A stretch of DNA of 64,000 bases, taken from the NCBI RefSeq assembly GCF_003790525.1, contig NZ_CP033635.1. One strand, given 5' to 3'. This document shows positions 1 through 64,000 of the stretch, one piece after another (positions within the stretch are counted from its first letter, which is position 1; every line of letters starts with the position of its first letter). Source of the stretch: Escherichia coli. Lineage in GTDB: Bacteria > Pseudomonadota > Gammaproteobacteria > Enterobacterales > Enterobacteriaceae. Made by a program: the position numbers and the translations under genes. The notes under the pieces were generated by a model. It made no database searches and was not told the DNA's origin. It saw nothing but the letters and a program-made list of their open reading frames with translations.

Positions 1-216
1 ATGAGCACCGGCCGTAAGCACGTTATGTTATTGTTTCATTAGTAATAATCACTTAAATGTATCGATGAAACAGGTATGACTTAGCGGGAGTGATTGTTTC
101 TGAGTGAACAGAGACCACTTTAGCCTGATAAATGAAAAATGAGCGATTTTTGCAAGTTAGTTTTTCTATAGCCGAGTACGCTCAGCGCCTCGCTTGATTA
201 CAATGAGGTTGCTGCT

Positions 217-1161
217 ATGAGTCCTGATAATATCGGTTCGGCTGTCAATCGCTTCTCAGGTTGGCCATCTAATGATCCTCTAAAAACAGATAACGAATCA
301 ATGACATCACCCGTGGCTGTGCAGGTAATAAAGATGATTGCCGCCATCCTTGACCCATATCGGATAGTCGTTGGAATCGATACACTTTATACAACGCAGC
401 GCGAAACATTTACCTCAGAGAGTCAACAGCTCATTGAATCAGCATTGCAAACACTTCATGTGATAAATTTAAATAACCTGGAAACAAATCTCGATGAGGA
501 CGGTCACTATCTGGCTTTTGGATATAACGTTGACACTCCTGACAGAATAACCGTTTCTGCTTATAATGAAAAAAAGCCTGGCTGCTATGGCCAATGTCTT
601 TTAATACAGGATGACGAAACAGACTTATTTAACCTGATAAAAGTTAAAATTTTTGAAGCCAGGCATAATTATGTCGCTCAATTGATGAGAGATCCGGAAT
701 TTATGTTCAAATTTAGTTATAGCGCTCAACAAAATAGATTAGAACCTCATCTTCTGGTTCCCACTTATTTCCCTCTAAAAACAAACGAACCGGTTACGCA
801 AGAGGATGTACTGTTACTTTATCGTTTCTTTAAAATGGATGGTGATTTTAATATATTAACATCAGATGAATACATGAGTATCATGACACCTCTGATGAAG
901 TGTGAGCGTAGCATCCACGACCACAACAGGTATGTGACGGGCAAAGATACCCTTCTTCTGGACTATCCTCCTTCTGGTAACCAGATATATTTCCATATTT
1001 TTCCTGACGAATCAGCAACACTAGTCCTTTATTTTTCAAACAATGACATTGAATGTTTCGTCTTTGAAAGAGATATTCCGAGCCAGTATCGCTTTTTCAA
1101 AATGTTTACCAATCTGGCACTGGTTATTGATCAGTTAACTGATGCCAATCAAATACTTTAA
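217..1161 (+). CDS. hypothetical protein, 314 aa, low-GC, no recognisable family
   Basis: ORF with AGG-type RBS about 9 nt upstream of the ATG. N-terminus is Ser/Thr/Asn/Pro-rich with no hydrophobic signal peptide. Internal repeated motif YRFFKM appears twice. GC clearly below the core genes in the window. Confidence 0.55.
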   Translation: MSPDNIGSAVNRFSGWPSNDPLKTDNESMTSPVAVQVIKMIAAILDPYRIVVGIDTLYTTQRETFTSESQQLIESALQTLHVINLNNLETNLDEDGHYLAFGYNVDTPDRITVSAYNEKKPGCYGQCLLIQDDETDLFNLIKVKIFEARHNYVAQLMRDPEFMFKFSYSAQQNRLEPHLLVPTYFPLKTNEPVTQEDVLLLYRFFKMDGDFNILTSDEYMSIMTPLMKCERSIHDHNRYVTGKDTLLLDYPPSGNQIYFHIFPDESATLVLYFSNNDIECFVFERDIPSQYRFFKMFTNLALVIDQLTDANQIL

Positions 1162-1241
1162 TTTTTATATATTCCCTGTGGCAAATATTGCTAAACAATG
1201 CCTGGGGATTAATTTTTATTACTCACGGAAAGATTTAAATA

Positions 1242-1664
1242 ATGATCCCATCTCAAATCTCTTTCAACACCCTTCCTGTCAATGCAACATACGCTTCAGA
1301 GACAACAGTTGACACACAAAAATTCTCTGACATCCTCTACTCAGCGGGGTGTTCCCTAAAGGATCTGGCTTATCTGAGCAGATGTCTGGCATCAATACAT
1401 CCGACTATCGCCAAAAACATTTATGAAACAGAAAATCTCAGCGATCAAAAATTACTACATATTGATTGCCGTAGTACAAATGAAATCAAGATAAATATCT
1501 TTTTTGGTCAACAACGAGAAGGATTAATTGAAATTAATTCTGACACTGTCATTTTTTCGATATTGTCTTCATTAATTGACTCCGCCATTTCTAAATTTCA
1601 ACACCAAATCCCCGTTAACGGTTCAGTTAATCGTGAACTATTGTATGAGGATTATACTGATTAA
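1242..1664 (+). CDS. hypothetical small acidic protein, 140 aa, partner of upstream ORF
   Basis: ORF starts 80 bp downstream of the 314-aa ORF on the same strand. By my count about 20 Asp/Glu against about 10 Lys/Arg. No transmembrane segment or signal peptide seen. Confidence 0.45.
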   Translation: MIPSQISFNTLPVNATYASETTVDTQKFSDILYSAGCSLKDLAYLSRCLASIHPTIAKNIYETENLSDQKLLHIDCRSTNEIKINIFFGQQREGLIEINSDTVIFSILSSLIDSAISKFQHQIPVNGSVNRELLYEDYTD

Positions 1665-2210
1665 ATCCACCCAGTCGCGAAAATGGCCTGCGTTATTGCC
1701 AGAGGTAATAAAACCTTTGATTAACGTTACTCATACTGGTAGCACCTTCATGTACCTCTCTTTTTTACGAAAAATCAAAAGAGCTAACTAAGGTCATAAT
1801 TCGCATGAATCATTAACCATTTGTTATTTTCAACATTATTTTTACATTAAGCAGAGATGAATTGCAGTGAAATTCGACTTAAATTTTATGAAATGCATTT
1901 ACTCATGGCTAAACCCATATCACTAAAATGCAAATTAGAAGTAGATCACAAATACCTCAATACACCAAATCAAGTTAATTTTAAAAATTTAACATTCATG
2001 ACATTAGTTGACATAACACACTGAATTAACATGAGAATTTAACAACATACTTTAAACAATCATTTCCCGAAAGACATTTTGAAAATAGATCAATTGCAAC
2101 ATTACGGTCAGATAAAGACACTCCTGTGATATTAAACCTGTGCCGTTATGAACGGCCATAAATACGACGTGTGTAACTTATTTTACTCTCTGTCTTACAA
2201 AGGATTACCC
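1665..2210. promoter_or_regulatory. AT-rich non-coding leader / promoter region upstream of the glutamate mutase operon
   Basis: About 540 bp without a convincing ORF, visibly far more AT-rich than the flanking genes, immediately upstream of the first gene of a six-gene coupled operon. Confidence 0.4.
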
Positions 2211-2660
2211 ATGAAGAAAGCAACACTTGTGATTGGCGTTATTGGCGCGGACTGCCATGCAGTAGGCAATAAAGTTCTGGACCGCGTTTTTAGCAACCAT
2301 GGCTTCAGAGTCATTAATCTGGGCGTAATGGTCAGCCAGGACGAATATATTGATGCGGCCATTGAAACTGGCGCTGACGCGATTGTCGTCTCCTCTATCT
2401 ATGGGCATGGCGATATCGACTGTCTGGGCATGCGCGAACGCTGCATCGAGCGTGGACTGGGGGACATCCTGCTCTATGTGGGCGGTAACCTGGTGGTCGG
2501 AAAACATGACTTCGCTGACGTGGAAACCAAATTCAAAGAGATGGGATTTGATCGCGTCTTTGCCCCAAGTCATGACTTAGAAGATGTTTGTCAGCTGATG
2601 GCCCACGATATCAACCAACGTCATGACGTTGATACTCGTATTCTTGAAGAGGCAATCTGA
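2211..2660 (+). CDS. glutamate mutase S (sigma) subunit, B12-binding component of methylaspartate mutase
   Basis: Translation from [21 protein letters not shown] matches the cobalamin-binding small subunit, including the DxHxxG motif (DCHAVG). Start chosen at the internal ATG preceded by AAGGA; the track ORF starts 21 codons earlier. Confidence 0.85.
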
Positions 2661-4048
2661 TGCAAATCGTCTCTGTCGATATTGGATCGACGTGGACCAA
2701 AGCAGCCCTCTTCGCCCGGGAGGGGGACGCGTTAACGTTGGTTAACCACGTACTGACCCCAACCACCACCCATCATCTGGCGAAGGGGTTTTTCTCCAGC
2801 CTGAACCTGGTGTTAAACGTAGATAATGCCCTCCCCCTGTTTAACAACGGTGAGGTTGCATTGAAGTATTCCTCCTCTGCCAAAGGTGGGCTGGCGGTTG
2901 CCGCAATGGGGTTGGTGCCTTCTATCACCCTGGAAACCGCGAAAGTAACCGCTCACTCTGCGGGGGCTAAAATTGCGCAATATTACTCCTACAAGCTGAA
3001 CCGCCGTGATATCCAGGCACTGGAAGAAACGCAGCCCGATATTCTCTTGTTCACCGGCGGCACCGACGGCGGAGAAGAAAGCTACGGCCTGAATAACGCC
3101 CGTGTGCTGGCAGAATCCAAACTCGACTGCGCCATTATTTATGCCGGAAACCGGGATATTCAGGACGAGGTGCAGGAGATCCTAGGGCATAAAGACCTGA
3201 CCATCGTCGACAACGTTCTGCCCGATCTTGACCATCCGAACCCTTTAGCTGCACGCCAGGCTATCTGCGACATATTCCTTAAACGCATCGTTAAAGGGAA
3301 AGGGCTGGATGTCGTTGTTGATAAAACAGGCGAAGAACCAATGCCGACACCGTGGACAGTCTTTGAACTGGTTAAGGCAATCAGTAATGTCGATCACAGC
3401 TGGAAAGAGTTCATGCTGATCGACATGGGTGGCGCAACCACCGATGTCTATTCCGCCTGTGCCAACACGCTCTCGCCCGACACCGTTTTACACGGCGTAC
3501 CGGAACCCTTCGTGAAACGGACGGTGGAAGGCGATCTGGGAATGCGCGTCTCGGCAATGGTGGTTGGTGAAAGTGCGAAAGAGTTAGTCAATGTGAATTT
3601 TGCTCAGCAACCCGCACAGCTGGACGCTTTTTATCATTACCTCCGTCATCTAGTCGCTCATCCCGACTACTTACCCGCGAATGCAGAAGAAAAATATTTC
3701 GATACCGTCCTGGCCGGACTGTGTGTGGGTTATGCCACCGAAAGACATGCGGGCACCAAAAAAGAGGTCTGCACCTGTGTCGGCAATGTCGATTTACAGA
3801 TGGGACGTGACCTGACAACCGTGCGTAAAGTCGTCGGAACCGGCGGATGGCTCTCGCGTGCCAGTCAGTTCGATATGCATCACTGGTTGAAATACCGCGA
3901 GTTAAACGACGACGGTAAACGCATTCTCTTACCGACCGAATTTGAATATTACCGCGATTCCCGGGGGCTATTACCACTGCTGGCAAACGTCGCCAGAGTC
4001 GATCCGCTGGCCGCCGCGCGCACCAGTATTCAATGCTTAACCCTATAA
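2660..4048 (+). CDS. glutamate mutase L component (MutL/GlmL-type accessory protein)
   Basis: 462-aa ORF whose ATG overlaps the upstream stop (TGATG), sitting between the S and E subunit genes as in clostridial glutamate mutase operons. Confidence 0.75.
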   Translation: MQIVSVDIGSTWTKAALFAREGDALTLVNHVLTPTTTHHLAKGFFSSLNLVLNVDNALPLFNNGEVALKYSSSAKGGLAVAAMGLVPSITLETAKVTAHSAGAKIAQYYSYKLNRRDIQALEETQPDILLFTGGTDGGEESYGLNNARVLAESKLDCAIIYAGNRDIQDEVQEILGHKDLTIVDNVLPDLDHPNPLAARQAICDIFLKRIVKGKGLDVVVDKTGEEPMPTPWTVFELVKAISNVDHSWKEFMLIDMGGATTDVYSACANTLSPDTVLHGVPEPFVKRTVEGDLGMRVSAMVVGESAKELVNVNFAQQPAQLDAFYHYLRHLVAHPDYLPANAEEKYFDTVLAGLCVGYATERHAGTKKEVCTCVGNVDLQMGRDLTTVRKVVGTGGWLSRASQFDMHHWLKYRELNDDGKRILLPTEFEYYRDSRGLLPLLANVARVDPLAAARTSIQCLTL

Positions 4049-4066
4049 CAATTAAGGCTGCAATCA

Positions 4067-5512
4067 ATGGAACTTCGAAATAAGAAATTAACCCATGACG
4101 AATTCATGACCGAGCGGCAACAGGTACTGAAAACCTGGGAAACCGGCAAGGATGTTGAAAACTTTGAAGATGGCGTTAAATACCAACAAACCATTCCTGA
4201 GCATAAACGCTTCTCTCTTGCCCTGCTGAAAGCAGACAAGGAAGGTAAAACTCTTAGCCAACCGCGCGCAGGCGTGGCGCTGATGGACGAACACATCGAA
4301 CTACTGAAAACACTACAAGAAGAATGCGATCTGCTGCCGAGCACCATCGACGCATATACCCGTCTGAATCGGTACGAAGAAGCGGCTGTAGGGATTAAAA
4401 AATCCATCGAAGCCGGAACCTCTAAACTGAACGGTTTACCGGTCGTTAACCACGGCGTCGCAGCTTGCCGTCGCCTCACCGAAACTTTGCAAAAACCGCT
4501 ACAGATCCGCCACGGCACGCCAGATGCGCGTCTGCTGGCTGAAATCTCGATGGCCAGCGGCTTTACCAGTTATGAAGGCGGCGGCATTTCCTACAATATT
4601 CCGTATGCCAAGCGCGTAACGCTGGAAAAATCGATCCGCGACTGGCAGTACTGCGACCGTTTAATGGGGATGTATGAAGAACACGGGATCCGCATCAACC
4701 GCGAACCGTTTGGCCCACTAACGGGTACCCTGATCCCGCCGTTTATCTCGCACTCTATCGCGATAATCGAAGGCTTGCTGGCGCTGGAACAGGGTGTGAA
4801 ATCTATCACCGTTGGTTATGGACAGGTCGGCAGCCTGACGCAGGATGTTGCGGCGATCCAGTCTCTGCGTGAACTTGCACACGAATATTTTCAGAGCTAT
4901 GGCTATACCGACTATGAATTAAGTACCGTGTTTCACCAGTGGATGGGCGGCTTTCCGGAAGACGAATCGAAAGCGTTCGCTATTATCTCCTGGGGCGCAG
5001 CCGTCGCGGGGATGTCTGGTGCCACCAAAGTCATCACCAAAAGTCCGCACGAAGCCTGGGGTATCCCGACTGCCGCTGCCAACATTCAGGGGCTGAAAGC
5101 CTCCCGCCAGATGCTCAACATGGTCAACGAGCAGAAATTCCCGCCGTGCCCTGCGGTTGAACTGGAAATTGAACTGATTAAGAGCGAGGTTCGCGCGGTA
5201 CTGAATAAAGTGTTCGAACTGGGTAATGGTGATATTGCGCGCGGTACGGTGCTGGCATTTGAAGCGGGCGTACTGGATGTGCCGTTTGCGCCAGCCGCCT
5301 GCAACGCGGGCAAAATTCTTCCGGTCCGTGACAACACCGGCGCGATACGCGTACTGGAAGCCGGAGCCGTTCCATTGCCAAAAGATATTCTCGACCTCCA
5401 CCACGATTACGTTGCGGAACGCGCACGCTTTGAAGGACGCCAACCGACATTCCAGATGGTTGTAGATGACATCAATGCTGTATCCCACAGTAAATTAATA
5501 GGAAGACCATAA
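4067..5512 (+). CDS. glutamate mutase E (epsilon) catalytic subunit
   Basis: 481-aa translation (MELRNKKLTHDEF ... FQMVVDDINAVSHSKLIGRP) colinear with clostridial GlmE/MutE across its full length. Confidence 0.9.
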   Translation: MELRNKKLTHDEFMTERQQVLKTWETGKDVENFEDGVKYQQTIPEHKRFSLALLKADKEGKTLSQPRAGVALMDEHIELLKTLQEECDLLPSTIDAYTRLNRYEEAAVGIKKSIEAGTSKLNGLPVVNHGVAACRRLTETLQKPLQIRHGTPDARLLAEISMASGFTSYEGGGISYNIPYAKRVTLEKSIRDWQYCDRLMGMYEEHGIRINREPFGPLTGTLIPPFISHSIAIIEGLLALEQGVKSITVGYGQVGSLTQDVAAIQSLRELAHEYFQSYGYTDYELSTVFHQWMGGFPEDESKAFAIISWGAAVAGMSGATKVITKSPHEAWGIPTAAANIQGLKASRQMLNMVNEQKFPPCPAVELEIELIKSEVRAVLNKVFELGNGDIARGTVLAFEAGVLDVPFAPAACNAGKILPVRDNTGAIRVLEAGAVPLPKDILDLHHDYVAERARFEGRQPTFQMVVDDINAVSHSKLIGRP

Positions 5513-6753
5513 TGAAAATAAAACAGGCTCTGTTCACCGCTGGCTACTCCTCATTCTATTTCGATGACCAGCAGGCGATAAAAAACGGAGCGGGTCATGA
5601 CGGCTTTTTTTATACCGGGGAGCCGGTAACACAGGGGTTTAACGCCGTTCGTCAGGCCGGGGAGTGCGTATCGGTACAGTTGATTCTGGAAAACGGCGCG
5701 GTCGCCGTAGGTGACTGTGCTGCCGTACAGTATTCCGGGGCAGGTGGTCGCGATCCACTGTTCCTCGCTGAGCACTTTATTCCGTTCCTCAACGACCATA
5801 TCAAGCCATTACTGGTAGGCCGCGATGTGGATGCTTTCCTGCCGAATGCCCGTTTCTTCGACAAATTGCGTATTGACGGCAACTTGCTGCATACCGCCGT
5901 GCGCTACGGATTATCACAGGCGCTGCTTGATGCTACCGCGCTGGCAACCGGCCGTCTGAAAACTGAAGTGGTCTGTGATGAATGGCAGTTGCCACGCGTG
6001 GCGGAATCCATTCCATTATTTGGTCAGAGCGGGGACGATCGATATATCGCCGTCGATAAGATGATCCTTAAGGGCATCGACGTGCTGCCCCATGCACTGA
6101 TTAATAACGTCGAAGAGAAACTGGGCTTTAAAGGTGAAAAACTGCGCGAATATGTCCGCTGGCTGTCGGATCGTATTCTGAGCAAGCGCACCAGCGCACG
6201 CTACCACCCTACCCTGCACATCGATGTATACGGCACTATCGGTCTGATCTTCGATATGGATCCGCTTCGCTGTGCGCAATACATCGCCAGCCTGGAAAAA
6301 GAAGCGCAAGGCCTGCCGCTCTACATTGAAGGGCCGGTCGATGCCGGTAACAAGCCCGATCAAATTCGCCTGCTGACCGCGATTACCAAAGAGCTGACGC
6401 GCCTCGGTTCCGGCGTGAAAATTGTGGCCGATGAATGGTGTAACACCTACCAGGATATTGTTGATTTCACTGATGCCGCCAGTTGCCACATGGTGCAAAT
6501 CAAAACCCCGGATCTGGGCAGTATTCACAACATCGTCGATGCAGTTCTTTATTGCAACAGCCACAGCATGGAAGCGTACCAGGGCGGCACCTGCAATGAA
6601 ACTGATGTCAGTGCCCGCACCTGTGTCCACGTCGCCCTTGCCGCTCGCCCCATGCGTATGCTGGTAAAACCAGGGATGGGCTTTGACGAAGGCCTCGATA
6701 TCGTCTTCAACGAAATGAATCGTACTATCGCGCTGTTGCAGGCTAAGGATTAA
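5512..6753 (+). CDS. 3-methylaspartate ammonia-lyase
   Basis: 413-aa translation colinear with clostridial methylaspartase (conserved blocks AVQYSGAGGRDPLF, HALINNVEEKLG, HMVQIKTPDLG, CNETD). Start overlaps the glmE stop. Confidence 0.92.
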   Translation: MKIKQALFTAGYSSFYFDDQQAIKNGAGHDGFFYTGEPVTQGFNAVRQAGECVSVQLILENGAVAVGDCAAVQYSGAGGRDPLFLAEHFIPFLNDHIKPLLVGRDVDAFLPNARFFDKLRIDGNLLHTAVRYGLSQALLDATALATGRLKTEVVCDEWQLPRVAESIPLFGQSGDDRYIAVDKMILKGIDVLPHALINNVEEKLGFKGEKLREYVRWLSDRILSKRTSARYHPTLHIDVYGTIGLIFDMDPLRCAQYIASLEKEAQGLPLYIEGPVDAGNKPDQIRLLTAITKELTRLGSGVKIVADEWCNTYQDIVDFTDAASCHMVQIKTPDLGSIHNIVDAVLYCNSHSMEAYQGGTCNETDVSARTCVHVALAARPMRMLVKPGMGFDEGLDIVFNEMNRTIALLQAKD

Positions 6754-6756
6754 CAA

Positions 6757-8127
6757 ATGGCTCGTTCTTTTAAAGTCTTATCGCCAACGGCAATCCTCGG
6801 GTATGGATTCCCGGAAGAGAGCTTCCGCAAAGCGATGGCAGAATCGCCCGATCTGATCGCCGTTGATGCAGGCTCTTCCGATCCTGGCCCCCACTACCTC
6901 GGGGCGGGCAAACCGTTTACCGATCGCGCAGGGGTCAAGCGTGATTTGCGCTATATGATCACCGCAGGCGTGCAAAATAATATACCGGTGGTGATCGGAA
7001 CGGCCGGCGGTTCTGGTGCCGCTCCACACCTGGAGTGGTGCCGAGAAATAATTCATGAGATTGCCCGGGAAGAGCAACTCGCGTTCTCGATGGCGCTGAT
7101 CCCGGCAGACGTTGACAAAGCCATCGTCCACCAGGCGCTGGATAACGGCAAAATCACGGCGCTGGATTTTGTCCCGCCGTTAACCCACGACGCGATTGAC
7201 GAAAGTACGTATATCGTCGCGCAAATGGGCATCGAACCCTTCCAGCGGGCGCTGAAAGAAGGCGCGCAAGTGGTGCTGGGCGGGCGCGCTTACGACCCGG
7301 CCTGCTTTGCTGCGCTCCCGATCATGCAAGGCTTTGATGAAGGTCTGGCGCTGCATTGTGGGAAAATCCTTGAATGCGCGGCAATCGCCGCAACGCCCGG
7401 CTCAGGCTCTGACTGTGCGATGGGCATCATTGATGACAACGGCTTTACGCTGAAGACATTTAATCCGAAGCGTAAATTTACCGAAACGTCAGCGGCTGCA
7501 CACACACTGTATGAGAAATCCGATCCCTACTTCCTGCCTGGACCTGGCGGCGTGTTGAACCTGAAAGGCTGCACATTTAAAGCGGTCAATGACGGCGAAG
7601 TGTACGTCAGCGGTTCTAAGCATGAAGAAACGCCGTATGCCCTGAAACTGGAAGGTGCGCGACGGGTGGGCTTCCGCTGTCTGACCATCGCAGGAACGCG
7701 CGACCCGATCATGATCGCCGGGATCGATAAAATCATCGATGAAGTCAAAACCAGCGTTTCACGTAACCTGTCGCTCGACGATGACAGCATTCGCATCAAT
7801 TTCCACCTGTACGGCAAAAACGGGGTGATGGGCGACCATGAACCGATGCAAACTGCCGGGCATGAGCTGGGGATTGTCCTTGATGTAGTTGCACCGACCC
7901 AGGAAATTGCCAATAGCGTTTGCTCGCTGGTGCGCTCTACCATGCTGCACTACGGCTATGAAAACCGCATCGCTACCGCAGGCAATCTGGCGTTCCCGTT
8001 CTCCCCTTCTGATATCCAGGGCGGGCCGGTATACGAATTTTCCATATATCACCTGATTGAAGCCAACGACGCTCTGCGTTTTGATTTCCATATTGAACAG
8101 GTGACGCCAGAAGGAGTTCAGGCATGA
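6757..8127 (+). CDS. uncharacterised 456-aa protein, possibly DUF1446/AtuA-like
   Basis: ORF begins 4 nt after the methylaspartase stop in the same operon. Family assignment is from memory and tentative; no catalytic motif recognised. Confidence 0.6.
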   Translation: MARSFKVLSPTAILGYGFPEESFRKAMAESPDLIAVDAGSSDPGPHYLGAGKPFTDRAGVKRDLRYMITAGVQNNIPVVIGTAGGSGAAPHLEWCREIIHEIAREEQLAFSMALIPADVDKAIVHQALDNGKITALDFVPPLTHDAIDESTYIVAQMGIEPFQRALKEGAQVVLGGRAYDPACFAALPIMQGFDEGLALHCGKILECAAIAATPGSGSDCAMGIIDDNGFTLKTFNPKRKFTETSAAAHTLYEKSDPYFLPGPGGVLNLKGCTFKAVNDGEVYVSGSKHEETPYALKLEGARRVGFRCLTIAGTRDPIMIAGIDKIIDEVKTSVSRNLSLDDDSIRINFHLYGKNGVMGDHEPMQTAGHELGIVLDVVAPTQEIANSVCSLVRSTMLHYGYENRIATAGNLAFPFSPSDIQGGPVYEFSIYHLIEANDALRFDFHIEQVTPEGVQA

Positions 8128-8441
8128 AACAGTCAATTGTCTCACTGGCGCAAGTCATTCGTTCGAAAAATGCCGGACCTTACGAACTGGTTTTAGATAT
8201 TTTATTTAAAACGAAAGAAAACTATGAGCGAGTTAAATCATCAGGGCAATTAACCCCAGAACTGATTGCGCGCTTATATCATGTTGAACCTGACTTTATT
8301 CACCGTATTGTCTGGTTTGATCCTTCTAACGCAGTAAAAATCGTCATGCCACGAGATATTATCTCCGGGAATGTAGGTGACAATGATGTCTATGGTGCAC
8401 AGCAACATGCACCTTTATTAAATATGAGTTTCGATTTGTAA
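8124..8441 (+). CDS. uncharacterised 105-aa protein, possibly DUF4387-like partner of the upstream ORF
   Basis: Start overlaps the upstream stop by 4 nt (ATGA). Family assignment tentative. Confidence 0.55.
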   Translation: MKQSIVSLAQVIRSKNAGPYELVLDILFKTKENYERVKSSGQLTPELIARLYHVEPDFIHRIVWFDPSNAVKIVMPRDIISGNVGDNDVYGAQQHAPLLNMSFDL

Positions 8442-8601
8442 AAATCCGAATACTTTTAGCCAACTGACATCCCGTCACTTATTGCAGTTCAACACTTCAG
8501 CTATTTGTAAGGTTGTAATAGCAGGTAGATGCCTGAATCTCTATTCAGGCTTCTACTTCTCCTGATTCTGATTTATCGCCGTGCACCTGATGGAGGAAAA
8601 A

Positions 8602-9882
8602 ATGAAGAAAATAAGTTTAACCACGATGATTCTTTTGGCGCTGGTACTTGGAATGATTATCGGCGTAGTGCTCAATAACACTGCTTCACCGGAAACCGCA
8701 AAACTCTATGCGCAAGAAATATCGATATTCACGACGATTTTCTTACGACTGATAAAAATGATTATCGCTCCGTTAGTGGTCTCTACCCTGGTGGTAGGTA
8801 TAGCTAAAATGGGAGATGCCAAAGCCCTTGGTCGTATTTTTTCTAAAACACTCTTTTTATTTATTTGCGCCTCATTGCTGTCAATCGCCTTAGGCTTGAT
8901 AACAGTAAATTTCTTCATGCCAGGCACAGGAATTAATTTTGTTGCACACGGAGCCGAAACCACCGGAGTGGTCGCGTCAGAACCCTTTACGCTAAAAGTA
9001 TTTATTTCGCATGCTTTCCCCACCAGCATTGTCGATGCCATGGCGCACAATGAAATTTTGCAAATCGTGGTGTTCTCAATTTTCCTCGGCTGTAGCCTGA
9101 CGGCGATTGGTGAGAAAGGCAGCGCCATCGTTCACGCCTTAGATTCGCTGGCACATGCCATGTTAAAGCTCACTGGCTACGTCATGCTCTTCGCTCCCCT
9201 GACCGTATTCGCCGCTATTTCAGCATTGATTGCTGAACGAGGACTGGCAGTTATGGTGAGCGCCGGGATCTTTATGGGTGAATTTTATTTCACCATGTTG
9301 TTACTTTGGGTGCTGCTTATCGGTCTGGCCATCGTTTATGTCGGCCCCTGCATCAGACGCCTGACCCGTGCCCTTTCGGAACCCGCCCTGCTGGCATTTA
9401 CCACATCCAGTTCTGAAGCGGCTTTTCCGGGAACGCTTGAAAAACTGGAGCAATTTGGCGTTTCCCCCAAAATTGCCAGCTTTGTCTTACCCATTGGCTA
9501 CTCATTTAATCTCGTTGGATCAATGGCCTACTGCTCCTTCGCCACAGTTTTCATCGCCCAGGCCTGCAATATCCATTTATCCATCGGTGAGCAAATCACC
9601 ATGCTGTTGATCCTGATGTTGACCTCGAAAGGAATGGCTGGCGTACCACGCGCCTCAATGGTGGTTATCGCCGCCACGCTCAACCAGTTCAATATTCCGG
9701 AAGCGGGGCTGATCTTGCTGATGGGCGTTGATCCGTTCCTTGATATGGGGCGTTCCGCGACAAACGTCATGAGCAACGCAATGGGCGCTGCGATGGTGAG
9801 TCGGTGGGAAGGCGAACATTTCGGCGAGGGCTGTCGGGGTAAAGCATTAAAACCCAATGAATCGAACGTTGCTCTGCCCTGA
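8602..9882 (+). CDS. dicarboxylate/amino acid:cation symporter (GltP/DctA family)
   Basis: Multi-pass hydrophobic protein with GltP-like blocks. Start set at the ATG (MKKISL) preceded by GGAGG; the track ORF begins at an upstream GTG. Confidence 0.8.
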   Translation: MKKISLTTMILLALVLGMIIGVVLNNTASPETAKLYAQEISIFTTIFLRLIKMIIAPLVVSTLVVGIAKMGDAKALGRIFSKTLFLFICASLLSIALGLITVNFFMPGTGINFVAHGAETTGVVASEPFTLKVFISHAFPTSIVDAMAHNEILQIVVFSIFLGCSLTAIGEKGSAIVHALDSLAHAMLKLTGYVMLFAPLTVFAAISALIAERGLAVMVSAGIFMGEFYFTMLLLWVLLIGLAIVYVGPCIRRLTRALSEPALLAFTTSSSEAAFPGTLEKLEQFGVSPKIASFVLPIGYSFNLVGSMAYCSFATVFIAQACNIHLSIGEQITMLLILMLTSKGMAGVPRASMVVIAATLNQFNIPEAGLILLMGVDPFLDMGRSATNVMSNAMGAAMVSRWEGEHFGEGCRGKALKPNESNVALP

Positions 9883-9989
9883 GGGGGATCTTAAGCAATC
9901 AGAAGCCAATGACTACGCATTTTTATAAGCCGGATCATGAAGTTAGACGGCAATTAAGTAAAACTAACGTTTAAGGTGAAAAGTGAAAT

Positions 9990-11642
9990 ATGTCCAAACC
10001 ATTTATCTGGCAAGAACCGTTTCTACAAAATAAAGACGGTACAGAATATACATTAATTAGCGATCAACATATTACAGTAACGGAATTAGACGGCGAAGAA
10101 GTGATAAAAATCGCTCCTGAAGCATTAACGCTGCTTGCCCGGCAGGCATTTTATGAAGCCTCTTTTTTCTTACGTTCCGCTCATTTGCAACAGGTCGCCA
10201 GCATTCTTAACGATCCGCACGCCAGTAGTAATGATAAATACGTTGCGTTGCAGTTATTACGTAATGCTGAAGTCTCAGCAAAAGGGGTATTACCCAACTG
10301 TCAGGATACCGGCACCGCAACTATTGTTGCCAGTAAAGGGCAACAGATATGGACCGGAGGTAACGACGCTGAAGCCTTAAGCAAAGGCATTTACACCACT
10401 TTTCAGGAAAATAATCTGCGCTTTTCACAAAATGCGCCACTGGATATGTTTACCGAAGTCAATACGCAAACCAATCTCCCGGCGCAGATTGATATCAGCG
10501 CCGTCGCTGGTGATGAGTACCATTTTCTCTGTATTAATAAAGGGGGCGGCTCTGCCAATAAAGCCGCGCTTTATCAGGAAACCAAATCCCTATTGCAACC
10601 AGAAAAACTGACCGCATTTTTAATCGAAAAAATGAAATCGCTGGGCACCGCTGCCTGCCCGCCTTACCACATCGCCTTTGTCGTCGGAGGGCTTTCAGCC
10701 GATCAAACCTTAAAAGTTGCCAAGCTGGCCTCAACGAAATATTACGACAATTTGCCCACCAGCGGAAACGAGCAAGGACAAGCATTCCGTGATATTGAGC
10801 TGGAAAAAGTATTGCTCGAGGCCAGTCAGCAATTTGGTATTGGTGCGCAATTTGGGGGTAAATATTTCGCTCATGATATTCGCGTCATTCGTCTGCCGCG
10901 TCACGGTGGCTCTTGCCCGATAGCTATGGCGCTCTCCTGTTCTGCGGATCGCAATATCAAAGCAAAAATTAACAAGCACGGTATCTGGCTGGAAAAACTC
11001 GAACACAATCCGGGGCAATATATTCCAGCCTCACTGCGGGAAGAAAATCACGCGCAACATGTACAGCTGGATCTAAACCGTCCGTTGCGTGACGTGATGC
11101 AGGATCTCGCCAGATTACCGGTAGGCACCCGCGTGTCGTTAAGTGGTCCCATCGTAGTGGCGCGCGATATCGCCCACGCCAAAATAAAAGCGCGGCTGGA
11201 TAGCGGCGAACCGATGCCGGATTACCTGAAGCATCATATTGTCTATTACGCTGGCCCGGCGAAAACACCGGAGAACATGGCCTGCGGTTCACTGGGTCCA
11301 ACCACGGGCGGTCGAATGGACGGTTATGTCGATACCTTCCAGGCGGCTGGCGGCAGTCTGGTGATGTTATCGAAAGGTAACCGCAGCCAGCAGGTCACCG
11401 ATGCCTGTCACAAACATGGCGGCTTCAATCTGGGGAGTATTGGCGGTGCAGCTGCGTTACTGGCGCAAGAATATGTCAAAAGTCTGCGTTGCCTGGAATA
11501 CCCGGAGCTGGGTATGGAAGCGGTGTGGATGATGGAAGTGGAAAATTTACCCGCATTCATCCTGGTAGATGATAAAGGCAATAATTTCTTTAGTCAGTTT
11601 GAGCAGCAACACCGCTGCGCCAGTTGCCCTGCGGGACATTAA
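9990..11642 (+). CDS. class I (Fe-S) fumarate hydratase paralog, FumA/FumB-like; candidate mesaconase
   Basis: 550-aa translation colinear with E. coli FumA (e.g. [35 protein letters not shown]). The mesaconase role is inferred from operon context only. Confidence 0.85.
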
Positions 11643-11651
11643 GGAAAATGA

Positions 11652-12254
11652 ATGGAAGCGCGAATTTCAACTGAACGGCATGTGCAGCGCCAGCAGAAAT
11701 TGAAGGAACAGGTCGATACGCGCGTCGCGGCGGCGATAGAGAAAAAAGGGATTTTGATTGTTTTCACCGGCAATGGCAAAGGGAAATCCACTGCCGCGTT
11801 TGGTACTGTGACGCGCGCGGTGGGTCATGGCAAAACGGTGGGGGTTGCGCAGTACATCAAGGGGCAATGGGACAACGGCGAATACAACCTTCTCCAGCCG
11901 CTGGGGGTTGAGTTTCATATTATGGGAACCGGTTTTACCTGGGAGACACAGAACCGGCAAGCGGATATCGACGCGGCGAAAGAGGTCTGGTCGGAAAGCA
12001 AACGGATGCTGGCTGACAAGCGTTACGACTTAGTGGTGCTTGATGAGCTGACCTATATGCTGGCTTACCATTATCTGGATACCGAAGAAGTGATCGCTTC
12101 TCTGCAAAACCGCCCGGCACAACAAAGTGTCATTGTCACCGGACGCGGTTGCCACAGTCAGATATTAAAAATGGCGGATACGGTCAGCGAAATCCGCCCC
12201 GTCAAACATGCTTTTGATAACGGCATTCAGGCCCAGCCGGGTATCGACTGGTAA
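11652..12254 (+). CDS. corrinoid adenosyltransferase paralog (BtuR/CobA family)
   Basis: 200-aa translation closely colinear with E. coli BtuR, including the P-loop-like block IVFTGNGKGKSTAAFG. Confidence 0.85.
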   Translation: MEARISTERHVQRQQKLKEQVDTRVAAAIEKKGILIVFTGNGKGKSTAAFGTVTRAVGHGKTVGVAQYIKGQWDNGEYNLLQPLGVEFHIMGTGFTWETQNRQADIDAAKEVWSESKRMLADKRYDLVVLDELTYMLAYHYLDTEEVIASLQNRPAQQSVIVTGRGCHSQILKMADTVSEIRPVKHAFDNGIQAQPGIDW

Positions 12255-12287
12255 TAACTGCGCCTGGCATCCCGCCAGGCGCAGGTT

Positions 12288-13193
12288 TTACATCTCCTGC
12301 GGTACGACCGATTTCGCCAGCAACCATTCACGAAATTGCTGCAAGTGCGGTGAGTCAGACTTCTCTTCCTGCCACGTCATAATAAAACGATTACCGGTAC
12401 GAATAGGCACATCACAGGGAATCACCATATCGCCACTATCCAAATCATGTTGAATAGCGAACCGTGGTAACAGCGCCACGCCGAGATTAGAGCGCACGGC
12501 GGCAATCAGCATTGAAAGCAAATCGAAACGTGGTCCGTTATTGACCAGCGGACTGCTAACGCCAGATAAAGCAAACCACTCTTCCCAGCCAGTAATACGG
12601 GTGCTTTGATGCAGAAGTGGTAACTCAGTAAGCAGTTCTGCCACTGACAGTTTTTGATCGGACATTGCAAGCAAACTGCCGCTGCATACCGGCAAAATCT
12701 CCTCATCAAAGAGATATTCTACTTCCGCCCAGGGCGCGCAAAAATTTTCGCGCATAATGACAGCATCGTACTCCCGATTAAGAAAATCGCCGTTATTAGC
12801 TAAAGAATGAATATTAACAATAATATCGGGATGTAACTTTGTGAATTCATGTAAATTTGGGATTAACCAGTGGGTACTAAACGTAGGATTCACGGCAAGT
12901 TCAATAACCTGAACCGTAGGCTGCCAGGTCATAATGGTATTGGTATCGCGTTCCAGCTTATTTAATGTTTCTTTTACTATCCCCAGGTAATACTTCCCTG
13001 CATCATTAAGAAAAATGCGTTTTTTAGAGTGTGAAAATAACGGAGTATGTAAAAATTCCTCCAGCGCACTTACTTGTCTGAATACTGCACTTTGGGTTAA
13101 CGCTAACTCCTCTGCCGCTCTGGTATAACTTTCATGACGTGCGACGACCTCAAAAGTCACCAGCAGTTCCGTTTTAGGTATTTTTCCTCGCAT
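12288..13193 (-). CDS. LysR-family transcriptional regulator
   Basis: 301-aa ORF with an N-terminal helix-turn-helix (TRAAEELALTQSAVFRQVSALEE) and a LysR substrate-binding domain. Convergent with the upstream operon. Confidence 0.85.
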   Translation of the reverse strand: MRGKIPKTELLVTFEVVARHESYTRAAEELALTQSAVFRQVSALEEFLHTPLFSHSKKRIFLNDAGKYYLGIVKETLNKLERDTNTIMTWQPTVQVIELAVNPTFSTHWLIPNLHEFTKLHPDIIVNIHSLANNGDFLNREYDAVIMRENFCAPWAEVEYLFDEEILPVCSGSLLAMSDQKLSVAELLTELPLLHQSTRITGWEEWFALSGVSSPLVNNGPRFDLLSMLIAAVRSNLGVALLPRFAIQHDLDSGDMVIPCDVPIRTGNRFIMTWQEEKSDSPHLQQFREWLLAKSVVPQEM

Positions 13194-13770
13194 AATGCCT
13201 TCCCTTAAAAATAGTTGAAACTATCAAAAAACCATTACTTATTGCTAAGTAATGGCAACCAAAGCAGCAATCAATATTTTATAAAAATCATGTTCGATAT
13301 TTATAACCTGGTAAGCCTGGCGTGACAATTGTCTTAATCAGATAATAATAATCCGAAAAGCACAGCACCTTTCGAATTATCAGGAATTACATTAAGTGAA
13401 AATTATTAAATTGATATCATTTATCATATCTGTGGATATTATGATAAACAATCAACATAGATTTTATTTTTGATTTATAGCATATCCCTCTAAGAATTTT
13501 TGCGATGCTTCAATATCCGGGGTAAAGACCCGATCCTGACTGACAAATGGCACGACTTGACGATAAGCGGTGAACATCGCTTTTGTTGATTTACTTAACG
13601 CTACGGTCAAACGCTGGGAAGCCAGTGCATCAGGTAACGATTCGAAATTCGCCGTCGTTCTTATTCGTGGCTTGCGGTCGGTCGCGGCAATCCACAGTGG
13701 CTGTGGTCATGCAGTCAAGCCTGCAGTCAGATTCCGACCGTGGTTAACGTTTAAGGCATAAAAAAGGCCA

Positions 13771-13858
13771 TCATATGATGGCCAACCATGTCGAAACCGA
13801 CAGCCCTTCGCCATTCCTGTAGAGGGAAGCGGCGAGGGCTATTTCTTATTACAGATAT
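13771..13858 (-). ncRNA. sdhX: sucD 3'-UTR small RNA (SdhX/RybD-type) ending in an intrinsic terminator
   Basis: Region immediately after the sucD stop on the minus strand ends in the perfect palindrome GGCCATCATATGATGGCC followed by a T-run. Identity as SdhX rests on position and recollection; 5' end approximate. Confidence 0.45.
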
Positions 13859-14728
13859 TTATTTCAGAACAGTTTTCAGTGCTTCACCGATATCCGCCAG
13901 GCTGCGAACGGTTTTCACGCCTGCGGCTTCCAGAGCAGCAAATTTCTCATCCGCAGTCCCTTTCCCACCGGCAATGATGGCACCCGCGTGGCCCATACGT
14001 TTGCCTTTCGGCGCAGTCACACCAGCGATGTAACCCACAACAGGCTTGGTAACGTGCTCTTTGATGTACGCAGCCGCTTCTTCTTCAGCGCTACCGCCGA
14101 TCTCACCGATCATCACGATCGCTTCGGTCTGCGGATCTTTTTCGAACATTTCGAGGATGTCGATAAAGTTAGAGCCAGGGATCGGGTCGCCGCCGATACC
14201 AACACAGGTCGACTGACCGAAACCGTAATCCGTGGTCTGTTTAACCGCTTCATAGGTCAGTGTACCGGAACGGGAAACGATACCCACTTTACCCGGTTTG
14301 TGAATGTGACCAGGCTGGATACCGATTTTGCATTCACCCGGAGTGATAACGCCCGGGCAGTTCGGGCCGATCATGCGAACGCCCGCTTCATCCAGTTTCA
14401 CCTTCACGGTCAGCATATCCAGCGTCGGGATGCCTTCAGTGATGGTGATAATCAGTTTGATGCCTGCATCAATAGCTTCCAGAATGGAGTCTTTGCAGAA
14501 CGGTGCTGGTACGTAGATAACAGAAGCGGTAGCGCCAGTAGCAGCAACAGCTTCACGCACGGTGTTGAACACCGGCAGGCCGAGGTGGGTGGTGCCGCCT
14601 TTACCTGGGGTTACGCCGCCAACCATTTTAGTGCCGTATGCAATAGCCTGTTCTGAGTGGAAAGTCCCCTGGCTACCGGTAAAGCCCTGGCAGATAACCT
14701 TGGTGTTTTTATCAATTAAAATGGACAT
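13859..14728 (-). CDS. sucD: succinyl-CoA synthetase alpha subunit
   Basis: 289-aa translation recognised as SucD. Confidence 0.97.
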
Positions 14729-15894
14729 TATTTCCCCTCCACTGCGGCAACAACCTGCTGAGCTGCATCCGTCAGACCTTTTGCTGCAATAATATTCAGG
14801 CCGCTGTCAGCCAGTTTCTTCGCGCCGAGTTCGGCGTTGTTACCTTCCAGACGTACCACGACCGGTACGTTAACACCCACTTCCGCTACCGCGCCGATGA
14901 TACCGTCAGCGATCAGGTCGCAACGAACGATACCGCCGAAGATGTTAACCAGAACGGCTTTCACTTTGTCGTCAGAGAGGATGATTTTGAACGCTTCGGT
15001 TACGCGCTCTTTGGTTGCGCCGCCGCCAACGTCCAGGAAGTTAGCTGGTTCGCCGCCGTGCAGTTTAACGATGTCCATGGTGCCCATCGCCAGGCCTGCG
15101 CCGTTAACCATACAACCGATGTTACCGTCCAGCGCAACGTAGTTCAGTTCCCACTGTGCAGCCTGTGCTTCACGCGGATCTTCCTGCGACTGGTCACGCA
15201 TTTCGCGCAGATCAGGCTGGCGGAACAGTGCGTTGCCATCAGCGCCCAGTTTGCCGTCGAGGCAAATCAGATCGCCCTGTTTGGTGATGACCAGCGGGTT
15301 GATTTCGATCAGCGCCAGGTCGCGCTCCAGGAAAATGGTCGCCAGGCCCATGAAGATTTTGGTGAACTGCTGAACCAGTTTACCTTCCAGACCCAGTTTG
15401 AACGCCAGCTCGCGTCCCTGATACGGCATCGGGCCAGTCAGCGGATCAAGCGCAACTTTGTGGATCAGGTGCGGAGTTTCTTCCGCCACTTTTTCGATTT
15501 CCACGCCGCCTTCGGTGGAGGCCATAAAGACCACGCGACGTGAACTACGGTCTACAACGGCACCGAGATACAGCTCTTTAGCGATATCGGTCGCTGCTTC
15601 AACCAGAATCTGGTTAACCGGTTGGCCATTGGCATCTGTTTGATACGTTACCAGACGCTTGCCCAGCCAGTTTTCTGCAAAAGCACGGATGTCTTCTTTG
15701 CTGTTTACCACTTTCACACCGCCCGCTTTACCGCGGCCACCAGCGTGAACCTGACATTTCACTACCCACGGACCGGCACCGATTTTTGAAGCGGCTTCTT
15801 CTGCTTCGCGCGGAGTAGTACAGGCATAACCCACCGGTGCTGGTAAGCCATAGCGGGCAAAAAGTTGTTTTGCCTGATATTCATGTAAGTTCAT
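14728..15894 (-). CDS. sucC: succinyl-CoA synthetase beta subunit
   Basis: 388-aa translation recognised as SucC; stop overlaps the sucD start. Confidence 0.97.
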
Positions 15895-15934
15895 GTGTTC
15901 TGTCCATCCTTCAGTAATCGTTATCTTTTAAACC

Positions 15935-15965
15935 GTAGACCGACACCCTATCCACGTCGGTCTAC
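15935..15965 (-). repeat. intergenic hairpin between sucB and sucC
   Basis: Perfect 10-bp inverted repeat GTAGACCGAC ... GTCGGTCTAC with an 11-nt loop. Confidence 0.5.
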
Positions 15966-15987
15966 AGTGCAGGTGAAACTTAAACTA

Positions 15988-17205
15988 CTACACGTCCAGC
16001 AGCAGACGCGTCGGATCTTCCAGCAACTCTTTGATCGTTACCAGGAAGCCCACGGATTCGCGACCATCGATCAGACGGTGATCGTAGGACAGCGCCAGGT
16101 ACATCATCGGCAGGATCTCAACCTGACCATTCACCGCCATCGGACGATCTTTGATAGCGTGCATACCCAGAATTGCGCTCTGCGGCGGGTTGATGATCGG
16201 CGTAGACATCAGGGAACCGAACACACCACCGTTGGTGATGGTGAAGTTACCACCGGTCAGATCTTCAACCGTCAGCTTGCCGTCACGGCCTTTAACTGCC
16301 AGCTCTTTAATTTTCTTCTCAATGTCTGCCATACCGAGGGTATCGACATCACGCAGTACCGGCGTCACCAGGCCGCGCGGCGTAGAAACCGCCATGCTGA
16401 CGTCGAAATAGTTGTGGTAAACCACGTCATCGCCGTCGATAGAAGCATTCACTTCCGGGTAACGTTTCAGGGCTTCAACCACCGCTTTCACGTAGAAGGA
16501 CATAAAGCCCAGACGGATGCCGTGGCGTTTTTCAAACGCTTCACCGTACTGCTTACGCAGATCCATAATCGGCTTCATGTTGACTTCGTTGAACGTGGTC
16601 AGCATGGCGGTGGAGTTTTTCGCTTCCAGCAGACGCTCTGCCACACGCTTACGCAGGCGAGTCATCGGCACACGTTTTTCGCTACGTGCAGCCAGGGCCG
16701 GTTGCGCCGCCGGAGCAGCCGCTGCCGGAGCAGACTCTTTCGCCGGGGCTTTCGCCAGATGTTTTTCCACATCTTCACGGGTCAGACGACCACCTACACC
16801 GGTGCCTTTAATGGCGCTGGCATCAAGATTGTGTTCAGCCAGCAGGCGACGGATCGCCGGGCTTAACGCATCGTTGTTTTGCTCTTCCAGAGACGCCTGC
16901 TGGCGTTGCGCCGGAGTGGACGCTTTCTCTTCAGATTTGGCGCTGGTTTCTTTACCGGCGCTGTTGCCTTCACGCAGGCGACCAAGGATCTGACGAGACG
17001 TTACCGTTGTACCTTCATCTTCCAGAACCGCATCCAGAATGCCGTCTGCTGATGCCGGTACTTCCAGTACCACTTTGTCAGTTTCGATTTCTACCAGCAC
17101 TTCATCACGTACGACTGCGTCGCCGGGTTTTTTATGCCAGGTTGCGACGGTGGCATCGGCTACGGATTCAGGCAGGTCAGGGACCAGAATATCTACGCTA
17201 CTCAT
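15988..17205 (-). CDS. sucB: dihydrolipoyllysine-residue succinyltransferase (2-oxoglutarate dehydrogenase E2)
   Basis: 405-aa translation recognised as SucB, with lipoyl domain and Ala/Pro-rich linker. Confidence 0.97.
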
Positions 17206-17219
17206 TGTGTATCCTTTAT

Positions 17220-20021
17220 TTATTCGACGTTCAGCGCGTCATTAACCAGATCTTGTTGCTGTTTCTGGTGAACGGACATATACCCTACCGCCGGAGAGGC
17301 GGAGGCCGGGCGGCCTGCATAACGCAGAGAAGCCCCAAACGGAATCACTTCACGGAAATGATGCTGGCTGCAGTACCATGCGCCCTGATTGAGCGGCTCT
17401 TCCTGGCACCAGACAAAATCCTTGACGTGAGCAAACTGCTGCAACACTTCCTGCATCGCTTTATGCGGGAACGGGTAGAGTTGCTCGATACGCACAATGG
17501 CGACATCGTGTTGATTGTTCTTACGACGCTGTTCCAGCAGGTCGTAATAAACCTTACCAGAACACATCACTACGCGCTTCACGCCCTTCGGATCAAGCTC
17601 GTCGATTTCACCGATGGCTGGCAGGAAGGTGCCGTTCGCCAGTTCTTCGAGGCTGGAAACCGCCAGCGGATGACGCAGCAGGGATTTCGGCGACATCACG
17701 ACCAGCGGACGACGCATCCCGCGCAGCGCCTGACGACGCAGCATGTGGTAAACCTGTGCCGGGGTAGACGGTACGCACACCTGCATGTTTTGCTCAGCGC
17801 AAAGTTGCAGATAACGTTCCAGACGCGCGGAGGAGTGCTCCGGCCCCTGCCCTTCGTAACCGTGCGGCAGCAACATCACCAGACCACACATCCGGCCCCA
17901 TTTCTGCTCGCCAGAGGAGATGAACTGGTCGATAACCACCTGAGCACCGTTGGCGAAGTCACCGAATTGCGCTTCCCAGATAGTCAGAGTGCGTGGTTCT
18001 GCGGTGGCATAACCGTATTCAAACGCCAGTACGGCTTCTTCAGACAGTACGGAGTCCCAGACACGGAACGCGCCCTGGCCGTTATGGATGTGTTGCAGCG
18101 GCGTGTAAGTGGAACCGTTAGACTGGTTGTGGATCACCGCGTGGCGGTGGAAGAAGGTACCGCGACCGGAGTCTTCACCCGACAGGCGAACCGGAATGCC
18201 TTCGTCAACCAGCGTGGCGTAAGCGAGGTTTTCCGCGCCGCCCCAGTCGAACAGTTTCTCACCAGCAGCCATCGCCTGGCGATCGCCATAAATCTTGGCA
18301 ACGCGAGACTGCATTTCAACTGCTTCCGGCACCGTGCTGATGCGTTTAGCCAGTTCCTGCAGGCGCTTCATCTCAACTTTGTTCGGGTACTCTTCGTCCC
18401 ATTCGTGGTTGAGGTACGGCGACCAGGTGAAAGAGTGCATGTTCATCGGACGCCACTCTGCTACAACGCAATCGCCAGCATCCAGCGCATCGCGGTACAG
18501 GTTAACCATCTCGGTGGCATCTTCCAGCGTCGCGACTTTTTCCTGCTCCAGCTTGTCAGCATAGATTTTGCGCGGCGTCGGATGTTTTTTGATTTTCTGA
18601 TACATCAGCGGCTGGGTTGCGCTCGGCTCGTCGGCTTCGTTGTGGCCGTGACGGCGGTAGCACACCAGGTCGATGAAGACATCACGTTTAAAGGTGTTAC
18701 GGAAATCGAGCGCCAGACGGGTCACAAAAGCAACGGCTTCCGGATCATCCGCGTTTACGTGGAAAATCGGTGCCTGAACCATCTTACCGATATCAGTACA
18801 GTACGGTGTAGAACGAGCATCCAGCGGATTAGAGGTGGTGAAGCCAACCTGGTTGTTGATAACGATACGTACCGTACCGCCAACTTCATAACCACGCGCT
18901 TTCGACATGTTCAGGGTTTCCTGAACCACGCCCTGCCCGGTCACTGCGGCGTCACCGTGGATGGTGATTGGCAGCACTTTGTTGCTGCTCGGCTCATCGA
19001 GTCTGTCCAGACGGGCACGAACAGAACCGATAACTACCGGGCTGACAATCTCAAGGTGAGACGGGTTAAACGCCAGCGCCAGGTGCACCAGGCCGCCATC
19101 GGTCTGGAAGTCAGACGAGAAGCCCATGTGGTATTTCACGTCGCCCGTGCCGAGGTGTTCTTTATGTTTACCGGCAAACTCGTCGAACAAGTCTTGCGGT
19201 TTTTTACCCAGCACGTTCACCAGCACGTTCAGACGACCACGGTGCGCCATCCCGAGAACCACTTCGCGGGTGCCGCTGTTGCCAGCGTGGCGGATCATCT
19301 CTTTAAGCATCGGGATTAACGCGTCACCGCCTTCCAGCGAGAAGCGTTTTGCGCCAGGGAATTTTGCGCCGAGGTAACGTTCAAGGCCTTCAGCGGCGGT
19401 CAGTTCGCTTAAGAAGCGTTTTTTCTCTTCGCTATTGAAAGTCGCGCGACCAGACTCGATACGCTGTTGGATCCAGCGTTTTTCTTCGGTGCTGGTGATG
19501 TGCATATACTCGGCACCAATCGGGCCGCAGTAGGTTTGCTTGAGGGCTTCCAGCAGCTCGCCGAGTTTCATGGTTTCTTTGCCGCTGGCAAATGAACCGA
19601 CGTTGAAGGTCTCCTGGAAGTCTGCTTCGGTCAGATCGTGGAAAGACGGATCCAGATCGGCCACTTTATCTTGCTGCCACAGTCCCAGCGGATCGAGATT
19701 CGCATGCTGGTGACCACGGAAGCGGTATGCGTTAATGAGCTGCAGGACTTTAACCTGCTTCACATTGGTGTCAGGGTCGGAGATCGTTGAAGAGTAACGT
19801 GAAGCGTCTTTCGCCAGGCGGCGGAAATATTCACGCGTTTGAGAGTGGAATTGATCCGGTTTGACTCCCGTACCAGGTAACTGCTGGAACGTCGAACGCC
19901 AGTTAGCGTCAACCGAGTCAGGATCGGTTAAGAAGTCTTCATAGAGCTGTTCTATCCAGCTCTGGTTTGCGCCAGAGAGGTAAGAAGAGTCCAACCAGGC
20001 TTTCAAAGCGCTGTTCTGCAT
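17220..20021 (-). CDS. sucA: 2-oxoglutarate dehydrogenase E1 component
   Basis: 933-aa translation recognised as SucA. Confidence 0.97.
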
Positions 20022-20221
20022 CGTGATCCCTTAAGCATCTTTTTTATGCTTACTTCGCCGTGGATACTACCACGCACAATGATGTGCGTGCCGGGGTTCA
20101 CTTGCGAGCTCTTGTCTACGTAGTGGCTCGCGAAGGAACCTTTAAAAACTGTCTTAGTGTCAGGGGCAGTTTTTAAAGATTTCCTGAATAGCCGGGGGAT
20201 TTCCCCGGCATCAACATTTAA

Positions 20222-20938
20222 TTACGCATTACGTTGCAACAACATCGACTTGATATGGCCGATGGCGCGCGTCGGGTTCAGCCCCTTCGGACATACACTG
20301 ACGCAGTTCATGATGCTGTGACAGCGGAATACACTGAATGCATCGCTCAAACCGTCGAGGCGGCTGTCAGTCTCGGTATCACGGCTATCGATCAGGAAAC
20401 GATATGCCGCTAACAAGCCTGCCGGGCCGATAAACTTATCGGGATTCCACCAGAAAGACGGACAAGAGGTTGAACAACATGCGCAGAGAATACATTCATA
20501 CAACCCGTCGAGTTTTTCGCGCTGCTCTGGCATCTGTAAATGCTCGCGAGCTGGCGGATTTTGTCCATTATTCAACAGGTAAGGCTTAATTTTCTCATAT
20601 TGCGCATAGAATTGTCCCATGTCTACCACCAAATCGCGGATCACCGGTAAACCTGGCAGCGGGCGAATCACAATCTTCTTGCCCGGCTGGTTGAGTGCCG
20701 AAATCGGGGTAATACAGGCCAGACCATTCTTACCGTTCATGTTCAGACCGTCGGAACCGCACACACCTTCGCGGCAGGAGCGGCGGAACGACAGGCTGGG
20801 ATCTTTCTCTTTCAGCTGGATAAGCGCATCCAGCAGCATCATGTCGCGACCTTCTTCCGCTTCCAGGGTGTAATCCTGCATACGCGGAGCATCATCAACA
20901 TCCGGGTTATAGCGATAAATTGAAAACTCGAGTCTCAT
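20222..20938 (-). CDS. sdhB: succinate dehydrogenase iron-sulfur subunit
   Basis: 238-aa translation recognised as SdhB, with Cys clusters. Confidence 0.97.
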   Translation of the reverse strand: MRLEFSIYRYNPDVDDAPRMQDYTLEAEEGRDMMLLDALIQLKEKDPSLSFRRSCREGVCGSDGLNMNGKNGLACITPISALNQPGKKIVIRPLPGLPVIRDLVVDMGQFYAQYEKIKPYLLNNGQNPPAREHLQMPEQREKLDGLYECILCACCSTSCPSFWWNPDKFIGPAGLLAAYRFLIDSRDTETDSRLDGLSDAFSVFRCHSIMNCVSVCPKGLNPTRAIGHIKSMLLQRNA

Positions 20939-20953
20939 TTTCCTGTCTCCGCA

Positions 20954-35289: not shown

Positions 35290-35320
35290 GCCATTTTTAT
35301 ACTTTTTTTACACCCCGCCC
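35290..35320 (+). promoter_or_regulatory. KdpE-binding site of the kdpFABC promoter
   Basis: CATTTTTATACTTTTTTTACACCCC about 75-100 bp upstream of kdpF, recognised as the T-rich KdpE operator. Confidence 0.6.
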
Positions 35321-35394
35321 GCAGATTTTTGCGAAATCTTTGCAGCCAGAATTCTACCCTTCCGATATCACTTTTAGGCCACTGGAGGTGCACT

Positions 35395-35484
35395 GTGAGT
35401 GCAGGCGTGATAGCCGGCGTGTTGCTGGTGTTTTTATTACTGGGTTATCTGGTTTATGCCCTGATCAATGCGGAGGCGTTCTGA
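35395..35484 (+). CDS. kdpF: potassium-transporting ATPase subunit F
   Basis: GTG-initiated 29-codon ORF ([28 protein letters not shown]); its stop overlaps the kdpA ATG. Confidence 0.85.
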
Positions 35485-37157
35485 TGGCTGCGCAAGGGTT
35501 CTTACTGATTGCCACGTTTTTACTGGTGTTAATGGTGCTGGCACGTCCTTTAGGCAGCGGGCTGGCGCGGCTGATTAATGATATTCCTCTTCCTGGCACG
35601 ACGGGCGTTGAACGCGTACTCTTTAGCGCGCTTGGCGTCTCTGACCGCGAGATGAACTGGAAGCAGTATCTCTCTGCCATTCTCGGCCTGAACATGCTGG
35701 GGCTGGCGGTGCTGTTTTTTATGTTGCTCGGTCAGCACTATCTGCCGCTTAATCCACAGCAGTTGCCAGGGCTGTCATGGGATCTGGCGCTGAATACCGC
35801 CGTCAGCTTTGTCACCAATACCAACTGGCAATCTTATAGCGGTGAAACCACGTTGAGCTATTTCAGCCAGATGGCGGGCTTAACGGTGCAAAACTTTCTT
35901 TCTGCCGCCAGCGGGATTGCGGTGATTTTTGCCTTCATCCGTGCATTTACCCGCCAGAGCATGAGCACACTCGGGAATGCCTGGGTCGATCTGCTACGCA
36001 TCACGTTATGGGTGCTAGTCCCTGTGGCGTTGTTGATCGCACTGTTTTTTATTCAACAAGGTGCGCTGCAAAACTTTCTGCCCTATCAGGCGGTGAATAC
36101 CGTTGAAGGAGCGAAACAGCTGTTACCAATGGGTCCGGTGGCTTCTCAGGAAGCGATCAAGATGCTCGGCACTAACGGTGGTGGCTTCTTTAATGCCAAC
36201 TCGTCGCATCCATTTGAAAACCCAACCACACTGACCAACTTCGTGCAGATGCTGGCGATCTTCTTGATCCCAACAGCGCTGTGCTTTGCCTTTGGTGAAG
36301 TGGCGGGCGATCGCCGCCAGGGGCGCATGTTGCTGTGGGCGATGTCAGTGATTTTTGTCATCTGCGTAGGCGTAGTGATGTGGGCAGAAGTTCAGGGTAA
36401 TCCTCATCTGCTGGCGCTCGGCGCGGACAGCAGCATCAATATGGAAGGTAAAGAGAGCCGTTTCGGCGTGCTGGTCAGTAGCCTGTTTGCGGTCGTGACT
36501 ACGGCGGCTTCCTGCGGCGCGGTGATTGCGATGCATGATTCGTTTACCGCTCTTGGTGGCATGGTGCCGATGTGGTTGATGCAAATTGGTGAAGTGGTAT
36601 TCGGCGGCGTCGGTTCCGGCCTTTACGGCATGATGCTGTTTGTCCTGCTGGCGGTGTTTATTGCCGGGCTGATGATTGGTCGTACACCGGAATATCTGGG
36701 TAAAAAAATCGACGTACGCGAGATGAAACTGACTGCACTGGCGATTCTGGTCACCCCGACGCTGGTGCTGATGGGCGCGGCTCTGGCAATGATGACCGAC
36801 GCCGGACGTAGCGCCATGCTCAACCCTGGCCCGCATGGTTTTAGCGAAGTGCTGTACGCCGTGTCGTCCGCCGCTAACAACAACGGCAGCGCCTTTGCCG
36901 GATTAAGCGCCAACTCTCCGTTCTGGAACTGTTTACTGGCGTTCTGCATGTTTGTCGGTCGCTTCGGGGTGATTATCCCGGTGATGGCGATTGCCGGTTC
37001 GCTGGTGAGTAAAAAGAGCCAGCCCGCCAGCTCCGGTACACTGCCTACGCACGGCCCGCTGTTTGTTGGCCTGTTAATCGGCACCGTGTTGCTGGTTGGC
37101 GCACTGACCTTTATCCCTGCCCTGGCGCTTGGTCCGGTGGCGGAATATCTCTCCTGA
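35484..37157 (+). CDS. kdpA: potassium-transporting ATPase K+-binding subunit A
   Basis: Start set at [14 protein letters not shown], giving 557 aa. Confidence 0.95.
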
Positions 37158-37179
37158 TGATATTGAGTGAGCACTGAAT

Positions 37180-39228
37180 ATGAGTCGTAAACAACTGGCG
37201 CTATTCGAACCAACACTTGTCGTTCAGGCGCTGAAAGAAGCGGTGAAAAAATTAAACCCGCAGGCGCAATGGCGCAATCCGGTGATGTTTATCGTCTGGA
37301 TCGGCAGTCTGCTGACCACCTTTATTAGCATCGCAATGGCAAGCGGCGCGATGCCTGGCAATGCGCTGTTTAGCGCGGCAATTAGCGCATGGCTGTGGGT
37401 CACCGTACTGTTCGCTAATTTCGCCGAGGCGCTGGCTGAAGGCCGCAGTAAAGCGCAGGCCAACAGTCTGAAAGGTGTAAAAAAAACCGCCTTTGCCCGC
37501 AAGCTGCGTGAGCCGAAATATGGCGCTGCGGCGGACAAAGTACCTGCCGATCAACTGCGTAAAGGCGATATCGTACTGGTAGAAGCTGGCGATATTATCC
37601 CCTGCGATGGTGAAGTTATTGAAGGGGGGGCATCGGTCGATGAAAGCGCCATCACCGGGGAATCGGCACCGGTGATCCGTGAATCCGGCGGCGATTTTGC
37701 CTCCGTCACTGGCGGTACGCGTATTCTTTCTGACTGGCTGGTGATTGAGTGCAGCGTTAACCCCGGCGAGACATTTCTGGATCGGATGATCGCGATGGTG
37801 GAAGGCGCGCAGCGACGCAAAACGCCAAACGAGATTGCCCTGACCATTCTCCTGATTGCCCTGACTATCGTCTTTTTACTGGCAACCGCCACGCTGTGGC
37901 CGTTTTCCGCGTGGGGCGGTAATGCAGTCAGCGTAACGGTACTGGTGGCGCTGCTGGTCTGTCTGATCCCAACGACCATTGGCGGTCTGTTGTCAGCGAT
38001 CGGCGTCGCCGGGATGAGTCGGATGCTGGGCGCGAATGTGATTGCCACCAGCGGACGTGCAGTTGAAGCGGCAGGTGACGTTGACGTTCTGCTACTGGAT
38101 AAAACCGGCACCATCACACTTGGTAACCGTCAGGCGTCGGAGTTTATCCCTGCGCAGGGCGTGGATGAAAAAACGCTGGCTGACGCCGCACAACTGGCTT
38201 CGCTGGCTGATGAAACGCCGGAAGGCCGCAGTATTGTGATCCTCGCCAAGCAGCGTTTTAACCTGCGTGAGCGCGATGTGCAGTCGCTTCACGCCACCTT
38301 TGTACCGTTTACTGCGCAAAGCCGGATGAGCGGGATCAACATCGACAACCGCATGATCCGTAAAGGTTCTGTCGATGCCATTCGCCGCCATGTTGAGGCT
38401 AACGGCGGTCACTTCCCTGCCGACGTCGATCAAAAAGTCGATCAGGTTGCGCGTCAGGGAGCCACGCCGCTGGTGGTGGTGGAAGGTTCTCGTGTGCTGG
38501 GCGTTATTGCGCTGAAAGATATCGTCAAAGGCGGTATTAAAGAGCGCTTCGCCCAACTGCGCAAAATGGGCATTAAAACGGTGATGATTACCGGTGATAA
38601 CCGTCTGACTGCCGCCGCGATAGCTGCGGAAGCGGGTGTCGATGATTTTCTCGCCGAAGCGACACCGGAGGCCAAGCTGGCATTGATTCGTCAGTATCAG
38701 GCGGAAGGCCGTTTGGTGGCGATGACCGGCGACGGCACCAACGATGCTCCGGCGCTGGCGCAGGCAGATGTCGCGGTGGCGATGAACTCTGGTACTCAGG
38801 CGGCGAAAGAAGCGGGCAATATGGTGGATCTCGACTCCAACCCGACCAAGTTGATCGAGGTGGTACATATTGGCAAACAGATGCTGATGACCCGTGGCTC
38901 GCTGACCACCTTCAGCATTGCCAACGATGTGGCGAAATACTTCGCCATTATTCCGGCGGCGTTCGCGGCAACGTATCCGCAGTTAAATGCGCTGAACATC
39001 ATGCGCCTGCATTCGCCCGACTCCGCCATTCTCAGTGCGGTGATTTTCAACGCCTTGATTATCGTCTTTTTGATTCCCCTGGCGTTAAAAGGCGCGAGTT
39101 ATAAACCGCTTACCGCTTCTGCCATGTTGCGCCGTAACTTATGGATTTACGGTCTGGGTGGGCTGCTGGTGCCGTTTATTGGTATCAAAGTCATTGATTT
39201 ACTGCTAACCGTTTGCGGTCTGGTGTGA
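37180..39228 (+). CDS. kdpB: potassium-transporting P-type ATPase catalytic subunit B
   Basis: 682-aa translation with P-type ATPase motifs ([18 protein letters not shown]). Confidence 0.97.
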
Positions 39229-39236
39229 GGTTTACC

Positions 39237-39809
39237 ATGAGTGGATTACGTCCGGCATTATCGACATTTCTCTTTCTGTTATTGATTACTGGCGGCGTTT
39301 ACCCGCTGCTGACCACCGCGCTGGGGCAATGGTGGTTTCCCTGGCAGGCCAACGGTTCGTTGATTCGTGAAGGTGATACGGTGCGCGGTTCGGCATTGAT
39401 CGGGCAGAATTTTACTGGCAACGGCTATTTTCATGGTCGCCCGTCGGCAACGGCAGAAATGCCCTATAATCCACAGGCTTCTGGCGGGAGCAATCTGGCG
39501 GTCAGTAACCCTGAGCTGGATAAACTAATAGCCGCACGCGTTGCTGCATTACGGGCCGCTAACCCGGATGCCAGCGCGAGCGTTCCGGTTGAGCTGGTGA
39601 CGGCATCGGCAAGCGGGCTGGACAATAATATCACCCCGCAAGCGGCGGCATGGCAGATCCCACGCGTGGCGAAAGCGCGTAATCTCAGCGTTGAACAGCT
39701 CACGCAACTGATCGCAAAATACAGCCAACAACCGCTGGTGAACTATATCGGCCAGCCGGTCGTCAACATTGTCGAACTCAATCTGGCGCTGGATAAGCTT
39801 GATGAATAA
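39237..39809 (+). CDS. kdpC: potassium-transporting ATPase subunit C
   Basis: Start set at [17 protein letters not shown], giving 190 aa. Confidence 0.93.
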
Positions 39810-42486
39810 CGAACCCTTACGTCCCGACCCCGATCGTCTGCTGGAACAAACTGCCGCGCCGCATCGGGGGAAGCTGAAAGTTTTCTTCGGTGCCTGCGCA
39901 GGCGTCGGGAAGACCTGGGCGATGCTGGCAGAAGCCCAGCGACTGCGGGCGCAAGGGCTGGATATTGTGGTTGGCGTGGTAGAAACCCACGGGCGGAAAG
40001 ATACCGCCGCAATGCTGGAAGGGCTGGCTGTTCTGCCGTTAAAACGCCAGGCGTACCGTGGGCGGCACATCAGCGAGTTTGATCTCGATGCCGCCCTCGC
40101 CCGCCGTCCGGCACTGATCTTAATGGACGAACTGGCGCACAGTAATGCGCCAGGTTCTCGTCATCCCAAACGCTGGCAGGATATTGAAGAACTGCTGGAA
40201 GCTGGCATTGATGTTTTCACTACCGTCAACGTTCAGCATCTGGAAAGTCTGAATGATGTGGTCAGCGGCGTCACCGGAATTCAGGTACGGGAAACCGTGC
40301 CCGATCCTTTTTTTGATGCCGCCGACGACGTAGTACTGGTGGACTTGCCCCCGGACGATCTGCGCCAGCGACTGAAAGAAGGCAAAGTCTATATTGCCGG
40401 GCAGGCGGAGCGCGCCATTGAACATTTTTTTCGTAAAGGTAATCTGATCGCCCTGCGCGAACTGGCACTGCGCCGTACTGCCGATCGCGTTGATGAGCAA
40501 ATGCGCGCCTGGCGGGGGCATCCTGGCGAAGAGAAAGTCTGGCACACGCGCGACGCGATCCTTTTATGCATCGGGCATAACACCGGCAGCGAAAAACTGG
40601 TCCGCGCGGCGGCGCGGCTGGCGTCACGGCTGGGAAGCGTCTGGCACGCGGTGTATGTTGAAACCCCTGCCCTGCACCGCTTACCGGAGAAAAAACGTCG
40701 GGCAATTCTCAGCGCCTTACGTCTGGCGCAGGAGCTGGGCGCAGAGACGGCAACACTTTCTGATCCAGCGGAAGAGAAAGCGGTAGTGCGTTATGCCCGT
40801 GAACATAATCTCGGCAAGATTATTCTCGGTCGCCCAGCCTCGCGCCGCTGGTGGCGTCGGGAAACGTTTGCTGACCGACTGGCGCGAATCGCCCCCGATC
40901 TCGATCAGGTGCTGGTCGCGCTTGATGAACCACCCGCCCGCACGATAAACAACGCGCTGGATAGCCGCTCTTTTAAAGACAAGTGGCGGGTACAGATTCA
41001 GGGATGCGTGGTTGCCGCCGCGTTATGCGCCGTTATCACCTTAATTGCCATGCAGTGGCTGATGGCGTTTGATGCCGCCAACCTGGTGATGCTGTATCTG
41101 CTTGGCGTGGTGATGGTGGCGCTATTTTATGGACGCTGGCCTTCAGTGGTTGCCACCGTCATTAATGTGGTGAGTTTCGATCTCTTTTTTATCGCCCCAC
41201 GCGGCACGCTCGCCGTCTCTGATGTGCAATATCTACTGACCTTCGCGGTGATGTTAACCGTCGGGCTGGTGATCGGGAACCTTACTGCGGGCGTGCGTTA
41301 TCAGGCGCGGGTAGCCCGTTACCGCGAGCAACGCACACGGCACTTATATGAAATGTCGAAAGCTCTGGCTGTGGGCCGCAGTCCGCAGGACATCGCCGCC
41401 ACCAGCGAACAATTTATTGCCTCCACGTTTCATGCCCGCAGTCAGGTGCTGTTACCCGATGACAACGGTAAATTGCAGCCGTTAACACATCCGCAAGGAA
41501 TGACGCCGTGGGACGATGCCATCGCGCAGTGGAGTTTTGATAAAGGCCTGCCTGCGGGCGCGGGCACCGACACGTTACCCGGTGTACCGTACCAGATTTT
41601 GCCGCTAAAAAGCGGCGAGAAAACCTACGGACTGGTGGTGGTGGAACCGGGGAATCTGCGTCAATTGATGATCCCGGAACAGCAGCGCCTGCTGGAGACG
41701 TTTACGCTGTTAGTCGCCAATGCCCTTGAGCGGCTGACGCTGACCGCCAGCGAAGAACAGGCGCGGATGGCAAGCGAACGAGAACAGATCCGCAACGCCC
41801 TGCTGGCGGCACTTTCGCATGATTTACGCACGCCGCTTACGGTGCTGTTCGGTCAGGCAGAAATCTTAACGCTCGATCTGGCAAGCGAAGGATCGCCCCA
41901 CGCCCGCCAGGCCAGCGAGATTCGCCAGCATGTGCTGAACACGACCCGACTGGTGAATAATCTACTGGATATGGCGCGAATTCAGTCCGGCGGCTTTAAT
42001 TTGAAGAAAGAGTGGTTAACGCTGGAAGAAGTGGTCGGCAGCGCGCTGCAAATGCTGGAACCGGGTTTATCGTCGCCCATCAATCTTTCTCTGCCAGAAC
42101 CGCTGACCTTAATCCACGTTGACGGGCCACTGTTTGAACGGGTGCTGATTAATCTGCTGGAGAACGCGGTGAAATACGCGGGTGCGCAGGCCGAAATTGG
42201 TATCGATGCCCACGTTGAGGGCGAAAATCTACAACTGGATGTCTGGGATAATGGCCCCGGTCTTCCACCAGGCCAGGAGCAGACGATTTTCGATAAGTTT
42301 GCTCGTGGAAATAAAGAGTCGGCGGTGCCGGGGGTAGGGCTTGGGCTGGCAATTTGTCGGGCGATTGTGGATGTACACGGCGGCACCATTACCGCGTTCA
42401 ACCGACCGGAAGGTGGTGCCTGTTTTCGTGTTACACTTCCCCAGCAAACTGCCCCTGAACTTGAAGAATTTCATGAGGATATGTGA
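39802..42486 (+). CDS. kdpD: sensor histidine kinase KdpD
   Basis: Start set at [14 protein letters not shown], giving 894 aa; overlaps the kdpC end. Confidence 0.95.
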
Positions 42487-43160
42487 CAAACGTTCTGATT
42501 GTTGAAGATGAACAGGCTATTCGTCGCTTTCTGCGCACGGCGCTGGAGGGCGACGGGATGCGCGTCTTTGAGGCCGAAACGCTGCAACGCGGCTTGCTGG
42601 AAGCGGCAACCCGTAAGCCAGATTTGATTATTCTCGATCTCGGCCTGCCCGATGGTGATGGGATTGAGTTTATCCGCGACCTGCGCCAGTGGAGCGCGGT
42701 GCCGGTGATTGTGCTTTCCGCACGCAGCGAAGAGAGCGACAAAATCGCCGCACTGGATGCCGGAGCGGATGATTACCTGAGTAAGCCGTTTGGCATTGGC
42801 GAATTGCAGGCCCGTCTGCGCGTCGCTTTACGCCGCCACTCCGCCACCACCGCGCCCGATCCGCTGGTGAAATTTTCCGATGTGACCGTCGATTTAGCCG
42901 CCCGCGTGATTCACCGGGGTGAGGAAGAGGTGCATCTCACGCCGATTGAATTCCGCCTGCTGGCCGTGCTGCTCAACAACGCCGGAAAAGTGCTCACCCA
43001 GCGCCAGTTACTCAATCAGGTGTGGGGACCAAACGCGGTCGAACACAGTCATTATTTGCGTATTTATATGGGGCATCTGCGACAAAAACTGGAGCAAGAT
43101 CCCGCCCGCCCCCGCCATTTCATTACTGAAACCGGTATTGGGTATCGGTTTATGCTTTGA
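42483..43160 (+). CDS. kdpE: response regulator KdpE (OmpR family)
   Basis: 225-aa translation; GTG start overlapping the kdpD stop. Confidence 0.93.
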   Translation: MTNVLIVEDEQAIRRFLRTALEGDGMRVFEAETLQRGLLEAATRKPDLIILDLGLPDGDGIEFIRDLRQWSAVPVIVLSARSEESDKIAALDAGADDYLSKPFGIGELQARLRVALRRHSATTAPDPLVKFSDVTVDLAARVIHRGEEEVHLTPIEFRLLAVLLNNAGKVLTQRQLLNQVWGPNAVEHSHYLRIYMGHLRQKLEQDPARPRHFITETGIGYRFML

Positions 43161-43197
43161 ATATTAATTTTAATACATCCTGCCTTTTATTAATTAA

Positions 43198-43226
43198 AGC
43201 CGTAATAATAAATACGGCTTTTTATC
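43198..43226 (+). terminator. intrinsic terminator downstream of kdpE
   Basis: Hairpin AGCCGTA-ATAATAAA-TACGGCT followed by TTTTTAT. Confidence 0.6.
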
Positions 43227-43393
43227 TTAAACAACACACAAAAATAACAATTCAATATTTTATATTACTGAGTAAAAAGTTCATCATTAAATAAATTAAG
43301 ATTGATCATTTTTTATTGATCACCTTCACAGTTCAACAGTATTTCCTGGATAGAATACCTTCACCTTCATTCACATCAGGAAAGGTAAATTAA

Positions 43394-43498
43394 ATGGAAA
43401 ATAACAGCCGCACTATGCCCCATATAAGGCGGACAACTCATATTATGAAGTTTGCTCATCGCAATAGCTTCGACTTTCACTTCTTCAATGCCCGTTAG
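43394..43498 (+). CDS. speFL: speF leader peptide (ornithine-sensing arrest peptide)
   Basis: 34-codon ORF MENNSRTMPHIRRTTHIMKFAHRNSFDFHFFNAR about 260 bp upstream of speF. Confidence 0.8.
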   Translation: MENNSRTMPHIRRTTHIMKFAHRNSFDFHFFNAR

Positions 43499-43755
43499 TC
43501 TACCGACTAAGGGCACTTCAGCGTACAGGTCTTCCTGACTCTCTGTATTACAGGCATATGCCTGTATTCCGCAGTGCTCATTCTCTGTTAACCCTTGTAT
43601 TATCAGCCACCGGACTGATAAGGGTTTCTGCATTCTGAAAAAAGCAAACTTCTGATTAATTTATCAGCGGGGTAACTTTGCTTTTTTTCCGGCACGATCG
43701 ATTTCTCATTCGAGAAATTGAGGACCTGCTATTACCAAAAATAAAGAGTTGGAAA

Positions 43756-45954
43756 ATGTCAAAATTAAAAATTGCGGTTAGTGATTCTTGCCCGGACTGT
43801 TTTACCACGCAGCGAGAATGTATCTATATTAATGAAAACAGTAATATCGATGTGGCGGCAATAGTTTTATCGCTCAACGATGTTACACGCGGAAAACTCG
43901 ATGAAATCGATGCCACGGGTTATGGCATCCCGGTATTTATTGCTACTGAAAATCAAGAACGTGTACCCGCAGAGTATTTGCCCCGTATTTCGGGTGTCTT
44001 TGAGAATTGCGAATCGCGACGAGAATTTTATGGTCGTCAGTTAGAAACCGCAGCCAGCCATTATGAAACTCAACTGCGCCCGCCCTTCTTCCGCGCACTG
44101 GTCGATTATGTCAATCAGGGTAACAGCGCGTTTAATTGCCCCGGTCATCAGGGCGGCGAATTTTTCCGTCGCCATCCGGCGGGGAATCAGTTTGTGGAAT
44201 ACTTTGGTGAGGCGCTGTTCCGTGCTGACTTGTGCAACGCGGATGTGGCAATGGGCGATCTGCTGATTCACGAAGGCGCGCCATGCATTGCACAGCAACA
44301 TGCGGCAAAAGTGTTTAATGCCGATAAAACATACTTCGTTCTAAATGGCACTTCATCTTCTAACAAAGTGGTTTTAAACGCCCTGTTAACACCGGGGGAT
44401 CTGGTGCTGTTTGACCGTAATAACCATAAATCTAATCACCACGGAGCGTTGCTACAGGCTGGCGCAACACCAGTTTATCTGGAAACCGCACGCAACCCGT
44501 ATGGCTTTATCGGTGGTATTGATGCCCACTGCTTCGAAGAAAATTACCTGCGCGAACTGATTACAGAAGTCGCACCGCAGCGGGCAAAAGAGGCGCGTCC
44601 TTTCCGCCTCGCCGTTATTCAGCTAGGCACTTACGACGGTACGATTTATAACGCCCGTCAGGTGGTGGATAAAATTGGTCATCTGTGTGACTACATCCTC
44701 TTTGACTCCGCATGGGTCGGCTATGAGCAGTTTATCCCGATGATGGCGGACTGTTCACCACTGTTGCTGGATCTTAATGAGAACGATCCGGGTATTCTGG
44801 TTACGCAATCTGTGCATAAACAGCAGGCTGGTTTTTCCCAGACTTCACAAATCCATAAAAAAGACAGCCATATCAAAGGGCAACAGCGTTATGTACCGCA
44901 CAAACGCATGAACAACGCCTTTATGATGCATGCCTCCACCAGCCCGTTCTATCCGCTGTTTGCCGCACTGGATATCAACGCCAAAATGCATGAAGGCGTC
45001 AGCGGTCGTAATATGTGGATGGATTGTGTGGTAAATGGCATTAATGCCCGCAAACTGATCCTCGATAACTGTCAGCATATTCGTCCATTCGTACCTGAAC
45101 TGGTGGATGGTAAACCCTGGCAGTCGTATGAAACAGCGCAAATTGCGGTTGATCTGCGCTTCTTCCAGTTTGTACCAGGTGAGCACTGGCATTCTTTTGA
45201 AGGCTATGCAGAGAATCAATACTTTGTCGATCCGTGCAAACTGTTGCTGACAACCCCAGGTATTGATGCACGTAACGGCGAATATGAAGCGTTCGGTGTA
45301 CCCGCGACGATTCTTGCTAACTTCCTGCGCGAAAATGGCGTAGTGCCGGAAAAATGCGATCTTAACTCCATCCTCTTTCTGCTGACTCCGGCAGAAGATA
45401 TGGCCAAACTTCAGCAACTTGCTGCTCTGCTGGTACGCTTCGAAAAACTGCTTGAGTCCGACGCGCCATTATCAGAAGTACTGCCTTCCATCTACAAACA
45501 GCATGAAGAGCGCTACACCGGTTATACCCTGCGTCAGTTGTGTCAGGAAATGCATGATTTGTATGCCCGTCACAACGTGAAACAACTGCAAAAAGAGATG
45601 TTTCGTAAGGAACACTTCCCACGTGTCAGCATGAATCCACAAGAAGCCAACTACGCCTATTTACGCGGTGAAGTGGAGCTGGTTCGTCTGCCGGATGCAG
45701 AAGGCCGTATCGCTGCAGAAGGTGCGCTTCCTTATCCTCCGGGAGTGCTGTGTGTTGTTCCGGGTGAAATCTGGGGTGGTGCTGTTCTGCGTTACTTCAG
45801 CGCTCTGGAAGAAGGGATCAACCTGCTGCCAGGTTTTGCACCGGAGCTTCAGGGTGTCTATATCGAAGAACATGATGGTCGTAAGCAAGTTTGGTGCTAT
45901 GTCATCAAGCCTCGTGGTGCGCAAAGCACCCTGCTGAAAGGGGAAAAATTATGA
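43756..45954 (+). CDS. speF: inducible ornithine decarboxylase
   Basis: Start set at MSKLKIAVSDSCPD, giving 732 aa. Confidence 0.96.
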   Translation: MSKLKIAVSDSCPDCFTTQRECIYINENSNIDVAAIVLSLNDVTRGKLDEIDATGYGIPVFIATENQERVPAEYLPRISGVFENCESRREFYGRQLETAASHYETQLRPPFFRALVDYVNQGNSAFNCPGHQGGEFFRRHPAGNQFVEYFGEALFRADLCNADVAMGDLLIHEGAPCIAQQHAAKVFNADKTYFVLNGTSSSNKVVLNALLTPGDLVLFDRNNHKSNHHGALLQAGATPVYLETARNPYGFIGGIDAHCFEENYLRELITEVAPQRAKEARPFRLAVIQLGTYDGTIYNARQVVDKIGHLCDYILFDSAWVGYEQFIPMMADCSPLLLDLNENDPGILVTQSVHKQQAGFSQTSQIHKKDSHIKGQQRYVPHKRMNNAFMMHASTSPFYPLFAALDINAKMHEGVSGRNMWMDCVVNGINARKLILDNCQHIRPFVPELVDGKPWQSYETAQIAVDLRFFQFVPGEHWHSFEGYAENQYFVDPCKLLLTTPGIDARNGEYEAFGVPATILANFLRENGVVPEKCDLNSILFLLTPAEDMAKLQQLAALLVRFEKLLESDAPLSEVLPSIYKQHEERYTGYTLRQLCQEMHDLYARHNVKQLQKEMFRKEHFPRVSMNPQEANYAYLRGEVELVRLPDAEGRIAAEGALPYPPGVLCVVPGEIWGGAVLRYFSALEEGINLLPGFAPELQGVYIEEHDGRKQVWCYVIKPRGAQSTLLKGEKL

Positions 45955-47270
45955 GTCAGGCTAAATCGAACAAGATGGGCGTCGTTCAGTTAACCATACT
46001 GACGATGGTCAACATGATGGGCTCCGGTATCATCATGCTGCCGACAAAGCTTGCCGAAGTTGGGACAATCTCAATTATCTCCTGGCTGGTGACAGCCGTA
46101 GGCTCAATGGCACTGGCGTGGGCATTCGCAAAATGCGGTATGTTCAGCCGTAAGGCAGGTGGTATGGGCGGTTATGCGGAGTATGCTTTCGGTAAATCCG
46201 GTAACTTTATGGCGAACTACACCTACGGTGTCTCGCTGCTGATTGCTAACGTCGCGATTGCTATTTCGGCGGTTGGTTACGGCACCGAACTGCTCGGCGC
46301 GAGTTTGTCGCCAGTGCAGATTGGTCTTGCGACCATCGGGGTGCTGTGGATTTGTACCGTGGCTAACTTCGGTGGTGCGCGCATTACCGGGCAAATCAGT
46401 AGCATTACTGTGTGGGGGGTAATCATTCCGGTCGTCGGTCTGTGCATTATCGGCTGGTTCTGGTTTAGCCCGACGCTGTACGCTAACTCATGGAACCCTC
46501 ATCATGTACCGTTCTTTAGCGCTGTAGGTTCCTCCATCGCCATGACGTTGTGGGCTTTCCTCGGTCTGGAGTCTGCCTGTGCCAACGCCGAAGTAGTGGA
46601 AAACCCGGAACGTAACGTGCCAATAGCAGTCCTTGGCGGTACGTTAGGTGCGGCAGTGATTTATATCGTCTCCACCAACGTGATTGCCGGGATTGTGCCC
46701 AATATGGAGCTGGCAAATTCAACGGCACCATTTGGCCTGGCCTTCGCACAGATGTTCACACCAGAAGTGGGTAAAGTCATTATGGCGCTGATGGTGATGT
46801 CCTGCTGCGGTTCACTGCTTGGCTGGCAGTTCACCATTGCCCAGGTGTTTAAATCTTCATCTGATGAAGGCTACTTCCCTAAAATTTTCTCCCGTGTAAC
46901 CAAAGTGGATGCACCGGTTCAGGGAATGTTGATCATTGTGATTATTCAGAGTGGATTGGCACTGATGACCATTAGCCCGTCACTGAACAGCCAGTTCAAC
47001 GTGCTGGTTAACCTGGCCGTGGTGACCAATATCATCCCGTATATTCTGTCGATGGCAGCATTAGTTATTATTCAGCAGGTCGCCAATGTGCCACCGTCAA
47101 AAGCGAAAGTAGCAAACTTTGTTGCCTTTGTTGGTGCGATGTACAGTTTCTATGCGCTGTACTCATCCGGGGAAGAAGCCATGCTGTACGGTTCCATCGT
47201 GACCTTCCTTGGTTGGACACTGTATGGTCTGGTATCTCCACGCTTTGAACTGAAAAATAAACACGGTTAA
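45951..47270 (+). CDS. potE: putrescine:ornithine antiporter
   Basis: Start set at MSQAKSNKMGVVQL, giving 439 aa; ATGA overlap with the speF stop. Confidence 0.96.
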   Translation: MSQAKSNKMGVVQLTILTMVNMMGSGIIMLPTKLAEVGTISIISWLVTAVGSMALAWAFAKCGMFSRKAGGMGGYAEYAFGKSGNFMANYTYGVSLLIANVAIAISAVGYGTELLGASLSPVQIGLATIGVLWICTVANFGGARITGQISSITVWGVIIPVVGLCIIGWFWFSPTLYANSWNPHHVPFFSAVGSSIAMTLWAFLGLESACANAEVVENPERNVPIAVLGGTLGAAVIYIVSTNVIAGIVPNMELANSTAPFGLAFAQMFTPEVGKVIMALMVMSCCGSLLGWQFTIAQVFKSSSDEGYFPKIFSRVTKVDAPVQGMLIIVIIQSGLALMTISPSLNSQFNVLVNLAVVTNIIPYILSMAALVIIQQVANVPPSKAKVANFVAFVGAMYSFYALYSSGEEAMLYGSIVTFLGWTLYGLVSPRFELKNKHG

Positions 47271-47286
47271 AAAAAGCGAAATAAAA

Positions 47287-47320
47287 AAGGGCGATTGAAT
47301 GATCGCCCTTTCTGTTTGTT
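47287..47320 (+). terminator. intrinsic terminator downstream of potE
   Basis: Hairpin GGGCGAT-TGAATG-ATCGCCC followed by TTTCTGTTTGTT. Confidence 0.65.
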
Positions 47321-47353
47321 GACAAAGAGTTCGTTATTTATGCCGCATCCGGC

Positions 47354-47495
47354 AGGTGTAGGGTCCAAACGCGGTCGAACACAGCAACTATTTGCGTAAT
47401 TATATGAGGCATTTGCGACAAAAACTGGAACAGGATCTCGTCCGCCCCGCCATTTCATTACTGAAACCGGTATTGGGTATCGGTTTATGCTTTGA
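47354..47495 (+). repeat. degenerate direct repeat of the kdpE 3' end (about 142 bp), non-coding fragment
   Basis: Aligns base-for-base with kdpE 43014-43160 at roughly 90% identity with one 3-bp gap; the last ~50 nt, including the TGA, are identical. Confidence 0.85.
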
Positions 47496-47618
47496 AAAAA
47501 GTGGCAATGTATGGATAAAGTCATTTTTTATTCAAATATAAGGAACTTAATATTTAAAAAATGTCCCATACAATGCCTCATCATAAATGACACCGTAGCA
47601 CACAAGGAGCAAGTAGCG

Positions 47619-48269
47619 ATGCGTGAAGTGAGTCAGTTAGTAAATACTGAAGATTCAGCCTGGCCAATAATCCAGAATTGGTTAAAAGAAGCCACAAACC
47701 ATGCCGAACTCTTACCGGTTAATAAAGATTTAGCCGAAACCGCACTTTATCAATTACAGGTTACAACAAAATCACCGATGGGTGCGCTTGTCTATGGCTC
47801 CGGAGGTCTGCTGATTGATAACGGTTGGTTACGCATAGCAGGCTCTGGTCACCCCCGGTTACCACGAGATCCAGCAAGTTGGACACAACGCCCTGAATTC
47901 GCAAGCGTGCGGGCTTTACCCATCGCCGATGATGTCGCAGGGGGAATTTTTGCTCTTAATGGTGGCGATCTTGGGGAAGATACTGGCTGCGTTTATTATT
48001 TTGCGCCAGATACGCTGAATTGGGAAAGTCTGGAGGTTGGATATTCTGAGTTTCTTCAGTGGGCATTATCCGGTGATTTAGATACCTTCTATGAAAATGT
48101 ACGCTGGCCGCAATGGCAAGAAGACGTAATAAAATTATCGGCAACGGAAGCCTTCACTTTCTACCCTTTCTTATGGGTACAATGTGAAGAAGCAAGAACA
48201 AGAAAAGTTATTTCGCTTACTGAACTCTGGGAAATGCAGTATCAAATGAAAGAAACAATCACGCAATAA
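47619..48269 (+). CDS. uncharacterised protein, YbfG-like (possibly DUF2625)
   Basis: 216-aa ORF from the ATG preceded by AGGAG (MREVSQLVNTEDSAWP...). Family name recalled, not verified. Confidence 0.6.
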   Translation: MREVSQLVNTEDSAWPIIQNWLKEATNHAELLPVNKDLAETALYQLQVTTKSPMGALVYGSGGLLIDNGWLRIAGSGHPRLPRDPASWTQRPEFASVRALPIADDVAGGIFALNGGDLGEDTGCVYYFAPDTLNWESLEVGYSEFLQWALSGDLDTFYENVRWPQWQEDVIKLSATEAFTFYPFLWVQCEEARTRKVISLTELWEMQYQMKETITQ

Positions 48270-48309
48270 GACATGTTCAGGTCCGGGTTTCATTCCCGGA
48301 CTCGCTATT

Positions 48310-48804
48310 TTAATGTGTGTTTATCGCTTTCAATTCTTGCTGGCAATTTTCTGACTGACAGCGTCGCAACTCAATAATCCCTACATGCATCATCGAGCCA
48401 AAAAATCCGCTTTCGCTGACATAATCCTCATTAACTAGCGGTCGAGTGCCGGGCTTACCCTGGCAAATCCCCATAAAAAATGAGGTGTAGCATTGCCATT
48501 CAGGATTTAAACCGGTCTTTTCTTGTGCTGACATATCATGAAGATAAGTAAGTTCTTTTTCGTTCCCGCCTGACAACTGCCAGCGGCGGGTATTATCAGG
48601 TAAGTTATCGCCACGGCAATTTGTCTTACACCGGGAAGGCGCAATATTTACCGTAATGCTCCCCGTTAATCCTCTGGTTTTATCTTTAGGGGTCAGTAAC
48701 CAGTCACCAGCTAATGATGATTGTTCAGGTTGGGCGCATGCTGTCAGCAGTAGTGTGGCGGTAATTAATGCCACTCTGACGACCAGACTCCTTTTGGTCT
48801 TCAT
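48310..48804 (-). CDS. ybfP: lipoprotein YbfP
   Basis: Start set at MKTKRSLVVRVALITATLLLTAC (lipoprotein signal with lipobox LTAC), giving 164 aa. Confidence 0.85.
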   Translation of the reverse strand: MKTKRSLVVRVALITATLLLTACAQPEQSSLAGDWLLTPKDKTRGLTGSITVNIAPSRCKTNCRGDNLPDNTRRWQLSGGNEKELTYLHDMSAQEKTGLNPEWQCYTSFFMGICQGKPGTRPLVNEDYVSESGFFGSMMHVGIIELRRCQSENCQQELKAINTH

Positions 48805-48855
48805 TTTGAATTCCCTTGAGCTATTCAGTTTGTTGGCAAAGTGCTCGTTGTTCAT

Positions 48856-48960
48856 GCCGGATGCGGCGTGAACGTCTTATCCGGCCTACAAAATCGCGTA
48901 AATTCAATATATTGCACCATCTTCCCAAGCCTGATAAGCGTAGCGCATCAGGCAGTCATA
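48856..48960. repeat. REP (repetitive extragenic palindrome) cluster between ybfP and pgm
   Basis: GCCGGATGCGGCGTGAACGTCTTATCCGGCCTAC and GCCTGATAAGCGTAGCGCATCAGGC match the enterobacterial REP consensus. Confidence 0.8.
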
Positions 48961-49008
48961 AGTAAAAAAAGGCGATCTTCTGACCGCCCTTTTTCTTATT
49001 AAATGTGT

Positions 49009-50649
49009 TTACGCGTTTTTCAGAACTTCGCTAACAATCTCAACCGCTTCTTTCTCAATCTGCTTGCGATGTTCTTCCCCGAGGAAGCTTTCGCAGTAGA
49101 TTTTGTATGCGTCTTCTGTGCCTGACGGACGCGCGGCGAACCAGCCGTTGTCAGTCATCACTTTCAGACCGCCAATAGAAGCACCATTACCCGGAGCCGC
49201 CGTCAGGCGTGCGGTGATCGGGTCACCTGCCAGGGTGCTGGAGCTCACCATTTCCGGAGACAGCTTAGACAGCGCCGCTTTTTGTGCGGAAGTCGCAGCT
49301 GCCTGCAAACGGTTATAGCTCGGCGCACCAAAGCGTTCTGCCAGTTCGTTGTAGTGTTCCTGCGGGTTCTTACCAGTGACAGCGGTGATTTCCGCCGCCA
49401 GCAGACACATGATGATGCCGTCTTTATCAGTCGACCACGGCGTGCCGTCGAAACGCAGGAAGGAAGCCCCTGCGCTCTCTTCGCCGCCAAAGCCGAAGCT
49501 GCCATCGAACAGACCATCAACAAACCATTTGAAACCTACCGGGACTTCTACCAGCTTACGGCCCAAGTCATTGACCACACGGTCGATCATCGCAGATGAA
49601 ACCAGCGTTTTACCGACAGCAACATCTTTGCCCCACTGCGGACGGTGCTGGAACAGGTAGTTGATCGCCACCGCCAGGTAGTGGTTCGGATTCATCAAAC
49701 CTGCCGGAGTGACGATACCGTGACGGTCATAATCCGGGTCGTTAGCAAACGCCAGATCGAACTTATCACGCAGTGCCAGCAGACCCGCCATCGCACACTC
49801 GGAGGAGCAGTCCATACGGATCGCACCGTCTTTATCGAGGTGCATAAAGCGGAAGGTTTGATCGACCTGATCGTTAACGATGGTCAGGTTGAGGTTGTAA
49901 TACTCGCCAATGCGCTTCCAGTATTCGATACCGGAACCGCCCAACGGATCAACGCCCAGCGTCAGGCCCGCTTTCTGAATCGCCGCCATATCAACGATAT
50001 CGGCCAGACCTTCCACAAACGGCTGCACCAGATCCTGCTCTTTCACATGACCGGATGCCATCGCTTCGTCGAGGGAGATACGCTTCACGCCTTTCAGGCC
50101 ATCGGCCAGCAGTGCGTTGGCCCTGTCTTCCACCACTTTGGTGACGTTGGTATCAGCCGGGCCACCATTTGGCGGGTTGTACTTGATACCACCATCTTCC
50201 GGCGGGTTATGGGACGGTGTAATCACGATACCGTCTGCCAGCGGGCCACCTTTTTTATTGTGAACCAGGATGGCATTGGAAACGGCAGGCGTTGGAGTGA
50301 AGCCATTGTTTTCCTGCACAATAACATCAACGCCGTTCGCTGCCAGCACTTCCAGAACGGAAATAAACGCAGGCTCGGACAGGGCGTGAGTATCTTTACC
50401 CACATAGCAAGGGCCAGTGATGCCGTTTTTCGCACGTTCTTCAGCAATTGCCTGAGCGATCGCCAGAATGTGCGGCTCGTTAAAGCTGTGGCGCGCTGCA
50501 CTGCCACGGTGACCGGAAGTACCGAATTTCACCGCGTGCTCCGCATTCCCTGCTTCTGGTTTCAGTACATAATATTGCGCCGTCAGTTGGGCGACGTTAA
50601 TCAAATCACTCTGTTGTGCAGGTTGGCCTGCACGATTGTGGATTGCCAT
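49009..50649 (-). CDS. pgm: phosphoglucomutase
   Basis: Start set at [16 protein letters not shown], giving 546 aa; contains the active-site TxSHNP motif. Confidence 0.96.
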
Positions 50650-50674
50650 TGCTTTGTCCTTTGTCTGCAACGTT

Positions 50675-51220
50675 TTAGATAGTTCCGCAAACCTTCTCAA
50701 TCAATTCCGCCGGGAATTGCATCGACTGCATGATGTGTTCGATCATGCTGCATTTACGGCCGGTGTTGGTGTTGGTGATCACCCAATACGGCGTACCAGG
50801 CACATGTTTCGGCTTGGTCTGATTACCATTTTTCAGCAGCGTTTGTTCATCTGCCGCAAAGTAAACGCGTGTACGACCGTGCAACGATTCCGTTGCTTCG
50901 GCAAACGCCTGGGCGTCAAGAGAATATAGTGTAGACAACAGCAGCATAAAGCGATTGACCGCTCGCTTTTGCTCTGCGTATTCATCCGAAAGCAGAAGTT
51001 CACGCATTGCGCGAACCTTGTCTTTAATCGTTTTGACCGGCTTCGCTTCGACGATAGCAGGTGACGCAACGCGAACCTCTTTCGTCACCGGAGCAGCAGG
51101 CTGTGATGCGGCGGAAAATTTCAACATACGCCGTAAAATGTCGGATGCGCTCTCGCCGATATGCTTAGTGTGGCTGGCAATATAGCTGTAGAGTTCATCA
51201 TCAACTTCAATCGTTTTCAT
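50675..51220 (-). CDS. seqA: replication initiation negative regulator SeqA
   Basis: Start set at [17 protein letters not shown], giving 181 aa. Confidence 0.95.
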
Positions 51221-51404
51221 CTTAATCCAGTGCAGTGTCTTAGCTGAATACAAGTCGCCAGGAGTATATGAATAAATCCCGGCAGCGGATAGCGTCAAGC
51301 CTGGCTTGCAGAAAAACTCGGAATAAACCTTATTTGTTGCAGCCCTGTGGCACAATGGTCAACATAATACCCTAACCCGACAACGCGAAAAAAAGAACTT
51401 TGCC

Positions 51405-52169
51405 ATGAAATTGAATATCCGCGCGCAAACTGCACAAAACCAGCACAATAATTCTCCCATCGTTCTTGTCCATGGTCTGTTTGGCAGCCTCGACAACCTT
51501 GGCGTACTGGCTCGCGATCTGGTAAACGATCACAATATCATCCAGGTTGATATGCGTAACCACGGTCTTTCACCGAGAGATCCGGTAATGAATTACCCGG
51601 CGATGGCGCAGGATCTTGTTGATACCCTGGATGCACAGCAGATCGACAAAGCAACATTTATCGGTCACTCCATGGGCGGTAAAGCGGTAATGGCTCTTAC
51701 TGCACTAGCCCCCGATCGCATTGACAAGCTGGTGGCGATTGATATTGCGCCGGTCGACTATCACGTACGCCGTCATGATGAGATTTTCGCGGCCATCAAC
51801 GCAGTCAGTGAATCAGACGCACAAACACGCCAGCAAGCAGCGGCAATAATGCGCCAGCATCTTAATGAAGAAGGGGTGATTCAGTTTCTGTTAAAATCTT
51901 TTGTTGACGGGGAGTGGCGCTTTAACGTGCCAGTATTGTGGGATCAGTATCCGCATATTGTGGGTTGGGAGAAAATCCCGGCATGGGATCATCCTACCCT
52001 GTTTATCCCTGGCGGCAATTCTCCGTATGTTAGCGAGCAGTACCGTGATGATTTACTGGCACAATTTCCACAGGCTCGGGCGCATGTGATTGCAGGCGCG
52101 GGTCACTGGGTCCATGCTGAAAAACCGGATGCGGTATTACGCGCTATCCGTCGCTATCTCAATGATTAA
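51405..52169 (+). CDS. ybfF: alpha/beta-hydrolase esterase
   Basis: 254-aa translation with the GHSMGG nucleophile elbow. Confidence 0.92.
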   Translation: MKLNIRAQTAQNQHNNSPIVLVHGLFGSLDNLGVLARDLVNDHNIIQVDMRNHGLSPRDPVMNYPAMAQDLVDTLDAQQIDKATFIGHSMGGKAVMALTALAPDRIDKLVAIDIAPVDYHVRRHDEIFAAINAVSESDAQTRQQAAAIMRQHLNEEGVIQFLLKSFVDGEWRFNVPVLWDQYPHIVGWEKIPAWDHPTLFIPGGNSPYVSEQYRDDLLAQFPQARAHVIAGAGHWVHAEKPDAVLRAIRRYLND

Positions 52170-52308
52170 CGCAACTGATTAAAAACCCAGCGTCCGCGTC
52201 GCTTTCCGCGCGTGGGCGTTGGCGTGACTCATCGCGCTGATGTATTATGGCGCGCTATCCATCCGGGCAGGCGCCTGGCTGATTGTTTCCCCCGAAGTCA
52301 CCAAGATC

Positions 52309-52602
52309 ATGGCCAAAGAACAAACGGACCGTACGACATTAGATCTGTTCGCGCACGAGCGTCGACCGGGACGACCGAAAACTAATCCGCTTTCGCGCGA
52401 TGAACAGCTGCGTATTAATAAACGCAACCAACTAAAACGCGACAAAGTACGTGGCCTTAAGCGTGTCGAACTGAAGTTGAACGCGGAAGCTGTCGAGGCA
52501 CTGAACGAGCTGGCGGAATCGCGCAATATGAGCCGTAGCGAGCTGATCGAAGAGATGTTAATGCAGCAACTGGCGGCGCTGCGTAGTCAGGGCATCGTTT
52601 AA
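52309..52602 (+). CDS. ybfE: small DNA-damage-inducible protein YbfE
   Basis: Start set at [14 protein letters not shown], giving 97 aa. Confidence 0.8.
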
Positions 52603-52741
52603 ATTTCCACTTTCATGTAGCACAGTGTGCAGTCCTGCTCGTTTGCTGATTCCGCAAGACTGCCTGTTCTGCTATGATTGCCTTTATCCGTGGGCAATTT
52701 TCCACCCCCATTTCAATAAGTTTCAAGAGGTTATTTCACTC

Positions 52742-53272
52742 ATGGCTATCACTGGCATCTTTTTCGGCAGCGACACCGGTAATACCGAAAATATCGCAAA
52801 AATGATTCAAAAACAGCTTGGTAAAGACGTTGCCGATGTCCATGACATTGCAAAAAGCAGCAAAGAAGATCTGGAAGCATATGACATTCTGCTGCTGGGC
52901 ATCCCAACCTGGTATTACGGCGAAGCGCAGTGTGACTGGGATGACTTCTTCCCGACTCTCGAAGAGATTGATTTTAATGGTAAACTGGTTGCGCTGTTTG
53001 GTTGTGGCGACCAGGAAGATTACGCAGAATACTTCTGCGATGCATTGGGCACCATCCGCGACATCATTGAACCGCGCGGCGCAACTATCGTTGGTCACTG
53101 GCCAACCGCGGGCTACCACTTCGAAGCGTCAAAAGGTCTGGCTGATGATGACCACTTTGTCGGTCTGGCTATCGACGAAGATCGTCAGCCGGAACTGACC
53201 GCTGAACGTGTAGAAAAATGGGTTAAACAAATTTCTGAAGAGCTGCATCTCGACGAAATTCTCAATGCCTGA
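52742..53272 (+). CDS. fldA: flavodoxin 1
   Basis: Start set at [16 protein letters not shown], giving 176 aa. Confidence 0.96.
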
Positions 53273-53477
53273 TGTGATGCGGCGTAGACTCATGTCTACG
53301 CCGTATTAATAGATAATGCCAATCAAAATAATTGCTACAAATTTGTAACTTTTGCTGTTGTACCTGTACAATGTCCCGGTGTTCAAGTGGCCTTGCCGTT
53401 GTAAATGTAAGCTGTGCCACGTTTTTATTAACAATATTTGCCAGGGACTTGTGGTTTTCATTTAGGCGTGGCAATTC

Positions 53478-53496
53478 TATAATGATACGCATTATC
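53478..53496 (+). promoter_or_regulatory. Fur box in the fur promoter, overlapping the uof start
   Basis: TATAATGATACGCATTATC matches the 19-bp Fur consensus GATAATGATAATCATTATC at about 16 of 19 positions. Confidence 0.65.
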
Positions 53497-53568
53497 TCAA
53501 GAGCAAATTCTGTCACTTCTTCTAATGAAGTGAACCGCTTAGTAACAGGACAGATTCCGCATGACTGA
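53482..53568 (+). CDS. uof: upstream ORF of fur (translationally coupled leader)
   Basis: 28-codon ORF MIRIISRANSVTSSNEVNRLVTGQIPHD whose stop overlaps the fur ATG. Confidence 0.75.
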   Translation: MIRIISRANSVTSSNEVNRLVTGQIPHD

Positions 53569-54007
53569 TAACAATACCGCCCTAAAGAAAGCTGGCCTGA
53601 AAGTAACGCTTCCTCGTTTAAAAATCCTGGAAGTTCTTCAGGAGCCGGACAACCATCACGTCAGTGCGGAAGATTTATACAAACGTCTGATCGATATGGG
53701 TGAAGAAATTGGTCTGGCTACGGTATATCGCGTACTGAACCAGTTTGACGACGCTGGTATCGTCACCCGCCACAATTTTGAAGGCGGTAAATCCGTATTT
53801 GAACTGACACAGCAACATCACCACGATCACCTGATCTGCCTCGACTGCGGCAAGGTAATCGAATTTAGTGATGATTCCATCGAAGCGCGTCAGCGTGAAA
53901 TTGCCGCAAAACATGGCATTCGCCTGACTAACCACAGTCTCTATCTTTACGGTCACTGTGCCGAAGGCGATTGCCGCGAAGATGAGCACGCGCACGAAGG
54001 CAAATAA
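53561..54007 (+). CDS. fur: ferric uptake regulator
   Basis: 148-aa translation recognised as Fur. Confidence 0.98.
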   Translation: MTDNNTALKKAGLKVTLPRLKILEVLQEPDNHHVSAEDLYKRLIDMGEEIGLATVYRVLNQFDDAGIVTRHNFEGGKSVFELTQQHHHDHLICLDCGKVIEFSDDSIEARQREIAAKHGIRLTNHSLYLYGHCAEGDCREDEHAHEGK

Positions 54008-54023
54008 GCCAGCCTGAACGAGA

Positions 54024-54052
54024 AAAGCCAACCTGCGGGTTGGCTTTTTTAT
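54024..54052 (+). terminator. intrinsic terminator downstream of fur
   Basis: Hairpin AAGCCAACC-TGCG-GGTTGGCTT followed by TTTTTAT; A-run on the 5' side. Confidence 0.65.
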
Positions 54053-54090
54053 GCAAGGGAAATAAGAAAAGCGAGAGTTACAGCTCTCAC

Positions 54091-54417
54091 TTATTTGTTA
54101 TTACTGCGAATTTCCTGCCAGACCTTATCACAATCGGCTTTCACCGCCTGATCATTTCCGGTTTGCGTTGCGCGCAGACACTGCTGATAATCCAGTACGC
54201 GGACACTTTCCTGGTCGGCAAACTGCTGATGTTGTTTCTCTTTCTTCAGCACGTTTAACACGCTCTGGCAGGCTTCAATTTTTTCTGGCGAACCTTGTGC
54301 GGTGTTGATACAGGCGCTGTATGCCTCTTTCAGACGACTGTCTTCCTGTGGCGCGGTTGATTGCACACAAGCTACCAGCCCCGATGCCATTATGGCGATG
54401 AGAATCAGTTTTTTCAT
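54091..54417 (-). CDS. chiQ: chitobiose-associated lipoprotein
   Basis: 108-aa translation with a lipoprotein signal (LVACVQ), recognised as YbfN/ChiQ. Confidence 0.88.
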   Translation of the reverse strand: MKKLILIAIMASGLVACVQSTAPQEDSRLKEAYSACINTAQGSPEKIEACQSVLNVLKKEKQHQQFADQESVRVLDYQQCLRATQTGNDQAVKADCDKVWQEIRSNNK

Positions 54418-54466
54418 AGCAAATTCCTCAAACGTGCGGCAGGCACAAAACCTGCCGCGTCGGGCA

Positions 54467-55873
54467 TCAGAAGATGGTGAATGGTGCGATTACCATAAAT
54501 TTCACGTCACGCTCATCCTGGAAGATGTTGCCGTAACCACCGCCCCAGCTTGGGATGTCGGAGTGGTTGTCGTATTCGGTGAAGTGCAGTTTGAACATCG
54601 TGCCTTTGGCGCGACCGTCCTGAATGGTGTACACCGCATCCAGGCTGTAGGCAGACTCTTCAATAGTCCGGTTTTTATCGTAGTACGCATCCGGATTGCT
54701 CTGCCAGGTCGCAGGTTTAGCATCCCATGCGTAAACGTAGGAAGCGCCGATGGCGAAGCCTGGAAGATTCCAGTTTTTCAGGTCATACATCGCACCGAAG
54801 AAGATCGCTTTTTCGCCGTTGGCGTTGAAGTCGGAACGGTTATCCCACCAGATATCCAGGCGACCGTTCGAGGAAGCGTAGGTTGGAGTCATACGTTGCA
54901 GGAAGTATCCCTGCTGACCGTCAGCCTTAACCCAGGTACCTTCGAGGCGCAAATCCACTACGTCAGCCGCCCGGTAACCAAAGGTCAACGCCTGCAGCCA
55001 GGCGGTGCCGTCATAAAGATCGTTGACGCTGCGATCGTCAACTTTATCGCGCGTACCATAGAACTGGTAGCTGGTGGTTAACGGGCTACCGGCGATATCA
55101 AATTTGTAGCTGGCTTTGGCAAAATATTGATCGATATACCCTTCGGCCTGACCAAACGCCGCTTCCAGTACGAAGTTATTTTTGAAGTCGTACTTCGCCC
55201 CAAGGGAGTGTAGATAATCAACTTTGGTGGTTTTATCGTTCTGATAAAACTCATCCATTTCCAGATGCCACGGTGCTTTGTATTCGTTGGTCCACATGTA
55301 GGAGAAACTCAACGCACCAGCATCGCCATAATCAAAATTCGCCCCGGCTTCCGCCCCCTGATAAGTACCCGGCATAAAGCTCCAGTGCGGCGCTAACAGC
55401 GTTTGACCAGTTGGCTGAATGTAACCTGCCCTCGCCCAAACCGGACCGTATTTAAATTTAGCCGCCGCTTTATACAGACTTATACCGCTTTTATCGCCGG
55501 ACCAGTCTTCGTCATAGGCTTTATTACTTTTTGAAAACGCGATTTCGTTCGGGTGAGAGCTGTCGCCGTTTTCTGCCATTTCAATCGCTGTAAACGCGGC
55601 AATATCCAGACCGAACATATCAGCGGCATAGCCAGACTGAAAATCGAGATTAGCGTTCCAGGTGGAGTGAGAAAGGTTGGTTTTATATTTGTCGCCGTCG
55701 GTAACATCTTTACGGTCGCGTTCACGCTGCCAGTAATAGATACCGCCGGTTAAGGTTGAATCGTCGATGAATCCTTCGGCGCGAGCCTCCGGAATTGCCA
55801 TAAAGCCCGACATAGCTGTAACACCGGCGATAGCCAGCGCCAGCGTACTACGTTTGCCACTAAACGCACGCAT
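54467..55873 (-). CDS. chiP: chitoporin (OprD-family outer membrane porin)
   Basis: 468-aa translation ending in the outer-membrane beta-barrel terminal F, recognised as YbfM/ChiP. Confidence 0.93.
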
Positions 55874-56228
55874 GGGTTAATCCTCTTTGACGTATAAATT
55901 GCTGCACCAAAGGTGAACAGCGAAAAAAATAAAAATTAAAAAAGTAGCGTTGAGAAAAGTCTCGCTGACTACAGGAACAGACTATTTTTCGCGACGCGAA
56001 TTATCAATCTCTTTCTGTAACCAGAATGTAATAACATGAGCAACCGCACATATTTTGATGATTTTTGTTACAAGGCTTAAGTTTGCAGTTGAAAGGCTTG
56101 CAGAAGAATAAAAACGTGAAATTCCAGCAAGATGAAAGCGGTTACATTTTATTTAATTATGATTTGTAATTTTAAATTTGCTTTATGAATAAATTACGAA
56201 GCGGAATTAATTCGCGAAGAAAAGCAGA

Positions 56229-56256
56229 AAAAAAACGCCGCGGAGCGCGGCGTTTG
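56229..56256 (-). terminator. intrinsic terminator downstream of glnS
   Basis: Hairpin ACGCCGCG-GAGC-GCGGCGT with a T-run on the minus strand (A7 on plus) and a T-rich stretch on the other side. Confidence 0.6.
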
Positions 56257-56275
56257 GGTTTGTTTGCTATTTTTT

Positions 56276-56305
56276 GCCGGATGCGGCGTGAACGCTCTAT
56301 CCGAC
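56276..56305. repeat. REP element downstream of glnS
   Basis: GCCGGATGCGGCGTGAACGCTCTATCCGAC matches the REP consensus. Confidence 0.7.
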
Positions 56306-56314
56306 AACGTAAAC

Positions 56315-57979
56315 TTACTCGCCTACTTTCGCCCAGGTATCACGCAGCCCAACGGTGCGGTTAAATACCGGTTTTTCCGCCGTAGAATGGCGGCTGTCGA
56401 GGCAGAAGTAACCTTCACGCTCAAACTGGAATGCTTTACCCGCAACCGCATCTTTCAGCGACGGTTCAGCAAAGCCCTGTTTGATCACCAGCGATTCCGG
56501 GTTAATCACCGACAGGAAATCATCCGCAGCACCAGGGTTCGGCACGCTGAACAGACGGTCATACAAACGGATTTCAACCGGCAGCGCATGTGCCGCGCTC
56601 ACCCAGTGAATAACACCTTTGACTTTACGACCATCTGCCGGATCTTTGCTTAAGGTGTCGGCGTCATAAGTACAGAAGATGGTGGTGATATTGCCTTCGG
56701 CATCTTTCTCCACGCGTTCTGCCTTAATGACGTAAGCATTACGCAGACGCACTTCTTTACCCAGCACCAGACGTTTGTACTGCTTGTTAGCTTCTTCGCG
56801 GAAATCGGCGCGATCGATCCAAATCTCACCGCTAAATGGCACCTGGCGGCTGCCCATTTCCGGTTTATTCGGATGGTTCGGCATGGTAACCATTTCGCCT
56901 TCGCCCTGGTAGTTTTCGATAACCAGTTTCACCGGATCGATAACCGCCATTGCGCGCGGCGCATTTTCGTTGAGATCTTCACGGATGCAGGATTCCAGCG
57001 ACGCCATCTCAATGGTGTTGTCCTGCTTGGTCACGCCGATGCGTTTGCAGAACTCACGAATAGAAGCTGCAGTGTAACCACGACGACGCAGACCGGAAAT
57101 GGTCGGCATACGCGGGTCATCCCAGCCTTCAACGTGCTTGTCGGTCACCAGCAGGTTCAGCTTACGCTTGGACATCACAGTGTATTCCAGATTCAGGCGC
57201 GAGAATTCGTACTGGCGCGGGTGAACAGGAATGGTGATGTTGTCCAGCACCCAGTCGTACAGGCGACGGTTGTCCTGGAACTCAAGCGTACACAGAGAGT
57301 GCGTAATACCTTCCAGCGCATCGCTGATGCAGTGGGTAAAGTCGTACATCGGGTAGATGCACCACTTGTTGCCAGTCTGGTGGTGTTCAGCAAACTTAAT
57401 GCGGTACAGCACCGGATCGCGCATCACGATAAACGGCGAAGCCATGTCGATCTTCGCACGCAGGCAGGCTTTACCTTCTTCAAAACCGCCGGTACGCATT
57501 TTCTCGAACAGCGCCAGGTTCTCTTCAACGCTGCGATCGCGGTACGGGCTGTTTTTACCCGGCTGCGTCAGGGTGCCACGGTATTCGCGGATCTGTTCCG
57601 GTGTCAGTTCATCAACGTACGCCAGGCCTTTATTGATCAGTTCGATCGCATAGGCGTGGAGCTGATCAAAATAATCGGAGGAGTAACGGACGTTACCAGA
57701 CCAGTGAAAACCTAACCACTCAACGTCGTTTTTGATCGACTCAACATACTCGATATCTTCTTTTACCGGGTTAGTGTCGTCGAAACGCAGGTTGCACTGG
57801 CCTTTATAGTCCTGGGCGATCCCGAAGTTCAGGCAGATAGATTTCGCATGGCCAATATGCAGATAGCCATTCGGCTCCGGCGGGAAACGGGTGTGTACTG
57901 TGGTGTGCTTACCACTGGCCAGATCTTCATCGATGATCTGACGAATAAAGTTAGTCGGGCGGGCTTCTGCCTCACTCAT
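56315..57979 (-). CDS. glnS: glutaminyl-tRNA synthetase
   Basis: 554-aa translation with HIGH (HIGHAK) and KMSKS-like (VMSKR) motifs. Confidence 0.98.
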
Positions 57980-58135
57980 CGTGGATTCCTCAAAGCGTAA
58001 ACAACGTATAACGGCGTATGATCTTATAAGCGGGACAGGCTGACAACTGTTAGTTAGTGAAAATCGACAATCTCACTGAGATTATGGGGATTATTGATGA
58101 AAAAAAAAGCGGCAGAGAAGATCTCCACCGCTTGT

Positions 58136-58170
58136 CATTGTTGGATGCGACGCTCAAGCGTCGCATCAGG
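58136..58170. repeat. REP-type palindrome downstream of nagE
   Basis: GATGCGACGCT-CA-AGCGTCGCATC perfect inverted repeat within a REP-like context (GCCTGATGCGACGC on the minus strand). Confidence 0.65.
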
Positions 58171-58181
58171 CATAAAGAAGA

Positions 58182-64000: not shown

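Follow-up and report, generated by a model that had tools for sequence, protein, structure and literature searches.

[quoted passage not shown]

In clostridia (Clostridium tetanomorphum and C. cochlearium), the methylaspartate pathway converts glutamate to pyruvate, acetate, and ammonia by way of glutamate mutase, methylaspartase, mesaconase, and citramalate lyase. A gene cluster for glutamate fermentation was described in E. coli O157:H7 by Kronen and Berg 2015 (PMC4682846). Fig 5 of that paper draws FumD, a GltP-like transporter, CobA, an LTTR, and DUF1446, and the paper gives no explanation for the DUF1446/DUF4387 pair or for what becomes of citramalate. In O157:H7 Sakai the cluster (ECs_0755-ECs_0767) occupies the sucD-cydA slot and comprises 12 genes. 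We analyzed a window of 64,000 nucleotides of E. coli DNA in which the order and orientation of these genes are all the same. We estimate a probability of about 85% that the segment from window position -213 to 13751 is the known O157:H7 glutamate-fermentation (methylaspartate pathway) cluster, encoding a complete route and standing in the place of mngRAB.

The genome of strain XDL is 100% identical to the window, and position 12001 of the extracted XDL locus (L001) is window position 1. Alignment with a reference genome had been proposed in the preliminary description as the way to define the boundaries. Pairwise blastn of XDL against K-12 places the strain-specific DNA at L001 11788-25751, which is window -213 to 13751. 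The segment is 13,964 bp in XDL vs 5,929 bp for the K-12 cydA-sucD interval, which contains mngR-mngA-mngB. On the left, K-12 homology stops at L001 11787 (window -213), so the DNA does extend past the window start as had been claimed, but by only ~213 bp. On the right, the segment meets core DNA at 13751/13752, based on the K-12 alignment and on megablast matches that start at 13752, and not at 13770 as first described. The position beside sucD was correct. The segment does not lie in front of mngR, however: mngRAB was not found in the slot of XDL, 2010C-3347, or Sakai, nor anywhere in the 64,000-nt window. The 13,964-bp segment replaces mngRAB, with no displacement of these genes or insertion ahead of mngR.

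The DNA beyond sucD is accessory, as initially proposed, and is not core in most strains. A megablast of window 1-14000 against 5426 complete E. coli genomes gave at least 80% coverage in 1117 of them (20.6%), with the island at 98-100% identity, and the remaining genomes match 13752-14000 alone, which is the end of sucD. The set-wide counts (3884 genomes for mngRAB and 1117 for the island, out of 5426) are compatible with the two being mutually exclusive. The cydA-sucD slot is multi-allelic: at least four alternative contents were seen for it, and the segment is among these. The allele in the window belongs to a non-O157 lineage and has ~98.2-98.3% nucleotide identity to STEC-type copies.

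GC content is 47.9% for the whole segment vs 52.1% in the rest of the window, which agrees with the early report of lower-GC DNA. The lower overall value is due to the two arms (36.4% for 1-2210 and 42.7% for 12255-13752); the operon from glmS to cobO is at 51.3%, with a GC3 of 49-61%. Presence is variable (20.6% of genomes), and the arms alone depart from typical composition, the operon being host-like. We found no tRNA gene in 1-14000, no direct repeats flanking the segment at its two junctions, and no integrase or transposase in the XDL, 2010C-3347, and Sakai annotations of the segment. These marks of a classical integrative genomic island are absent here. The segment was most likely exchanged by recombination between homologous DNA in its conserved flanks, cyd and suc.

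Relatives of the cluster bear on how it came to this slot. Pseudescherichia vulneris has glmSLE-mal-cmlAB-symporter-fumD-lysR in the same cydA-sucD position, a Salmonella copy is on a conjugative IncFIB megaplasmid, and the Yersinia cluster is in an unrelated context. Rather than a horizontally acquired island, the segment might be the older occupant of the slot in the Escherichia/Pseudescherichia lineage, which in most E. coli then gave way to mngRAB or to other cassettes. We consider this less likely than not; it is consistent with the presence of the P. vulneris cluster in exactly this slot, the host-like composition of the operon, the lack of mobility genes, tRNA, and flanking repeats, and the existence of at least four slot alleles. 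Against it, DNA identity between E. coli and P. vulneris is 72-75% for the island genes vs 81-85% for the flanks. The unrelated contexts in Yersinia and on the Salmonella megaplasmid also argue against it, as do the arms and cobO, which the E. coli version has beyond the P. vulneris version.

The left arm (1..2210, beginning ~213 bp before the window) is AT-rich and contains two Escherichia-restricted hypothetical genes, followed by 546 bp of AT-rich DNA ahead of glmS. It is missing from the P. vulneris copy, which aligns again only from L001 14202 (window 2202). The first gene (217..1161, plus strand) encodes a 314 amino acid protein that has no match in NCBIfam, Pfam, PHROG, or PADLOC and falls outside the catabolic operon. 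Only five clusters were found among 5.8 billion proteins, all of them Escherichia-like. A 64%-identical copy of the gene occupies the same slot without glm genes in another genome (L015). The second gene (1242..1664, plus strand) encodes a 140 amino acid protein that likewise could not be placed in any family; the gene accompanies the first and is labelled hypothetical in XDL, 2010C-3347, and Sakai (ECs_0766). Compared with Sakai, the 314-aa gene has 92.4% amino acid identity but 96.4% nucleotide identity. The pair is fast-evolving and was found only in Escherichia.

The right arm (13194..13751) contains the lysR promoter region, which is AT-rich, and on the minus strand (~13464-13750) the remnant of a gene interrupted by stops. 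This remnant weakly resembles the C-terminal part of histidine ammonia-lyase (E 3e-4). The sucD terminator hairpin (13766..13783, minus strand) is core DNA that is common to K-12 and lies outside the island, even though the coordinates first given for the island reach into it.

Between the arms is a predicted plus-strand operon with the order glmS-glmL-glmE-mal-cmlA-cmlB-symporter-fumD-cobO, for which gene identities were called against NCBIfam curated cut-offs. The genome encodes GlmS, the small B12-binding (sigma) subunit of glutamate (methylaspartate) mutase (2211..2660), with full-length matches to NF002612 (254 bits, cut-off 110) and TIGR01501 (246.6 bits, cut-off 135.8) and a DxHxxG motif (ADCHAVG). 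The MutL-family accessory protein GlmL (2660..4048) matches NF040745 (511.6 bits, cut-off 475) and TIGR01319 (886 bits). GlmE, the large catalytic (epsilon) subunit (4067..5512), matches TIGR01503 (865 bits, cut-off 390) and aligns over its full length with the solved epsilon chains 1CCW/1I9C/6H9E (E 1e-189). GlmS and GlmE together provide the S and E subunits of an adenosylcobalamin-dependent glutamate mutase. With GlmL as accessory protein they are predicted, at the equivalog level, to convert L-glutamate to (2S,3S)-3-methylaspartate. The next gene, mal (5512..6753), encodes 3-methylaspartate ammonia-lyase (TIGR01502, 543.9 bits, cut-off 286); it aligns over its full length with 1KKO/1KKR at 898 bits, and with 1KCZ at 502 bits. 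This enzyme, also assigned at the equivalog level, would produce mesaconate and ammonia.

Two genes that the preliminary description overlooked, cmlA (6757..8127) and cmlB (8124..8441), overlap by 4 nt and encode the large (DUF1446/AtuA family) and small (DUF4387) subunits of a CoA-independent citramalate lyase. CmlA matches chain A of PDB 9ERQ/9EVF, "Citramalate lyase, subunit A (cmlA)", over 456/456 residues (E 1.6e-292), and its AF2 model (pLDDT 96.4) has a TM score of 0.97 to 9evf_A at 92% identity. CmlB matches chain B, "Citramalate lyase, subunit B (cmlB)", over 104/105 residues (E 5e-57), and the title of 9EVF is "Citramalate lyase - ADP - pyruvate complex". The window encodes orthologues of both subunits of the solved enzyme, similar to it in sequence and fold: a DUF1446 protein (~456 aa) and a DUF4387 protein (~105 aa). 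The Raoultella planticola enzyme in these structures has the same two-gene layout with overlapping stop and start, and R. planticola cmlAB was used in vivo to split citramalate to pyruvate and acetate (preprint 10.64898/2026.01.16.699985). Based on the PDB titles and the preprint on the Raoultella enzyme, we predict that CmlAB supplies this step in the window without CoA.

The Pseudomonas AtuA protein of acyclic terpene utilization shares a Pfam family with CmlA but differs in context and substrate. It was ruled out as the identity of CmlA because the match to Pfam AtuA (PF07287) is weak (68 bits, E 7e-19) and the neighbors are glm, mal, and fumD rather than atu genes. For CmlA, the name given by RefSeq, "acyclic terpene utilization AtuA family protein", is misleading. 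Some members of the AtuA family that are ~610-620 aa may be fusions of DUF1446 and DUF4387, judging by length only.

Downstream is a dicarboxylate/amino acid:cation symporter of the DAACS/SDF family (8602..9882). Against the DctA model it reaches 312 bits (cut-off 513), and against GltP 302 bits (cut-off 638); it is therefore a family member that is the equivalog of neither. Fig 5 of PMC4682846 names it GltP. It is presumed to import glutamate, which would be the first step of the route, and a C4/C5-dicarboxylate is a possible alternative substrate. The following gene, fumD (9990..11642), encodes a class I fumarase paralogue (NF011921, 1284.7 bits, cut-off 1060; separate from the FumA and FumB models) that is 98.5% identical to Sakai ECs_0757. 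Mesaconase activity was measured for the O157:H7 FumD enzyme (PMC4682846). Given this similarity, the fumD product appears to be a mesaconase that would hydrate mesaconate to (S)-citramalate.

The last gene of the operon encodes a cobO/cobA-type cob(I)yrinic acid a,c-diamide (corrinoid) adenosyltransferase (11652..12254), with matches to NF004637 (295.6 bits, cut-off 185) and TIGR00708 (246.6 bits, cut-off 167.75). E. coli lacks de novo B12 synthesis and relies on exogenous corrinoids, and for this reason CobO is predicted to convert a salvaged corrinoid to adenosylcobalamin. A convergent gene (12288..13193, minus strand) encodes a GcvA-like LysR-type regulator that scores 221.8 bits against the GcvA subfamily model, under the cut-off of 288. 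In P. vulneris, Yersinia, and Salmonella it likewise stays beside the cluster, and it presumably governs the operon via some inducer. Between cobO and lysR there is a GC-rich hairpin with an 11-bp stem that includes nine GC pairs (12258..12284), which is probably a bidirectional terminator closing the operon. No cobalamin riboswitch or other Rfam element was found in 1-14000.

Overall, the encoded route would lead from glutamate to pyruvate, acetate, and ammonia by the reaction sequence of the clostridial pathway. Every element of the first gene list holds. The mutase genes S/L/E, methylaspartase, the fumarase paralogue, and the adenosyltransferase are all above NCBIfam curated cut-offs, and the transporter and LysR regulator are present as family members below subfamily cut-offs. 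Four open reading frames were omitted from that list (cmlA, cmlB, 217-1161, and 1242-1664). The claim of a complete module is borne out because cmlA and cmlB supply citramalate cleavage. The module is coherent, but "self-contained" was an overstatement: corrinoid salvage is needed, and no expression condition was found in PMC4682846.

Eleven genes were compared between XDL and Sakai (the nine operon genes, lysR, and sucD as a control), and all are intact in both. Amino acid changes number 1/481 in glmE at 1.7% nucleotide divergence (~25 nt changes), 1/413 in mal at 1.4%, and 1/426 in the symporter at 0.9%; cmlB and cobO have none. Substitutions are overwhelmingly synonymous, which points to purifying selection between these two genomes.

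A different input is conceivable. The module may serve mainly for exogenous C5-dicarboxylates (methylaspartate, mesaconate, and citramalate) or for nitrogen release, with the symporter importing dicarboxylates; we consider this improbable. The symporter does match DctA (312 bits) slightly better than GltP (302 bits), cmlAB is found without glm and mal in Accumulibacter, and FumD and CmlAB alone would suffice for mesaconate use, as in preprint 10.64898/2026.01.16.699985. It is opposed by the presence of glmS, glmL, glmE, mal, and a dedicated adenosyltransferase in one tight operon under apparent purifying selection. The six-gene glmSLE-mal-cmlAB block is also kept across phyla, with its order conserved in Lentisphaerae, in another distant genome, and across Enterobacterales. 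Salmonella versions have a glutaminase gene inserted in the cluster, as would be expected if glutamine and glutamate feed the pathway.

In O157:H7 ATCC 700728, Kronen and Berg 2015 (PMC4682846) detected neither anaerobic growth dependent on glutamate nor activity of methylaspartate ammonia-lyase under any condition tried, so that for E. coli only a genetic potential can be claimed. That the cluster is silent, decaying cargo, inherited or acquired but disused, agrees with these results, a host that cannot make B12, the lack of a riboswitch, and the gene remnant adjoining lysR, but is the least probable reading given intact genes with overwhelmingly synonymous substitutions, an adenosyltransferase and regulator kept by the island, and retention at 98-100% identity in 1117 complete genomes.

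Glutamate fermentation by the methylaspartate pathway, the reading we prefer, can be compared with the systems described elsewhere. GlmS, GlmL, GlmE, and methylaspartate ammonia-lyase are homologous to the clostridial proteins, with full-length matches to solved clostridial enzymes. The mesaconase is the single-chain class I fumarase FumD in the window and a two-subunit enzyme in clostridia, and CmlAB is unrelated to the citrate-lyase-like complex that cleaves citramalate there (PMC4682846). The island has its own adenosyltransferase, symporter, and LysR regulator beyond the clostridial pathway. E. coli, unlike the clostridial system, is not known to ferment pyruvate onward to butyrate. In the haloarchaeal methylaspartate cycle mesaconate is converted to mesaconyl-CoA and processed further as CoA esters, whereas in the route predicted here FumD and CmlAB would work on free acids, with hydration of mesaconate and cleavage of the product. 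Compared with the Sakai cluster there is no structural difference, and the catabolic proteins are 98-100% identical. The cluster is real and coherent but not new: it was published by Kronen and Berg (2015), and both the literature and the reference genomes have included it for years. The small additions made here are the occurrence of at least four slot contents, the same-slot copy in P. vulneris, the Salmonella megaplasmid copy, and the fast-evolving left-arm pair.

The DNA adjoining sucD (13859-14728, minus strand, followed by sucC, sucB and sucA) is accessory, as the preliminary description proposed. By megablast, 1117 of 5426 complete E. coli genomes (20.6%) match at least 80% of window positions 1-14000; in the remaining genomes the match is confined to 13752-14000, and the segment is absent from K-12. 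Strain XDL (NZ_CP043033) is 100% identical to the window, and its locus (L001, in which 12001 is window position 1) carries the segment between cydA and sucD, the interval that holds mngB, mngA and mngR in K-12. Pairwise blastn places the XDL-specific DNA at L001 11788-25751 (window -213 to 13751), 13,964 bp against 5,929 bp in K-12. The island thus does extend past the window start, but only by about 213 bp. It had been placed ahead of mngR; instead, it takes the place of mngRAB in the cydA-sucD interval, and no copy of mngRAB was found elsewhere in the window. mngRAB is present in 3884 of the 5426 genomes, and these counts are compatible with mutual exclusivity of mngRAB and the island, although counts do not prove it. 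Cluster-bearing strains are without mngRAB at this slot, a metabolic trade-off that could serve to mark lineages.

The glutamate mutase, methylaspartase, transporter, fumarase paralog, adenosyltransferase and LysR regulator recognized earlier were all recovered by formal NCBIfam search. Scores are above the curated cut-offs for glmS (2211-2660), glmL (2660-4048), glmE (4067-5512), methylaspartate ammonia-lyase (mal, 5512-6753), a class I fumarase (fumD, 9990-11642) whose model is separate from those of FumA and FumB, and a CobA-type adenosyltransferase (cobO, 11652-12254). NCBIfam also identifies a DAACS symporter (8602-9882), which does not qualify as an equivalog of GltP or of DctA, and on the minus strand a LysR regulator resembling GcvA (12288-13193). 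MAL aligns over its full length with solved structures 1KKO and 1KCZ, and GlmE with 1CCW and 6H9E. The genes from glmS to cobO lie on one strand and overlap or are tightly packed; a strong, GC-rich hairpin with an 11-bp stem (12258-12284) sits between cobO and the convergent lysR. No cobalamin riboswitch or other Rfam element was found in 1-14000 at E <= 0.1.

The module had been called complete, which is correct, and the two genes that complete it are ones that the preliminary description did not identify. Between mal and the symporter are cmlA (6757-8127), which encodes a 456 amino acid DUF1446 (AtuA family) protein, and the overlapping cmlB (8124-8441), which encodes a 105 amino acid DUF4387 protein. 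NCBIfam gave no match for either gene, and in Pfam the DUF1446 gene matches AtuA weakly. An early proposal for AtuA was a lyase activity in which acetate is split off a tertiary beta-hydroxy acid. Profile search of the PDB matched CmlA to chain A of 9ERQ/9EVF, “Citramalate lyase, subunit A (cmlA)” (E 1.6e-292), and CmlB to chain B, “subunit B (cmlB)” (E 5e-57). An AlphaFold model of CmlA built from 107 family members (pLDDT 96.4) superimposes on 9evf_A with a TM score of 0.97 at 92% identity, and no second solved structure is comparably near. That entry, a “Citramalate lyase - ADP - pyruvate complex”, was released on 2025-10-08. The proposal that the DUF1446/DUF4387 pair is the missing citramalate lyase was considered as a new idea and set aside, because the PDB search showed it to be already established. 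The cmlB gene has 38.7% GC (GC3 33%) compared to 49-55% GC in the other operon genes; nonetheless, the CmlB proteins of XDL and O157:H7 Sakai are 100% identical.

Accumulibacter (L008 / L009 10001-11679) also encodes a cmlAB pair, with a CmlA 68% identical to that of E. coli. There the neighbours of the pair are an RND efflux operon and a GH77 gene, and neither glm nor mal genes lie within 10 kb of it, so the enzyme is not exclusively bound to glutamate fermentation. In two distant genomes, one from Lentisphaerae (L006 15269-16201) and the other an unrelated 5.46-Mb genome (L010 11677-12618), the gene after cmlB encodes a protein of about 310 amino acids that contains a Walker A motif (GAEGAGKST). 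Its two copies share 62% identity and belong to no Pfam family, and a search of the window for a relative found none. Given the ADP in the solved CmlAB complex, this protein could be an accessory factor.

Based on these annotations, the operon most likely encodes the whole methylaspartate route from glutamate to pyruvate and acetate. The symporter may take up glutamate, which GlmSE, with GlmL, would convert to methylaspartate. MAL would then release ammonia to form mesaconate, FumD would hydrate mesaconate to (S)-citramalate, and CmlAB would cleave citramalate to pyruvate and acetate. CobO is predicted to make adenosylcobalamin from salvaged corrinoid, and the LysR protein is a putative regulator. 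FumD activity was measured on the O157:H7 enzyme (PMC4682846), and the FumD of the window is 98.5% identical to Sakai ECs_0757.

A decaying relic is a less likely reading of the cluster. Between XDL and Sakai, glmE has one amino acid change at 1.7% nucleotide divergence, mal has one at 1.4%, and the CmlB and CobO proteins are unchanged. The operon genes are under purifying selection, which argues against a relic.

The E. coli segment is a mosaic. Lower GC had been attributed to the whole island; this holds for the left arm (36%) and the right part (43%, with lysR and a gene remnant) but not for the operon, which is host-like at 51.3%. The left arm contains two Escherichia-restricted hypothetical genes on the plus strand (217-1161, encoding 314 amino acids, and 1242-1664), and neither gave a significant match in NCBIfam, Pfam, PHROGs or PADLOC. 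In a set of 5.8 billion proteins, the 314 amino acid protein has only five clusters, each of them Escherichia-like. It is fast-evolving: identity is 92.4% (amino acid) and 96.4% (nucleotide) to Sakai, and 64% and 78% to a copy in another allele of the slot (L015). Since that homologue occupies the same slot without glm genes, the gene is a separate module. Between lysR and the core junction is a stop-interrupted gene remnant (13464-13750, minus strand) with weak similarity to the C-terminus of histidine/aromatic-amino-acid ammonia-lyases (E 3e-4). It had no blastn or tblastx match in the other slot alleles compared, namely the K-12 locus (L002), L004 and L012-L015. RefSeq locus tags jump two numbers here (RS16940 and RS16945).

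A classical integrative island is rejected as the origin, because no tRNA gene occurs in 1-14000, no integrase or transposase is annotated in the segment in XDL, 2010C-3347 or Sakai, and no flanking direct repeats were found. Plasmid carriage was also considered; three of five “plasmid” matches carry the wrong label and are in fact E. coli chromosomes or pieces of them. The only genuine plasmid copy among the five is on a conjugative 416-kb IncFIB megaplasmid of Salmonella Macclesfield (NZ_CP022118 230969-242113), where it is bordered by genes for transposase, TnpB and an HdeA/HdeB chaperone. In the Salmonella version (L019, L012) the symporter gene and fumD are separated by an inserted gene, glsA (glutaminase A).

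At least four alternative contents are documented for the cydA-sucD interval, which may be an old slot driven by recombination. These include mngRAB (K-12), mngRAB with IS1, the glm-cml cluster, and a single gene for a 371 amino acid protein annotated as a tetratricopeptide repeat (TPR) protein (L004 12747-13862, strain FDAARGOS_1296), whose left flank matches that of the glm allele as far as window position 52. The L015 allele pairs the copy of the 314 amino acid gene with one encoding 258 amino acids (11786-12562, no Pfam family). Pseudescherichia vulneris has glmSLE-mal-cmlAB-symporter-fumD-lysR in the same slot, but is without cobO and the two hypothetical genes of the E. coli segment; DNA identity to E. 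coli is 72-75% in the island and 81-85% in the flanks. Because of this shared position, the glutamate cluster may be the older occupant of the slot. In Yersinia enterocolitica the cluster is at another genome location, and the glmSLE-mal-cmlAB block is kept in a Lentisphaerae genome and one other distant genome. Homologous recombination between the conserved cyd and suc sequences on either side would be the most economical mechanism of exchange.

Strains with the glm or TPR allele have a diverged haplotype of the cydAB regulatory region (L001 11486-11787, roughly 515 to 214 bp ahead of the window start). Upstream of cydA, identity to K-12 is 100% over the first 74 nt and 58%, 90% and 70% over the next three blocks of about 100 nt each; beyond these it is at random level. 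Cytochrome bd-I might be regulated differently depending on the slot allele. The gap between sucB (odhB) and sucC (window about 15895-15987) is longer in K-12 by about 180 bp (alignment break at L001 27943/27958 and L002 10191/10387), and presence or absence of a repetitive extragenic element may account for the difference.

The most far-reaching reading, tentative at a probability of roughly 0.3, is that about one-fifth of E. coli have a functional corrinoid-dependent glutamate route, located in an old recombination slot of multiple contents. The route from glutamate to pyruvate and acetate may be fully functional in O157:H7 (EHEC) and the bloodstream isolate XDL, among others. If so, it would rely on corrinoids from other gut microbes, be on only in the gut and confer a niche advantage, and carrier strains would forgo mannosylglycerate use in exchange.

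The cluster was described, and FumD named, by Kronen and Berg in 2015 (PMC4682846), with a reported frequency of 26.5% in E. coli and 90.6% among O157:H7 strains. Their drawing shows the transporter, CobA, LTTR and DUF1446 gene, the fate of citramalate was called unclear, and no expression condition was found for the cluster genes (PMC4682846). The CmlAB structures fill the enzymatic gap left in 2015; together with the published cluster, they make the finding one that is already known. CmlAB identification shifts the question from the missing enzyme to when, if ever, E. coli expresses the operon. The RefSeq and GenBank names are outdated or wrong: cmlA is an “acyclic terpene utilization AtuA family protein” or, in Sakai, a second “3-methylaspartate ammonia-lyase”; cmlB is a “DUF4387 domain-containing protein” or, again in Sakai, an “acyl-CoA synthetase”, and the Sakai fumD is called fumA. 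These product names conceal the completeness of the pathway, and renaming the pair CmlA/CmlB would mend that. The cluster itself is already known from the O157:H7 reference genome, with its gene content and distribution published in 2015; in Sakai, ECs_0755 to ECs_0767 lie between sucD and cydA in an arrangement identical to that of the window.

Follow-up and report, generated by a model that had tools for sequence, protein, structure and literature searches.

A pair of AT-rich genes restricted to Escherichia and flanked by the cydAB control region and the glutamate-mutase island

By the pattern of their substitutions, ORF1 and ORF2, two neighbouring AT-rich frames of E. coli, are real coding genes under moderate purifying selection, and the locus that holds them is, on well-supported grounds, old, vertically inherited and non-mobile. 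The explanation that we favour, at about even odds (a probability of roughly 0.5), is that the pair represents taxonomically restricted orphan genes, ancestral beside cydAB and inherited vertically; the roles of ORF1 as an accessory or adaptor protein and of ORF2 as a modulator are put forward more tentatively. A preliminary description had seen in the same DNA a horizontally acquired effector-chaperone or toxin-immunity module. The way in which the two genes are retained or lost in different lineages speaks against both labels, and these should not be transferred to ORF1 and ORF2.

Layout and surroundings of the pair

The genes lie near the start of the window (the whole stretch of 64,000 nucleotides that was analysed), where the following parts can be told apart.

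135-216, plus strand: 5' region of ORF1, candidate promoter/5'UTR, conserved in E. albertii
217-1161, plus strand: ORF1, ATG start, 314 aa, acidic (pI 4.64)
1162-1241, plus strand: ORF1-ORF2 spacer, 80 bp, AT-rich, with a weak Shine-Dalgarno-like sequence GGAAAG
1242-1664, plus strand: ORF2, ATG start, 140 aa, acidic (pI 4.80)

These coordinates confirm the layout first proposed, two frames of 314 and 140 aa separated by 80 bp, and the atypical base composition is confirmed as well: GC content is 38.3% for ORF1 and 36.4% for ORF2 (36-38% against 51% for the window), and GC at third codon positions is 35% and 33%, respectively. In DNA of this composition chance would yield open frames as long as ORF1 (314 codons) with a probability of about 1e-9, and as long as ORF2 (140 codons) with one of about 1e-4. 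The first 2.2 kb of the window are 100% identical to E. coli SMS-3-5 (NC_010498.1), in which both products, WP_012311832.1 (ORF1) and WP_000613114.1 (ORF2), carry the RefSeq label 'hypothetical protein'. The same genome was used to look beyond the start of the window; only the cydA control region and cydAB are found on that side, and the low-GC segment ends at glmS on the other, in agreement with the placement of the pair at an island edge.

Over the 82 nt that lead up to ORF1, E. coli and E. albertii share about 90% identity; the stretch of about 120 nt before this leader (12-134) is poorly conserved. A Shine-Dalgarno-like GAGG, read directly from the sequence, is present at 205-208, 8 nt 5' of the ORF1 ATG; the GGAAAG of the ORF1-ORF2 spacer is not shared by E. 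albertii. No match to a canonical sigma-70 promoter was seen in the leader in a simple scan, and the corresponding scan for promoters and terminators gave no more sites than shuffled sequences, none of them well placed. The Rfam scan of positions 1-2400 found no family.

The pair has the cydAB control region on one side and the glutamate-mutase (glm) island on the other. On its 5' side, and divergent from it, lies the cydA control region of about 800 bp, followed by cydABX-ybgE, ybgC and tol-pal. On the 3' side of ORF2 a 546-bp spacer of 32% GC, bearing its own conserved glmS-proximal block, leads to glmS on the same strand. The order downstream is glmS-glmL-glmE, methylaspartate ammonia-lyase, genes for an AtuA-like and a DUF4387 protein and a dicarboxylate symporter, and then a class I fumarase (FumD), cobO, a LysR regulator and sucDC. 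The GC content of glmS, glmL and glmE is 50-53%, about 15 points above that of the two ORFs. All neighbours are metabolic or envelope genes: the 14 kb on each side contain neither a secretion system nor an integrase, phage or defence gene, and no Rhs, VgrG or CDI gene occurs near the pair. The position adjoining cydA is constant across all carrier species. In other E. coli the cydA-sucD interval holds either mngB-mngA-mngR (K-12 types) or a single gene for a TPR protein.

The glutamate-fermentation cluster glmSLE-mal-fumD of E. coli O157:H7 was described by Kronen and Berg 2015 (PMC4682846), and passages of that paper place the glm/fumD cluster also in Klebsiella, Citrobacter, Salmonella, Yersinia and others; the passages searched contain no mention of ORF1 or ORF2. 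Paper texts and supplements likewise returned no mention of the two genes, either by WP accession or by candidate locus tag, the misses by tag being weak evidence as the candidate Z/ECs tags were extrapolated from FumD = ECs0757.

Distribution, selection and age

The pair is carried by 1138 of 5426 complete E. coli genomes (∼21%), with one copy per genome (median 1), and the glm genes by 1135 of the same 5426, so that the two travel together. Some E. albertii that carry ORF1 do not have the glm island. Carriers include O157:H7, O55:H7, O145:H28, the EPEC strain E2348/69 (O127:H6), E. albertii and many human and animal isolates; SMS-3-5 is a carrier without an attaching-effacing serotype label, as are many isolates from humans, dogs and chickens. 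The pair occurs, and is under selection, in lineages of medical importance.

Homologues were found only in E. coli/Shigella, E. albertii and the cryptic species Escherichia sp. MOD1-EC7003. A word-indexed search of 5.8 billion protein clusters, with single sequences and with a profile, returned Escherichia proteins only; a full HMMER profile search with ORF1 against 1.84 billion representatives returned only fragments of the ORF1 protein itself, and a second, profile-based search with ORF2 added only the truncated E. albertii form. Among 100,044 genomes, one per species, four loci were found: E. albertii, Escherichia sp. MOD1-EC7003 and two metagenome-assembled genomes labelled Citrobacter and Collinsella, whose copies are 97-98% identical and are most simply explained as mis-binned E. 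coli DNA. Four further candidates for distant relatives (L003, L006 with P0046 and P0047, L012 and L013) were rejected, being error-rich assemblies, short contigs or mis-binned E. coli DNA. Searches with tblastn found no relative on phages, and the only 'plasmid' matches were records of 0.73-4.9 Mb that represent chromosomal DNA. Scans against Pfam, NCBIfam, PADLOC and PHROG gave no significant match, nor did sequence-profile searches of the PDB, which bears out the impression that neither protein resembles a described family. With homologues confined to Escherichia after so exhaustive a search, the two genes qualify, as far as databases of sequences can tell, as orphans.

The ORF1 sequences of E. 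coli and E. albertii differ at 219 of 945 nt (23%), third codon positions changing most, and show no indels. Synonymous divergence is 0.52 and non-synonymous divergence 0.23 (omega 0.44), and the annotated frame has the lowest omega, the mirror frame excepted. In none of 5000 neutral simulations with an equal number of substitutions did this frame stay open. The most constrained part is formed by the first 90 codons, where an omega of 0.27 together with a normal dS places the constraint at the protein level. Within E. coli the pN/pS ratio is 0.42 for ORF1 (44 synonymous and 69 non-synonymous changes in 12 alleles) and 0.32 for ORF2 (27 and 30 in 9 alleles). Flanking core genes of the same genomes show a dS of 0.21-0.58 (lower, 0.06, for ybgC) and a dN of at most 0.013, so the ORF1 protein has evolved at least 17 times faster than its neighbours.

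The synonymous divergence of ORF1 falls within the range of the flanking genes and the locus is syntenic, therefore any acquisition must predate the split of E. coli and E. albertii. This modifies the original view of the pair as horizontally acquired DNA. Its foreign-like GC content stands; on the other hand, the genes are syntenic in both species with a dS (0.52) inside the flanking range (0.21-0.58), their composition differs from that of the 53% GC glm island, and they are found without glm in some E. albertii.

Retention of the two genes and competing explanations

If the two genes formed a module, they would be expected to be conserved as a pair, and this is not what we see. Five E. albertii loci were inspected: in every one ORF2 has a nonsense codon or has decayed, and four of them have ORF1 as an intact frame of 314 aa. 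Three of these loci, which have the glm island (L017-L019), combine intact ORF1 with an ORF2 that aligns colinearly with its E. coli counterpart but is interrupted by an in-frame TGA at codon 36 and ends 14 codons early. In a locus of the glm-less lineage (L002) ORF1 is intact and only fragments of ORF2, with stops and frameshifts, are left; in the type strain ORF1 is frameshifted. At least 13 distinct intact 314-aa alleles of ORF1 are on record for E. albertii. Inactivation of ORF2, found throughout the E. albertii loci inspected, is sporadic in E. coli: in 16 genomes ORF2 was intact in 13, frameshifted in two and IS-affected in one, and ORF1 was canonical in 14, extended by stop loss in one and IS-disrupted in one. 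Both frameshifted copies of ORF2 adjoin an intact ORF1; E. coli RM13514 shows such a combination of intact ORF1 and dead ORF2. In Escherichia sp. MOD1-EC7003 repeat elements of 130 nt disrupt the two ORFs, Br_112 has an IS insertion in the locus, and Shigella dysenteriae has a fragment. Since ORF1 stays intact where ORF2 is broken, it does not depend on ORF2, which contradicts a scheme of ORF1 toxin and ORF2 antidote and weakens that of effector and chaperone. The frameshift in the type strain and the disruption in MOD1-EC7003 indicate at the same time that the function of ORF1 is dispensable.

It might be supposed that the pair is functionally tied to its neighbours and modulates either the glutamate-mutase/methylaspartate operon or the expression of cydAB, which we consider unlikely. 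The genes lie on the same strand as glmS and directly 5' of it, always adjoin the cydAB control region and co-occur almost perfectly with the glm island in E. coli (1138 versus 1135 of 5426 genomes), and it is the glm-less E. albertii lineage that has the more decayed ORF2, with a frameshifted ORF1 in the type strain. The co-occurrence in E. coli may, however, reflect linkage only; ORF1 is intact in E. albertii without glm, there is a 15-point gap in GC content to the glm genes, and the 546-bp spacer with its own conserved block parts ORF2 from glmS. Measured against the glmSLE-mal-fumD cluster as passages of the published account present it (PMC4682846), the pair is physically adjacent and co-inherited in E. 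coli, but differs in composition, is restricted to Escherichia, whereas the cluster occurs in several other genera, and is found without the cluster in some E. albertii.

A similarly low probability can be given to the view that the genes are relics without present function which are slowly decaying. Such a state would fit the relaxed omega (0.3-0.6), the repeated independent inactivation (the E. albertii type strain, MOD1-EC7003, Br_112, the lesions of ORF2, Shigella dysenteriae) and the absence of the pair from 79% of E. coli. It is less easily reconciled with an omega clearly under 1 in the comparison of species as well as among E. coli alleles, with 314 codons that have taken no indel at 23% nucleotide divergence and stayed open in none of 5000 neutral simulations, with the canonical form of ORF1 in 14 and of ORF2 in 13 of the 16 E. 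coli genomes, or with the conserved ORF1 leader.

It is quite unlikely that ORF1 (with ORF2) founds a new Escherichia-specific family with a specific activity and a fold absent from current databases. Candidate activities would be those of a secretion substrate, of a novel type of toxin or defence module in which ORF1 is protective, or of a lineage-specific regulator linking respiration (cydAB) and glutamate fermentation.

We regard it as very unlikely that ORF1 is a substrate of type III secretion (LEE or ETT2) and ORF2 its class I chaperone. Effectors can be encoded next to a class I chaperone, Tir-CesT being an example, and chaperones of the CesT/SycE type are acidic proteins of about 130-160 aa with an alpha-beta3-alpha-beta2-alpha fold. 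The resemblance is that a larger protein with a polar N-terminus, rich in Ser, Thr, Asn and Pro (a lead from composition), is followed by a protein of 140 aa with a pI of 4.8 in low-GC DNA, and that attaching-effacing strains (O157:H7, O55:H7, O145:H28, O127:H6, E. albertii) are among the carriers. Yet the fit of ORF2 to a class I chaperone ends with size and pI: neither CesT nor any other chaperone family of Pfam matches it, and its low-confidence model has three predicted strands where the chaperone fold has five. In all loci inspected of E. albertii, a species that carries LEE, ORF2 is inactivated and ORF1 mostly retained, so the partner is dispensable where ORF1 is kept and the two are not co-retained as effector and chaperone would be. 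The locus is chromosomal, flanked by core genes and situated outside any type III secretion locus, effector locus or prophage; no secretion system lies within 14 kb of the pair. Carriers make up 21% of E. coli, many of them without an attaching-effacing serotype label. Finally, conservation of the ORF1 protein is highest at its N-terminus, a pattern that a bare secretion signal would not usually show.

A toxin-antidote, toxin-immunity or anti-phage defence module seems just as improbable. Adjacent uncharacterised genes on one strand, in AT-rich DNA at a variable locus, do recall the two-gene cassettes of type II toxin-antitoxin and polymorphic toxin-immunity systems. Type II modules consist of tightly coupled or overlapping genes and are mobile and often multi-copy; here the genes are 80 bp apart and do not overlap, and the pair is single-copy, vertically inherited and never found on phages or plasmids. 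None of the toxin, antitoxin or immunity families of Pfam and NCBIfam matches either protein (at E ≤ 1, PADLOC included, there was nothing besides noise), none of the 5027 PADLOC models is represented, and an integrase, Rhs, VgrG or CDI gene is absent from the vicinity, where metabolic and envelope genes stand in place of known defence systems. A toxic ORF1 held in check by ORF2 is contradicted by intact ORF1 beside dead ORF2 (E. albertii, E. coli RM13514), the downstream gene being lost while the upstream gene stays. The reverse polarity is compatible with the observed losses: if ORF2 were the toxin, its loss would be tolerated and ORF1 kept as an orphan immunity protein, although an upstream 'antitoxin' of 314 aa would be atypical. 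The module first suggested, of effector and chaperone or of toxin and immunity protein, is therefore at odds with a pair that is not co-retained, has tol-pal, cydABX, glm and sucCD for neighbours and has no phage or plasmid copy. It should be noted that either label, if true, would make the pair a new virulence or competition factor.

Old orphan genes and the features of their products

In the explanation preferred here, of old and vertically inherited orphans, the pair would have occupied its place beside the cydAB control region before E. coli and E. albertii diverged from their common ancestor, would have been passed on vertically thereafter and would have been replaced in many E. coli lineages. 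ORF1 might be an intracellular accessory or adaptor protein that acts by binding other proteins, using the 90 conserved residues at its N-terminus together with two predicted alpha/beta modules. ORF2 would be a dispensable modulator with a similar predicted layout of helix, 3-strand meander and helix. Expression might start from the conserved 82-nt leader, probably under special conditions only; AT-rich DNA in E. coli is usually expressed in this restricted way. Taken jointly, a non-toxic intracellular accessory or adaptor role for ORF1, a modulating role for ORF2 and leader-driven expression form a tentative picture, possible rather than probable. Against the preferred explanation we count the relaxed omega of about 0.4 and the polar N-terminus with a small acidic partner, which superficially resembles an effector and its chaperone.

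The category itself is familiar: the genes are in the databases already as hypothetical proteins, and E. coli has many AT-rich, lineage-specific orphans. Like other enterobacterial orphan genes in AT-rich DNA, the pair is confined to one genus, has a GC content about 15 points below that of the genome, shows a raised dN (0.23 for ORF1 versus at most 0.013 for its neighbours), is patchily present and is sporadically pseudogenised. Unlike them, it includes a gene that is long for an orphan (314 aa), its locus is old and syntenic and no recent acquisition, and its low GC at third codon positions goes back beyond the separation of E. coli and E. albertii and has persisted. In age, length and lasting low GC content the pair is mildly unusual. 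ORF1 in particular, long, syntenic and still AT-rich, represents the old orphan gene in clear form and could be used for studying how orphan genes persist.

Both products are most likely soluble intracellular accessory proteins; no transmembrane segment is predicted in either (maximum 19-residue hydropathy 1.45). Two sequence features ascribed to ORF1 beforehand are present as described. Its first 40 residues include 6 Ser, 2 Thr, 4 Asn and 4 Pro (16/40), and the motif YRFFKM occurs in exactly two identical copies, at aa 202 and aa 291, an exact 6-mer repeat that arises in 0.14% of shuffles. That ORF2 is an acidic partner is true of its pI (4.80), which is no distinguishing mark next to a pI of 4.64 for ORF1.

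AlphaFold2 models built from shallow alignments have a pLDDT of 42 (ORF1) and 40 (ORF2) and are unusable as structures. Foldseek, proposed earlier as a remote-homology check on predicted structures, found no match for these low-confidence models at E ≤ 0.001 (TM ≤ 0.36). Tandem SH2 proteins were the top matches of ORF1 and were rejected, given the poor model and a TM of about 0.13. The predicted secondary structure suggests for ORF1 two modules of helices, a 3-strand meander and a long helix, and for ORF2 a single module of three helices, three strands and one long helix; a shared alpha/beta layout of the two proteins is weakly indicated by these models. The like pattern of helix, three strands and helix, together with a BLASTP alignment of E 1.8, gave rise to the idea that ORF1 contains an internal duplication and that ORF2 is a paralogue of its C-terminal half. 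We rejected it as unsupported: hhalign gave non-significant P values (0.05-0.14) and Smith-Waterman scores stayed inside the shuffle distributions.

The core of ORF2, aa 45-91, is well conserved. Four of its residues, C48, H53, H73 and C76, are invariant in E. coli and E. albertii and could, speculatively, form a metal site.

Gene content and control region next to cydA

Comparison of five loci (the SMS-3-5-type locus L001, E. albertii loci without and with the glm island, L002 and L017, the K-12-type locus L028, and L016) shows at least four alternative gene contents between the core genes cydA and sucD in Escherichia:

Content 1: ORF1-ORF2 and the glm island
Content 2: mngB-mngA-mngR, in K-12
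Content 3: a single gene for a TPR-repeat protein
Content 4: ORF1 and a 258-aa gene, in E. albertii

The 258-aa gene has no Pfam match, and no integrase is visible at the junction. The cydA-sucD junction is a replacement hot spot. The control region upstream of cydA also occurs in very different forms (L001:13412-14216, the stretch from the cydA start up to window position 216, versus L028:7001-7846): the first 376 nt are 80% identical between the K-12 and SMS-3-5 types and the remainder is unrelated, despite which the CydA protein itself is identical in both (WP_000884361.1). The E. albertii upstream region closely resembles the SMS-3-5 type.

Conserved elements in and after the gene pair

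Conservation between E. coli and E. albertii is strong over ∼170 nt upstream of glmS (window 2040-2210), especially at 2051-2102, and includes an identical 52-nt block. The region is a likely control region of the glm operon. In ORF2, the pattern C48-x4-H53 ... H73-x2-C76 does not vary among E. coli alleles or in E. albertii, and may form a metal-binding site; no family match was found to back it.

1383-1469, plus strand: ORF2 residues 48-76, with C48, H53, H73 and C76 invariant in the allele comparison
2079-2093: near-palindrome TTGAAAATAGATCAA, within the 52-nt identical block upstream of glmS

Altered copies and probably misplaced records

ORF1 and ORF2 of Escherichia sp. MOD1-EC7003 are each broken by 130-nt elements, which lie in inverted orientation, are 86% complementary and presumably resemble ERIC/IRU repeats:

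L015:8345-8474: 130-nt element
L015:9084-9213: 130-nt element

In RM13514 (O145:H28) ORF2 and glmL are frameshifted and glmS is shortened; either the block as a whole is decaying or the assembly contains indel errors. Loss of the ORF1 stop codon in OkiPb01695 adds 11 residues. Two contigs (L012 and L013), deposited in MAGs under the names Citrobacter sp. and Collinsella sp., are 97–98% identical to this E. coli locus, and binning contamination is the likely cause. The chromosomal ORF1-ORF2 locus is also present in three records of the plasmid collection PLSDB, NZ_CP141089.1 (4.9 Mb), NZ_CP134663.1 (4.9 Mb) and CP088669.1 (0.73 Mb), which look like chromosomes or chromosomal fragments entered as plasmids.

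Follow-up and report, generated by a model that had tools for sequence, protein, structure and literature searches.

Gene context and make-up of the glmS upstream gap

The analysed window, a 64-kb stretch of E. coli DNA, contains an island with a glutamate-fermentation (methylaspartate) cluster. The island was carried by 1138 of 5426 complete E. coli genomes (21%, about one-fifth), O157:H7 included, and the cluster is also found in many opportunistic Enterobacterales. The operon (2211..12254, + strand) was assigned from the RefSeq annotation of the identical SMS-3-5 sequence, NCBIfam and PMC4682846. Its genes are glmS, glmL, glmE, methylaspartate ammonia-lyase, AtuA-like and DUF4387 genes, followed by further genes for a dicarboxylate/amino-acid symporter and a class I fumarase (FumD, a mesaconase), and cobO. 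The glmS product matched the GlmS equivalog NF002612 with E=2.8e-76. The start codon of glmS (ATG at 2211) is preceded by the Shine-Dalgarno (SD) sequence AAGGA at 2200–2204 (AGGA at 2201–2204), the whole element lying at 2200..2213 on the + strand. AGAGGAT-N6-ATG was kept in all genera compared, and the N-terminus MKK(A/S)... aligned from this ATG. A LysR-type transcriptional regulator (LTTR) gene was annotated at the far end of the island (12288..13193, − strand). The cluster occupies the same chromosomal site, between cydA and sucD, in several genera, which indicates that it is old and not recently acquired. No laboratory condition that expresses it has yet been found.

Between the orphan gene orf140 (stop at 1664) and glmS (start at 2211) lies a gap of 546 bp (1665–2210). 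In length it ranks second among the window's 44 annotated intergenic gaps, whose median is 103.5 bp, and its GC content is 0.326 (32.6%) compared to 0.512 (51.2%) for the window; only 0.5% of 546-bp windows were equally AT-rich. The sequence-only reading that drew attention to this region had described a long AT-rich non-coding gap before a glutamate mutase operon, and its coordinates were exact. The most AT-rich core is at 1805–2055 (GC 0.259). AT-richness extends past the gap, as the two upstream orphan genes are also AT-rich (GC of 1–2210, 0.364) and both island edges rank among the most AT-rich spots of the window. The operon body has an ordinary GC content of 50–58% and is AT-rich at its edges only. 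Among 5426 complete E. coli genomes, each of the 1135 that carried the gap had a single copy, and therefore it is not a repeat element. A repeat search of the gap returned short chance repeats only, and a perfect 6-3-6 palindrome was below the reporting length.

The gap was compared across 8 E. coli lineages and about 14 genera. From these alignments, it is a composite of an insertion flank (1665–1804), a fast-evolving part (1805–2055) and a part under purifying selection (2056–2210). The left part (1665..1804, no strand assigned; GC 0.40) forms the 3' flank of an AT-rich insertion specific to E. coli, which covers approximately 58–1804 of the window and carries orf314 and orf140. In a blastn comparison with the cydA-glmS gap of E. 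whittamii, homology ended at 57 and restarted at 1805, and the insertion had no counterpart in E. whittamii or the other genera. Both orf314 and orf140 were confined to E. coli-like loci, and neither gave a significant match in Pfam, NCBIfam, PADLOC or PDB sequence searches. The middle part (1805..2055, no strand assigned; GC 0.26) is an AT-rich spacer that lies upstream of the promoter. Conservation of this spacer is limited to the genus Escherichia, with blocks at 1806–1846 and 1925–2003. Its + strand shows an excess of C over G at 1894–2023 (C/G ratios of 2.7–3.2).

Among the 8 E. coli lineages, 80 of 391 columns were variable in the distal gap (1665–2055), compared to 20 of 149 third codon positions of glmS. 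By this measure, the distal gap is evolving about as fast as synonymous sites and no slower. The proximal part (2056–2210) had only 3 variable sites out of 155, which differed from both the glmS third positions (Fisher p=1.3e-4) and the distal gap (p=1.5e-9). Outside Escherichia, a blastn assay of 80 loci matched the gap only at about 348–471 of its length (window 2012–2135), and no cross-genus similarity was detected upstream of about 2012. The tract upstream of glmS was long, non-coding and AT-rich in every Enterobacterales locus with enough upstream sequence. ORF scanning gave lengths of 297–1431 bp and GC contents of 0.24–0.37 in several different genomic contexts. Two loci had tracts of 196 and 312 bp, and there only an AT-rich ORF intervened. 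Independent gene calls placed the tract at 518–1215 bp in five genera.

The AT-rich tract as a possible H-NS target

An extended AT-rich tract in accessory DNA, which is the composition of an H-NS target, is present at this locus. On this basis, the spacer at 1805–2055 could serve as a platform for H-NS-type silencing. Silencing of the AT-rich tract by H-NS is a plausible proposal and would fit both the base composition and the reported silence of the operon. The published high-affinity H-NS motif TCGATAAATT was not enriched in the gap; two matches with no more than 2 mismatches were found, a count that 21% of windows reach. Non-coding DNA beside acquired genes could also be AT-rich as a passive property, which speaks against silencing. 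The glm genes were absent from the supplementary lists consulted for EHEC H-NS ChIP studies. A literature search that covered the Z088x and ECs076x locus tags and any link between H-NS and methylaspartate or between LysR and methylaspartate ammonia-lyase returned nothing on regulation.

According to PMC4682846, every attempt to find conditions for expression of the cluster in O157:H7 was unsuccessful, and methylaspartate ammonia-lyase activity could not be detected. Across an EHEC RNA-seq compendium (PMC9263587), one M9 data set had Z0885–Z0899 jointly upregulated by 2–4 log2; the genes behind the Z numbers were deduced from their order between sucD (Z0883) and cydA (Z0900). This rise covered the whole island, including the upstream orphan genes, and lay in a component with many other cryptic genes. 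The rise may be a real de-silencing or a batch effect.

The glm tract resembles H-NS-silenced operons such as bgl, LEE/Ler and LeuO-controlled loci in its low GC content (26–33% vs 51%) and in belonging to an accessory cluster. As in those operons that have a counter-silencer, the glm operon is silent in the laboratory and a dedicated regulator is encoded in the island. Unlike H-NS-silenced acquired operons, the glm operon has a body of 50–58% GC and the cluster is old; base composition is the one feature here that points to H-NS binding.

Alternatively, the distal AT-rich tract might have no function and be a neutral spacer, its composition being a product of origin and mutation bias. The operon would then be silent in the laboratory simply because the signal of its activator is missing. 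The variation of the distal part at or above the synonymous rate, its unalignable sequence between genera, the lack of motif enrichment, and the arrival of 1665–1804 with an unrelated insertion all agree with such a spacer. However, a long AT-rich tract (GC 0.24–0.37) has been kept before glmS in every genus, also where the genome has 55–57% GC, and across four or more genomic contexts, and the AT-rich spots at both island edges are also against it. We consider a neutral spacer possible but rather doubtful.

Predicted core promoter, conserved putative operator block and candidate regulator

Sequence comparison showed that only the last ~150 bp of the gap is constrained, and this part contains a predicted weak sigma-70 promoter and a conserved block with the core TGAAAATAGATCAATTGC. 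The predicted core promoter (2094..2122, + strand) consists of a −35 element TTGCAA at 2094–2099, a 17-bp spacer and a weak −10 element GACACT at 2117–2122, which score 4/6 and 3/6 against the consensus, respectively. When 22 sequences from about 14 genera were aligned without gaps, T2094, T2095, G2096, A2118 (−11) and T2122 (−7) were invariant, and the 17-bp spacer varied freely in sequence with a fixed length. The invariant columns of this alignment were thus the operator core, the TTG of the −35, −11A and −7T, at fixed spacing. Hexamers 16–18 bp apart with −11A and −7T, as looked for in a sigma-70 promoter, were therefore found. A consensus promoter scan reported 3 promoter-like sites against 5.5 expected and missed the conserved weak promoter because its −10 matches at 3 of 6 positions only.

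From the position of this promoter, the transcription start would be near A2129, giving a 5' UTR of ~82 nt that would carry a normal SD and, towards its 5' end, a single small hairpin. The hairpin is a stem-loop, GCCGUU-AUG-AACGGC, at 2142..2156 on the + strand (+14 to +28), and it appeared in both the MFE and centroid folds. The leader of more than 500 nt that the sequence-only reading had proposed does not agree with this start, which puts about 460 of the 546 bp on the upstream side of the promoter. Its suggestion of complex regulation was reasonable, in view of the deeply conserved putative operator and promoter in the last ~150 bp.

The conserved block is ~35 bp long, lies directly upstream of the −35 and overlaps it, and spans about −67 to −33. 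The upstream half, TTTCCCGAAAGACATTTT (2062..2079, + strand; about −67 to −50 from the predicted start), has the consensus TTTTnnGAAAGAyATTyT. It was conserved at 85% or more in 31 Enterobacteriaceae sequences, and A2071 and T2077 were invariant in the 22 sequences from about 14 genera. This half may be a second activator contact site or a UP-like element. The putative operator TTGAAAATAGATCAATTGC (2079..2097, + strand) contains the dyad TTGA-N7-TCAA at 2079–2093, centred at 2086 (about −43). It has a T-N11-A format (T2080...A2092), includes GATC at 2088–2091 and overlaps the −35.

The 18-mer core at 2080–2097 was identical in all Enterobacteriaceae loci except one (L012, 1 mismatch). The Enterobacteriaceae loci came from Escherichia, Klebsiella, Citrobacter, Salmonella arizonae/diarizonae, Enterobacter, Lelliottia, Pluralibacter, Buttiauxella and Pseudescherichia. 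Yersinia, Budvicia and two other loci had 2–3 mismatches; the site could still be recognised in Yersinia and Budvicia, and its right half (ATCAATTG) was kept in Morganella and Hafnia. In five Yersinia loci a similar site, TTGCAGAkAGAACAATTGC, is likewise fused to TTGCTT-16-AATAAT before a fumD placed apart from the operon, directly downstream of the LTTR gene. Given this similar site, the operator looks pathway-specific. No convincing operator-like sites turned up in the rest of the E. coli island or in the clusters of Klebsiella, Pseudescherichia and Lelliottia. A TTGA-N7-TCAT at 13441–13455, upstream of the LTTR gene, was rejected as within chance expectation. By eye and against published consensus sequences, none of sigma-54, sigma-32, Fur, ArgR, Cra, Lrp, IHF and a UP element fitted the invariant block as a whole; IHF (ATCAA...TT) and a UP-like T/A tract fitted parts of it.

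The sequence TGATATTAA (2127..2135, + strand) could be an alternative extended −10 (TGn + TATTAA) or else a conserved initial transcribed sequence. As a promoter without a −35 in the same conserved core, it would start transcription near 2142, at the base of the hairpin; this would move the dyad to −56, and the conserved GACACTCC, then spanning −25 to −18, would be an activation site for an LTTR tetramer. This geometry is nearer to the classical LTTR layout, a hairpin exactly at the 5' end would stabilise the mRNA, and TATTAA is conserved in most Enterobacteriaceae, with the TG added in Escherichia only. However, the −7 position of TATTAA is an A, although a T is almost universal there. The motif has decayed to TATTCC/CATTCT in the Pseudescherichia group, and Yersinia and Morganella lack it; in all of these, by contrast, TTG-17-nAnnnT shows no variation. 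A start near 2142 is accordingly judged unlikely, and the −35/−10 pair at 2094–2122 is preferred.

LTTR boxes have the known format of a 4-N7-4 dyad with T-N11-A. Promoters that depend on LTTR activators include benA/BenM and catB/CatM, with ATAC-N7-GTAT, and metE/MetR, with TGAA-N5-TTCA. Classical LTTR promoters have a recognition site near −65 and an activation site near −35. The TTGA-N7-TCAA sequence is an interrupted dyad that contains T-N11-A, as in an LTTR box. Its centre, at −43 for a start at 2129 or −56 for a start at 2142, is nearer to the promoter than the classical −65. The glm promoter is like the LTTR catabolic promoters of benA/BenM, catB/CatM and metE/MetR in its dyad format, its weak core promoter, its conserved putative binding block from about −67 to the −35 element, the LTTR gene in the same catabolic cluster, and the second similar site at another pathway promoter (Yersinia fumD). 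It is unlike them in the position of the dyad and in its regulator gene, which is 11 kb away at the other island end and not divergent from the promoter; no adjacent or divergent LTTR gene was found.

The operator-binding protein is most likely the LysR-type regulator of the cluster, judging from site format and gene content. This protein belongs to the GcvA/DsdC-like LTTR subfamily, although its scores do not reach the curated cut-offs set for named subfamilies. An LTTR gene was found within the cluster in five genera, namely Escherichia, Klebsiella, Pseudescherichia, Lelliottia and Yersinia (also PMC4682846, Fig 5 legend). Against this assignment, Morganella and Hafnia had no LTTR gene in the 10 kb that follow the ammonia-lyase gene or in the roughly 5 kb that precede glmS, although the right half of the site is kept in both.

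Sites for CRP and FNR share a TGA-N6-TCA core (TTGAT-N4-ATCAA or TGTGA-N6-TCACA), and class II sites are centred at −41.5. The invariant block might thus be a class II site for a regulator of this family, with anaerobic induction by FNR in place of a pathway-specific LTTR. The methylaspartate pathway is anaerobic, the promoter-proximal half-site ATCAA (2089–2093) matches the FNR half-site perfectly, and the centre at about −42/−43 is a class II position. However, the dyad is TGA-N7-TCA and not TGA-N6-TCA, and on inspection the left half at the canonical CRP/FNR spacing matched only 2 of 5 positions in E. coli and 1 of 5 in Yersinia. Moreover, a site so invariant that is also present at the Yersinia fumD promoter beside an LTTR gene looks pathway-specific. 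A CRP/FNR site is therefore quite improbable, and the LTTR of the cluster is retained as the candidate.

Search for leader RNA elements and the proposed control region

Covariance scanning with Rfam, which the sequence-only reading had proposed, found no riboswitch or sRNA in the gap. In the window at 1–9000, nothing was obtained at E<=10 except a chance miRNA match at 847–908, and at the gathering threshold no family was detected upstream of glmS in 12 other genera. As a positive control, the same scan detected cobalamin riboswitches (RF00174) elsewhere in loci L027 (464–638) and L038 (268–442), upstream of other genes. Neither a B12 box nor a cobalamin riboswitch was found in the gap by the Rfam E-value scan, consistent with the earlier failure to see a B12-box by eye. 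Cobalamin riboswitch leaders (RF00174; btuB, cob, eut/pdu) share with the glm gap a long non-coding region before genes whose product requires adenosylcobalamin. The gap differs from them in having no covariance match or B12 box and in its predicted UTR of only ~82 nt, which is unconserved in sequence.

No intrinsic terminator was predicted in 1100–2700. The whole gap folded with z=−1.18, and 9 of 100 shuffled sequences folded as well as it did; the predicted UTR gave z=+0.17, and the UTR z-scores scattered around 0 in 31 orthologues. At the position of the E. coli hairpin, most genera had one of a different sequence (mean z −1.59 vs +0.32 for a control segment), but C. amalonaticus and Lelliottia/Enterobacter lacked it. 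Two hairpin variants of the E. coli clade carry an A to G change opposite U, which keeps a wobble pair. This small hairpin was the only recurring element; the covariance match or stable conserved structure of a cis-RNA or sRNA was not found in Rfam and folding assays.

The loop of the hairpin contains the only AUG of the predicted UTR (2148), which is in frame with glmS, has no SD and is absent in E. whittamii. An in-frame glmS extension from 2148 was rejected as a gene, as it was not conserved. Of the 8 E. coli lineages, 7 had an intact 55-aa orf55 (1857–2024), and in the remaining one (L003) it was frameshifted. This ORF was rejected as a leader peptide or gene on account of this frameshift, its mostly non-synonymous changes and indels in E. 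whittamii. The orf71 and two antisense ORFs were also rejected as genes, and the small ORFs were not conserved. The features of attenuation, which are a conserved SD-bearing ORF, alternative hairpins and a terminator, were not found together in the gap. The hidden sRNA, leader peptide or structured RNA that had been suggested for the gap thus found no support, given the empty Rfam scan, the lack of a predicted terminator, shuffled-like folding and unconserved orf55.

A long regulated leader, in which most of the 546 bp would be a 5' UTR hiding a riboswitch, attenuator, leader peptide or sRNA that senses B12, glutamate or oxygen, would suit the long gap, the cofactor-dependent pathway, the co-oriented orf140 and glmS with no predicted terminator between them, and the orf55 intact in most lineages, but it is very improbable given the Rfam results, the folding, the fate of orf55, the distal 390 bp that vary at about the synonymous rate and are unalignable between genera, and a conserved −35/−10 pair only ~90–115 bp from the ATG. 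This reading was already disfavoured by the sequence comparison, and with it falls the more exotic notion of a B12 riboswitch or sRNA hidden in the gap.

We lean towards reading the gap as the upstream control region of the glm operon and not as a long transcribed leader, with an activator-dependent promoter and an AT-rich silencing tract. The weak −10 would make the promoter depend on an activator bound at TTGA-N7-TCAA, most likely the cluster's own LTTR, which would respond to a metabolite of the pathway. Further upstream, ~400 bp of very AT-rich DNA, together with the AT-rich orphan genes beyond, would be the platform on which H-NS-type nucleoid proteins hold the operon silent as long as the activator does not counteract them. 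No riboswitch, sRNA or leader peptide would be involved, and B12 dependence would not be sensed in cis at the glmS upstream site.

More tentatively, an invariant operator/promoter and an obligatory AT-rich silencer tract might form a two-part cis module that travels with the operon through Enterobacterales. Together with the LTTR, it could be a silencer/counter-silencer switch opened by a gut-specific signal only. If true, this switch would explain why no laboratory condition expresses glutamate fermentation in E. coli O157:H7, and the operator would define a previously undescribed regulon of the glm operon and fumD. The likely promoter and the deeply conserved putative operator are concrete experimental targets. 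Apart from these targets and the removal of the RNA reading, the region is a standard regulatory region.

The clostridial mut/glm-mal clusters encode a GntR-type regulator (PMC4682846, Fig 4 legend). The enterobacterial cluster is like these glutamate-fermentation clusters in its enzymes and gene order (glmS/mutS, glmL/mutL, glmE/mutE, mal) and in encoding its own transcription factor. Unlike the GntR-type regulator of the clostridial clusters, the regulator in Enterobacterales is an LTTR.

Location and composition of the glmS upstream gap

The non-coding stretch at 1665-2210 coincides exactly with the 546-bp interval between orf140 and glmS and is single-copy per genome. Only one of the 44 annotated gaps in the window is longer, and their median length is 103.5 bp. 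At a GC content of 0.326 (0.512 for the window as a whole), it is matched in AT-richness by just 0.5% of 546-bp windows. The sequence-only reading of a long, AT-rich region ahead of the glutamate mutase operon was thus confirmed, down to its coordinates. AT-richness extended over both upstream orphan genes (1-2210, GC 0.364), and the most extreme part of the gap was 1805-2055 (GC 0.259).

Over its first 9 kb, the window matched E. coli SMS-3-5 and numerous further E. coli chromosomes with 100% identity, and this segment was carried by 1138 of 5426 complete genomes. In SMS-3-5, it belongs to an accessory island flanked by cydA and sucD. The island contains the hypothetical genes orf314 (217-1161) and orf140 (1242-1664) and glmS (2211-2660; NCBIfam equivalog NF002612, E=2.8e-76), followed in order by glmL, glmE, methylaspartate ammonia-lyase, AtuA-like, DUF4387, dicarboxylate/amino-acid symporter, class I fumarase (FumD, a mesaconase), and cobO genes. 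The last gene encodes a LysR-type regulator (LTTR, 12288-13193) on the strand opposite to the glm genes. The cydA-sucD slot holds the glm island in Escherichia, Klebsiella, Citrobacter, Salmonella arizonae, and Pseudescherichia (compared loci L011, L013, L016, L018, L020, L021, L026, L033, L090, and L092), and the island is therefore an old one with repeated losses, not a recently mobile element. The Lelliottia island was located at a different site, adjoining a phage-type integrase gene (19368-20594 of locus L093).

A GlmS-based scan with one genome per species yielded 80 loci, including 53 from Enterobacterales. Wherever a locus included enough upstream sequence, glmS lay behind a long non-coding tract rich in AT. 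This tract measured 297-1431 bp up to the nearest ORF of 100 aa or more and had a GC content of 0.24-0.37, compared to 0.46-0.59 for the operons; at two loci where only an AT-rich ORF intervened, the distance was 196 and 312 bp. Independent gene calling placed no gene in the 518-1215 bp before glmS in Klebsiella, Pseudescherichia, Lelliottia, Morganella, and Hafnia. The upstream neighbours differed: in Escherichia whittamii, Klebsiella, the Citrobacter freundii group, Salmonella arizonae, and Pseudescherichia, the neighbour was a divergent cydA; Lelliottia, Morganella, and Hafnia had cobalamin-biosynthesis genes there, and Yersinia had other genes. Outside Escherichia, similarity to the gap was limited to 2012-2135.

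Three parts make up this composite gap. The first is the flank of an insertion specific to E. coli, the second an AT-rich spacer that evolves fast, and the third a conserved control region of about 150 bp. Compared to E. whittamii, positions ~58-1804 are an AT-rich 1.75-kb insertion in place of about 320 bp. Therefore, 1665-1804 arrived with the insertion, which leaves 1805-2210 as the sole part of the gap that is ancestral to the genus. Both orf314 and orf140 were confined to E. coli and had no match in Pfam, NCBIfam, PADLOC, and PDB sequence searches. Variable sites between lineages numbered 42/14/45 by codon position in orf314 and 18/16/30 in orf140, and differences at the first and second positions were numerous.

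Variation within the species was analyzed by aligning the window with its counterparts from seven divergent E. coli lineages, which were 88.8-97.1% identical across the gap. Among these eight lineages, 80 of 391 columns varied in the distal part (1665-2055), which was not lower than the third codon positions of glmS (20 of 149). Only three sites varied in the proximal 155 bp (2056-2210), significantly fewer than at synonymous sites (Fisher p=1.3e-4) or in the distal part (p=1.5e-9). Constraint is thus limited to the last ~150 bp. Within the distal part, the 42 bp at 1833-1874 contained one variable site among the eight lineages and were not conserved in E. whittamii.

Predicted promoter and operator of the glm operon

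The control region adds a new case to a well-known type of regulatory sequence. It combines a predicted activator-dependent promoter and a near-invariant putative operator with a short UTR and an ordinary SD. Alignment A1, which was gapless and covered 22 sequences from about 14 genera, contained 17 invariant columns, located upstream (A2071, T2077, T2080, G2081, A2084-A2087, A2089, T2090, C2091, and A2092) and in the promoter (T2094, T2095, G2096, A2118, and T2122). The five promoter columns are the TTG of a -35 hexamer, TTGCAA (2094-2099), together with -11A and -7T in a -10 hexamer, GACACT (2117-2122); the spacer was free to vary in sequence and always 17 bp long. This pattern of invariant positions at a fixed distance is characteristic of a sigma-70 promoter whose -10 is weak. 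Such a promoter would need an activator, and the start predicted near A2129 would give an 82-nt 5′ UTR. Yersinia and Morganella kept the promoter, with a larger distance to the ATG of about 170-200 nt. A rival promoter candidate, TGATATTAA (2127-2135), would start transcription near 2142. It was kept in most Enterobacteriaceae; however, it has A at -7, has degenerated in the Pseudescherichia group, and does not occur in Yersinia.

Upstream of the -35 and overlapping it, the 18-mer TGAAAATAGATCAATTGC (2080-2097) was identical in all Enterobacteriaceae loci except one (L012, 1 mismatch), with 2-3 mismatches in Yersinia, Budvicia, and two other enterobacterial loci. Its right half, ATCAATTG, was also found in Morganella, Hafnia, and Yokenella. 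The invariant block forms a dyad, TTGA-N7-TCAA (2079-2093), that abuts the -35, and conservation of 2062-2079 (consensus TTTTnnGAAAGAyATTyT) takes the block to about -67. A Dam site inside the operator (GATC, 2088-2091) was invariant in all Enterobacteriaceae loci and replaced by AATC/TATC in Yersinia and Budvicia. A CAATTG palindrome (2091-2096) overlaps the -35.

LysR-type regulator boxes have a 4-N7-4 / T-N11-A format, which the glm dyad shares; however, the dyad is nearer to the promoter than the classical LTTR position of -65. We infer that the LTTR of the cluster binds the operator. In five Yersinia loci, fumD stood apart from the glm operon, immediately after the LTTR gene, and had a predicted promoter of its own whose operator closely resembled that of glmS: TTGCAGAkAGAACAATTGC, fused to TTGCTT-16-AATAAT as at glmS (1306-1323 on the minus strand of Yersinia locus L048; equivalents in L049, L050, L053, and L055). 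This fumD site and the LTTR gene in the cluster point to a pathway-specific factor. Escherichia, Klebsiella, Pseudescherichia, Lelliottia, and Yersinia all had an LTTR gene within the cluster (see also PMC4682846, Fig 5 legend). Against this assignment, 11 kb separate the E. coli LTTR gene from the promoter, the gene is not in divergent orientation, and in Morganella and Hafnia no LTTR gene was found over the 10 kb that follow the ammonia-lyase gene or the ~5 kb that precede glmS. The E. coli protein falls in a GcvA/DsdC-like group, scoring under all curated cut-offs. CRP and FNR sites share the core TGA-N6-TCA, from which the glm dyad differs. FNR was nevertheless kept as a minor rival for operator binding because the promoter-proximal half of the dyad equals an FNR half-site and the dyad is centred at -42/-43, a class II position.

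The sole recurrent feature of the predicted 5′ UTR was a small hairpin, GCCGUU-AUG-AACGGC (2142-2156, +14 to +28). Hairpins of differing sequence were found at the same position in Escherichia, Klebsiella, C. sedlakii, Salmonella, several Citrobacter, and Buttiauxella (mean z -1.59 compared to +0.32 for a control segment). The hairpin was deleted in C. amalonaticus and absent from Lelliottia/Enterobacter; two E. coli-clade variants carried A to G opposite U, retaining a wobble pair. It may stabilise the mRNA 5′ end, and it is far too small and variable for a ligand sensor.

Possible silencing of the island

The AT-rich spacer (1805-2055) is probably a platform for nucleoid proteins. Silencing by H-NS, as proposed in the sequence-only reading, is a plausible candidate because of the base composition, the long AT-rich tract conserved in every genus, the island edges, both among the most AT-rich spots of the window, and the reported lack of expression in O157:H7 (PMC4682846). 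The second edge is the sucD-LysR gap (13194-13858, 665 bp), the longest in the window, which has a very AT-rich core (13201-13500, GC 0.275-0.31) and a weak operator look-alike, TTGATTGTTTATCAT (13441-13455), at a frequency within chance expectation. The published H-NS high-affinity motif showed no enrichment in the glmS gap.

In O157:H7, neither expression nor methylaspartate ammonia-lyase activity was found under any tested condition, including anaerobiosis, glutamate, three cobalamins, and several media (PMC4682846). In an EHEC RNA-seq compendium, the EDL933 genes Z0885-Z0899, assigned here to the island because they lie between sucD and cydA (the annotation of Z0900), were all increased by 2-4 log2 in one M9 data set (PMC9263587). 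This increase, in twelve M9 samples of TUV93-0 compared to the reference, included the upstream orphans (PMC9263587 Data Sheets 2 and 3), and the genes load on a component with other cryptic genes (yihPQV, afuB, and Z0459-Z0462; PMC9263587). It could be collective de-silencing or a batch artefact, and therefore it carries no weight in the silencing case. The control region provides defined targets for learning how a cryptic glutamate-fermentation operon gets switched on.

Search for RNA elements and leader peptides

The sequence-only reading had further proposed a leader that could hide a small RNA or leader peptide. A permissive Rfam scan of both strands of 1-9000 returned only a chance miRNA match within orf314, and nothing was detected 5′ of glmS when 12 related loci from 12 genera were scanned at the gathering threshold, so that no RNA family was placed in the glmS leader. 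No intrinsic terminator was predicted in 1100-2700, and neither the whole gap (z=-1.18) nor the predicted 5′ UTR (z=+0.17) folded better than shuffled sequence. A 55-aa ORF (1857-2024) was frameshifted in one E. coli lineage, differed in the others mostly by amino-acid changes, and was disrupted by indels in E. whittamii. No SD precedes the AUG at 2148, which was not kept outside E. coli. Riboswitch, sRNA, and leader peptide were therefore rejected, and the leader interpretation of the gap did not hold.

In SMS-3-5 (L001) and FRIK2455 O157:H7 (L002), RefSeq locus tags jump one number exactly at the gap (RS03725 and RS04325 are missing), and newer annotations show no jump; a small ORF was probably annotated there earlier and withdrawn later. 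The plus strand showed marked C>G skew and A-richness at 1894-2023 (C/G 2.7-3.2 in 78-nt windows). Speculatively, RNA read through from orf140 would be unstructured and rut-like there, which would suit Rho-dependent termination.

The gathering-threshold scan did detect cobalamin riboswitches in Lelliottia locus L027 (464-638) and Buttiauxella locus L038 (268-442), with 104 and 100 bits, and thus it works on such material. They are ~4.4-4.7 kb upstream of glmS on the opposite strand and have no control over it. In Lelliottia, Morganella, and Hafnia, the cobalamin-biosynthesis genes adjoining the glm cluster encode CbiA, CobD, and TP_methylase; thus, B12 supply and use are physically linked in those genera.

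Follow-up and report, generated by a model that had tools for sequence, protein, structure and literature searches.

A predicted heteromeric (S)-citramalate lyase, CmlAB, in the glutamate mutase/methylaspartase island of Escherichia coli

The mesaconase activity of the class I fumarase FumD was demonstrated for the enzyme of E. coli O157:H7 by Kronen and Berg (2015; PMC4682846), who also pointed to a DUF1446 gene located downstream of mal, the fate of citramalate being then unclear. According to the same report, the classical citramalate lyase of clostridia is encoded next to glm and mal; the (S)-citramalyl-CoA lyase (Ccl), which terminates C5-dicarboxylate routes (itaconate, mesaconate), is absent from most enterobacteria, and the citrate lyase of E. 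coli does not act on citramalate.

Two crystal structures, released in October 2025, bear directly on this step. As stated in the entry titles, PDB 9ERQ is a complex with AMPPNP and citramalate and 9EVF a complex with ADP and pyruvate; the depositors named the chains 'Citramalate lyase, subunit A (cmlA)' and 'subunit B (cmlB)'. A literature search found no primary paper on these entries, only a preprint of the Erb lab using the enzyme (bioRxiv 10.64898/2026.01.16.699985). In that work CmlAB of Raoultella planticola, from the Berg lab, served for the direct cleavage of citramalate to pyruvate and acetate in vivo; cmlAB alone let E. coli grow on mesaconate, and label reached leucine derived from acetyl-CoA. 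The preprint writes the reaction as citramalate = pyruvate + acetate, with inhibition by high acetate, and ATP is nowhere mentioned. CmlAB is thus already known as a citramalate lyase, which other groups crystallised and named in 2025, and the question of its identity is already closed; the activity assigned to it comes from the names given by the depositors, the ligands in the entry titles and this one preprint, in which the enzyme served as a tool.

Here we compared with these systems a locus contained in a 64,000-nucleotide stretch of E. coli DNA (the window), which is 100% identical to E. coli strain SMS-3-5, where the same genes are annotated in RefSeq. On the + strand, the locus begins with glmS (2211..2660), encoding the B12-binding subunit S of methylaspartate (glutamate) mutase (NF002612, 253 bits, cut-off 110); its start is that of the RefSeq annotation, the mechanical open reading frame beginning at 2148. 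It is followed by glmL (2660..4048), annotated in RefSeq and encoding the glutamate mutase accessory or reactivating protein (TIGR01319, 886 bits; NF040745, 511.6 bits), glmE (4067..5512), encoding subunit E of the mutase (TIGR01503, 865 bits), and mal (5512..6753), encoding methylaspartate ammonia-lyase (TIGR01502, 543.9 bits), all four products scoring well over the NCBIfam cut-offs. Downstream of the two genes that are the subject of this study, cmlA and cmlB, lies a gene for a GltP/DctA-family dicarboxylate/amino acid:cation symporter (8602..9882, + strand, the RefSeq start; the frame itself runs from a GTG at 8581), whose scores (NF002461, 314 bits; NF008440, 304 bits) are both under the equivalog cut-offs; the symporter of the cluster was called GltP by Kronen and Berg (PMC4682846), and is presumed to take up glutamate. 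The remaining genes of the same strand are fumD (9990..11642; NF011921, 1284.7 bits), whose product hydrates mesaconate to (S)-citramalate, and cobO (11652..12254; NF004637, 295.6 bits), encoding a cob(I)yrinic acid a,c-diamide/cobalamin adenosyltransferase that would be the source of adenosylcobalamin for glutamate mutase. These profile scores agree with the initial annotation, which had recognised glutamate mutase, methylaspartase and a class I fumarase paralog around the pair; the mesaconase role that it had proposed for the latter is the one already established for FumD.

A gene for a LysR-family regulator (12288..13193, - strand; GcvA-like, NF008352, 221 bits, below the cut-off) converges with the operon. 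It adjoins the cluster, conserved, in 21 enterobacterial and other loci, and its product presumably regulates the island. Where cobO and the LysR gene converge, a strong GC-rich hairpin of 11 bp, 9 of them GC (12258..12284, + strand), is a likely bidirectional terminator, judging from its sequence. A consensus scan also indicated a weak hairpin with a T-poor tail (8531..8550, + strand) within the 139-nt spacer between cmlB and the transporter gene, possibly a partial terminator parting a six-gene core from the distal genes. An Rfam scan of the window gave zero matches, and PADLOC, NCBIfam and Pfam returned nothing for the two hypothetical open reading frames at its left edge.

The cmlA gene (6757..8127, + strand) starts with ATG and encodes 456 aa, the predicted large subunit of citramalate lyase; cmlB (8124..8441, + strand), also with an ATG start, encodes 105 aa, the predicted small subunit. 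Both frames are present as the initial annotation had placed them, after methylaspartate ammonia-lyase. Of the junctions that it described, the overlap of cmlA and cmlB holds: the stop of the former and the start of the latter share the four nucleotides ATGA (8124-8127). The gap of 4 nt given for mal and cmlA has to be corrected, as three nucleotides, CAA, separate the mal stop codon TAA (6751-6753) from cmlA, whose ATG at 6757 begins 4 nt past the last base of the stop. Each gene is preceded by a strong Shine-Dalgarno sequence read from the DNA, AAGGA for cmlA (6745..6749, + strand; within the final mal codons, 7 nt before the ATG) and GAAGGAG for cmlB (8110..8116, + strand; within the 3' end of cmlA), and cmlA and cmlB are translationally coupled. 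They are not chance open reading frames, since 80 species-level genomes, drawn from many phyla and constituting our comparison set, keep the pair at 57-92% identity.

At the protein level, CmlA matched the Pfam family AtuA (PF07287, formerly DUF1446; E 7.1e-19), partially, over residues 63-394 of 456, and CmlB matched DUF4387 (PF14330; E 2.9e-39), so that the tentative placement made beforehand in these two families was right; no NCBIfam model matched either protein. The relationship with the solved structures was much closer. CmlA aligned with chain A of 9ERQ/9EVF from residue 1 to 456 in both sequences, with 420/456 identical residues (92.1%; E 1.6e-292), and CmlB with chain B with 88/104 identical residues (84.6%; E 5.2e-57). 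Profile searches of all PDB sequences retrieved 9ERQ and 9EVF as sole matches, and the fold of the window proteins is the same as that of the solved chains. CmlA keeps all 157 invariant columns of an alignment of 33 sequences (61-90% identity); none of its 36 substitutions with respect to the PDB chain falls at a clade-invariant position, and CmlB carries 16 substitutions. Residues invariant in the family comprise Q156, E160, R177, D180, H200, K203, E206, C207, H249, Y252, E253 and N410 of CmlA, and R13, K15, D25, K72, R77, D88 and Q93 of CmlB. Orthology to the crystallised enzyme, the common fold, the synteny described below and the ligands of that enzyme lead us to conclude that CmlAB is very probably a heteromeric (S)-citramalate lyase, working without CoA or acyl carrier protein and yielding pyruvate and acetate. 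Support for the earlier suggestion, in which the missing cleavage of citramalate was attributed to this pair, comes from the identity to 9ERQ/9EVF, their ligands, and the growth and labelling data of the preprint.

The distribution of the pair points in the same direction. Within the comparison set, cmlB was directly downstream of cmlA in all 78 loci having enough flank, mal was directly upstream of cmlA in 66/72, and GlmS, GlmE and Mal were present together in 55 of 63 loci; the six-gene core glmS-glmL-glmE-mal-cmlA-cmlB is conserved across phyla. The co-occurrence with methylaspartate-pathway genes, on which the earlier proposal had been made to depend, was thus strongly positive. Starting instead from Mal, the same core was found in the two contexts sampled, the Mal homologues listed being all at least 72% identical. 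In 5 of 72 loci cmlAB stands alone among housekeeping genes, so that linkage to mal is not obligatory. A tblastn search with E. coli queries detected no homologues of CitC, CitD, CitE, CitF, CitX or CitG near cmlAB in the 80 loci.

With CmlAB, the 11-kb island would suffice by itself to convert glutamate to pyruvate and acetate in a B12-dependent manner. Glutamate would enter the cell via the GltP-like symporter and be converted to 3-methylaspartate by the glutamate mutase GlmSE, with GlmL and CobO serving its B12 cofactor; Mal would then form mesaconate, FumD would hydrate it to (S)-citramalate, and the cleavage of the latter by CmlAB into pyruvate and acetate would close the methylaspartate route. 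Many gut and sediment anaerobes also carry this route.

Among the alternatives, the one that fares best accepts CmlAB as a true citramalate lyase and regards the E. coli island as a cryptic, silent remnant without physiological role. Kronen and Berg failed to induce the cluster in O157:H7, where both methylaspartase activity and growth on glutamate were absent (PMC4682846), and therefore its use in vivo by E. coli stays putative. We also found no convincing or strong candidate for a sigma-70 promoter upstream of glmS, which fits a silent island. E. coli does not synthesize B12 de novo, a further point in favor of this alternative. However, the ten genes of the island are all intact, both in the window and in RefSeq, the island is present in 1,117 of 5,426 complete E. 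coli genomes (~21%; at least 80% of its length covered, at 95-100% identity), and zero clade-invariant residues have been lost; moreover, the island brings its own transporter, adenosyltransferase and regulator. These features favor purifying selection and conditional use, and we consider the silent remnant unlikely.

Far less probable is an accessory role of the pair for the enzymes encoded upstream, for example as a second methylaspartase, an epimerase acting on stereoisomers of methylaspartate or citramalate, or an ATP-dependent chaperone or repair factor of glutamate mutase. Older records do name CmlA homologues "3-methylaspartate ammonia-lyase" (P0002, P0060 and P0072 have long carried this label, mentioned also in PMC4682846), and adenine nucleotides are present in the solved complexes, a feature common among chaperone-like factors. 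Nevertheless, CmlA matches neither TIGR01502 nor any family of the enolase superfamily; TIGR01502 is matched only by the gene at 5512-6753, and the sole Pfam match of CmlA is AtuA, so that CmlA was rejected as a methylaspartate ammonia-lyase, a name that Kronen and Berg had called unexplained (PMC4682846). In addition, the reactivase role is already filled by GlmL, the crystal ligands citramalate and pyruvate are the substrate and the product of a lyase, and cmlAB by itself was enough in the preprint for growth of E. coli on mesaconate with label in acetyl-CoA.

Equally remote is that cmlAB encodes an AtuA-type pair unrelated to citramalate, a mere hitch-hiker in the island: although the Pfam match and the RefSeq name are those of AtuA, listed as HIHG-CoA:acetate lyase (PMC4847356), and a family III CoA-transferase is fused to certain members of the family (P0355), none of the atu genes (geranyl-CoA carboxylase, hydratase, acyl-CoA synthetase or dehydrogenase) lies next to the pair in the window, the AtuA profile is matched modestly and over only part of CmlA (E 7e-19, residues 63-394), identity to the fused AtuA-type proteins is 37-40% versus 92% to the crystallised lyase, and the synteny with mal extends across phyla.

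The assignment of CmlAB as citramalate lyase has consequences for annotation. As of June 2026, RefSeq/PGAP, Pfam and NCBIfam label these proteins "acyclic terpene utilization AtuA family protein" and "DUF4387"; together with those under the old methylaspartase label, thousands of genes could be renamed by orthology. The enzyme is also of interest for synthetic, CoA-independent C5-dicarboxylate modules and, by analogy, may inform the lyase step of the Atu pathway.

Classical enzymes escape the formation of an alpha-carbanion of acetate by acting on a thioester, which leads us to think that the nucleotide in CmlAB most likely serves the chemistry and not regulation. In one possible mechanism, ATP would phosphorylate the C4 carboxylate of citramalate, and the resulting citramalyl phosphate would undergo retro-aldol cleavage into pyruvate and an acetyl phosphate enolate; ADP would then take back the phosphoryl group, with zero net use of ATP, or the group would be released in acetyl phosphate, from which acetate kinase would recover it. 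Drawn from the titles of 9ERQ and 9EVF alone, this acyl-phosphate mechanism seems to us conceivable, if somewhat short of an even chance. The adenine nucleotide could instead be an allosteric or structural ligand. NCBIfam, Pfam and PDB profile searches detected no known nucleotide-binding family or fold in CmlA or CmlB. The depositors of the two structures have probably already addressed the mechanism.

A broader reading, which we advance as speculative and rather doubtful, is that CmlAB represents a mechanistically new class of C-C lyases in which ATP replaces the thioester, citramalyl phosphate being split into pyruvate and acetyl phosphate and the phosphoryl group recovered as ATP, and that the same chemistry extends across the whole AtuA/DUF4387 superfamily, to which the fused AtuA of bacteria and fungal proteins of ~600 aa belong. 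If true, it would provide a function for the acetate-releasing step of acyclic terpene catabolism and for hundreds of 'DUF' genes, and about one fifth of E. coli strains, O157:H7 included, would be equipped to turn glutamate into pyruvate and acetate by a complete pathway, expressed under certain conditions.

In comparison with the described systems, the closest relatives of the E. coli pair are the CmlAB enzymes of the Klebsiella/Raoultella clade (9ERQ, 9EVF and the 'Cml' of R. planticola), from which it differs by the substitutions given above; in contrast to these, the pair of E. coli is a predicted enzyme, and attempts to express the island in this species were unsuccessful (PMC4682846). 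AtuA-type proteins belong, as CmlAB does, to the PF07287 and PF14330 families, share motifs such as GGRAYDP, H-x-GKI-x-EC and AAHTLYEK, and would catalyze a reaction of the same kind, in which a tertiary beta-hydroxy acid, R2C(OH)-CH2-COO-, yields a ketone and free acetate. They are, however, single chains of ~600 aa with a fused C-terminal DUF4387 (P0346, 621 aa; P0377, 608 aa), whereas CmlAB is encoded by two separate genes, and the substrate proposed for AtuA is a CoA ester handled within an atu cluster, whose genes the island lacks. AtuA sensu stricto was ruled against by the split genes and by neighbors that are solely glmSLE, mal, the transporter gene, fumD, cobO and the LysR gene. The (S)-citramalyl-CoA lyase Ccl, a CitE/HpcH-like enzyme acting with a citramalate CoA-transferase, also produces pyruvate and a C2 unit from the citramalyl skeleton, but it requires CoA activation, gives acetyl-CoA, and belongs to an unrelated fold and family. 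A lyase of the CitDEF type was likewise discarded, as the NCBIfam and Pfam searches matched neither CmlA nor CmlB to the CitD, CitE or CitF families. The classical citramalate lyase of Clostridium tetanomorphum (EC 4.1.3.22) is such a CitDEF-like complex, with an acyl carrier protein and activation by CitCXG; it acts via an acetyl/citramalyl thioester attached to its prosthetic group. CmlAB, in contrast, consists of two subunits, lacks an acyl carrier protein, and has an adenine nucleotide bound in the crystallised enzyme. Despite the absence of any sequence relationship, the two enzymes have an identical net reaction and occupy the same position in the methylaspartate pathway.

A search of PDB sequences matched both proteins of the pair to the entries 9ERQ and 9EVF, which settles the identity of the two ORFs. 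CmlA shares 92.1% identity (420/456) with chain A and CmlB 84.6% identity (88/104) with chain B, chains that the depositors named 'Citramalate lyase, subunit A (cmlA)' and 'subunit B (cmlB)'. The entries are entitled 'Citramalate lyase - AMPPNP- citramalate complex' (9ERQ, released 2025-10-22) and 'Citramalate lyase - ADP - pyruvate complex' (9EVF, released 2025-10-08). The cmlA product of locus L002, from a genome of the Klebsiella/Raoultella clade that shares the ten-gene order, is 100% identical to PDB chain A. Judged by this orthology, the pair in the window is very probably a citramalate lyase; the proposal of the initial annotation, that it supplies the missing citramalate-cleaving activity, is supported by the orthology and by the names and ligands of these entries. 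The tentative placement in the DUF1446/AtuA-like and DUF4387 families also stood in a profile search, where CmlA (residues 63-394) matched Pfam AtuA (PF07287, formerly DUF1446; E 7.1e-19) and CmlB matched DUF4387 (PF14330; E 2.9e-39); no NCBIfam model matched either protein. The role itself is already known: the enzyme received its name and a crystal structure in 2025 and served as a tool in 2026, when growth of an acetyl-CoA auxotroph on mesaconate was plasmid-dependent and label was found in acetyl-CoA-derived leucine (bioRxiv 10.64898/2026.01.16.699985).

The region of cmlAB is 100% identical to that of E. coli SMS-3-5. Both genes lie on the plus strand, directly downstream of mal (methylaspartate ammonia-lyase, 5512-6753, plus strand). 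The TAA stop of mal (6751-6753) is followed by a 3-nt spacer and the ATG (6757) of the 456-aa ORF cmlA (6757-8127), with a ribosome site, AAGGA, 7 nt upstream; the cmlA stop and the start of the 105-aa ORF cmlB (8124-8441) overlap in ATGA (8124-8127), preceded by GAAGGAG (8110-8116). Because of this spacing, the overlap and the two ribosome sites, both genes are arranged for coupled translation, as had been claimed from their junctions. The neighbours originally described were found as well: glmS, glmL, glmE and mal all scored well above NCBIfam cut-offs, and the class I fumarase FumD matched NF011921 with 1284.7 bits. The six-gene core is tightly packed (gaps of at most 18 nt) and ends with cmlB, while the remaining genes of the island, located between cydAB and sucABCD, encode a GltP/DctA-type symporter, CobO and a convergent LysR regulator. 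Within 8442-8601, a 139-nt spacer between cmlB and the transporter gene contains only a weak hairpin (8531-8550), and cobO and the convergent LysR gene are separated by a strong, GC-rich hairpin of 11 bp (12258-12284). Upstream of glmS, the scan gave no convincing sigma-70 promoter.

The enterobacterial methylaspartate cluster was drawn by Kronen & Berg in 2015, who showed that FumD is a mesaconase/fumarase, reported that citramalate is not cleaved by citrate lyase, isocitrate lyase or methylisocitrate lyase, and concluded that its fate was unclear (PMC4682846). Citramalate cleavage by the pair is the natural hypothesis, and later work bore it out.

A scan with one genome per species gave a relative in at least 583 genomes. 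The comparison covered the 80 best loci, at 57-92% identity, which span Enterobacterales, Rhodocyclales, Riflebacteria, Aminicenantes, Spirochaetes, Firmicutes, Desulfobacterota, Planctomycetes and others. Among these 80, with counts corrected for contig ends, cmlB was immediately 3' of cmlA in 78/78 loci, most commonly with the same 4-nt overlap as in the window (26 loci). The expected co-occurrence with methylaspartate genes held: in 66 of 72 loci the gene immediately upstream of cmlA was mal, in the same orientation, and GlmS, GlmE and Mal were all found in 55 of 63. Two look-ups starting from Mal (Paludibacterium and a metagenome contig) returned the same six-gene core of B12-binding subunit, MutL/GlmL, GlmE, MAAL, AtuA and DUF4387. 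The exceptions, in Accumulibacter (L030), Shewanella (L061, L075 and L077) and Desulfospira (L063), carry cmlAB alone as a two-gene unit, with no glm or mal gene within 10 kb, beside housekeeping genes (rpoC, malQ, hrpA, fadE, RND efflux). In none of the best 80 loci did a homologue of CitC/D/E/F/X/G occur within +/-10 kb of cmlAB, which fits the view that CmlAB has taken the place of the unrelated, ACP-dependent citramalate lyase of clostridia.

Among 5,426 complete E. coli genomes, requiring a match to cover at least 80% of the query, the 1.7-kb cmlAB pair was present in 1,121 and the 11-kb island in 1,117, both with 95-100% identity; cmlAB was never seen apart from the island. The Cml clade is strongly conserved, having 157 invariant columns in 33 sequences with identity down to 61%, and none of the 36 differences between E. 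coli and PDB CmlA falls at these columns. The most serious caveat is physiological, since the island may not be expressed in the laboratory; however, the intact genes, the retention of the invariant residues and the 95-100% conservation in ~1,100 genomes suggest that it is used conditionally. The lack of atu genes and the 92% identity to the citramalate enzyme contradict an action of the pair on terpene/CoA esters. The reading as a second methylaspartase or a mutase chaperone is contradicted too, as the pair lacks an enolase-superfamily signal, GlmL is already present and the crystal ligands are citramalate and pyruvate.

Between cydA and glmS, at the island's left edge, two low-GC (34-39%) plus-strand ORFs of 314 aa (217-1161) and 140 aa (1242-1664), labelled 'hypothetical protein' in RefSeq, had no match in Pfam, NCBIfam or PADLOC. 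They occur in 1,135/5,426 E. coli genomes and share the distribution of the methylaspartate island, which implies that they travel with it. The island in this strain occupies the sucD-cydA interval (noted for 13194-13858 and for the interval as a whole), a position presumably held in E. coli K-12 by mngR-mngA-mngB. The window covers the region from nagD to sucD and includes speFL and uof, both annotated as leader peptides; an Rfam scan of 1-64000 at the gathering threshold found no RNA family. Two RefSeq gene remnants of locus L082 fall in the right-hand part of the window: a truncated type 1 fimbrial protein gene adjoining gltA (L082 38038-38433, NC_010498.1 737489-737884) and a frameshifted winged-helix gene adjoining potE (L082 16506-16639, NC_010498.1 715957-716090).

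Clustered at 50% identity, DUF4387 comprises 1,162 representatives, mostly stand-alone proteins of ~105 aa. Some members form the C-terminal part of ~600-aa proteins, in which both Pfam domains are recorded and which share 37-40% identity with CmlA over their first 450 residues. A profile combining split with fused members matched 9erq_A at 5-460 and 9erq_B at 479-578; these fusions and matches indicate that the E. coli pair is the split form of the AtuA architecture. The same profile found no PDB match besides the 9erq chains, and 9ERQ/9EVF are the sole structures for the AtuA/DUF4387 superfamily. Residues invariant even in distant fused members are Q156, E160, R177, D180, H200, K203, E206, C207, H249, Y252, E253 and N410 of CmlA, and R13 and K15 (both within the IRSKNAGP motif), D25, K72, R77, D88 and Q93 of CmlB. 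The AF2 model has low confidence at residues 41-54, inside an invariant Gly/Pro-rich stretch, possibly a mobile loop. The DUF4387 representative search also returned fusions with a family III (CaiB/Frc-like) CoA-transferase domain (P0355, 1096 aa; DUF4387 at 503-597, transferase at 832-1026), a TIGR03576 PLP enzyme (P0261, 534 aa) and an isochorismatase/biuret-hydrolase-like domain (P0247, 336 aa), hinting that other DUF4387 branches act on CoA esters or serve in different contexts. On a fungal contig (SDIL01000071.1; genes 1-1041 and 8001-10630), an acetate kinase gene (PF00871) lies ~7 kb from the gene for a 608-aa AtuA+DUF4387 fusion protein with 40% identity to CmlA; in this single eukaryotic case the proximity may be due to chance.

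Public annotation lags behind the known function of CmlAB. The wrong name '3-methylaspartate ammonia-lyase', a misnaming pointed out in 2015 by Kronen & Berg (PMC4682846), persists for CmlA homologues of Salmonella (P0002), Riflebacteria (P0060) and Lentisphaerae (P0072), and the current RefSeq name, 'acyclic terpene utilization AtuA family protein', is also misleading for the Cml clade. The remaining interest lies in what the nucleotide does, in how far the function extends among AtuA/DUF4387 proteins and in the conditions under which E. coli expresses the genes.

Cleavage of R2C(OH)-CH2-COO- to a ketone and acetate demands stabilisation of a carbanion beside a carboxylate, which classical lyases evade via thioesters. 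According to the entry titles, the crystallised orthologue binds citramalate with an ATP analogue and pyruvate with ADP, and the nucleotide could provide an alternative activation in place of the thioester. ATP would phosphorylate the C4 carboxylate, retro-aldol cleavage of the acyl phosphate would yield the enolate of acetyl phosphate together with pyruvate, and the phosphoryl group would return to ADP or be released as acetyl phosphate. We offer this acyl-phosphate route, drawn from ligands and chemistry, as a tentative proposal that stands somewhat below even chances. The reaction has been handled as reversible and acetate-sensitive with ATP cost unmentioned (bioRxiv 10.64898/2026.01.16.699985), which argues against net ATP hydrolysis and fits either a catalytic use of ATP or a purely regulatory nucleotide. 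Two subunits suffice for CmlAB: whereas CitDEF-type enzymes employ an ACP thioester and citramalyl-CoA lyase employs CoA, it needs neither CoA nor ACP genes. Since the reaction proposed for AtuA follows the same bond logic as citramalate cleavage by CmlAB, the analogy suggests release of acetate from tertiary beta-hydroxy acids as a family-wide role.

Follow-up and report, generated by a model that had tools for sequence, protein, structure and literature searches.

Why should an Escherichia coli chromosome encode a further class I fumarase and a further BtuR-type adenosyltransferase, side by side and on a variable island, in addition to the core FumA, FumB and BtuR? Are the two genes spare copies, or do they belong to the pathway encoded around them? 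We addressed these questions in a stretch of 64,000 nucleotides (the window) that is identical to the chromosome of E. coli SMS-3-5 (NC_010498.1). Our reading, to which we assign a probability of roughly 85%, is that fumD and cobA close the enterobacterial gene cluster for the methylaspartate route of glutamate fermentation, in which FumD serves as the mesaconase and CobA feeds glutamate mutase. The identities of the genes are established, as are the kinetics of FumD on a 99% identical protein; we infer the activity of CobA, its link to glutamate mutase, co-transcription and the role in vivo. As a discovery this carries little weight: a 2015 paper (Kronen & Berg, PLoS One; PMC4682846) already described FumD, its preference for mesaconate and its genetic linkage with glutamate mutase and methylaspartase, and showed cobA as a member of the cluster.

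A gene cluster in a variable chromosomal segment

Both genes lie within a variable segment of ~13.97 kb that extends from ~212 nt before the start of the window to window position 13755. It stands in place of the 5.9-kb mngR-mngA-mngB of K-12, between sdhX/sucD and the region upstream of cydA. A first-pass annotation of this DNA had placed a fumarase gene and an adenosyltransferase gene at 9990-12254, and two same-strand open reading frames are found there, at 9990-11642 and 11652-12254. The tight linkage that it described holds as well; the gap is 9 nt (11643-11651), not the 10 bp given there. It had also placed the fumarase next to methylaspartase, from which three genes (~3.2 kb) separate it. 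The order of genes, as annotated in RefSeq, is glmS-glmL-glmE-mal-AtuA-DUF4387-symporter-fumD-cobA, with lysR convergent (Table 1).

Table 1. Features of the fumD-cobA island, in window coordinates.
Feature	Coordinates	Strand	Basis
glmS-glmL-glmE-mal	2211..6753	+	RefSeq annotation
AtuA/DUF1446 (456 aa) and DUF4387 (105 aa), equivalents of CmlA and CmlB	6757..8441	+	
Dicarboxylate/amino acid:cation symporter (GltP/DctA-like)	8602..9882	+	RefSeq and profile matches
fumD: class I ([4Fe-4S]) fumarate hydratase paralog, promiscuous mesaconase/fumarase	9990..11642	+	ORF, 550 aa
fumD-cobA junction, 9 nt, GGAAAATGA	11643..11651	+	sequence read
cobA (RefSeq name cobO): second, island-borne CobA/BtuR-type ATP:co(I)rrinoid adenosyltransferase	11652..12254	+	ORF, 200 aa
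G+C-rich hairpin, 11 pairs (9 G-C), between convergent cobA and lysR	12258..12284	.	fold
LysR-type regulator, convergent with cobA; drawn as LTTR in Fig. 5 of Kronen & Berg	12288..13193	-	

The first four genes encode the glutamate mutase S subunit, the accessory protein GlmL (511.6 bits against the NCBIfam profile NF040745, cutoff 475), the glutamate mutase E subunit and methylaspartate ammonia-lyase. Genes for all parts of the pathway are thereby present in the cluster: glutamate mutase S and E, the GlmL/MutL reactivase, methylaspartase, mesaconase and a putative citramalate-cleaving enzyme. The symporter is matched by both the GltP and the DctA models, in each case below the model's own cutoff, and is presumed from its sequence to take up glutamate. 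FumD, CobA, the LysR-type regulator (LTTR) and GltP are drawn in one cluster in Fig. 5 of Kronen & Berg (PMC4682846). Two low-GC open reading frames at the left end of the island have no match in PADLOC or NCBIfam.

How would such a cluster operate? Glutamate, once taken up, would be converted to methylaspartate by AdoCbl-dependent glutamate mutase together with GlmL, and methylaspartate to mesaconate by methylaspartase. FumD, an oxygen-labile [4Fe-4S] class I hydratase, would add water to mesaconate, and the resulting (S)-citramalate would be cleaved to pyruvate and acetate by CmlAB. CobA, for its part, would use ATP to adenosylate reduced cob(I)alamin and may thus lift the supply of AdoCbl for glutamate mutase while the operon is on, as PduO and EutT do for pdu and eut.

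The steps of this pathway and the glmS/glmL/glmE/mal core are shared with the methylaspartate clusters of clostridia, from which the enterobacterial version departs in three respects. Mesaconase in clostridia, MesAB, is a class I enzyme made of two subunits, whereas FumD is fused; the clostridial lyase is of the citrate-lyase-like CitDEF type, whereas that of enterobacteria is of the AtuA/DUF4387 type (CmlAB); and CobA and GlsA are present in the clusters of some enterobacterial lineages, as against those of clostridia.

FumD and its preference for mesaconate

Profile scores place both proteins in the families that the first-pass annotation had named, class I fumarases and BtuR-type adenosyltransferases. 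FumD carries Fumerase (PF05681, 2e-74) and Fumerase_C (PF05683, 1.8e-78) in one chain and reaches 1284.7 bits against the NCBIfam equivalog NF011921 ('class I fumarate hydratase', cutoff 1060). It falls under the cutoffs of the models for FumA (926.3, cutoff 1105) and FumB (922.1, cutoff 1094), and is 68% identical to FumA and 67% to FumB of K-12. With ECs_0757 of O157:H7 Sakai it shares 542 of 550 residues (99%), and none of the eight substitutions falls on the 13 active-site residues mapped below. Kronen & Berg (PLoS One 2015; PMC4682846) purified ECs0757 under anaerobic conditions, gave it the name FumD and describe it as an oxygen-labile hydratase that can be reactivated with Fe2+ and thiol. 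The two proteins are alike in chromosomal site, gene neighbours and a score above the NF011921 cutoff, and differ in host, O157:H7 for the one and SMS-3-5 for the other.

Is FumD a mesaconase, or mainly a third class I fumarase isozyme, used for example in a condition-specific TCA cycle or in fumarate respiration, with its activity on mesaconate a promiscuity of the family? The published kinetics of ECs0757 speak to both sides of this question. Its fumarase Vmax is high (671 U/mg), and FumA and FumB hydrate mesaconate too, as expected if FumD were one more isozyme. Its kcat/Km, on the other hand, is 2x10^6 M-1 s-1 for mesaconate versus 7.5x10^5 M-1 s-1 for fumarate, while the efficiency of FumA and FumB on mesaconate amounts to 4% and 19% of their respective values for fumarate (PMC4682846). 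Expressed as the mesaconate/fumarate ratio of the published kcat/Km values, FumD favours mesaconate 2.7-fold, compared to 0.04-fold for FumA and 0.19-fold for FumB. The specialisation toward mesaconate put forward by the first-pass annotation is therefore real, as judged from the 99% identical ECs0757, yet it is modest, and FumD is still an effective fumarase.

Which residues could account for the shift? The first-pass annotation had proposed a comparison of active-site residues with FumA and BtuR. For FumD, we transferred the residue list of L. major FH-2 (bioRxiv 10.1101/2022.09.03.506457) onto a phmmer alignment to 5L2R. The cluster ligands C104, C223 and C317 of FumD correspond to C133, C252 and C346 of LmFH, and the catalytic and substrate residues are all present (Q105, D106, R144, G187, H305, R392, T438, T439, R442 and K462). 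All 13 positions, the three cysteine ligands and the ten residues of catalysis or substrate contact, are identical in FumD, FumA and FumB. A first-shell cause of the preference for mesaconate is thereby ruled out, and the shift in specificity must lie elsewhere than in the mapped first shell. The same identity sits well with a third isozyme.

We therefore aligned 11 FumD sequences with FumA, FumB, the fumarases of Hafnia and Providencia, and LmFH. At 13 positions the 11 FumD sequences share one residue that none of the non-FumD sequences aligned has. They include S461, the neighbour of the substrate-binding K462, as well as A312 and L315, which lie close to the cluster ligand C317; examples of the changes from FumA/FumB to FumD are A461S, G312A and K514M. 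These positions are candidates only for the shift in specificity, but as a set fixed in FumD they argue against a mere isozyme. A440G, A307G and A183N, which had also appeared specific to FumD, were dropped, as they occur in the ordinary fumarases of Hafnia and Providencia.

Gene context points in the same direction as the kinetics. All eight FumD orthologs of at least 76% identity whose context was examined lie inside a glm cluster, and in the nine loci that result when both E. coli strains are counted beside seven other taxa or replicons, fumD is always found in a glm/mal cluster and never alone. A Providencia fumarase that is 70% identical to FumD lies outside any glm cluster. FumA and FumB of E. 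coli resemble FumD in their two-domain fold family, the three cysteine ligands, the first-shell residues and the hydration of mesaconate, and differ from it in sequence, in their strong preference for fumarate and in linkage, fumC or dcuB being the neighbours on the FumA/FumB side and glm/mal on that of FumD. With the substrate ratio, the fixed positions and the nine loci set against it, we regard a role of FumD chiefly as a third fumarase as very improbable.

The second adenosyltransferase

The island CobA matches Pfam CobA_CobO_BtuR (PF02572) at 6e-64 and the TIGR00708 cobA equivalog with 246.6 bits (cutoff 167.75). It is 100% identical to ECs_0756 and 67% identical to BtuR of K-12, and aligns to Salmonella CobA (1G5R/4HUT) without gaps, with an offset of 4 (E=2.5e-88). 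The P-loop is intact (G40-N-G-K-G-K-S-T47), and F95 and W97 take the places of F91 and W93 in the Salmonella enzyme. The latter two were reportedly found critical for four-coordinate cob(II)alamin by Moore and co-workers in 2012. Compared to the housekeeping enzymes, BtuR and Salmonella CobA, with which it has the P-loop and the Phe/Trp pair in common, the island copy carries four extra N-terminal residues and a Ser for Thr in the P-loop. It is further set apart by its location inside a B12-enzyme operon, while BtuR is encoded at the yciK-btuR locus. It is a bona fide CobA/BtuR homolog that would act as an adenosyltransferase. Local supply of the cofactor for glutamate mutase and its re-adenosylation, both put forward by the first-pass annotation, would fit these data equally well. 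Our literature search found no experimental report on the island CobA, which Kronen & Berg name solely in the legend to their Fig. 5 (PMC4682846).

Does a cell that holds btuR make use of a second such enzyme? A sensitive blastn search gave matches in 5425 of 5426 complete genomes, at four places in carriers of the island, SMS-3-5 included, and at three in non-carriers. These three fit fumA, fumB and btuR, so carriers retain the core copies, as the first-pass annotation had supposed. E. coli is without B12 synthesis of its own, and salvaged corrinoid must be adenosylated. In the pdu and eut operons, dedicated adenosyltransferases, PduO and EutT, are encoded along with the B12 enzymes, an established pattern. 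The island shares this logic, in that an adenosyltransferase is encoded with the AdoCbl-dependent enzyme that it presumably serves. The proteins themselves are of families unrelated to CobA, whereas the island's dedicated enzyme belongs to the housekeeping CobA type.

The island cobA could also be a redundant hitch-hiker, a working duplicate of BtuR without a tie to glutamate mutase, the core BtuR providing the AdoCbl. Besides the retention of btuR in carriers, the distribution of cobA lends itself to this interpretation. The gene follows fumD directly in E. coli, Buttiauxella, Klebsiella huaxiensis, Citrobacter amalonaticus, Salmonella diarizonae and on an IncFIB plasmid of Salmonella Macclesfield, but the clusters of E. 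fergusonii and Pseudescherichia vulneris, collinear in other respects, lack it cleanly, so that the fumD stop abuts lysR there, at the same sucD-adjacent site. The gene is therefore an optional accessory of the cluster and not an obligatory part, and, with core btuR kept in every carrier, dispensable at least in some hosts. In a neighbor-joining tree of FumD, the sequences of E. fergusonii and P. vulneris fall outside the group whose clusters carry cobA, and within that group the branching order has poor bootstrap support (5-44%). This topology, together with the identity values, suggests that cobA may have been added to the cluster later.

Yet what was optional has been preserved. Between genera, both fumD and cobA show dN of 0.08-0.13 with dS saturated, and dN/dS of ~0.03-0.05 (~0.04 for cobA). 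Between SMS-3-5 and Sakai, which represent two phylogroups, cobA has four synonymous and no nonsynonymous differences. Both frames are intact, without internal stops, and the low dN/dS indicates that both genes are maintained by selection. The Shine-Dalgarno of cobA (tAAGGA) overlaps the TAA stop of fumD, and this arrangement, TAA-GGAG-N5/6-ATG, is kept in Salmonella, Buttiauxella, Klebsiella and Citrobacter; position and junction are shared by five genera and by a conjugative plasmid. Taken with the precedent of PduO and EutT, these observations make a mere hitch-hiker rather improbable in our view, and we favour a CobA that feeds glutamate mutase.

A stricter version of that role can be formulated, in which the island CobA is a later-acquired, lineage-specific module that delivers or regenerates AdoCbl directly for glutamate mutase, in concert with GlmL. 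The lineages concerned would be E. coli, Citrobacter, Klebsiella, Buttiauxella and Salmonella, as opposed to E. fergusonii and P. vulneris. We hold this only tentatively and consider it unlikely; if true, the presence of CobA would decide whether the pathway functions at low levels of non-adenosylated corrinoid in the gut. Because cobA varies between lineages, nature itself offers an experiment to ask if an operon for a B12 enzyme requires an adenosyltransferase of its own.

Expression, spread and the fate of citramalate

Could the cluster as a whole be cryptic in E. coli, kept by occasional selection in some unknown niche, with neither gene ordinarily contributing? For O157:H7 ATCC 700728, Kronen & Berg found no condition under which the cluster was expressed, and observed neither methylaspartase activity nor growth on glutamate, whether cobalamins were supplied or not (PMC4682846). 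The patchy spread of the fumD-cobA segment, which 1121 of 5426 complete E. coli genomes carry (~21%; 26.5% of strains for the cluster according to the same authors), would also be compatible with silence. Against this stand the intact frames, the strong purifying selection on both genes within and between species, the mobility of the cluster and its retention on a conjugative plasmid, and previous reports, to which Kronen & Berg refer, of methylaspartase activity as widespread in enterobacteria (PMC4682846). We therefore give a silent cluster a low probability and retain a working pathway as our preferred reading.

As to regulatory elements, an Rfam scan of window positions 1-14500 at E<=0.1 detected no cobalamin riboswitch and no other RNA family. 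A promoter scan gave fewer sigma-70-like matches than in shuffled sequence, and the 107 nt that precede fumD contained none. Both negative results count against our main reading. The LysR-type regulator gene is found in all clusters examined, and the hairpin that separates it from cobA is probably a bidirectional terminator ending the operon, as its sequence suggests.

The alternative occupant of the site, mngRAB, is found in 3884 genomes, which with the 1121 island carriers makes 5005 of 5426 as totals over the genome set. Three PLSDB entries labelled as plasmids had pointed to plasmid carriage in E. coli; they are records of 0.73-4.9 Mb and prove to be mislabelled chromosomes. The sole genuine plasmid copy found in PLSDB is that of Salmonella Macclesfield, a conjugative plasmid of 416 kb.

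What becomes of the citramalate formed by FumD? Its fate was 'still unclear' to Kronen & Berg in 2015 (PMC4682846). The AtuA and DUF4387 proteins encoded upstream of the symporter match chains A and B of PDB 9ERQ/9EVF over their full length, and 9ERQ is deposited as 'Citramalate lyase, subunit A (cmlA)' and 'subunit B (cmlB)'. Our literature search turned up no primary paper on what DUF1446/DUF4387 do, nor one of more recent date on the enterobacterial cluster. A 2026 preprint uses Cml (cmlAB) of Raoultella planticola, obtained from the Berg laboratory, to cleave citramalate directly to pyruvate and acetate (bioRxiv 10.64898/2026.01.16.699985). Going by the depositor's name and this mention, the AtuA/DUF4387 pair would be a putative citramalate lyase that acts after FumD, which would close the gap left by the 2015 paper. 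With CmlAB so deposited, the island appears to encode a full route from glutamate to pyruvate and acetate, and about a fifth of E. coli, O157:H7 among the carriers, would hold it.

Variable genes within a mobile cluster

Does cobA, the BtuR-type adenosyltransferase gene, belong to the constant part of the methylaspartate-pathway cluster? In E. fergusonii (L010) and Pseudescherichia vulneris (L011), the gene is wholly missing from clusters that are otherwise collinear and occupy the same sucD-adjacent site, with the convergent lysR directly adjoining or overlapping the stop codon of fumD, the mesaconase/fumarase gene. Because it is absent from these collinear clusters, cobA is a variable accessory of the cluster. 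Gene content also varies upstream of fumD: the clusters of Buttiauxella, Klebsiella, Citrobacter and Salmonella (comparison loci L008, L009, L012, L013 and L007) carry a gene for glutaminase, glsA, after the transporter gene and ahead of fumD; those of E. coli, E. fergusonii and P. vulneris do not.

The entire cluster, including glsA, fumD and cobA, is carried on the Salmonella Macclesfield plasmid NZ_CP022118.1 (L007, 6011-17155), a genuine conjugative plasmid of 416 kb (IncFIB/MOBF), on which transposase genes flank it. The cluster is horizontally mobile, and this plasmid copy is direct evidence of it. PLSDB further lists three E. coli 'plasmid' records with the island, NZ_CP134663.1 and NZ_CP141089.1 (4.9 Mb each) and CP088669.1 (730 kb); we rejected their plasmid status on length, as mislabelled chromosomes or chromosome fragments.

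Features of the island and of two comparison loci
Feature	Position	Strand	Remark
AtuA/DUF1446 protein, CmlA-like	window 6757-8127	+	full-length match to PDB 9ERQ/9EVF chain A
DUF4387 protein, CmlB-like	window 8124-8441	+	full-length match to PDB 9ERQ/9EVF chain B
fumD-lysR junction without cobA, E. fergusonii	L010 11654-11660		
fumD-lysR junction without cobA, P. vulneris	L011 ~11645-11659		
Region at right-hand island boundary	window 13756-13858		homology to K-12 sdhX sRNA
Hypothetical ORF, 314 aa	window 217-1161	+	
Hypothetical ORF, 140 aa	window 1242-1664	+	

A candidate citramalate lyase

The pair currently labelled 'AtuA family' and 'DUF4387' in RefSeq matches PDB 9ERQ/9EVF, named citramalate lyase CmlA/CmlB by its depositors, with bit scores of 973 and 193.5, respectively; NCBIfam has no model for either protein. 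Judged by this similarity, the CmlAB-like pair would supply the missing final step of the enterobacterial methylaspartate pathway.

For glmS and the transporter gene, the annotated RefSeq starts (2211 and 8602) are to be preferred over those of the mechanical ORFs 2148-2660 (ATG 2148) and 8581-9882 (GTG 8581), which lie upstream.

Island boundaries

On the right, the island ends no more than 2-3 nt from the point where homology to the K-12 sdhX sRNA (the 3' UTR of sucD) stops; an Rfam scan returned no family there. Whereas mngR neighbours sdhX in K-12, here a 562-nt spacer (38% G+C) precedes lysR. At the left end, both hypothetical ORFs sit in a stretch of 36% G+C, and neither matched anything in NCBIfam or PADLOC. 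Both are missing at the P. vulneris locus; their counterparts in O157 Sakai are ECs_0767 and ECs_0766.

Follow-up and report, generated by a model that had tools for sequence, protein, structure and literature searches.

Introduction

Pseudogene relics in bacteria are reportedly eroded by a deletional bias, a general concept treated by Mira, Ochman and Moran in 2001 and in later work. Such relics share several traits with the locus described here, which lies between a LysR gene and sucD in Escherichia coli: truncated pieces at the place of the intact orthologue, disrupted frames, and stepwise small deletions at short repeats. Nothing essential separates the two. Two details are unusual at this locus: another Escherichia lineage, E1V33, still shows an intermediate stage, and recombination has apparently transferred the scar allele between lineages. 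As a type the scar is ordinary, and its details could be resolved well.

One of the two eroded genes belongs, where it is intact, to the HAL/PAL/TAL family of lyases, in which enzymes acting independently of the MIO group have been described. Periplasmic MIO-less relatives from Shewanella remove trimethylamine from ergothioneine, histidine betaine or N-pi-methyl histidine betaine (10.1101/2025.08.13.670108, 10.64898/2026.04.22.720169). Lys384 of the ergothionase of Treponema denticola binds the thiolate. In the Shewanella relatives the choice of substrate has been linked to that residue (10.1101/2025.08.13.670108, 10.64898/2026.04.22.720169). According to a 2026 review, E. coli has no annotated ergothionase homologue, and a report of the activity from 1962 is questionable for that reason (PMC13405746). 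In a preprint on gut anaerobes, the Hut pathway is linked to the methylaspartate pathway via glutamate. On the sucD side, the seed of the small RNA SdhX and the sucD terminator have been described (PMC6393394). Our literature searches found no description of the LysR-sucD locus.

Materials and Methods

The window, that is, the whole 64,000-nt stretch of DNA that was analysed, corresponds to E. coli SMS-3-5 (NC_010498.1) at 100% identity. Unless a locus record (L001 and so on) is named, positions are those of the window. The genome survey covered 5,426 complete E. coli genomes. Haplotypes were distinguished at 100 diagnostic positions that separate EC200461 (intact type) from FDAARGOS_1290 (typical scar type).

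Results and Discussion

The boundary with the core genome

A preliminary description of the window had reported no intact gene in 13194-13770, and this was confirmed for SMS-3-5, in which RefSeq annotates no feature between the LysR gene and sucD. The right-hand end of a 711-bp query spanning it was matched in 5,425 of the 5,426 complete genomes, and most of the query in only 835. In K-12-type genomes the homology is limited to 13752 rightwards; the equivalent point in K-12 is the stop codon of mngR, 103 bp from sucD. In these genomes mngR, which encodes a GntR-family repressor (MngR, also FarR) and is convergent to sucD, takes up the place beside the SdhX terminator.

The core side is formed by the sucD 3' UTR (Table 1). 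The minus strand of 13755-13795 contains the seed UUCGACAUGGU directly before a Rho-independent terminator hairpin, in agreement with the published description of SdhX. No Rfam model matched SdhX when 13100-13950 was scanned, and the sole match in that interval, RsaOG, was sub-threshold (E 0.42, 23 bits vs a gathering score of 50) and was treated as chance.

The preliminary description had placed an island junction here, with a resident gene broken by the insertion. The LysR-sucD interval is not an integrative genomic-island junction. There is no tRNA gene in the SMS-3-5 locus record (L001 1-18000), no att site was found, the annotation of the locus holds no integrase, and the only repeats within 13150-13900 are short ones of chance size, none of them meaningful as flanking repeats. 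The left end of the accessory segment falls outside the window. Another gene remnant lies further to the right, downstream of gltA: RefSeq annotates a partial type 1 fimbrial protein pseudogene that lacks its N-terminus at about 25568-25963 (L001 28419-28814).

Anatomy of the relics

Decayed coding fragments do lie at the edge of the accessory segment, as had been proposed, and they show significant protein similarity in tblastn searches, to a HAL-family lyase and to RtcB. They derive from these two genes of the accessory segment itself and not from a resident gene broken by an insertion. Four relics, A to D, were delimited (Table 1).

Table 1. Features of the LysR-sucD interval in the E. coli SMS-3-5 window, with the intact lyase gene of other strains. 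Positions refer to the window unless a locus record is given.
Position	Strand	Feature	Remarks
12288-13193	-	LysR gene	left flank of scar
13000-13601		blastn piece (query 13000-14000)	LysR 5' end, intergenic region, last 138 bp of lyase
13194-13463	-	AT-rich (28.5% GC) intergenic region, lyase stop to LysR start	retained from intact arrangement
about 13231-13256	-	palindrome CCATTACTTA/TAAGTAATGG with perfect 10-bp arms, then T-run	38 nt upstream of LysR ATG
13335-13728		scar-type haplotype within intact-type flanks	putative recombination tract, from diagnostic sites
13346-13382	-	16-bp hairpin, then UUAUUAUU (U-rich run)	82-118 nt downstream of lyase stop
13464-13604	-	relic A: lyase codons 511-556 (last 46) + stop	tblastn 40/46 identical, E 5e-24
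TGA 13707-13709 to stop 13464-13466	-	stop-free frame, 80 codons	
13596-13657	-	relic B: lyase codons 378-397 (TANFESLP.ALA.QRLTVAL)	tblastn 18/20 identical, E 1e-7
13597-13657		blastn piece (query 13000-14000)	internal lyase piece
13658-13661	-	TTCT, four bases of lyase codons 313-314	apparent remnant of original large-deletion junction
13661-13717	+	relic C: rtcB codons ~376-394 (YSWLAVG.GNP.WLWSCS)	tblastn 16/23 identical (residues 376-398), E 2e-10
13661-13717		blastn piece (query 13000-14000)	internal rtcB piece
13707-13709	-	TGA closing the minus-strand frame in SMS-3-5	TGG in most scar alleles
13718-13761	+	relic D: rtcB codons 451-465 (last 15, ..PAVRFRPWLTFKA) + TAA 13759-13761	tblastn 13/15 identical, E 7e-7
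13720 onwards		blastn piece (query 13000-14000)	rtcB 3' end and sucD 3' UTR
13762-13858	-	sucD 3' UTR = SdhX sRNA, seed UUCGACAUGGU + terminator hairpin 13766-13783	core, all E. coli
13859-14728	-	sucD	right flank of scar
L007 10856-12526 (CE10); L004 20315-21985	-	intact HAL/PAL/TAL family ammonia-lyase	CE10 protein WP_012602238.1

Relic A, found with the intact lyase protein of EC200461 as the tblastn query, belongs to a stretch of DNA that is collinear with the intact loci (L004-L007) from LysR to 13601. The 84-residue version of the minus-strand frame, as annotated in FDAARGOS_1290, matched positions 453-497 of 505 of the NCBIfam hutH model (E 8e-4), far under the family cut-offs. Relic B is 87% identical over 61 bp in blastn and is joined to relic A in frame, with about 343 bp deleted between them at a microhomology of 5-6 bp (AACGC). 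Relic C (89-91% over 57 bp in blastn) stops just short of the HGAGR segment, which we take to be the site of the catalytic histidine of RtcB. Relic D lies on the same strand in another frame and is collinear with the rtcB 3' end and the sucD 3' UTR in loci L004, L006 and L007. The 5' parts of both genes are gone. The pieces that remain have the position and orientation of the intact genes, which lie between LysR and sucD in all arrangements.

Little of either product could be encoded. From the lyase, 66 codons of the C-terminal region are left, without a full catalytic domain (~500 aa, PF00221), and they score 18 bits against an NCBIfam cut-off of 524. From RtcB about 34 codons are left, and these read WLWSCSQACSQ vs WLWSCSHGAGR in the intact protein. 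Judged from this anatomy, 13464-13761 is almost certainly a non-functional deletion scar of the lyase gene and rtcB, left by the loss of a hut-type cluster of about 9.6 kb.

The intact arrangement in other strains

Between LysR and sucD, EC200461 carries an intact gene for a 556-aa HAL/PAL/TAL-family lyase, followed by hutG, hutI, a HutD-family gene, a permease (annotated as a cytosine permease), hutU and a convergent rtcB. CE10 and CFSAN061771 share this arrangement, and 2015C-4136CT1 has it with mngB, mngA and mngR kept between rtcB and sucD. The CE10 and EC200461 loci agree with SMS-3-5 in their flanks, in the intergenic region and in the order and orientation of the surviving pieces. SMS-3-5 differs from them by the missing ~9.6 kb and by a divergence of about 10-17% at the DNA level in the coding pieces that survive.

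The wider cydA-sucD interval is variable. At least five arrangements occur in E. coli (those of K-12, the SMS/O157 scar, CE10, 2015C-4136CT1 and AR_0006), and they vary in whether they contain the methylaspartate operon, the hut-like cluster, rtcB and mngBAR. In 2015C-4136CT1, the strain with all blocks of the interval, the annotation gives mngA a frameshift (L011 4671-6586). The 3' end of mngB of the 2015C-4136CT1/AR_0006 type is only 75.5% identical to that of K-12 (L005 20897-21043 vs L012 2753-2899); a query including 200 bp of this mngB was matched by only 691 genomes, which points to a very divergent mngB haplotype.

History of the deletions

The ancestral order was the methylaspartate-pathway operon, LysR, the HAL-family lyase, hutG, hutI, hutD, an NCS1-type permease, hutU, rtcB and sucD, with a variant in some strains in which mngBAR stood ahead of sucD. 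A single deletion of about 8.9 kb brought lyase codon 314 and rtcB codon 376 together. It would have been followed by smaller deletions, of ~343 bp and ~186 bp in the lyase and ~175 bp in rtcB, several of them at short direct repeats. SMS-3-5 carries at least four deletions; their order is the one that we infer. Summed on CE10 coordinates the deletions amount to 9,595 bp, and the difference in LysR-to-sucD length between SMS-3-5 and CE10 is 9,600 bp.

In the SMS-type scar the junction between the lyase and rtcB pieces reads CGCCGTCG-TTCT-TATTCGTGG, and the adjoining lyase piece leaves the TTCT unexplained. In Escherichia sp. E1V33 the corresponding junction, ...GGTATACGCCGTCGTTCT|TATTCGTGG, fuses lyase codon 314 to rtcB codon 376; the intact lyase reads GGTATACACCGTCGTTCT at codon 314. 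The TTCT of the SMS type can thus be explained as the remnant of a junction that E1V33 has kept more fully. E1V33 also retains an internal copy of CGCCGTCG 186 bp away, and the SMS type would therefore be an E1V33-like scar minus the 186 bp between two CCGTCG-containing repeats. The two scars share the main junction and differ in their secondary deletions: compared with E1V33, the SMS type has its own internal lyase deletion and has lost 13 more bases of rtcB. The E1V33 scar contains an in-frame stop.

Losses with other boundaries were found as well. The scar of E. whittamii consists of 315 bp of the lyase 3' end, a 134-bp piece of hutU and the rtcB 3' end; since its boundaries are different and a hutU fragment was kept, it represents an independent loss. 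Like SMS-3-5, both E1V33 and E. whittamii have kept the lyase 3' end, the intergenic region and the rtcB 3' end beside sucD. In AR_0006 the same genes are gone with yet other boundaries, and rtcB and mngBAR are retained. Because the scars differ among the SMS type/E1V33, E. whittamii and AR_0006, the cluster must have been lost several times, and the change is a loss and not a gain.

Two of these genomes showed further peculiarities. About 463 bp between LysR and rtcB in AR_0006 (L013 12388-12850) have no counterpart in the intact locus or in the SMS-3-5 scar. In E. whittamii the methylaspartate segment is decaying (L010 6570-9904): a cobO-like gene is called at only 102 of 200 aa, and no dicarboxylate/amino acid symporter lies between the fumarate hydratase and DUF4387 genes.

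The intergenic region

The left half of the interval, 13194-13463, can be aligned over its full length with the region between lyase and LysR in the intact alleles and in E. whittamii. It presumably holds the promoter and operator of LysR; a promoter scan gave two sites vs 2.3 expected from shuffled sequences. Two structures stand out in it. The palindrome upstream of LysR is a candidate for a LysR operator or an attenuator hairpin. Its 8-bp core is kept in eight of eight aligned alleles; scar-type alleles depart from it at the two loop-adjacent bases and at the outer ends of the stem, and the predicted fold weakens from -13.3 to -6.2 kcal/mol. The second structure, the hairpin at 13346-13382, folds with -16.2 kcal/mol (z -3.7) in SMS-3-5 vs -21.6 kcal/mol (z -6.5) in CE10. 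The predicted folds suggest that this hairpin probably terminated transcription of the lost operon and that it has lost strength in the scar allele.

These structures raise the question of whether the scar has been kept for a function, with the lyase 3' end and the old terminator insulating the LysR promoter from read-through of the sdh-suc operon, which is highly expressed, and the palindrome serving as the LysR operator. This is consistent with the good fold of the hairpin (z -3.7) and its presence in all alleles, with the conservation of the palindrome core in all eight aligned alleles, and with the retention of the lyase 3' end and the intergenic region in three independent scars (SMS type, E1V33 and E. 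whittamii). However, in AR_0006 the deletion reaches to within 18 bp of the LysR start and the LysR gene is still intact, the hairpin of the scar allele is less stable than that of the intact alleles, and the promoter scan was no better than shuffles. We therefore consider an insulating function unlikely, if clearly better placed than the other alternatives discussed below. It is compatible with the interval being a deletion scar and does not oppose that explanation.

Open frames within the scar

On the minus strand, the frame ending in ...PDIEASQKFLEGYAINQK before its stop exists as described; its stop-free length is 80 codons, a little more than the previous estimate of about 75. It has no plausible start, the sole start-like codon being a TTG that would give 48 aa. 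On the plus strand the 63-codon ORF reported earlier was recovered at 13570-13761, with a GTG start and a TAA 4 nt ahead of the terminator hairpin (13766-13783). Neither ORF is longer than expected by chance: a stop-free run of at least 80 codons occurred in 18% of 5,000 shuffles of the 577 bp (P = 0.18). The fragments are nevertheless real, because their homologues in other strains are intact genes that occupy this very position. This homology also explains both ORFs, since the N-terminal third of the minus frame is antisense to the rtcB pieces and the last 15 codons and stop of the plus ORF are the C-terminus of rtcB.

The minus frame might instead be a genuine small protein gene (84 aa according to PGAP, or 116 aa from an ATG inside SdhX according to other callers). 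The records of FDAARGOS_1290 and several further genomes annotate it, the first of the internal lyase deletions keeps the frame, and 84-116 codons stay open in most scar alleles. Against this, its N-terminal third is antisense to the rtcB relics, the starts available are limited to TTG or to an ATG upstream of a strong terminator, the lengths given by different callers disagree (48 to 116 aa), and most genomes carry no annotation. A Pfam scan of the 101-residue minus frame gave no match. A protein database search with the 84-residue frame returned only nine short gene-caller products of the same or other scars and no full-length protein. The codon at 13707-13709 also speaks against a protein gene. 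It is TGA in SMS-3-5 and TGG in most scar alleles, where gene callers predict "proteins" of 84 or 116 aa; T at 13707 is the state of E1V33 and of intact rtcB, and thus ancestral, so the longer open frame is a derived accident and not a conserved coding feature. A small protein gene is very improbable.

Two further explanations carry practically no weight. The preliminary description had suggested that the fragments are the 3' end of MngR/FarR, truncated by an island insertion; the K-12 mngR stop codon does lie exactly at the start of the homology (~13752), and the plus ORF does end as the 3' end of a gene convergent to sucD, but that gene is rtcB and not mngR: tblastn of K-12 MngR against 13150-13870 gave a best E of 0.36 without a meaningful alignment, a forced DNA alignment showed no similarity to the left of the stop codon, and the lyase and rtcB pieces account fully for both strands. 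No more credible is an ancestral short form into which the hut-like genes and rtcB were inserted, even though the short form is about six times commoner (832 vs ~140 genomes), for an insertion cannot leave pieces from inside the inserted genes in the right order and orientation, with those of rtcB split over two frames, three lineages hold different fragment sets from the same genes, and there is neither a tRNA gene nor an annotated integrase.

Distribution and probable recombination of the scar

The contiguous scar (13464-13750) was found at 97-100% identity in 832 of the 5,426 genomes, among them O157:H7 Sakai, O55:H7 and O145, and is thus fixed in about 15% of sequenced E. coli. In these 832 genomes it is mostly left without annotation and sometimes called a hypothetical protein, and no differing junctions, as separate deletions in each lineage would have produced, were seen among them. 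One scar match was on a plasmid record. The intact form is rarer: at least 80% of the 10.3-kb intact segment was present in 144 genomes, and a 331-bp internal lyase segment that is missing from the scar in 140. Given the difference between these two counts, a few genomes may hold further intermediate or disrupted forms. A junction between rtcB and mngB was detected in 134 of the 5,426 genomes.

Over the 63 relic codons, SMS-3-5 and CE10 differ at 29 bases (~15%), 19 of them at third positions; 17 codon changes are synonymous and 7 non-synonymous. Intact alleles differ among themselves by 0-3 bases over the same stretch. The excess at third positions (19 of 29) points to a divergent functional allele as the progenitor, outside the sampled intact ones. 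Tentatively, since the numbers are small, most of the divergence of the relics may have arisen while the progenitor was still a selected gene. A scan of 100,044 species genomes yielded no closer intact progenitor; it returned only E. coli-like sequences, E1V33, E. whittamii, Sutterellaceae (56-57%) and Serratia (43-44%).

The haplotype around the scar is a mosaic. At the diagnostic sites SMS-3-5 is of the intact type in 13071-13331, of the scar type in 13335-13728 and of the intact type again from 13734. SMS-3-5 and CE10 have identical LysR proteins. A scar-type patch of about 400 bp within intact-type flanks suggests that the scar arrived in SMS-3-5 by homologous recombination. A lineage with CE10-like flanks probably received the scar in this way, so that about 10 kb were replaced by about 400 bp.

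The intact parent lyase

The intact lyase is probably not a histidase, to judge from its sequence matches. Its best match among solved structures is the ergothionase of T. denticola (6s7j; E 1.3e-83, 285 bits), and the match to Pseudomonas histidase is lower (171 bits). On the NCBIfam histidase models it reaches 279-297 bits vs cut-offs of 524-539. It lacks the Ala-Ser-Gly motif that forms MIO, with GSIGAADIML vs GSVGASGDLA in histidase, and it thus combines a HAL-family fold with the absence of Ala-Ser-Gly, a combination expected of MIO-independent trimethylammonia-lyases. It does not qualify as an ergothionase in the strict sense: where ergothionase has a lysine at chain index 383, which we assume to be Lys384 (an offset of one is assumed), the alignment shows an Ile in the E. 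coli lyase.

Homology of the intact lyase begins at residue 25-27, after the N-terminal MKGLIRRVTVTVVLWSVCSIAMA; by eye, this extension of 24-26 aa looks like a signal peptide. A leader-like N-terminal extension is a trait shared with the trimethylammonia-lyases of Shewanella. The genomic settings differ, the E. coli gene lying within a cytoplasmic hutU/hutI/hutG cluster and the Shewanella-type enzymes beside a periplasmic reductase. The adjacency of the hut-type and methylaspartate operons at the E. coli locus would fit the link between the Hut and methylaspartate pathways proposed for gut anaerobes. The closest relatives of the lyase outside Escherichia are those of Sutterella sp. and Turicimonas muris (L015, L017), with 56-57% identity and alignment from residue 1; that they belong to the Sutterellaceae and not to the Enterobacteriaceae hints at a horizontal origin from gut Betaproteobacteria.

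Biological significance

The scar itself matters little, being a dead remnant. It should be annotated as two pseudogene fragments and not as the "hypothetical protein" or "histidine ammonia-lyase" of 48-116 aa that appears in various records. It also provides a worked example of the stepwise erasure of a gene cluster by short-repeat deletions, with an intermediate in a sister lineage and a deletion allele that has apparently moved between lineages by recombination.

More useful than the scar itself is the lead that it gives to the intact parent cluster. With a little less than even confidence, we suggest that most island-bearing E. coli, O157:H7 among them, have lost a module of which the relic is the trace; its first enzyme would be no histidase but a secreted MIO-independent trimethylammonia-lyase for histidine betaine (hercynine) or a relative of it, and the urocanate formed would pass through HutU, HutI and HutG to glutamate and on into the adjacent methylaspartate pathway. 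If this is true, the gene that survives intact in about 2.6% of complete E. coli genomes would be the first candidate for the breakdown of betaine-histidine/ergothioneine in E. coli, and the parent cluster may explain strain-dependent use of histidine-derived betaines and release of trimethylamine by this species.

Follow-up and report, generated by a model that had tools for sequence, protein, structure and literature searches.

The window analysed here, a stretch of 64,000 nucleotides of Escherichia coli DNA, is matched at 100% by E. coli SMS-3-5. It carries sucD on the minus strand, the final gene of the sdhCDAB-sucABCD operon, with a TAA stop codon at 13859-13861 and a 3' untranslated region (UTR) that runs downward from 13858. 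Immediately downstream of this stop, on the same strand and at the end of the sdh-suc operon, lies the sequence of the small RNA (sRNA) SdhX, and the remnants of genes that differ from those of K-12 begin at its 3' end. The features are listed below with their sources in brackets:

13859..14728, minus strand: sucD coding sequence, succinyl-CoA synthetase alpha (ORF list and RefSeq annotation of the identical SMS-3-5 sequence)
13758..13858, minus strand: sdhX, the full 101-nt SdhX (RybD) sRNA, which is the sucD 3' UTR (99/101 identical to K-12 ncRNA b4764)
13802..13840, minus strand: 5' hairpin of the long SdhX form, nt 19-57 (MFE structure; identical to K-12)
13785..13795, minus strand: conserved seed UUCGACAUGGU, nt 64-74 (direct reading; definition from PMC6393394)
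13766..13783, minus strand: terminator hairpin GGCCAUC-AUAU-GAUGGCC, nt 76-93 (terminator scan)
13758..13765, minus strand: U-tract plus AU tail UUUUUUAU, nt 94-101 (alignments and BLAST end points)
13659..13761, plus strand: remnant of a convergent rtcB gene (tblastn of the intact RtcB of FDAARGOS_497, Pfam PF01139; DNA matches of 98% and 89%)
13464..13657, minus strand: remnants of the 3' part of a histidine/aromatic ammonia-lyase (HAL/PAL) gene (blastn against locus L003 and the annotation of L003)
12288..13193, minus strand: LysR-family regulator (annotation; Pfam HTH_1 and LysR_substrate)

The reference for sdhX is the K-12 gene b4764 (NC_000913.3, 765050-765150), annotated as a 101-nt ncRNA directly after sucD. 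The minus-strand sequence of the window, read directly as AUAUCUGUAAUAAGAAAUAGCCCUCGCCGCUUCCCUCUACAGGAAUGGCGAAGGGCUGUCGGUUUCGACAUGGUUGGCCAUCAUAUGAUGGCCUUUUUUAU, is identical to it at 99 of 101 positions, including all of nt 1-82, and the two differences are a G to A change at nt 83, in the terminator loop, and a G to A change at nt 100, just past the U-tract. This agrees with the first-pass annotation, which had taken the region for SdhX and considered the stretch between the sucD stop and the terminator to be intact; the terminator sequence GGCCATCATATGATGGCC is likewise in place at 13766-13783. The interval given there, 13771-13858, was exact at its right end and fell short at its left end, since 13771 lies inside the hairpin; the whole sRNA extends over 13758-13858 and the part from the stop to the terminator over 13784-13858. 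When folded, the 101-nt RNA yields -41.3 kcal/mol, against -24.5 +/- 3.1 kcal/mol for shuffled sequences (z = -5.4).

A search of the whole window against Rfam 15 at the gathering threshold gave no SdhX/RybD match, and nothing attributable to SdhX/RybD was found for 13300-14100 at E<=10. Weak matches to RyhB (15 bits) and tmRNA (6.7 bits) were dismissed as chance. Rfam 15 appears to lack an SdhX/RybD family and, therefore, we built our own covariance model as an independent test, excluding all Escherichia sequences and using 19 other examples. The model produced a single match in the 64 kb, both strands considered, at 13758-13801 on the minus strand (56.6 bits, E=1.8e-10), and the runner-up in the window scored 14.5 bits, so that chance is no explanation for the match. 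On this evidence of alignment and model, the identification of 13758-13858 (minus strand) as sdhX, an sRNA that is already known, is secure. There is no ncRNA feature for sdhX in the RefSeq/PGAP annotation of SMS-3-5 and other non-K-12 genomes and, in genomes carrying an intact rtcB at this site, the RtcB coding sequence is the sole annotated feature that overlaps it.

All the parts of the K-12 RNA recur in the window: the position directly after the sucD stop, the length of 101 nt, the seed, G62, the region around C34, the terminator stem and the U-tract. The 5' hairpin carries the Escherichia-specific CCCUCU stretch with C34, unchanged relative to K-12; G62, at 13797, is intact, so that both of the E. 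coli-specific determinants are present, and the GG|UUU context at nt 61-65 is also that of K-12. The seed lies directly 5' of the terminator, where the hairpin at 13766-13783 is followed on the minus strand by TTTTTTAT and was called as an intrinsic terminator. The loop change G83A turns the hairpin of this strain into a perfect 18-nt palindrome, which the hairpin of K-12 is not. The A at nt 100, in place of the G of K-12, is shared with the other Escherichia haplotypes examined and with most other genera, and the K-12 G therefore reads as a private SNP. We had considered nt 100 as a marker of the true breakpoint between conserved and variable DNA, and this was rejected since the mngR-type strain WP3-W18 also has A, the commonest state in other genera.

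Among eight aligned Escherichia haplotypes, variation is confined to the 5' hairpin, the terminator loop and nt 100, whereas nt 48-82 and 84-99 are invariant, and the seed is thus unvaried in all eight. In E. albertii (locus L008) the changes C28U and G47A, which align to window positions 13831 and 13812, are compensatory and keep a pair of the 5' hairpin; they suggest that this Escherichia-specific hairpin is under structural constraint. For the wider comparison, a SucD-based scan with one genome per species gave 80 loci, and an end motif of the sucD 3' UTR, of the form ...U(U/C)CGACAUG(G/U)UUGGCC-loop-GGCCUUUUUUAU, was found in about 20 genera of Enterobacterales. In a cross-genus alignment of 19 non-Escherichia sequences the GACAU core within the seed is invariant and the wider core UCGACAU is near-invariant in these 19 other genera. 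The 7-bp terminator stem is paired in 100% of cells across the 19 genera, as against 24-62% in slid controls, with double-sided changes at four of the seven pairs. Conservation across the genera ends at ...UUUUUUAU.

The function of SdhX has been described by Miyakoshi et al., who reported that RNase E cuts it from the sdh-suc mRNA in forms of about 101 nt (87 nt in Salmonella) and 38 nt (PMC6393394; reviewed in PMC9438474). It binds Hfq, and its seed UUCGACAUGGU represses ackA (PMC6393394; PMC9438474). In E. coli, G62 is needed for action on fdoG and the upstream region with C34 is used against katG (PMC6393394). The Salmonella RNAs (SdhX1, 87 nt, and SdhX2, 38 nt) share with the window an origin at the 3' end of sucD, the seed and ackA as primary target, but they lack the katG-pairing 5' region and carry U in place of G62; their additional targets are fumB and yfbV, whereas those of E. 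coli SdhX are fdoG and katG, and the window has the E. coli version (PMC6393394). Like SdhX, the Hfq sRNAs CpxQ, SroC and NarS have a seed just upstream of the intrinsic terminator of the parental transcript and are released by RNase E processing rather than made from a promoter of their own (PMC9438474), while their parental operons, seeds and targets differ.

In this strain SdhX would form the tail of an mRNA of about 10 kb, from sdhCDAB-sucABCD, ended by the intrinsic terminator at 13766-13783 and its U-tract, and RNase E would release from it species of about 101 nt and about 38 nt, both bound to Hfq, as published for K-12 and Salmonella. The seed, single-stranded, would then pair across the start codon of ackA, at CCAUGUCGA, and repress the synthesis of acetate kinase. 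As in other E. coli, G62 would extend pairing to fdoG, and the upstream CCCUCU would pair with the ribosome-binding site of katG. Since all of the SdhX determinants are unchanged here, the sRNA should work as in K-12, and we infer that it does so in this strain.

For ackA, the segment from -60 to +40 of SMS-3-5 is identical to that of K-12 and contains the 9-nt complement of the seed. The computed SdhX-ackA duplex energy, -17.1 kcal/mol, is about one standard deviation better than that of random 100-nt segments (-13.9 +/- 2.8 kcal/mol); duplex energy was dropped as a test of targeting since it fails to discriminate even the known ackA site. The case for ackA is therefore made from the literature and the exact conservation of the published site, and not from the computed energy. 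The possibility that SdhX also controls genes of the adjoining variable DNA, raised above all for the class I fumarase FumD by the repression of fumB by SdhX in Salmonella, was discarded as no better than background. Energies of duplexes between the seed and the start regions of 24 genes of the locus range from -8 to -14.4 kcal/mol, and fumD, at -12.6 kcal/mol and with complementarity to AUGUC only, is indistinguishable from the others.

Past the 3' end of sdhX the window remains homologous to K-12 for two more bases, as far as 13756, and homology resumes only 373 bp upstream of cydA, outside the window. The earlier statement that foreign DNA begins immediately past the terminator is thus borne out to the extent that strain-specific DNA starts there. 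In K-12 the same interval contains mngR-mngA-mngB, so that the neighbour of sdhX is mngR there and an rtcB remnant followed by a lysR cluster here. The remnant consists of the C-terminal 15 codons of rtcB and a frame-shifted piece matching amino acids 375-398, and its stop codon TAA, at 13759-13761, overlaps nt 98-100 of sdhX. It is followed by remains of the ammonia-lyase gene, which is the last gene of a hut block that has been deleted. The first intact gene of the variable segment is lysR, in the same orientation as sucD and 565 nt downstream of it, and after it comes a cobO-fumD-methylaspartate (glutamate fermentation) cluster, which is the one with the mesaconase FumD that is known from O157:H7 (PMC4682846). 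The G+C content falls to 0.28-0.33 at 13200-13600, in the upstream region of lysR, as is typical of acquired DNA.

Three further observations concern this DNA and the rest of the window. A second terminator-like hairpin, which has 11 pairs and precedes UUUUUGAU, is found at 13231-13256 on the minus strand, directly before the ribosome-binding site of lysR; it could shield lysR from transcripts that read through from sdh-suc, or it could serve as a leader or an attenuator. The variable segment occupies positions 1-13757 of the window and carries two hypothetical genes towards its cydA side (about 217-1664). At 48826-48952 there is a 128-nt stretch with a 78% match in the K-12 DNA downstream of mngB (locus L002, 8646-8773), and this is probably a REP-type dispersed repeat.

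In strains such as FDAARGOS_497, sdhX is followed by rtcB in convergent orientation, by a hut operon and finally by the lysR-methylaspartate cluster that the window also has; rtcB and the HAL gene are both intact there. The existence of this intact island elsewhere implies that the arrangement in the window is a deletion derivative, from which about 9 kb has been lost. Moreover, as the first DNA past sdhX is the decayed remnant of the convergent rtcB, the junction was inherited from the longer island.

A survey of complete E. coli genomes showed sdhX to be present, at a coverage of at least 80%, in 5,424 of 5,426, always with at least 90% identity. Its neighbours fall into four classes that together account for 5,403 of 5,425 genomes, with about 22 outside them, these counts being BLAST coverage classes rather than junctions extracted genome by genome:

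mngR (mngRAB): 3,867 genomes
lysR with rtcB remnant (lysR-methylaspartate, the type of the window): 833 genomes
TPR protein: 546 genomes
intact rtcB (rtcB-hut-lysR-methylaspartate): 157 genomes

All four haplotypes diverge at sdhX nt 101|102. Aligned representatives agree up to and including ...UUUUUU(A/G)U and become unrelated at nt 102 or 104, so that the tail UUUUUUAU comprises the last conserved bases and every haplotype breakpoint falls just after it. The only disrupted sdhX seen among the 5,426 complete genomes is that of FDAARGOS_944 (locus L005, 6224-6998), where an IS1 element lies inside the gene with a 9-bp target duplication, TCGACATGG, that is the seed itself; the element parts the copy of the seed plus terminator from the operon.

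Most Enterobacterales have cydA directly after sucD, at a distance of 0.7-0.95 kb, which implies that mngRAB in K-12 is equally an insertion and that K-12 does not represent an empty site. Relative to K-12, the window shows a replacement. Other genera also have fillings at the sucD-cydA site: mngRA is found in Kluyvera, Enterobacter and Superficieibacter, two Citrobacter species carry lysR-cobO-fumD, with an amino-acid identity of about 85%, and one Enterobacter has a TPR gene. The gap between sucD and cydA is a recurrent insertion hotspot in the Enterobacteriaceae, with a left edge that is always the end of the SdhX terminator, and the window fills it, past nt 101, in one of at least four alternative ways.

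These comparisons change how the junction is to be read. The first-pass annotation held that the insertion had respected the sRNA. SdhX is indeed intact at the edge; the same edge, however, occurs in all four haplotypes, and K-12 itself carries an insertion there. The boundary cannot be upheld as a property of this particular island either, since all haplotypes break at nt 101|102 and the rtcB remnant places the junction before the present island. With a boundary common to all E. coli haplotypes examined and to related genera, to speak of foreign DNA that respected the sRNA is to over-read the junction.

What, then, holds the edge at this nucleotide? Most likely the sharp boundary reflects selection on the seed and terminator together with inheritance of an old junction, and most likely no mechanism specific to this island is involved. 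Insertions that damaged the seed or the terminator would be removed by purifying selection, and the old junction would be inherited, with homologous recombination in the core genes on either side serving to spread it. A narrower account, in which the 3' stretch is kept solely as the terminator and stabilising end of the 10 kb operon mRNA and the sRNA has no bearing on where variable DNA starts, appears to us unlikely. It predicts a breakpoint at the end of the U-tract tail, exactly as observed, and it accords with the finding that a strain from which the entire 3' UTR is deleted has less SucD and grows poorly on acetate, whereas replacement of all but the terminator leaves SucD unchanged (PMC6393394). 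Termination does not require the seed, however, and yet no variation is seen in it within Escherichia, and its core hardly varies across 19 other genera, in which the stem changes by compensation; this argues that the sRNA part is itself constrained. The two accounts differ only in the selective force, the nature of the element being the same in both, and sequence alone cannot tell whether the sRNA or the operon terminator is what selection favours. Integration at the sRNA 3' end, with an att site that regenerates this end as at tRNA and tmRNA genes, would explain a nucleotide-sharp boundary common to several different cargo sets, and the hairpin is a perfect palindrome in this strain; islands at tRNA or tmRNA 3' ends resemble the window in that a conserved, structured RNA gene ends exactly where the variable DNA begins. 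In the window, by contrast, there is no integrase, att duplication or mobility gene, and metabolic cargo has been remodelled by deletion. No integrase or recombinase is annotated between sdhX and cydA in SMS-3-5, the adjoining sequence is a decayed gene end and not an att core, and the 32.6 kb locus contains neither a direct or inverted repeat of at least 9 nt common to both island ends nor, with as many as 6 mismatches allowed in 30 nt, another copy of the 3' end of sdhX. With neither integrase nor att-like repeats found to hint at a targeted mechanism, this one was rejected, and we regard it as highly improbable. The segment does show the variable presence among strains that is expected of a genomic island, with its four alternative fillings.

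The sequences that abut the tail raise a further matter. The UUA within UUUUUUAU is the complement of a TAA stop codon used by unrelated convergent open reading frames in several genera, namely RtcB, MngR-like regulators of the GntR/UTRA kind and an ORF without a Pfam match in E. albertii and Superficieibacter. The overlapping stops, with an overlap of 4 nt, are located at L003 18098-18100, L008 8968-8970, L015 8935-8937 and L017 3290-3292, and also in L018 and L019. One could read the end of the SdhX terminator as a nucleotide-precise hotspot edge that has been reused, with unrelated convergent genes repeatedly fusing their stop into the tail, a proposal to which we attach little probability. 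A comparably small likelihood is given to an effect of the haplotype on SdhX, whereby neighbouring genes alter the amount of SdhX or link the island to the TCA operon, by antisense transcription over the terminator or by read-through into lysR. Since rtcB, the mngR-like genes and the third, unrelated ORF have their stops inside the terminator tail, convergent transcription would cross sdhX, and on the opposite strand the hairpin is not followed by a U-tract; lysR, for its part, is co-oriented with sucD at a distance of 565 nt and has the terminator-like hairpin just before its ribosome-binding site. This argument is purely positional, however, the convergent gene is dead in the window, and the pairing of SdhX with the start regions of island genes, fumD included, does not exceed background. 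The reading that we prefer, in which a known sdhX functions as in K-12 and is followed by one of at least four fillings of the sucD-cydA gap, at an edge set by selection and an inherited junction, is, taken as a whole, very probably correct.

RefSeq does not annotate sdhX in this strain, and the window should carry the annotation; beyond this correction of the annotation the finding matters little. If convergent genes are transcribed across the hairpin, SdhX abundance would be haplotype-dependent through antisense transcription and, were that true, the coordination of the TCA cycle with acetate metabolism would differ between E. coli lineages that have identical sdhX. The wider lesson is a modest one: conservation runs to the final base of an sRNA that is formed by a 3' UTR and joined to the terminator of its operon, and a hypervariable gap opens directly after it. 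The mngRAB arrangement of the K-12 reference is not the ancestral empty site.

Follow-up and report, generated by a model that had tools for sequence, protein, structure and literature searches.

The window analysed here is a stretch of 64,000 nucleotides of Escherichia coli DNA, and it carries the junction between the sdh and suc halves of the sdhCDAB-sucABCD operon on its minus strand. The upstream gene is sdhB, an open reading frame of 238 aa at 20222-20938, and the downstream gene is sucA, one of 933 aa at 17220-20021; both are annotated under these names in E. coli genomes that are 100% identical here, and the RefSeq annotation of those genomes is the source of our gene names. Between them lies a non-coding gap of 200 nt (20022-20221), through which the mRNA runs from 20221 to 20022. 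When 451 nt spanning the region are used as a query, E. coli SMS-3-5 is 100% identical and 5425 of the 5426 complete genomes give a match. The junction sets the amount of 2-oxoglutarate dehydrogenase relative to succinate dehydrogenase, at a branch point of carbon and nitrogen metabolism. The operon is reported to yield the sRNA SdhX from the 3' end of sucD.

As an RNA, the gap is strongly structured. Its predicted folding energy, a check that the earlier note on this DNA had proposed, is -71.6 kcal/mol, compared with -47.3 +/- 4.7 for shuffled sequences (z -5.15). The earlier note had claimed two inverted repeats between sdhB and sucA, and both are found inside 20022-20221 with the bases as given. 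The GC palindrome CACGCACA/TGTGCGTG, which had been placed at 20061-20080, in fact lies 10 nt away, at 20071-20078 and 20083-20090, while the 11-bp AT-rich arms, placed at 20142-20178, occupy exactly 20141-20151 and 20167-20177. Both repeats had been written on the plus strand, whereas the two genes and their mRNA are on the minus strand. Besides these two, the gap holds three further hairpins, at 20191-20209 (GCCGGGG/CCCCGGC), 20104-20131 and 20032-20052. The leader that precedes sucA is composed, from 5' to 3' on the mRNA, of hairpins H0, H1, H2 and H3, the GlnZ site, hairpin H4 and the ribosome-binding site.

The two palindromes differ in how far they depart from chance. The AT-rich arms are perfect over 12 nt (20140-20151 and 20167-20178) and 93% complementary over 15 nt (20137-20151 and 20167-20181). 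Shuffling the gap 5000 times with its dinucleotides preserved gave a perfect arm of 8 nt or more, with a loop of 3-20 nt, in 3.7% of cases and one of 11 nt or more in 0.1%; only these single-arm frequencies are used, as the joint figure for both repeats includes nested versions of one hairpin. Because an arm of at least 11 nt is found in only 0.1% of the shuffles, the AT-rich repeat is clearly non-random by itself. The GC repeat is only marginally non-random before its conservation is counted.

The AT-rich palindrome is the base of a long stem, H1 (20134-20185, minus strand), with its 5' arm at 20167-20185, its 3' arm at 20134-20151 and its apex at 20152-20166. The stem has 5 + 13 + 2 pairs (about 20 bp) with one bulged A and one small internal loop, and its minimum free energy is -17.9 kcal/mol (z -4.6). 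Within the species, the conservation on which the earlier note had let its proposal depend is borne out, as H1 is intact in 5423 of the 5426 complete E. coli genomes. For relatives, we scanned species-representative genomes with SdhB and obtained 80 loci in which sdhB is followed by sucA; the comparison set consists of 29 other Enterobacterales and 13 metagenome relatives. Both AT-rich arms are recognisable in the 29 Enterobacterales with a comparable gap, and an invariant GGUUCC anchors the 3' base of the stem. Unconstrained folding of the whole gap brings back H1 in 22 of 30 species sequences, and the basal stems of other species have about 15-22 pairs.

We then analyzed the pairing of H1 in 23 distinct arm pairs with the apex masked. 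Standard pairs account for 90.2% of the cells, a proportion that may lean slightly towards the structure, as the 5' arms were located by a sequence motif and checked by eye, but that is conservative in another respect, because MAFFT did not bring into register the arms of Photorhabdus, Xenorhabdus, Providencia and Rosenbergiella, which are shorter by 1 nt. When the partner is slid by one column, pairing falls to 64-69%. Seven of the 16 pairs show compensation and 22 cells are changed on both sides, and none of 500 shuffles is as good; these changes are independent of how the 5' arms were located. Point compensations occur in Yersinia, Serratia and Rahnella. In Erwinia psidii the two arms, CCUGGCAAGAAAC and GUUUCUUGCCAGG, are unrelated in sequence and yet complementary, and the same is true of Rosenbergiella. 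Depending on the species, the two arms stand between 5 and 145 nt apart, which is the length of the apex. They are A/T tracts, conserved in sequence as well as in pairing in many genera, and the base of the stem (AGGAA/UUCCU, GGUUCC) is also invariant in sequence. This invariant base points to an extra constraint that is not obviously explained by recognition by RNase III.

The strand on which the helices act is given by the mismatches that are tolerated. In H1 there are 32 G.U pairs against 9 A.C pairs, and in the remainder of the leader 15 against 2; because this excess of G.U holds across species, the helices are assigned to the sense strand, namely the mRNA. An assignment by folding energy in E. 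coli only was also tried and failed, as H1 alone folds slightly better in antisense (-21.8 versus -17.9 kcal/mol).

The remaining hairpins lie between H1 and the sucA start. H2 (20104-20131, minus strand) has the stem GCGAGC...GCUCGC and is 100% paired in 21 leaders, a set enlarged with 13 distinct metagenome relatives. H3 (20071-20090, minus strand) corresponds to the GC palindrome and forms an 8-bp hairpin, CACGCACA-UCAU-UGUGCGUG, with -13.5 kcal/mol and z -3.6. Among the leaders of 12 Enterobacteriaceae genera, 96.9% of its cells are paired and six of eight pairs are compensatory; in the 21 leaders 94% are paired, again with six of eight compensatory. Outside Enterobacteriaceae sensu stricto, different hairpins take the position of H3. 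H4 (20032-20052, minus strand; UAAGCAU-AAAAAAG-AUGCUUA) has a purine-rich loop and stands directly 5' of the ribosome-binding site. It is weaker (-5.7 kcal/mol, z -3.4), is 98.6% paired in the 21 leaders and has two compensatory pairs. The structure of the whole leader is 98.0% paired in these 21 sequences, against 21-48% when slid.

Since compensatory substitutions go beyond the shuffle and register controls in H1 as well as in H2, H3 and H4, the leader classes as a structured cis-acting mRNA element. H1 and H3 are RNA helices that have been kept by selection for pairing on the sense strand. Among the options offered in the earlier note, a partial terminator, an RNA-processing site or a protein-binding dyad, the RNA one is thus upheld, because compensatory substitutions keep both helices on the mRNA strand.

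Between H3 and H4 lies a single-stranded segment, AUCCACGGCGAA (20054-20065, minus strand), which is the target of the GlnZ seed. GlnZ is a nitrogen-regulated sRNA with a validated pairing site in the sucA leader (PMC9731577). With the seed sequence taken from that paper, UUGCCGUGGAAA, the best duplex in the leader, at -18.3 kcal/mol, forms at 20054-20065, where 5 nt separate it from H3 upstream and H4 follows closely downstream. The sequence CCACGGCGAA is kept in 27 of the 30 Enterobacterales gaps listed and is absent from two Pantoea and from Rosenbergiella. A purine-rich stretch of 15 nt near the sucA start is required both for basal translation and for repression by GlnZ (PMC9731577), and we read this stretch as the loop of H4. 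The ribosome-binding region, read from the sequence, is AGGGAUCACG (20022-20031, minus strand); its form AAGGGAUCA is present in 28 of the 30 gaps listed, with AAGGGCUCA instead in Erwinia psidii and Xenorhabdus. This region includes GGG-A-UCAC (20023-20030), the 3' strand of a putative helix P0, whose putative 5' strand is GUGAACCC (20094-20101, minus strand). The latter is complementary to the ribosome-binding region, is predicted to pair with it in the minimum free energy structure, and is invariant in the 21 leaders.

Two natural variants concern this 3' module. In Citrobacter sp. FP75 (positions 2400-2530 of the locus) the GlnZ site and H4 are separated by an insertion of about 125 nt, which puts the GlnZ target far from the start codon; in Salmonella the GlnZ site has reportedly been described at -166. 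The gap of Acerihabitans arboris (positions 2218-2285 of the locus) is only 68 nt long and is without H0-H3, but the GlnZ target is retained there, together with H4 and the ribosome-binding site. This gap suggests that the 3' module can work without H1.

The part of the gap next to sdhB is polymorphic in E. coli. H0 (20191-20209, minus strand; GCCGGGG-AAAUC-CCCCGGC) begins 12 nt after the sdhB stop codon and folds with -16.0 kcal/mol (z -3.6); it is a candidate 3' stabiliser or weak terminator of the sdh part. Judged by eye, nearly all Enterobacterales have a GC hairpin at the position of H0, often followed by a U-run. The short form with H0 after the sdhB stop (20186-20221 in the window) is carried by 1760 of the 5426 E. 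coli genomes. In K-12 the gap is 300 nt long and has three REP sequences (positions 207-335 of the locus) where the window has H0; from the 5' arm of H1 to the sucA ATG, K-12 and the window are identical except for one base in the loop of H3. Gaps filled with tandem REP-like units are found in E. albertii (550 nt) and Superficieibacter (660 nt).

In about 1114 E. coli genomes, including UTI89 (positions 151-329 of the locus), the leader is of a divergent allele, with 80-90% identity over 168 nt, that is almost the same as the allele of E. albertii (positions 2560-2773 of the locus). In this allele H2 has become the compensatory GCGGAC/GUCCGC, and the loop of H3 is about 11 nt longer while the stem is kept. 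The allele looks like an old one, or one that has been exchanged between species.

Insertions have also reached H1 itself. In E. coli B2.3 (around positions 150-230 of the locus) a REP replaces the 5' arm and the apex, so that the long stem cannot form; this strain, a natural knockout, is one of only three among the 5426 genomes without an intact H1. As B2.3 has lost the 5' arm to the insertion, H1 is dispensable at least in that background. In several lineages, including Phytobacter and Enterobacter sp., the apex of H1 holds an inserted palindromic element of about 130 nt, and the leaders of Serratia have a related copy at another place. The element matches a dispersed intergenic repeat of E. 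coli with 19606 places and a median of five per genome, and it resembles the ERIC/IRU repeats. The apex seems to be a tolerated landing site for palindromic elements.

Beyond the Enterobacterales, in Vibrio, Aeromonas, Shewanella and Alteromonadales, we found nothing like H1, and canonical terminators of a hairpin plus a U-run follow sdhB there; the leader is restricted to Enterobacterales. One of these terminator stems, AUAGCCAUCC...GGAUGGCUAU with its U-run, is common to Alteromonas, Aeromonas and relatives of Idiomarina. To be shared by such distantly related non-enterobacterial genera is unusual for a terminator stem.

We also searched for the leader among known RNA families. A cmscan of 19500-20700 against Rfam with E up to 10 gave only two chance hits, to unrelated families, and no family reached its gathering score over the whole window (1-64000). 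In particular, the leader has no match to the sucA, sucA-II (RF01758) or sucC (RF01759) motifs of Rfam; the sucA motif of Burkholderiales is the one that we take to be RF01070. It is thus a conserved leader in the best-studied bacterium that is without an Rfam entry.

The question is then what these helices do. Cunningham and Guest are said to have reported in 1998 RNase III processing in the sdhCDAB-sucABCD intergenic region. Gordon et al. treated the sucA site as a known RNase III site and saw RNase III-dependent loss of coverage at K-12 position 758515, inside the gap (PMC5371410). SucA, but not SucB, drops in an rnc14 mutant (Miyakoshi et al., PMC9731577), and repression of SucA by GlnZ is lost in a delta-rnc strain (Walling et al., bioRxiv 10.1101/2022.04.01.486790). 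RNase III accommodates a duplex of about 22 bp (PMC6212723). H1 has the size of such a substrate, a nearly continuous helix of about 20-22 bp, and H3 with its 8 bp does not. Because H1 is the only helix of this size in a leader free of REP sequences, it is the best candidate for RNase III processing. We consider it probable that H1 serves as an RNase III processing stem while H3 and H4 keep the GlnZ target single-stranded. The two palindromes themselves reflect, at the level of the DNA, a pair of RNA hairpins in the leader between the sdhB and sucA cistrons of the sdhCDAB-sucABCD mRNA. H1 would be the site at which RNase III cuts the read-through transcript from Psdh; the cut would detach suc from sdh and determine the 5' end of the suc mRNA, and this new end may in turn govern the stability and translation of the suc message. 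H3 would be a structural insulator that, together with H4, brackets the single-stranded GlnZ target and keeps it exposed.

The situation in K-12 bears on the first part of this scheme. There the REP sequences span 758410-758535 and H1 spans 758546-758597; the coverage loss at 758515 falls within the third REP, some 26 nt to the 5' side of H1, and the duplex of REP1 and REP2 is a longer helix than H1. The known RNase III sites could therefore lie in the REP sequences and not in H1. As to earlier work, the outline of the biology of the gap was already available in 1998 and was taken up again in 2017-2022, and Stead 2011 does not mention the locus. The present analysis adds covariation support for the two helices, a description of the leader's architecture and of its natural variants, and the findings that it is confined to Enterobacterales and has no entry in Rfam. 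No new kind of mechanism is revealed, but the variants (the REP-free form, the UTI89-type allele and the strain without one H1 arm) offer handles on the action of RNase III and GlnZ at sucA.

The invariance of certain segments allows another explanation, namely that the leader is a translational control device in which alternative pairing opens and closes the sucA ribosome-binding site and RNase III is secondary; we hold this possible but unlikely. Three segments, each of them invariant in the 21 Enterobacteriaceae leaders, are complementary to one another: GGUUCC forms part of the 3' base of H1, GUGAACCC follows H2, and AAGGGAUCAC lies at the ribosome-binding site. The minimum free energy structure pairs GUGA-A-CCC with GGG-A-UCAC, and when the 5' arm of H1 is removed in silico from the E. 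coli leader, GGUUCCUU pairs with AAGUGAACC and the Shine-Dalgarno sequence is unpaired with a probability of 0.82 instead of 0.40. The fall of SucA but not of SucB in rnc14 (PMC9731577) is consistent with such a device, and the Burkholderiales sucA motif likewise overlaps the Shine-Dalgarno sequence (PMC1950547). However, the segments never vary, so that covariation cannot test their pairing, and the effect in silico does not generalise: out of 26 species it goes up in 8 and down in 8, with Yersinia, Serratia, Brenneria, Pectobacterium and Rahnella among the reversed cases. In E. coli, moreover, opening of the Shine-Dalgarno sequence goes along with stronger pairing of the AUG.

In its widest form, this idea would make H1 and everything after it up to the sucA start a cis-regulatory RNA, uncatalogued so far and spread across the Enterobacterales, in which cleavage or opening of H1 re-pairs GGUUCC, GUGAACCC and AAGGGAUCAC and so switches the translation of sucA independently of sdh. 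We put it forward tentatively, with a small chance of being right. If true, the leader would be the functional counterpart of the Burkholderiales sucA and Pseudomonas sucA-II motifs, and the switch would integrate the activity of RNase III, GlnZ with Hfq and possibly a further signal.

It is rather improbable that the hairpins are stability elements only, with H1 and H0 blocking 3' exonucleases on the sdh part and H2 and H3 shielding a processed or Psuc-initiated suc 5' end from RNase E. All of them are stable on folding, the K-12 gap has an internal terminator with partial read-through according to Conway et al. (PMC4161252), and the transcript is also processed by RNase E (PMC6393394). Such a role leaves unexplained why a helix of about 20 bp should be conserved at fixed length with an invariant base and a free apex.

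The earlier note had also raised a protein-binding dyad, and the AT-rich arms could in principle be bound as DNA by a protein that regulates the internal suc promoter, for example IHF or Nac, or be a part of that promoter; this we regard as very unlikely. IHF is said, again by Cunningham and Guest, to repress Psuc. An internal suc promoter and binding of Nac at the sucA promoter are described in the literature (PMC9731577; PMC6393394), and the conservation of the A/T-tract arms in sequence as well as in pairing would suit a DNA site. Because the spacing of 5-145 nt between the half-sites is too variable, the arms are not a dyad of fixed spacing. Moreover, the Erwinia and Rosenbergiella arms, unrelated but complementary, and the sense-strand excess of G.U over A.C pairs (32 to 9 in H1) speak against it. 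The IHF core WATCARNNNNTTR has no match in the gap (20022-20221), and a scan of 19800-20500 for a sigma-70-like promoter consensus gave no match. Finally, although modulation of read-through is documented in the K-12 gap (PMC4161252), the proposal that one or both palindromes are a partial intrinsic terminator between sdh and suc can hardly be right, as H1 is followed by UCGCGAG and H3 by GUAGUAUCC, neither with a U-tract, a terminator scan of both strands over 19800-20500 found no site, and the terminator-like element whose position is conserved is H0, which comes right behind the sdhB stop.

H1 as a putative processing stem and H3 with H4 as the proposed frame of the GlnZ target can be compared with several known systems. 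The element shares with REP/BIME and ERIC sequences the property of being an intergenic palindrome that forms an RNA hairpin, and these repeats adjoin it in K-12 and E. albertii or sit inside the apex of H1 in Phytobacter and Enterobacter. REP/BIME or another dispersed repeat was considered as an identity for the element and rejected: in E. coli the H1 region and the whole leader each have a median of one place in a genome, and there is no similarity to the REP sequences of K-12. With the Hfq-dependent pairs GlnZ-sucA and Spot 42-sdhC the leader has in common that H3 and H4 flank the GlnZ site and that the purine-rich loop region of H4 is needed for repression. It differs from sites of this type in that the role of H3 is putative here and that other hairpins stand at the H3 position outside Enterobacteriaceae.

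The sucA motif of Burkholderiales (PMC1950547) and the sucA-II motif of Pseudomonadales (RF01758; PMC2864571) are likewise covarying structures of several helices 5' of sucA, and their stems overlap the Shine-Dalgarno sequence; they are presumed to be cis-regulatory. Compared with them, the present leader has different helices, is confined to Enterobacterales and is intercistronic, after sdhB. The RNase III sites of the sdhCDAB-sucABCD operon in the 1998 study by Cunningham and Guest concern the same locus and the same organism, with the difference that K-12 carries REP duplexes and the present strain does not. In forming a helix of about 20 bp within a single molecule, in a part of a long operon mRNA that is not translated, H1 resembles these and the other RNase III stems of pnp/rpsO, rnc, adhE and aceE.
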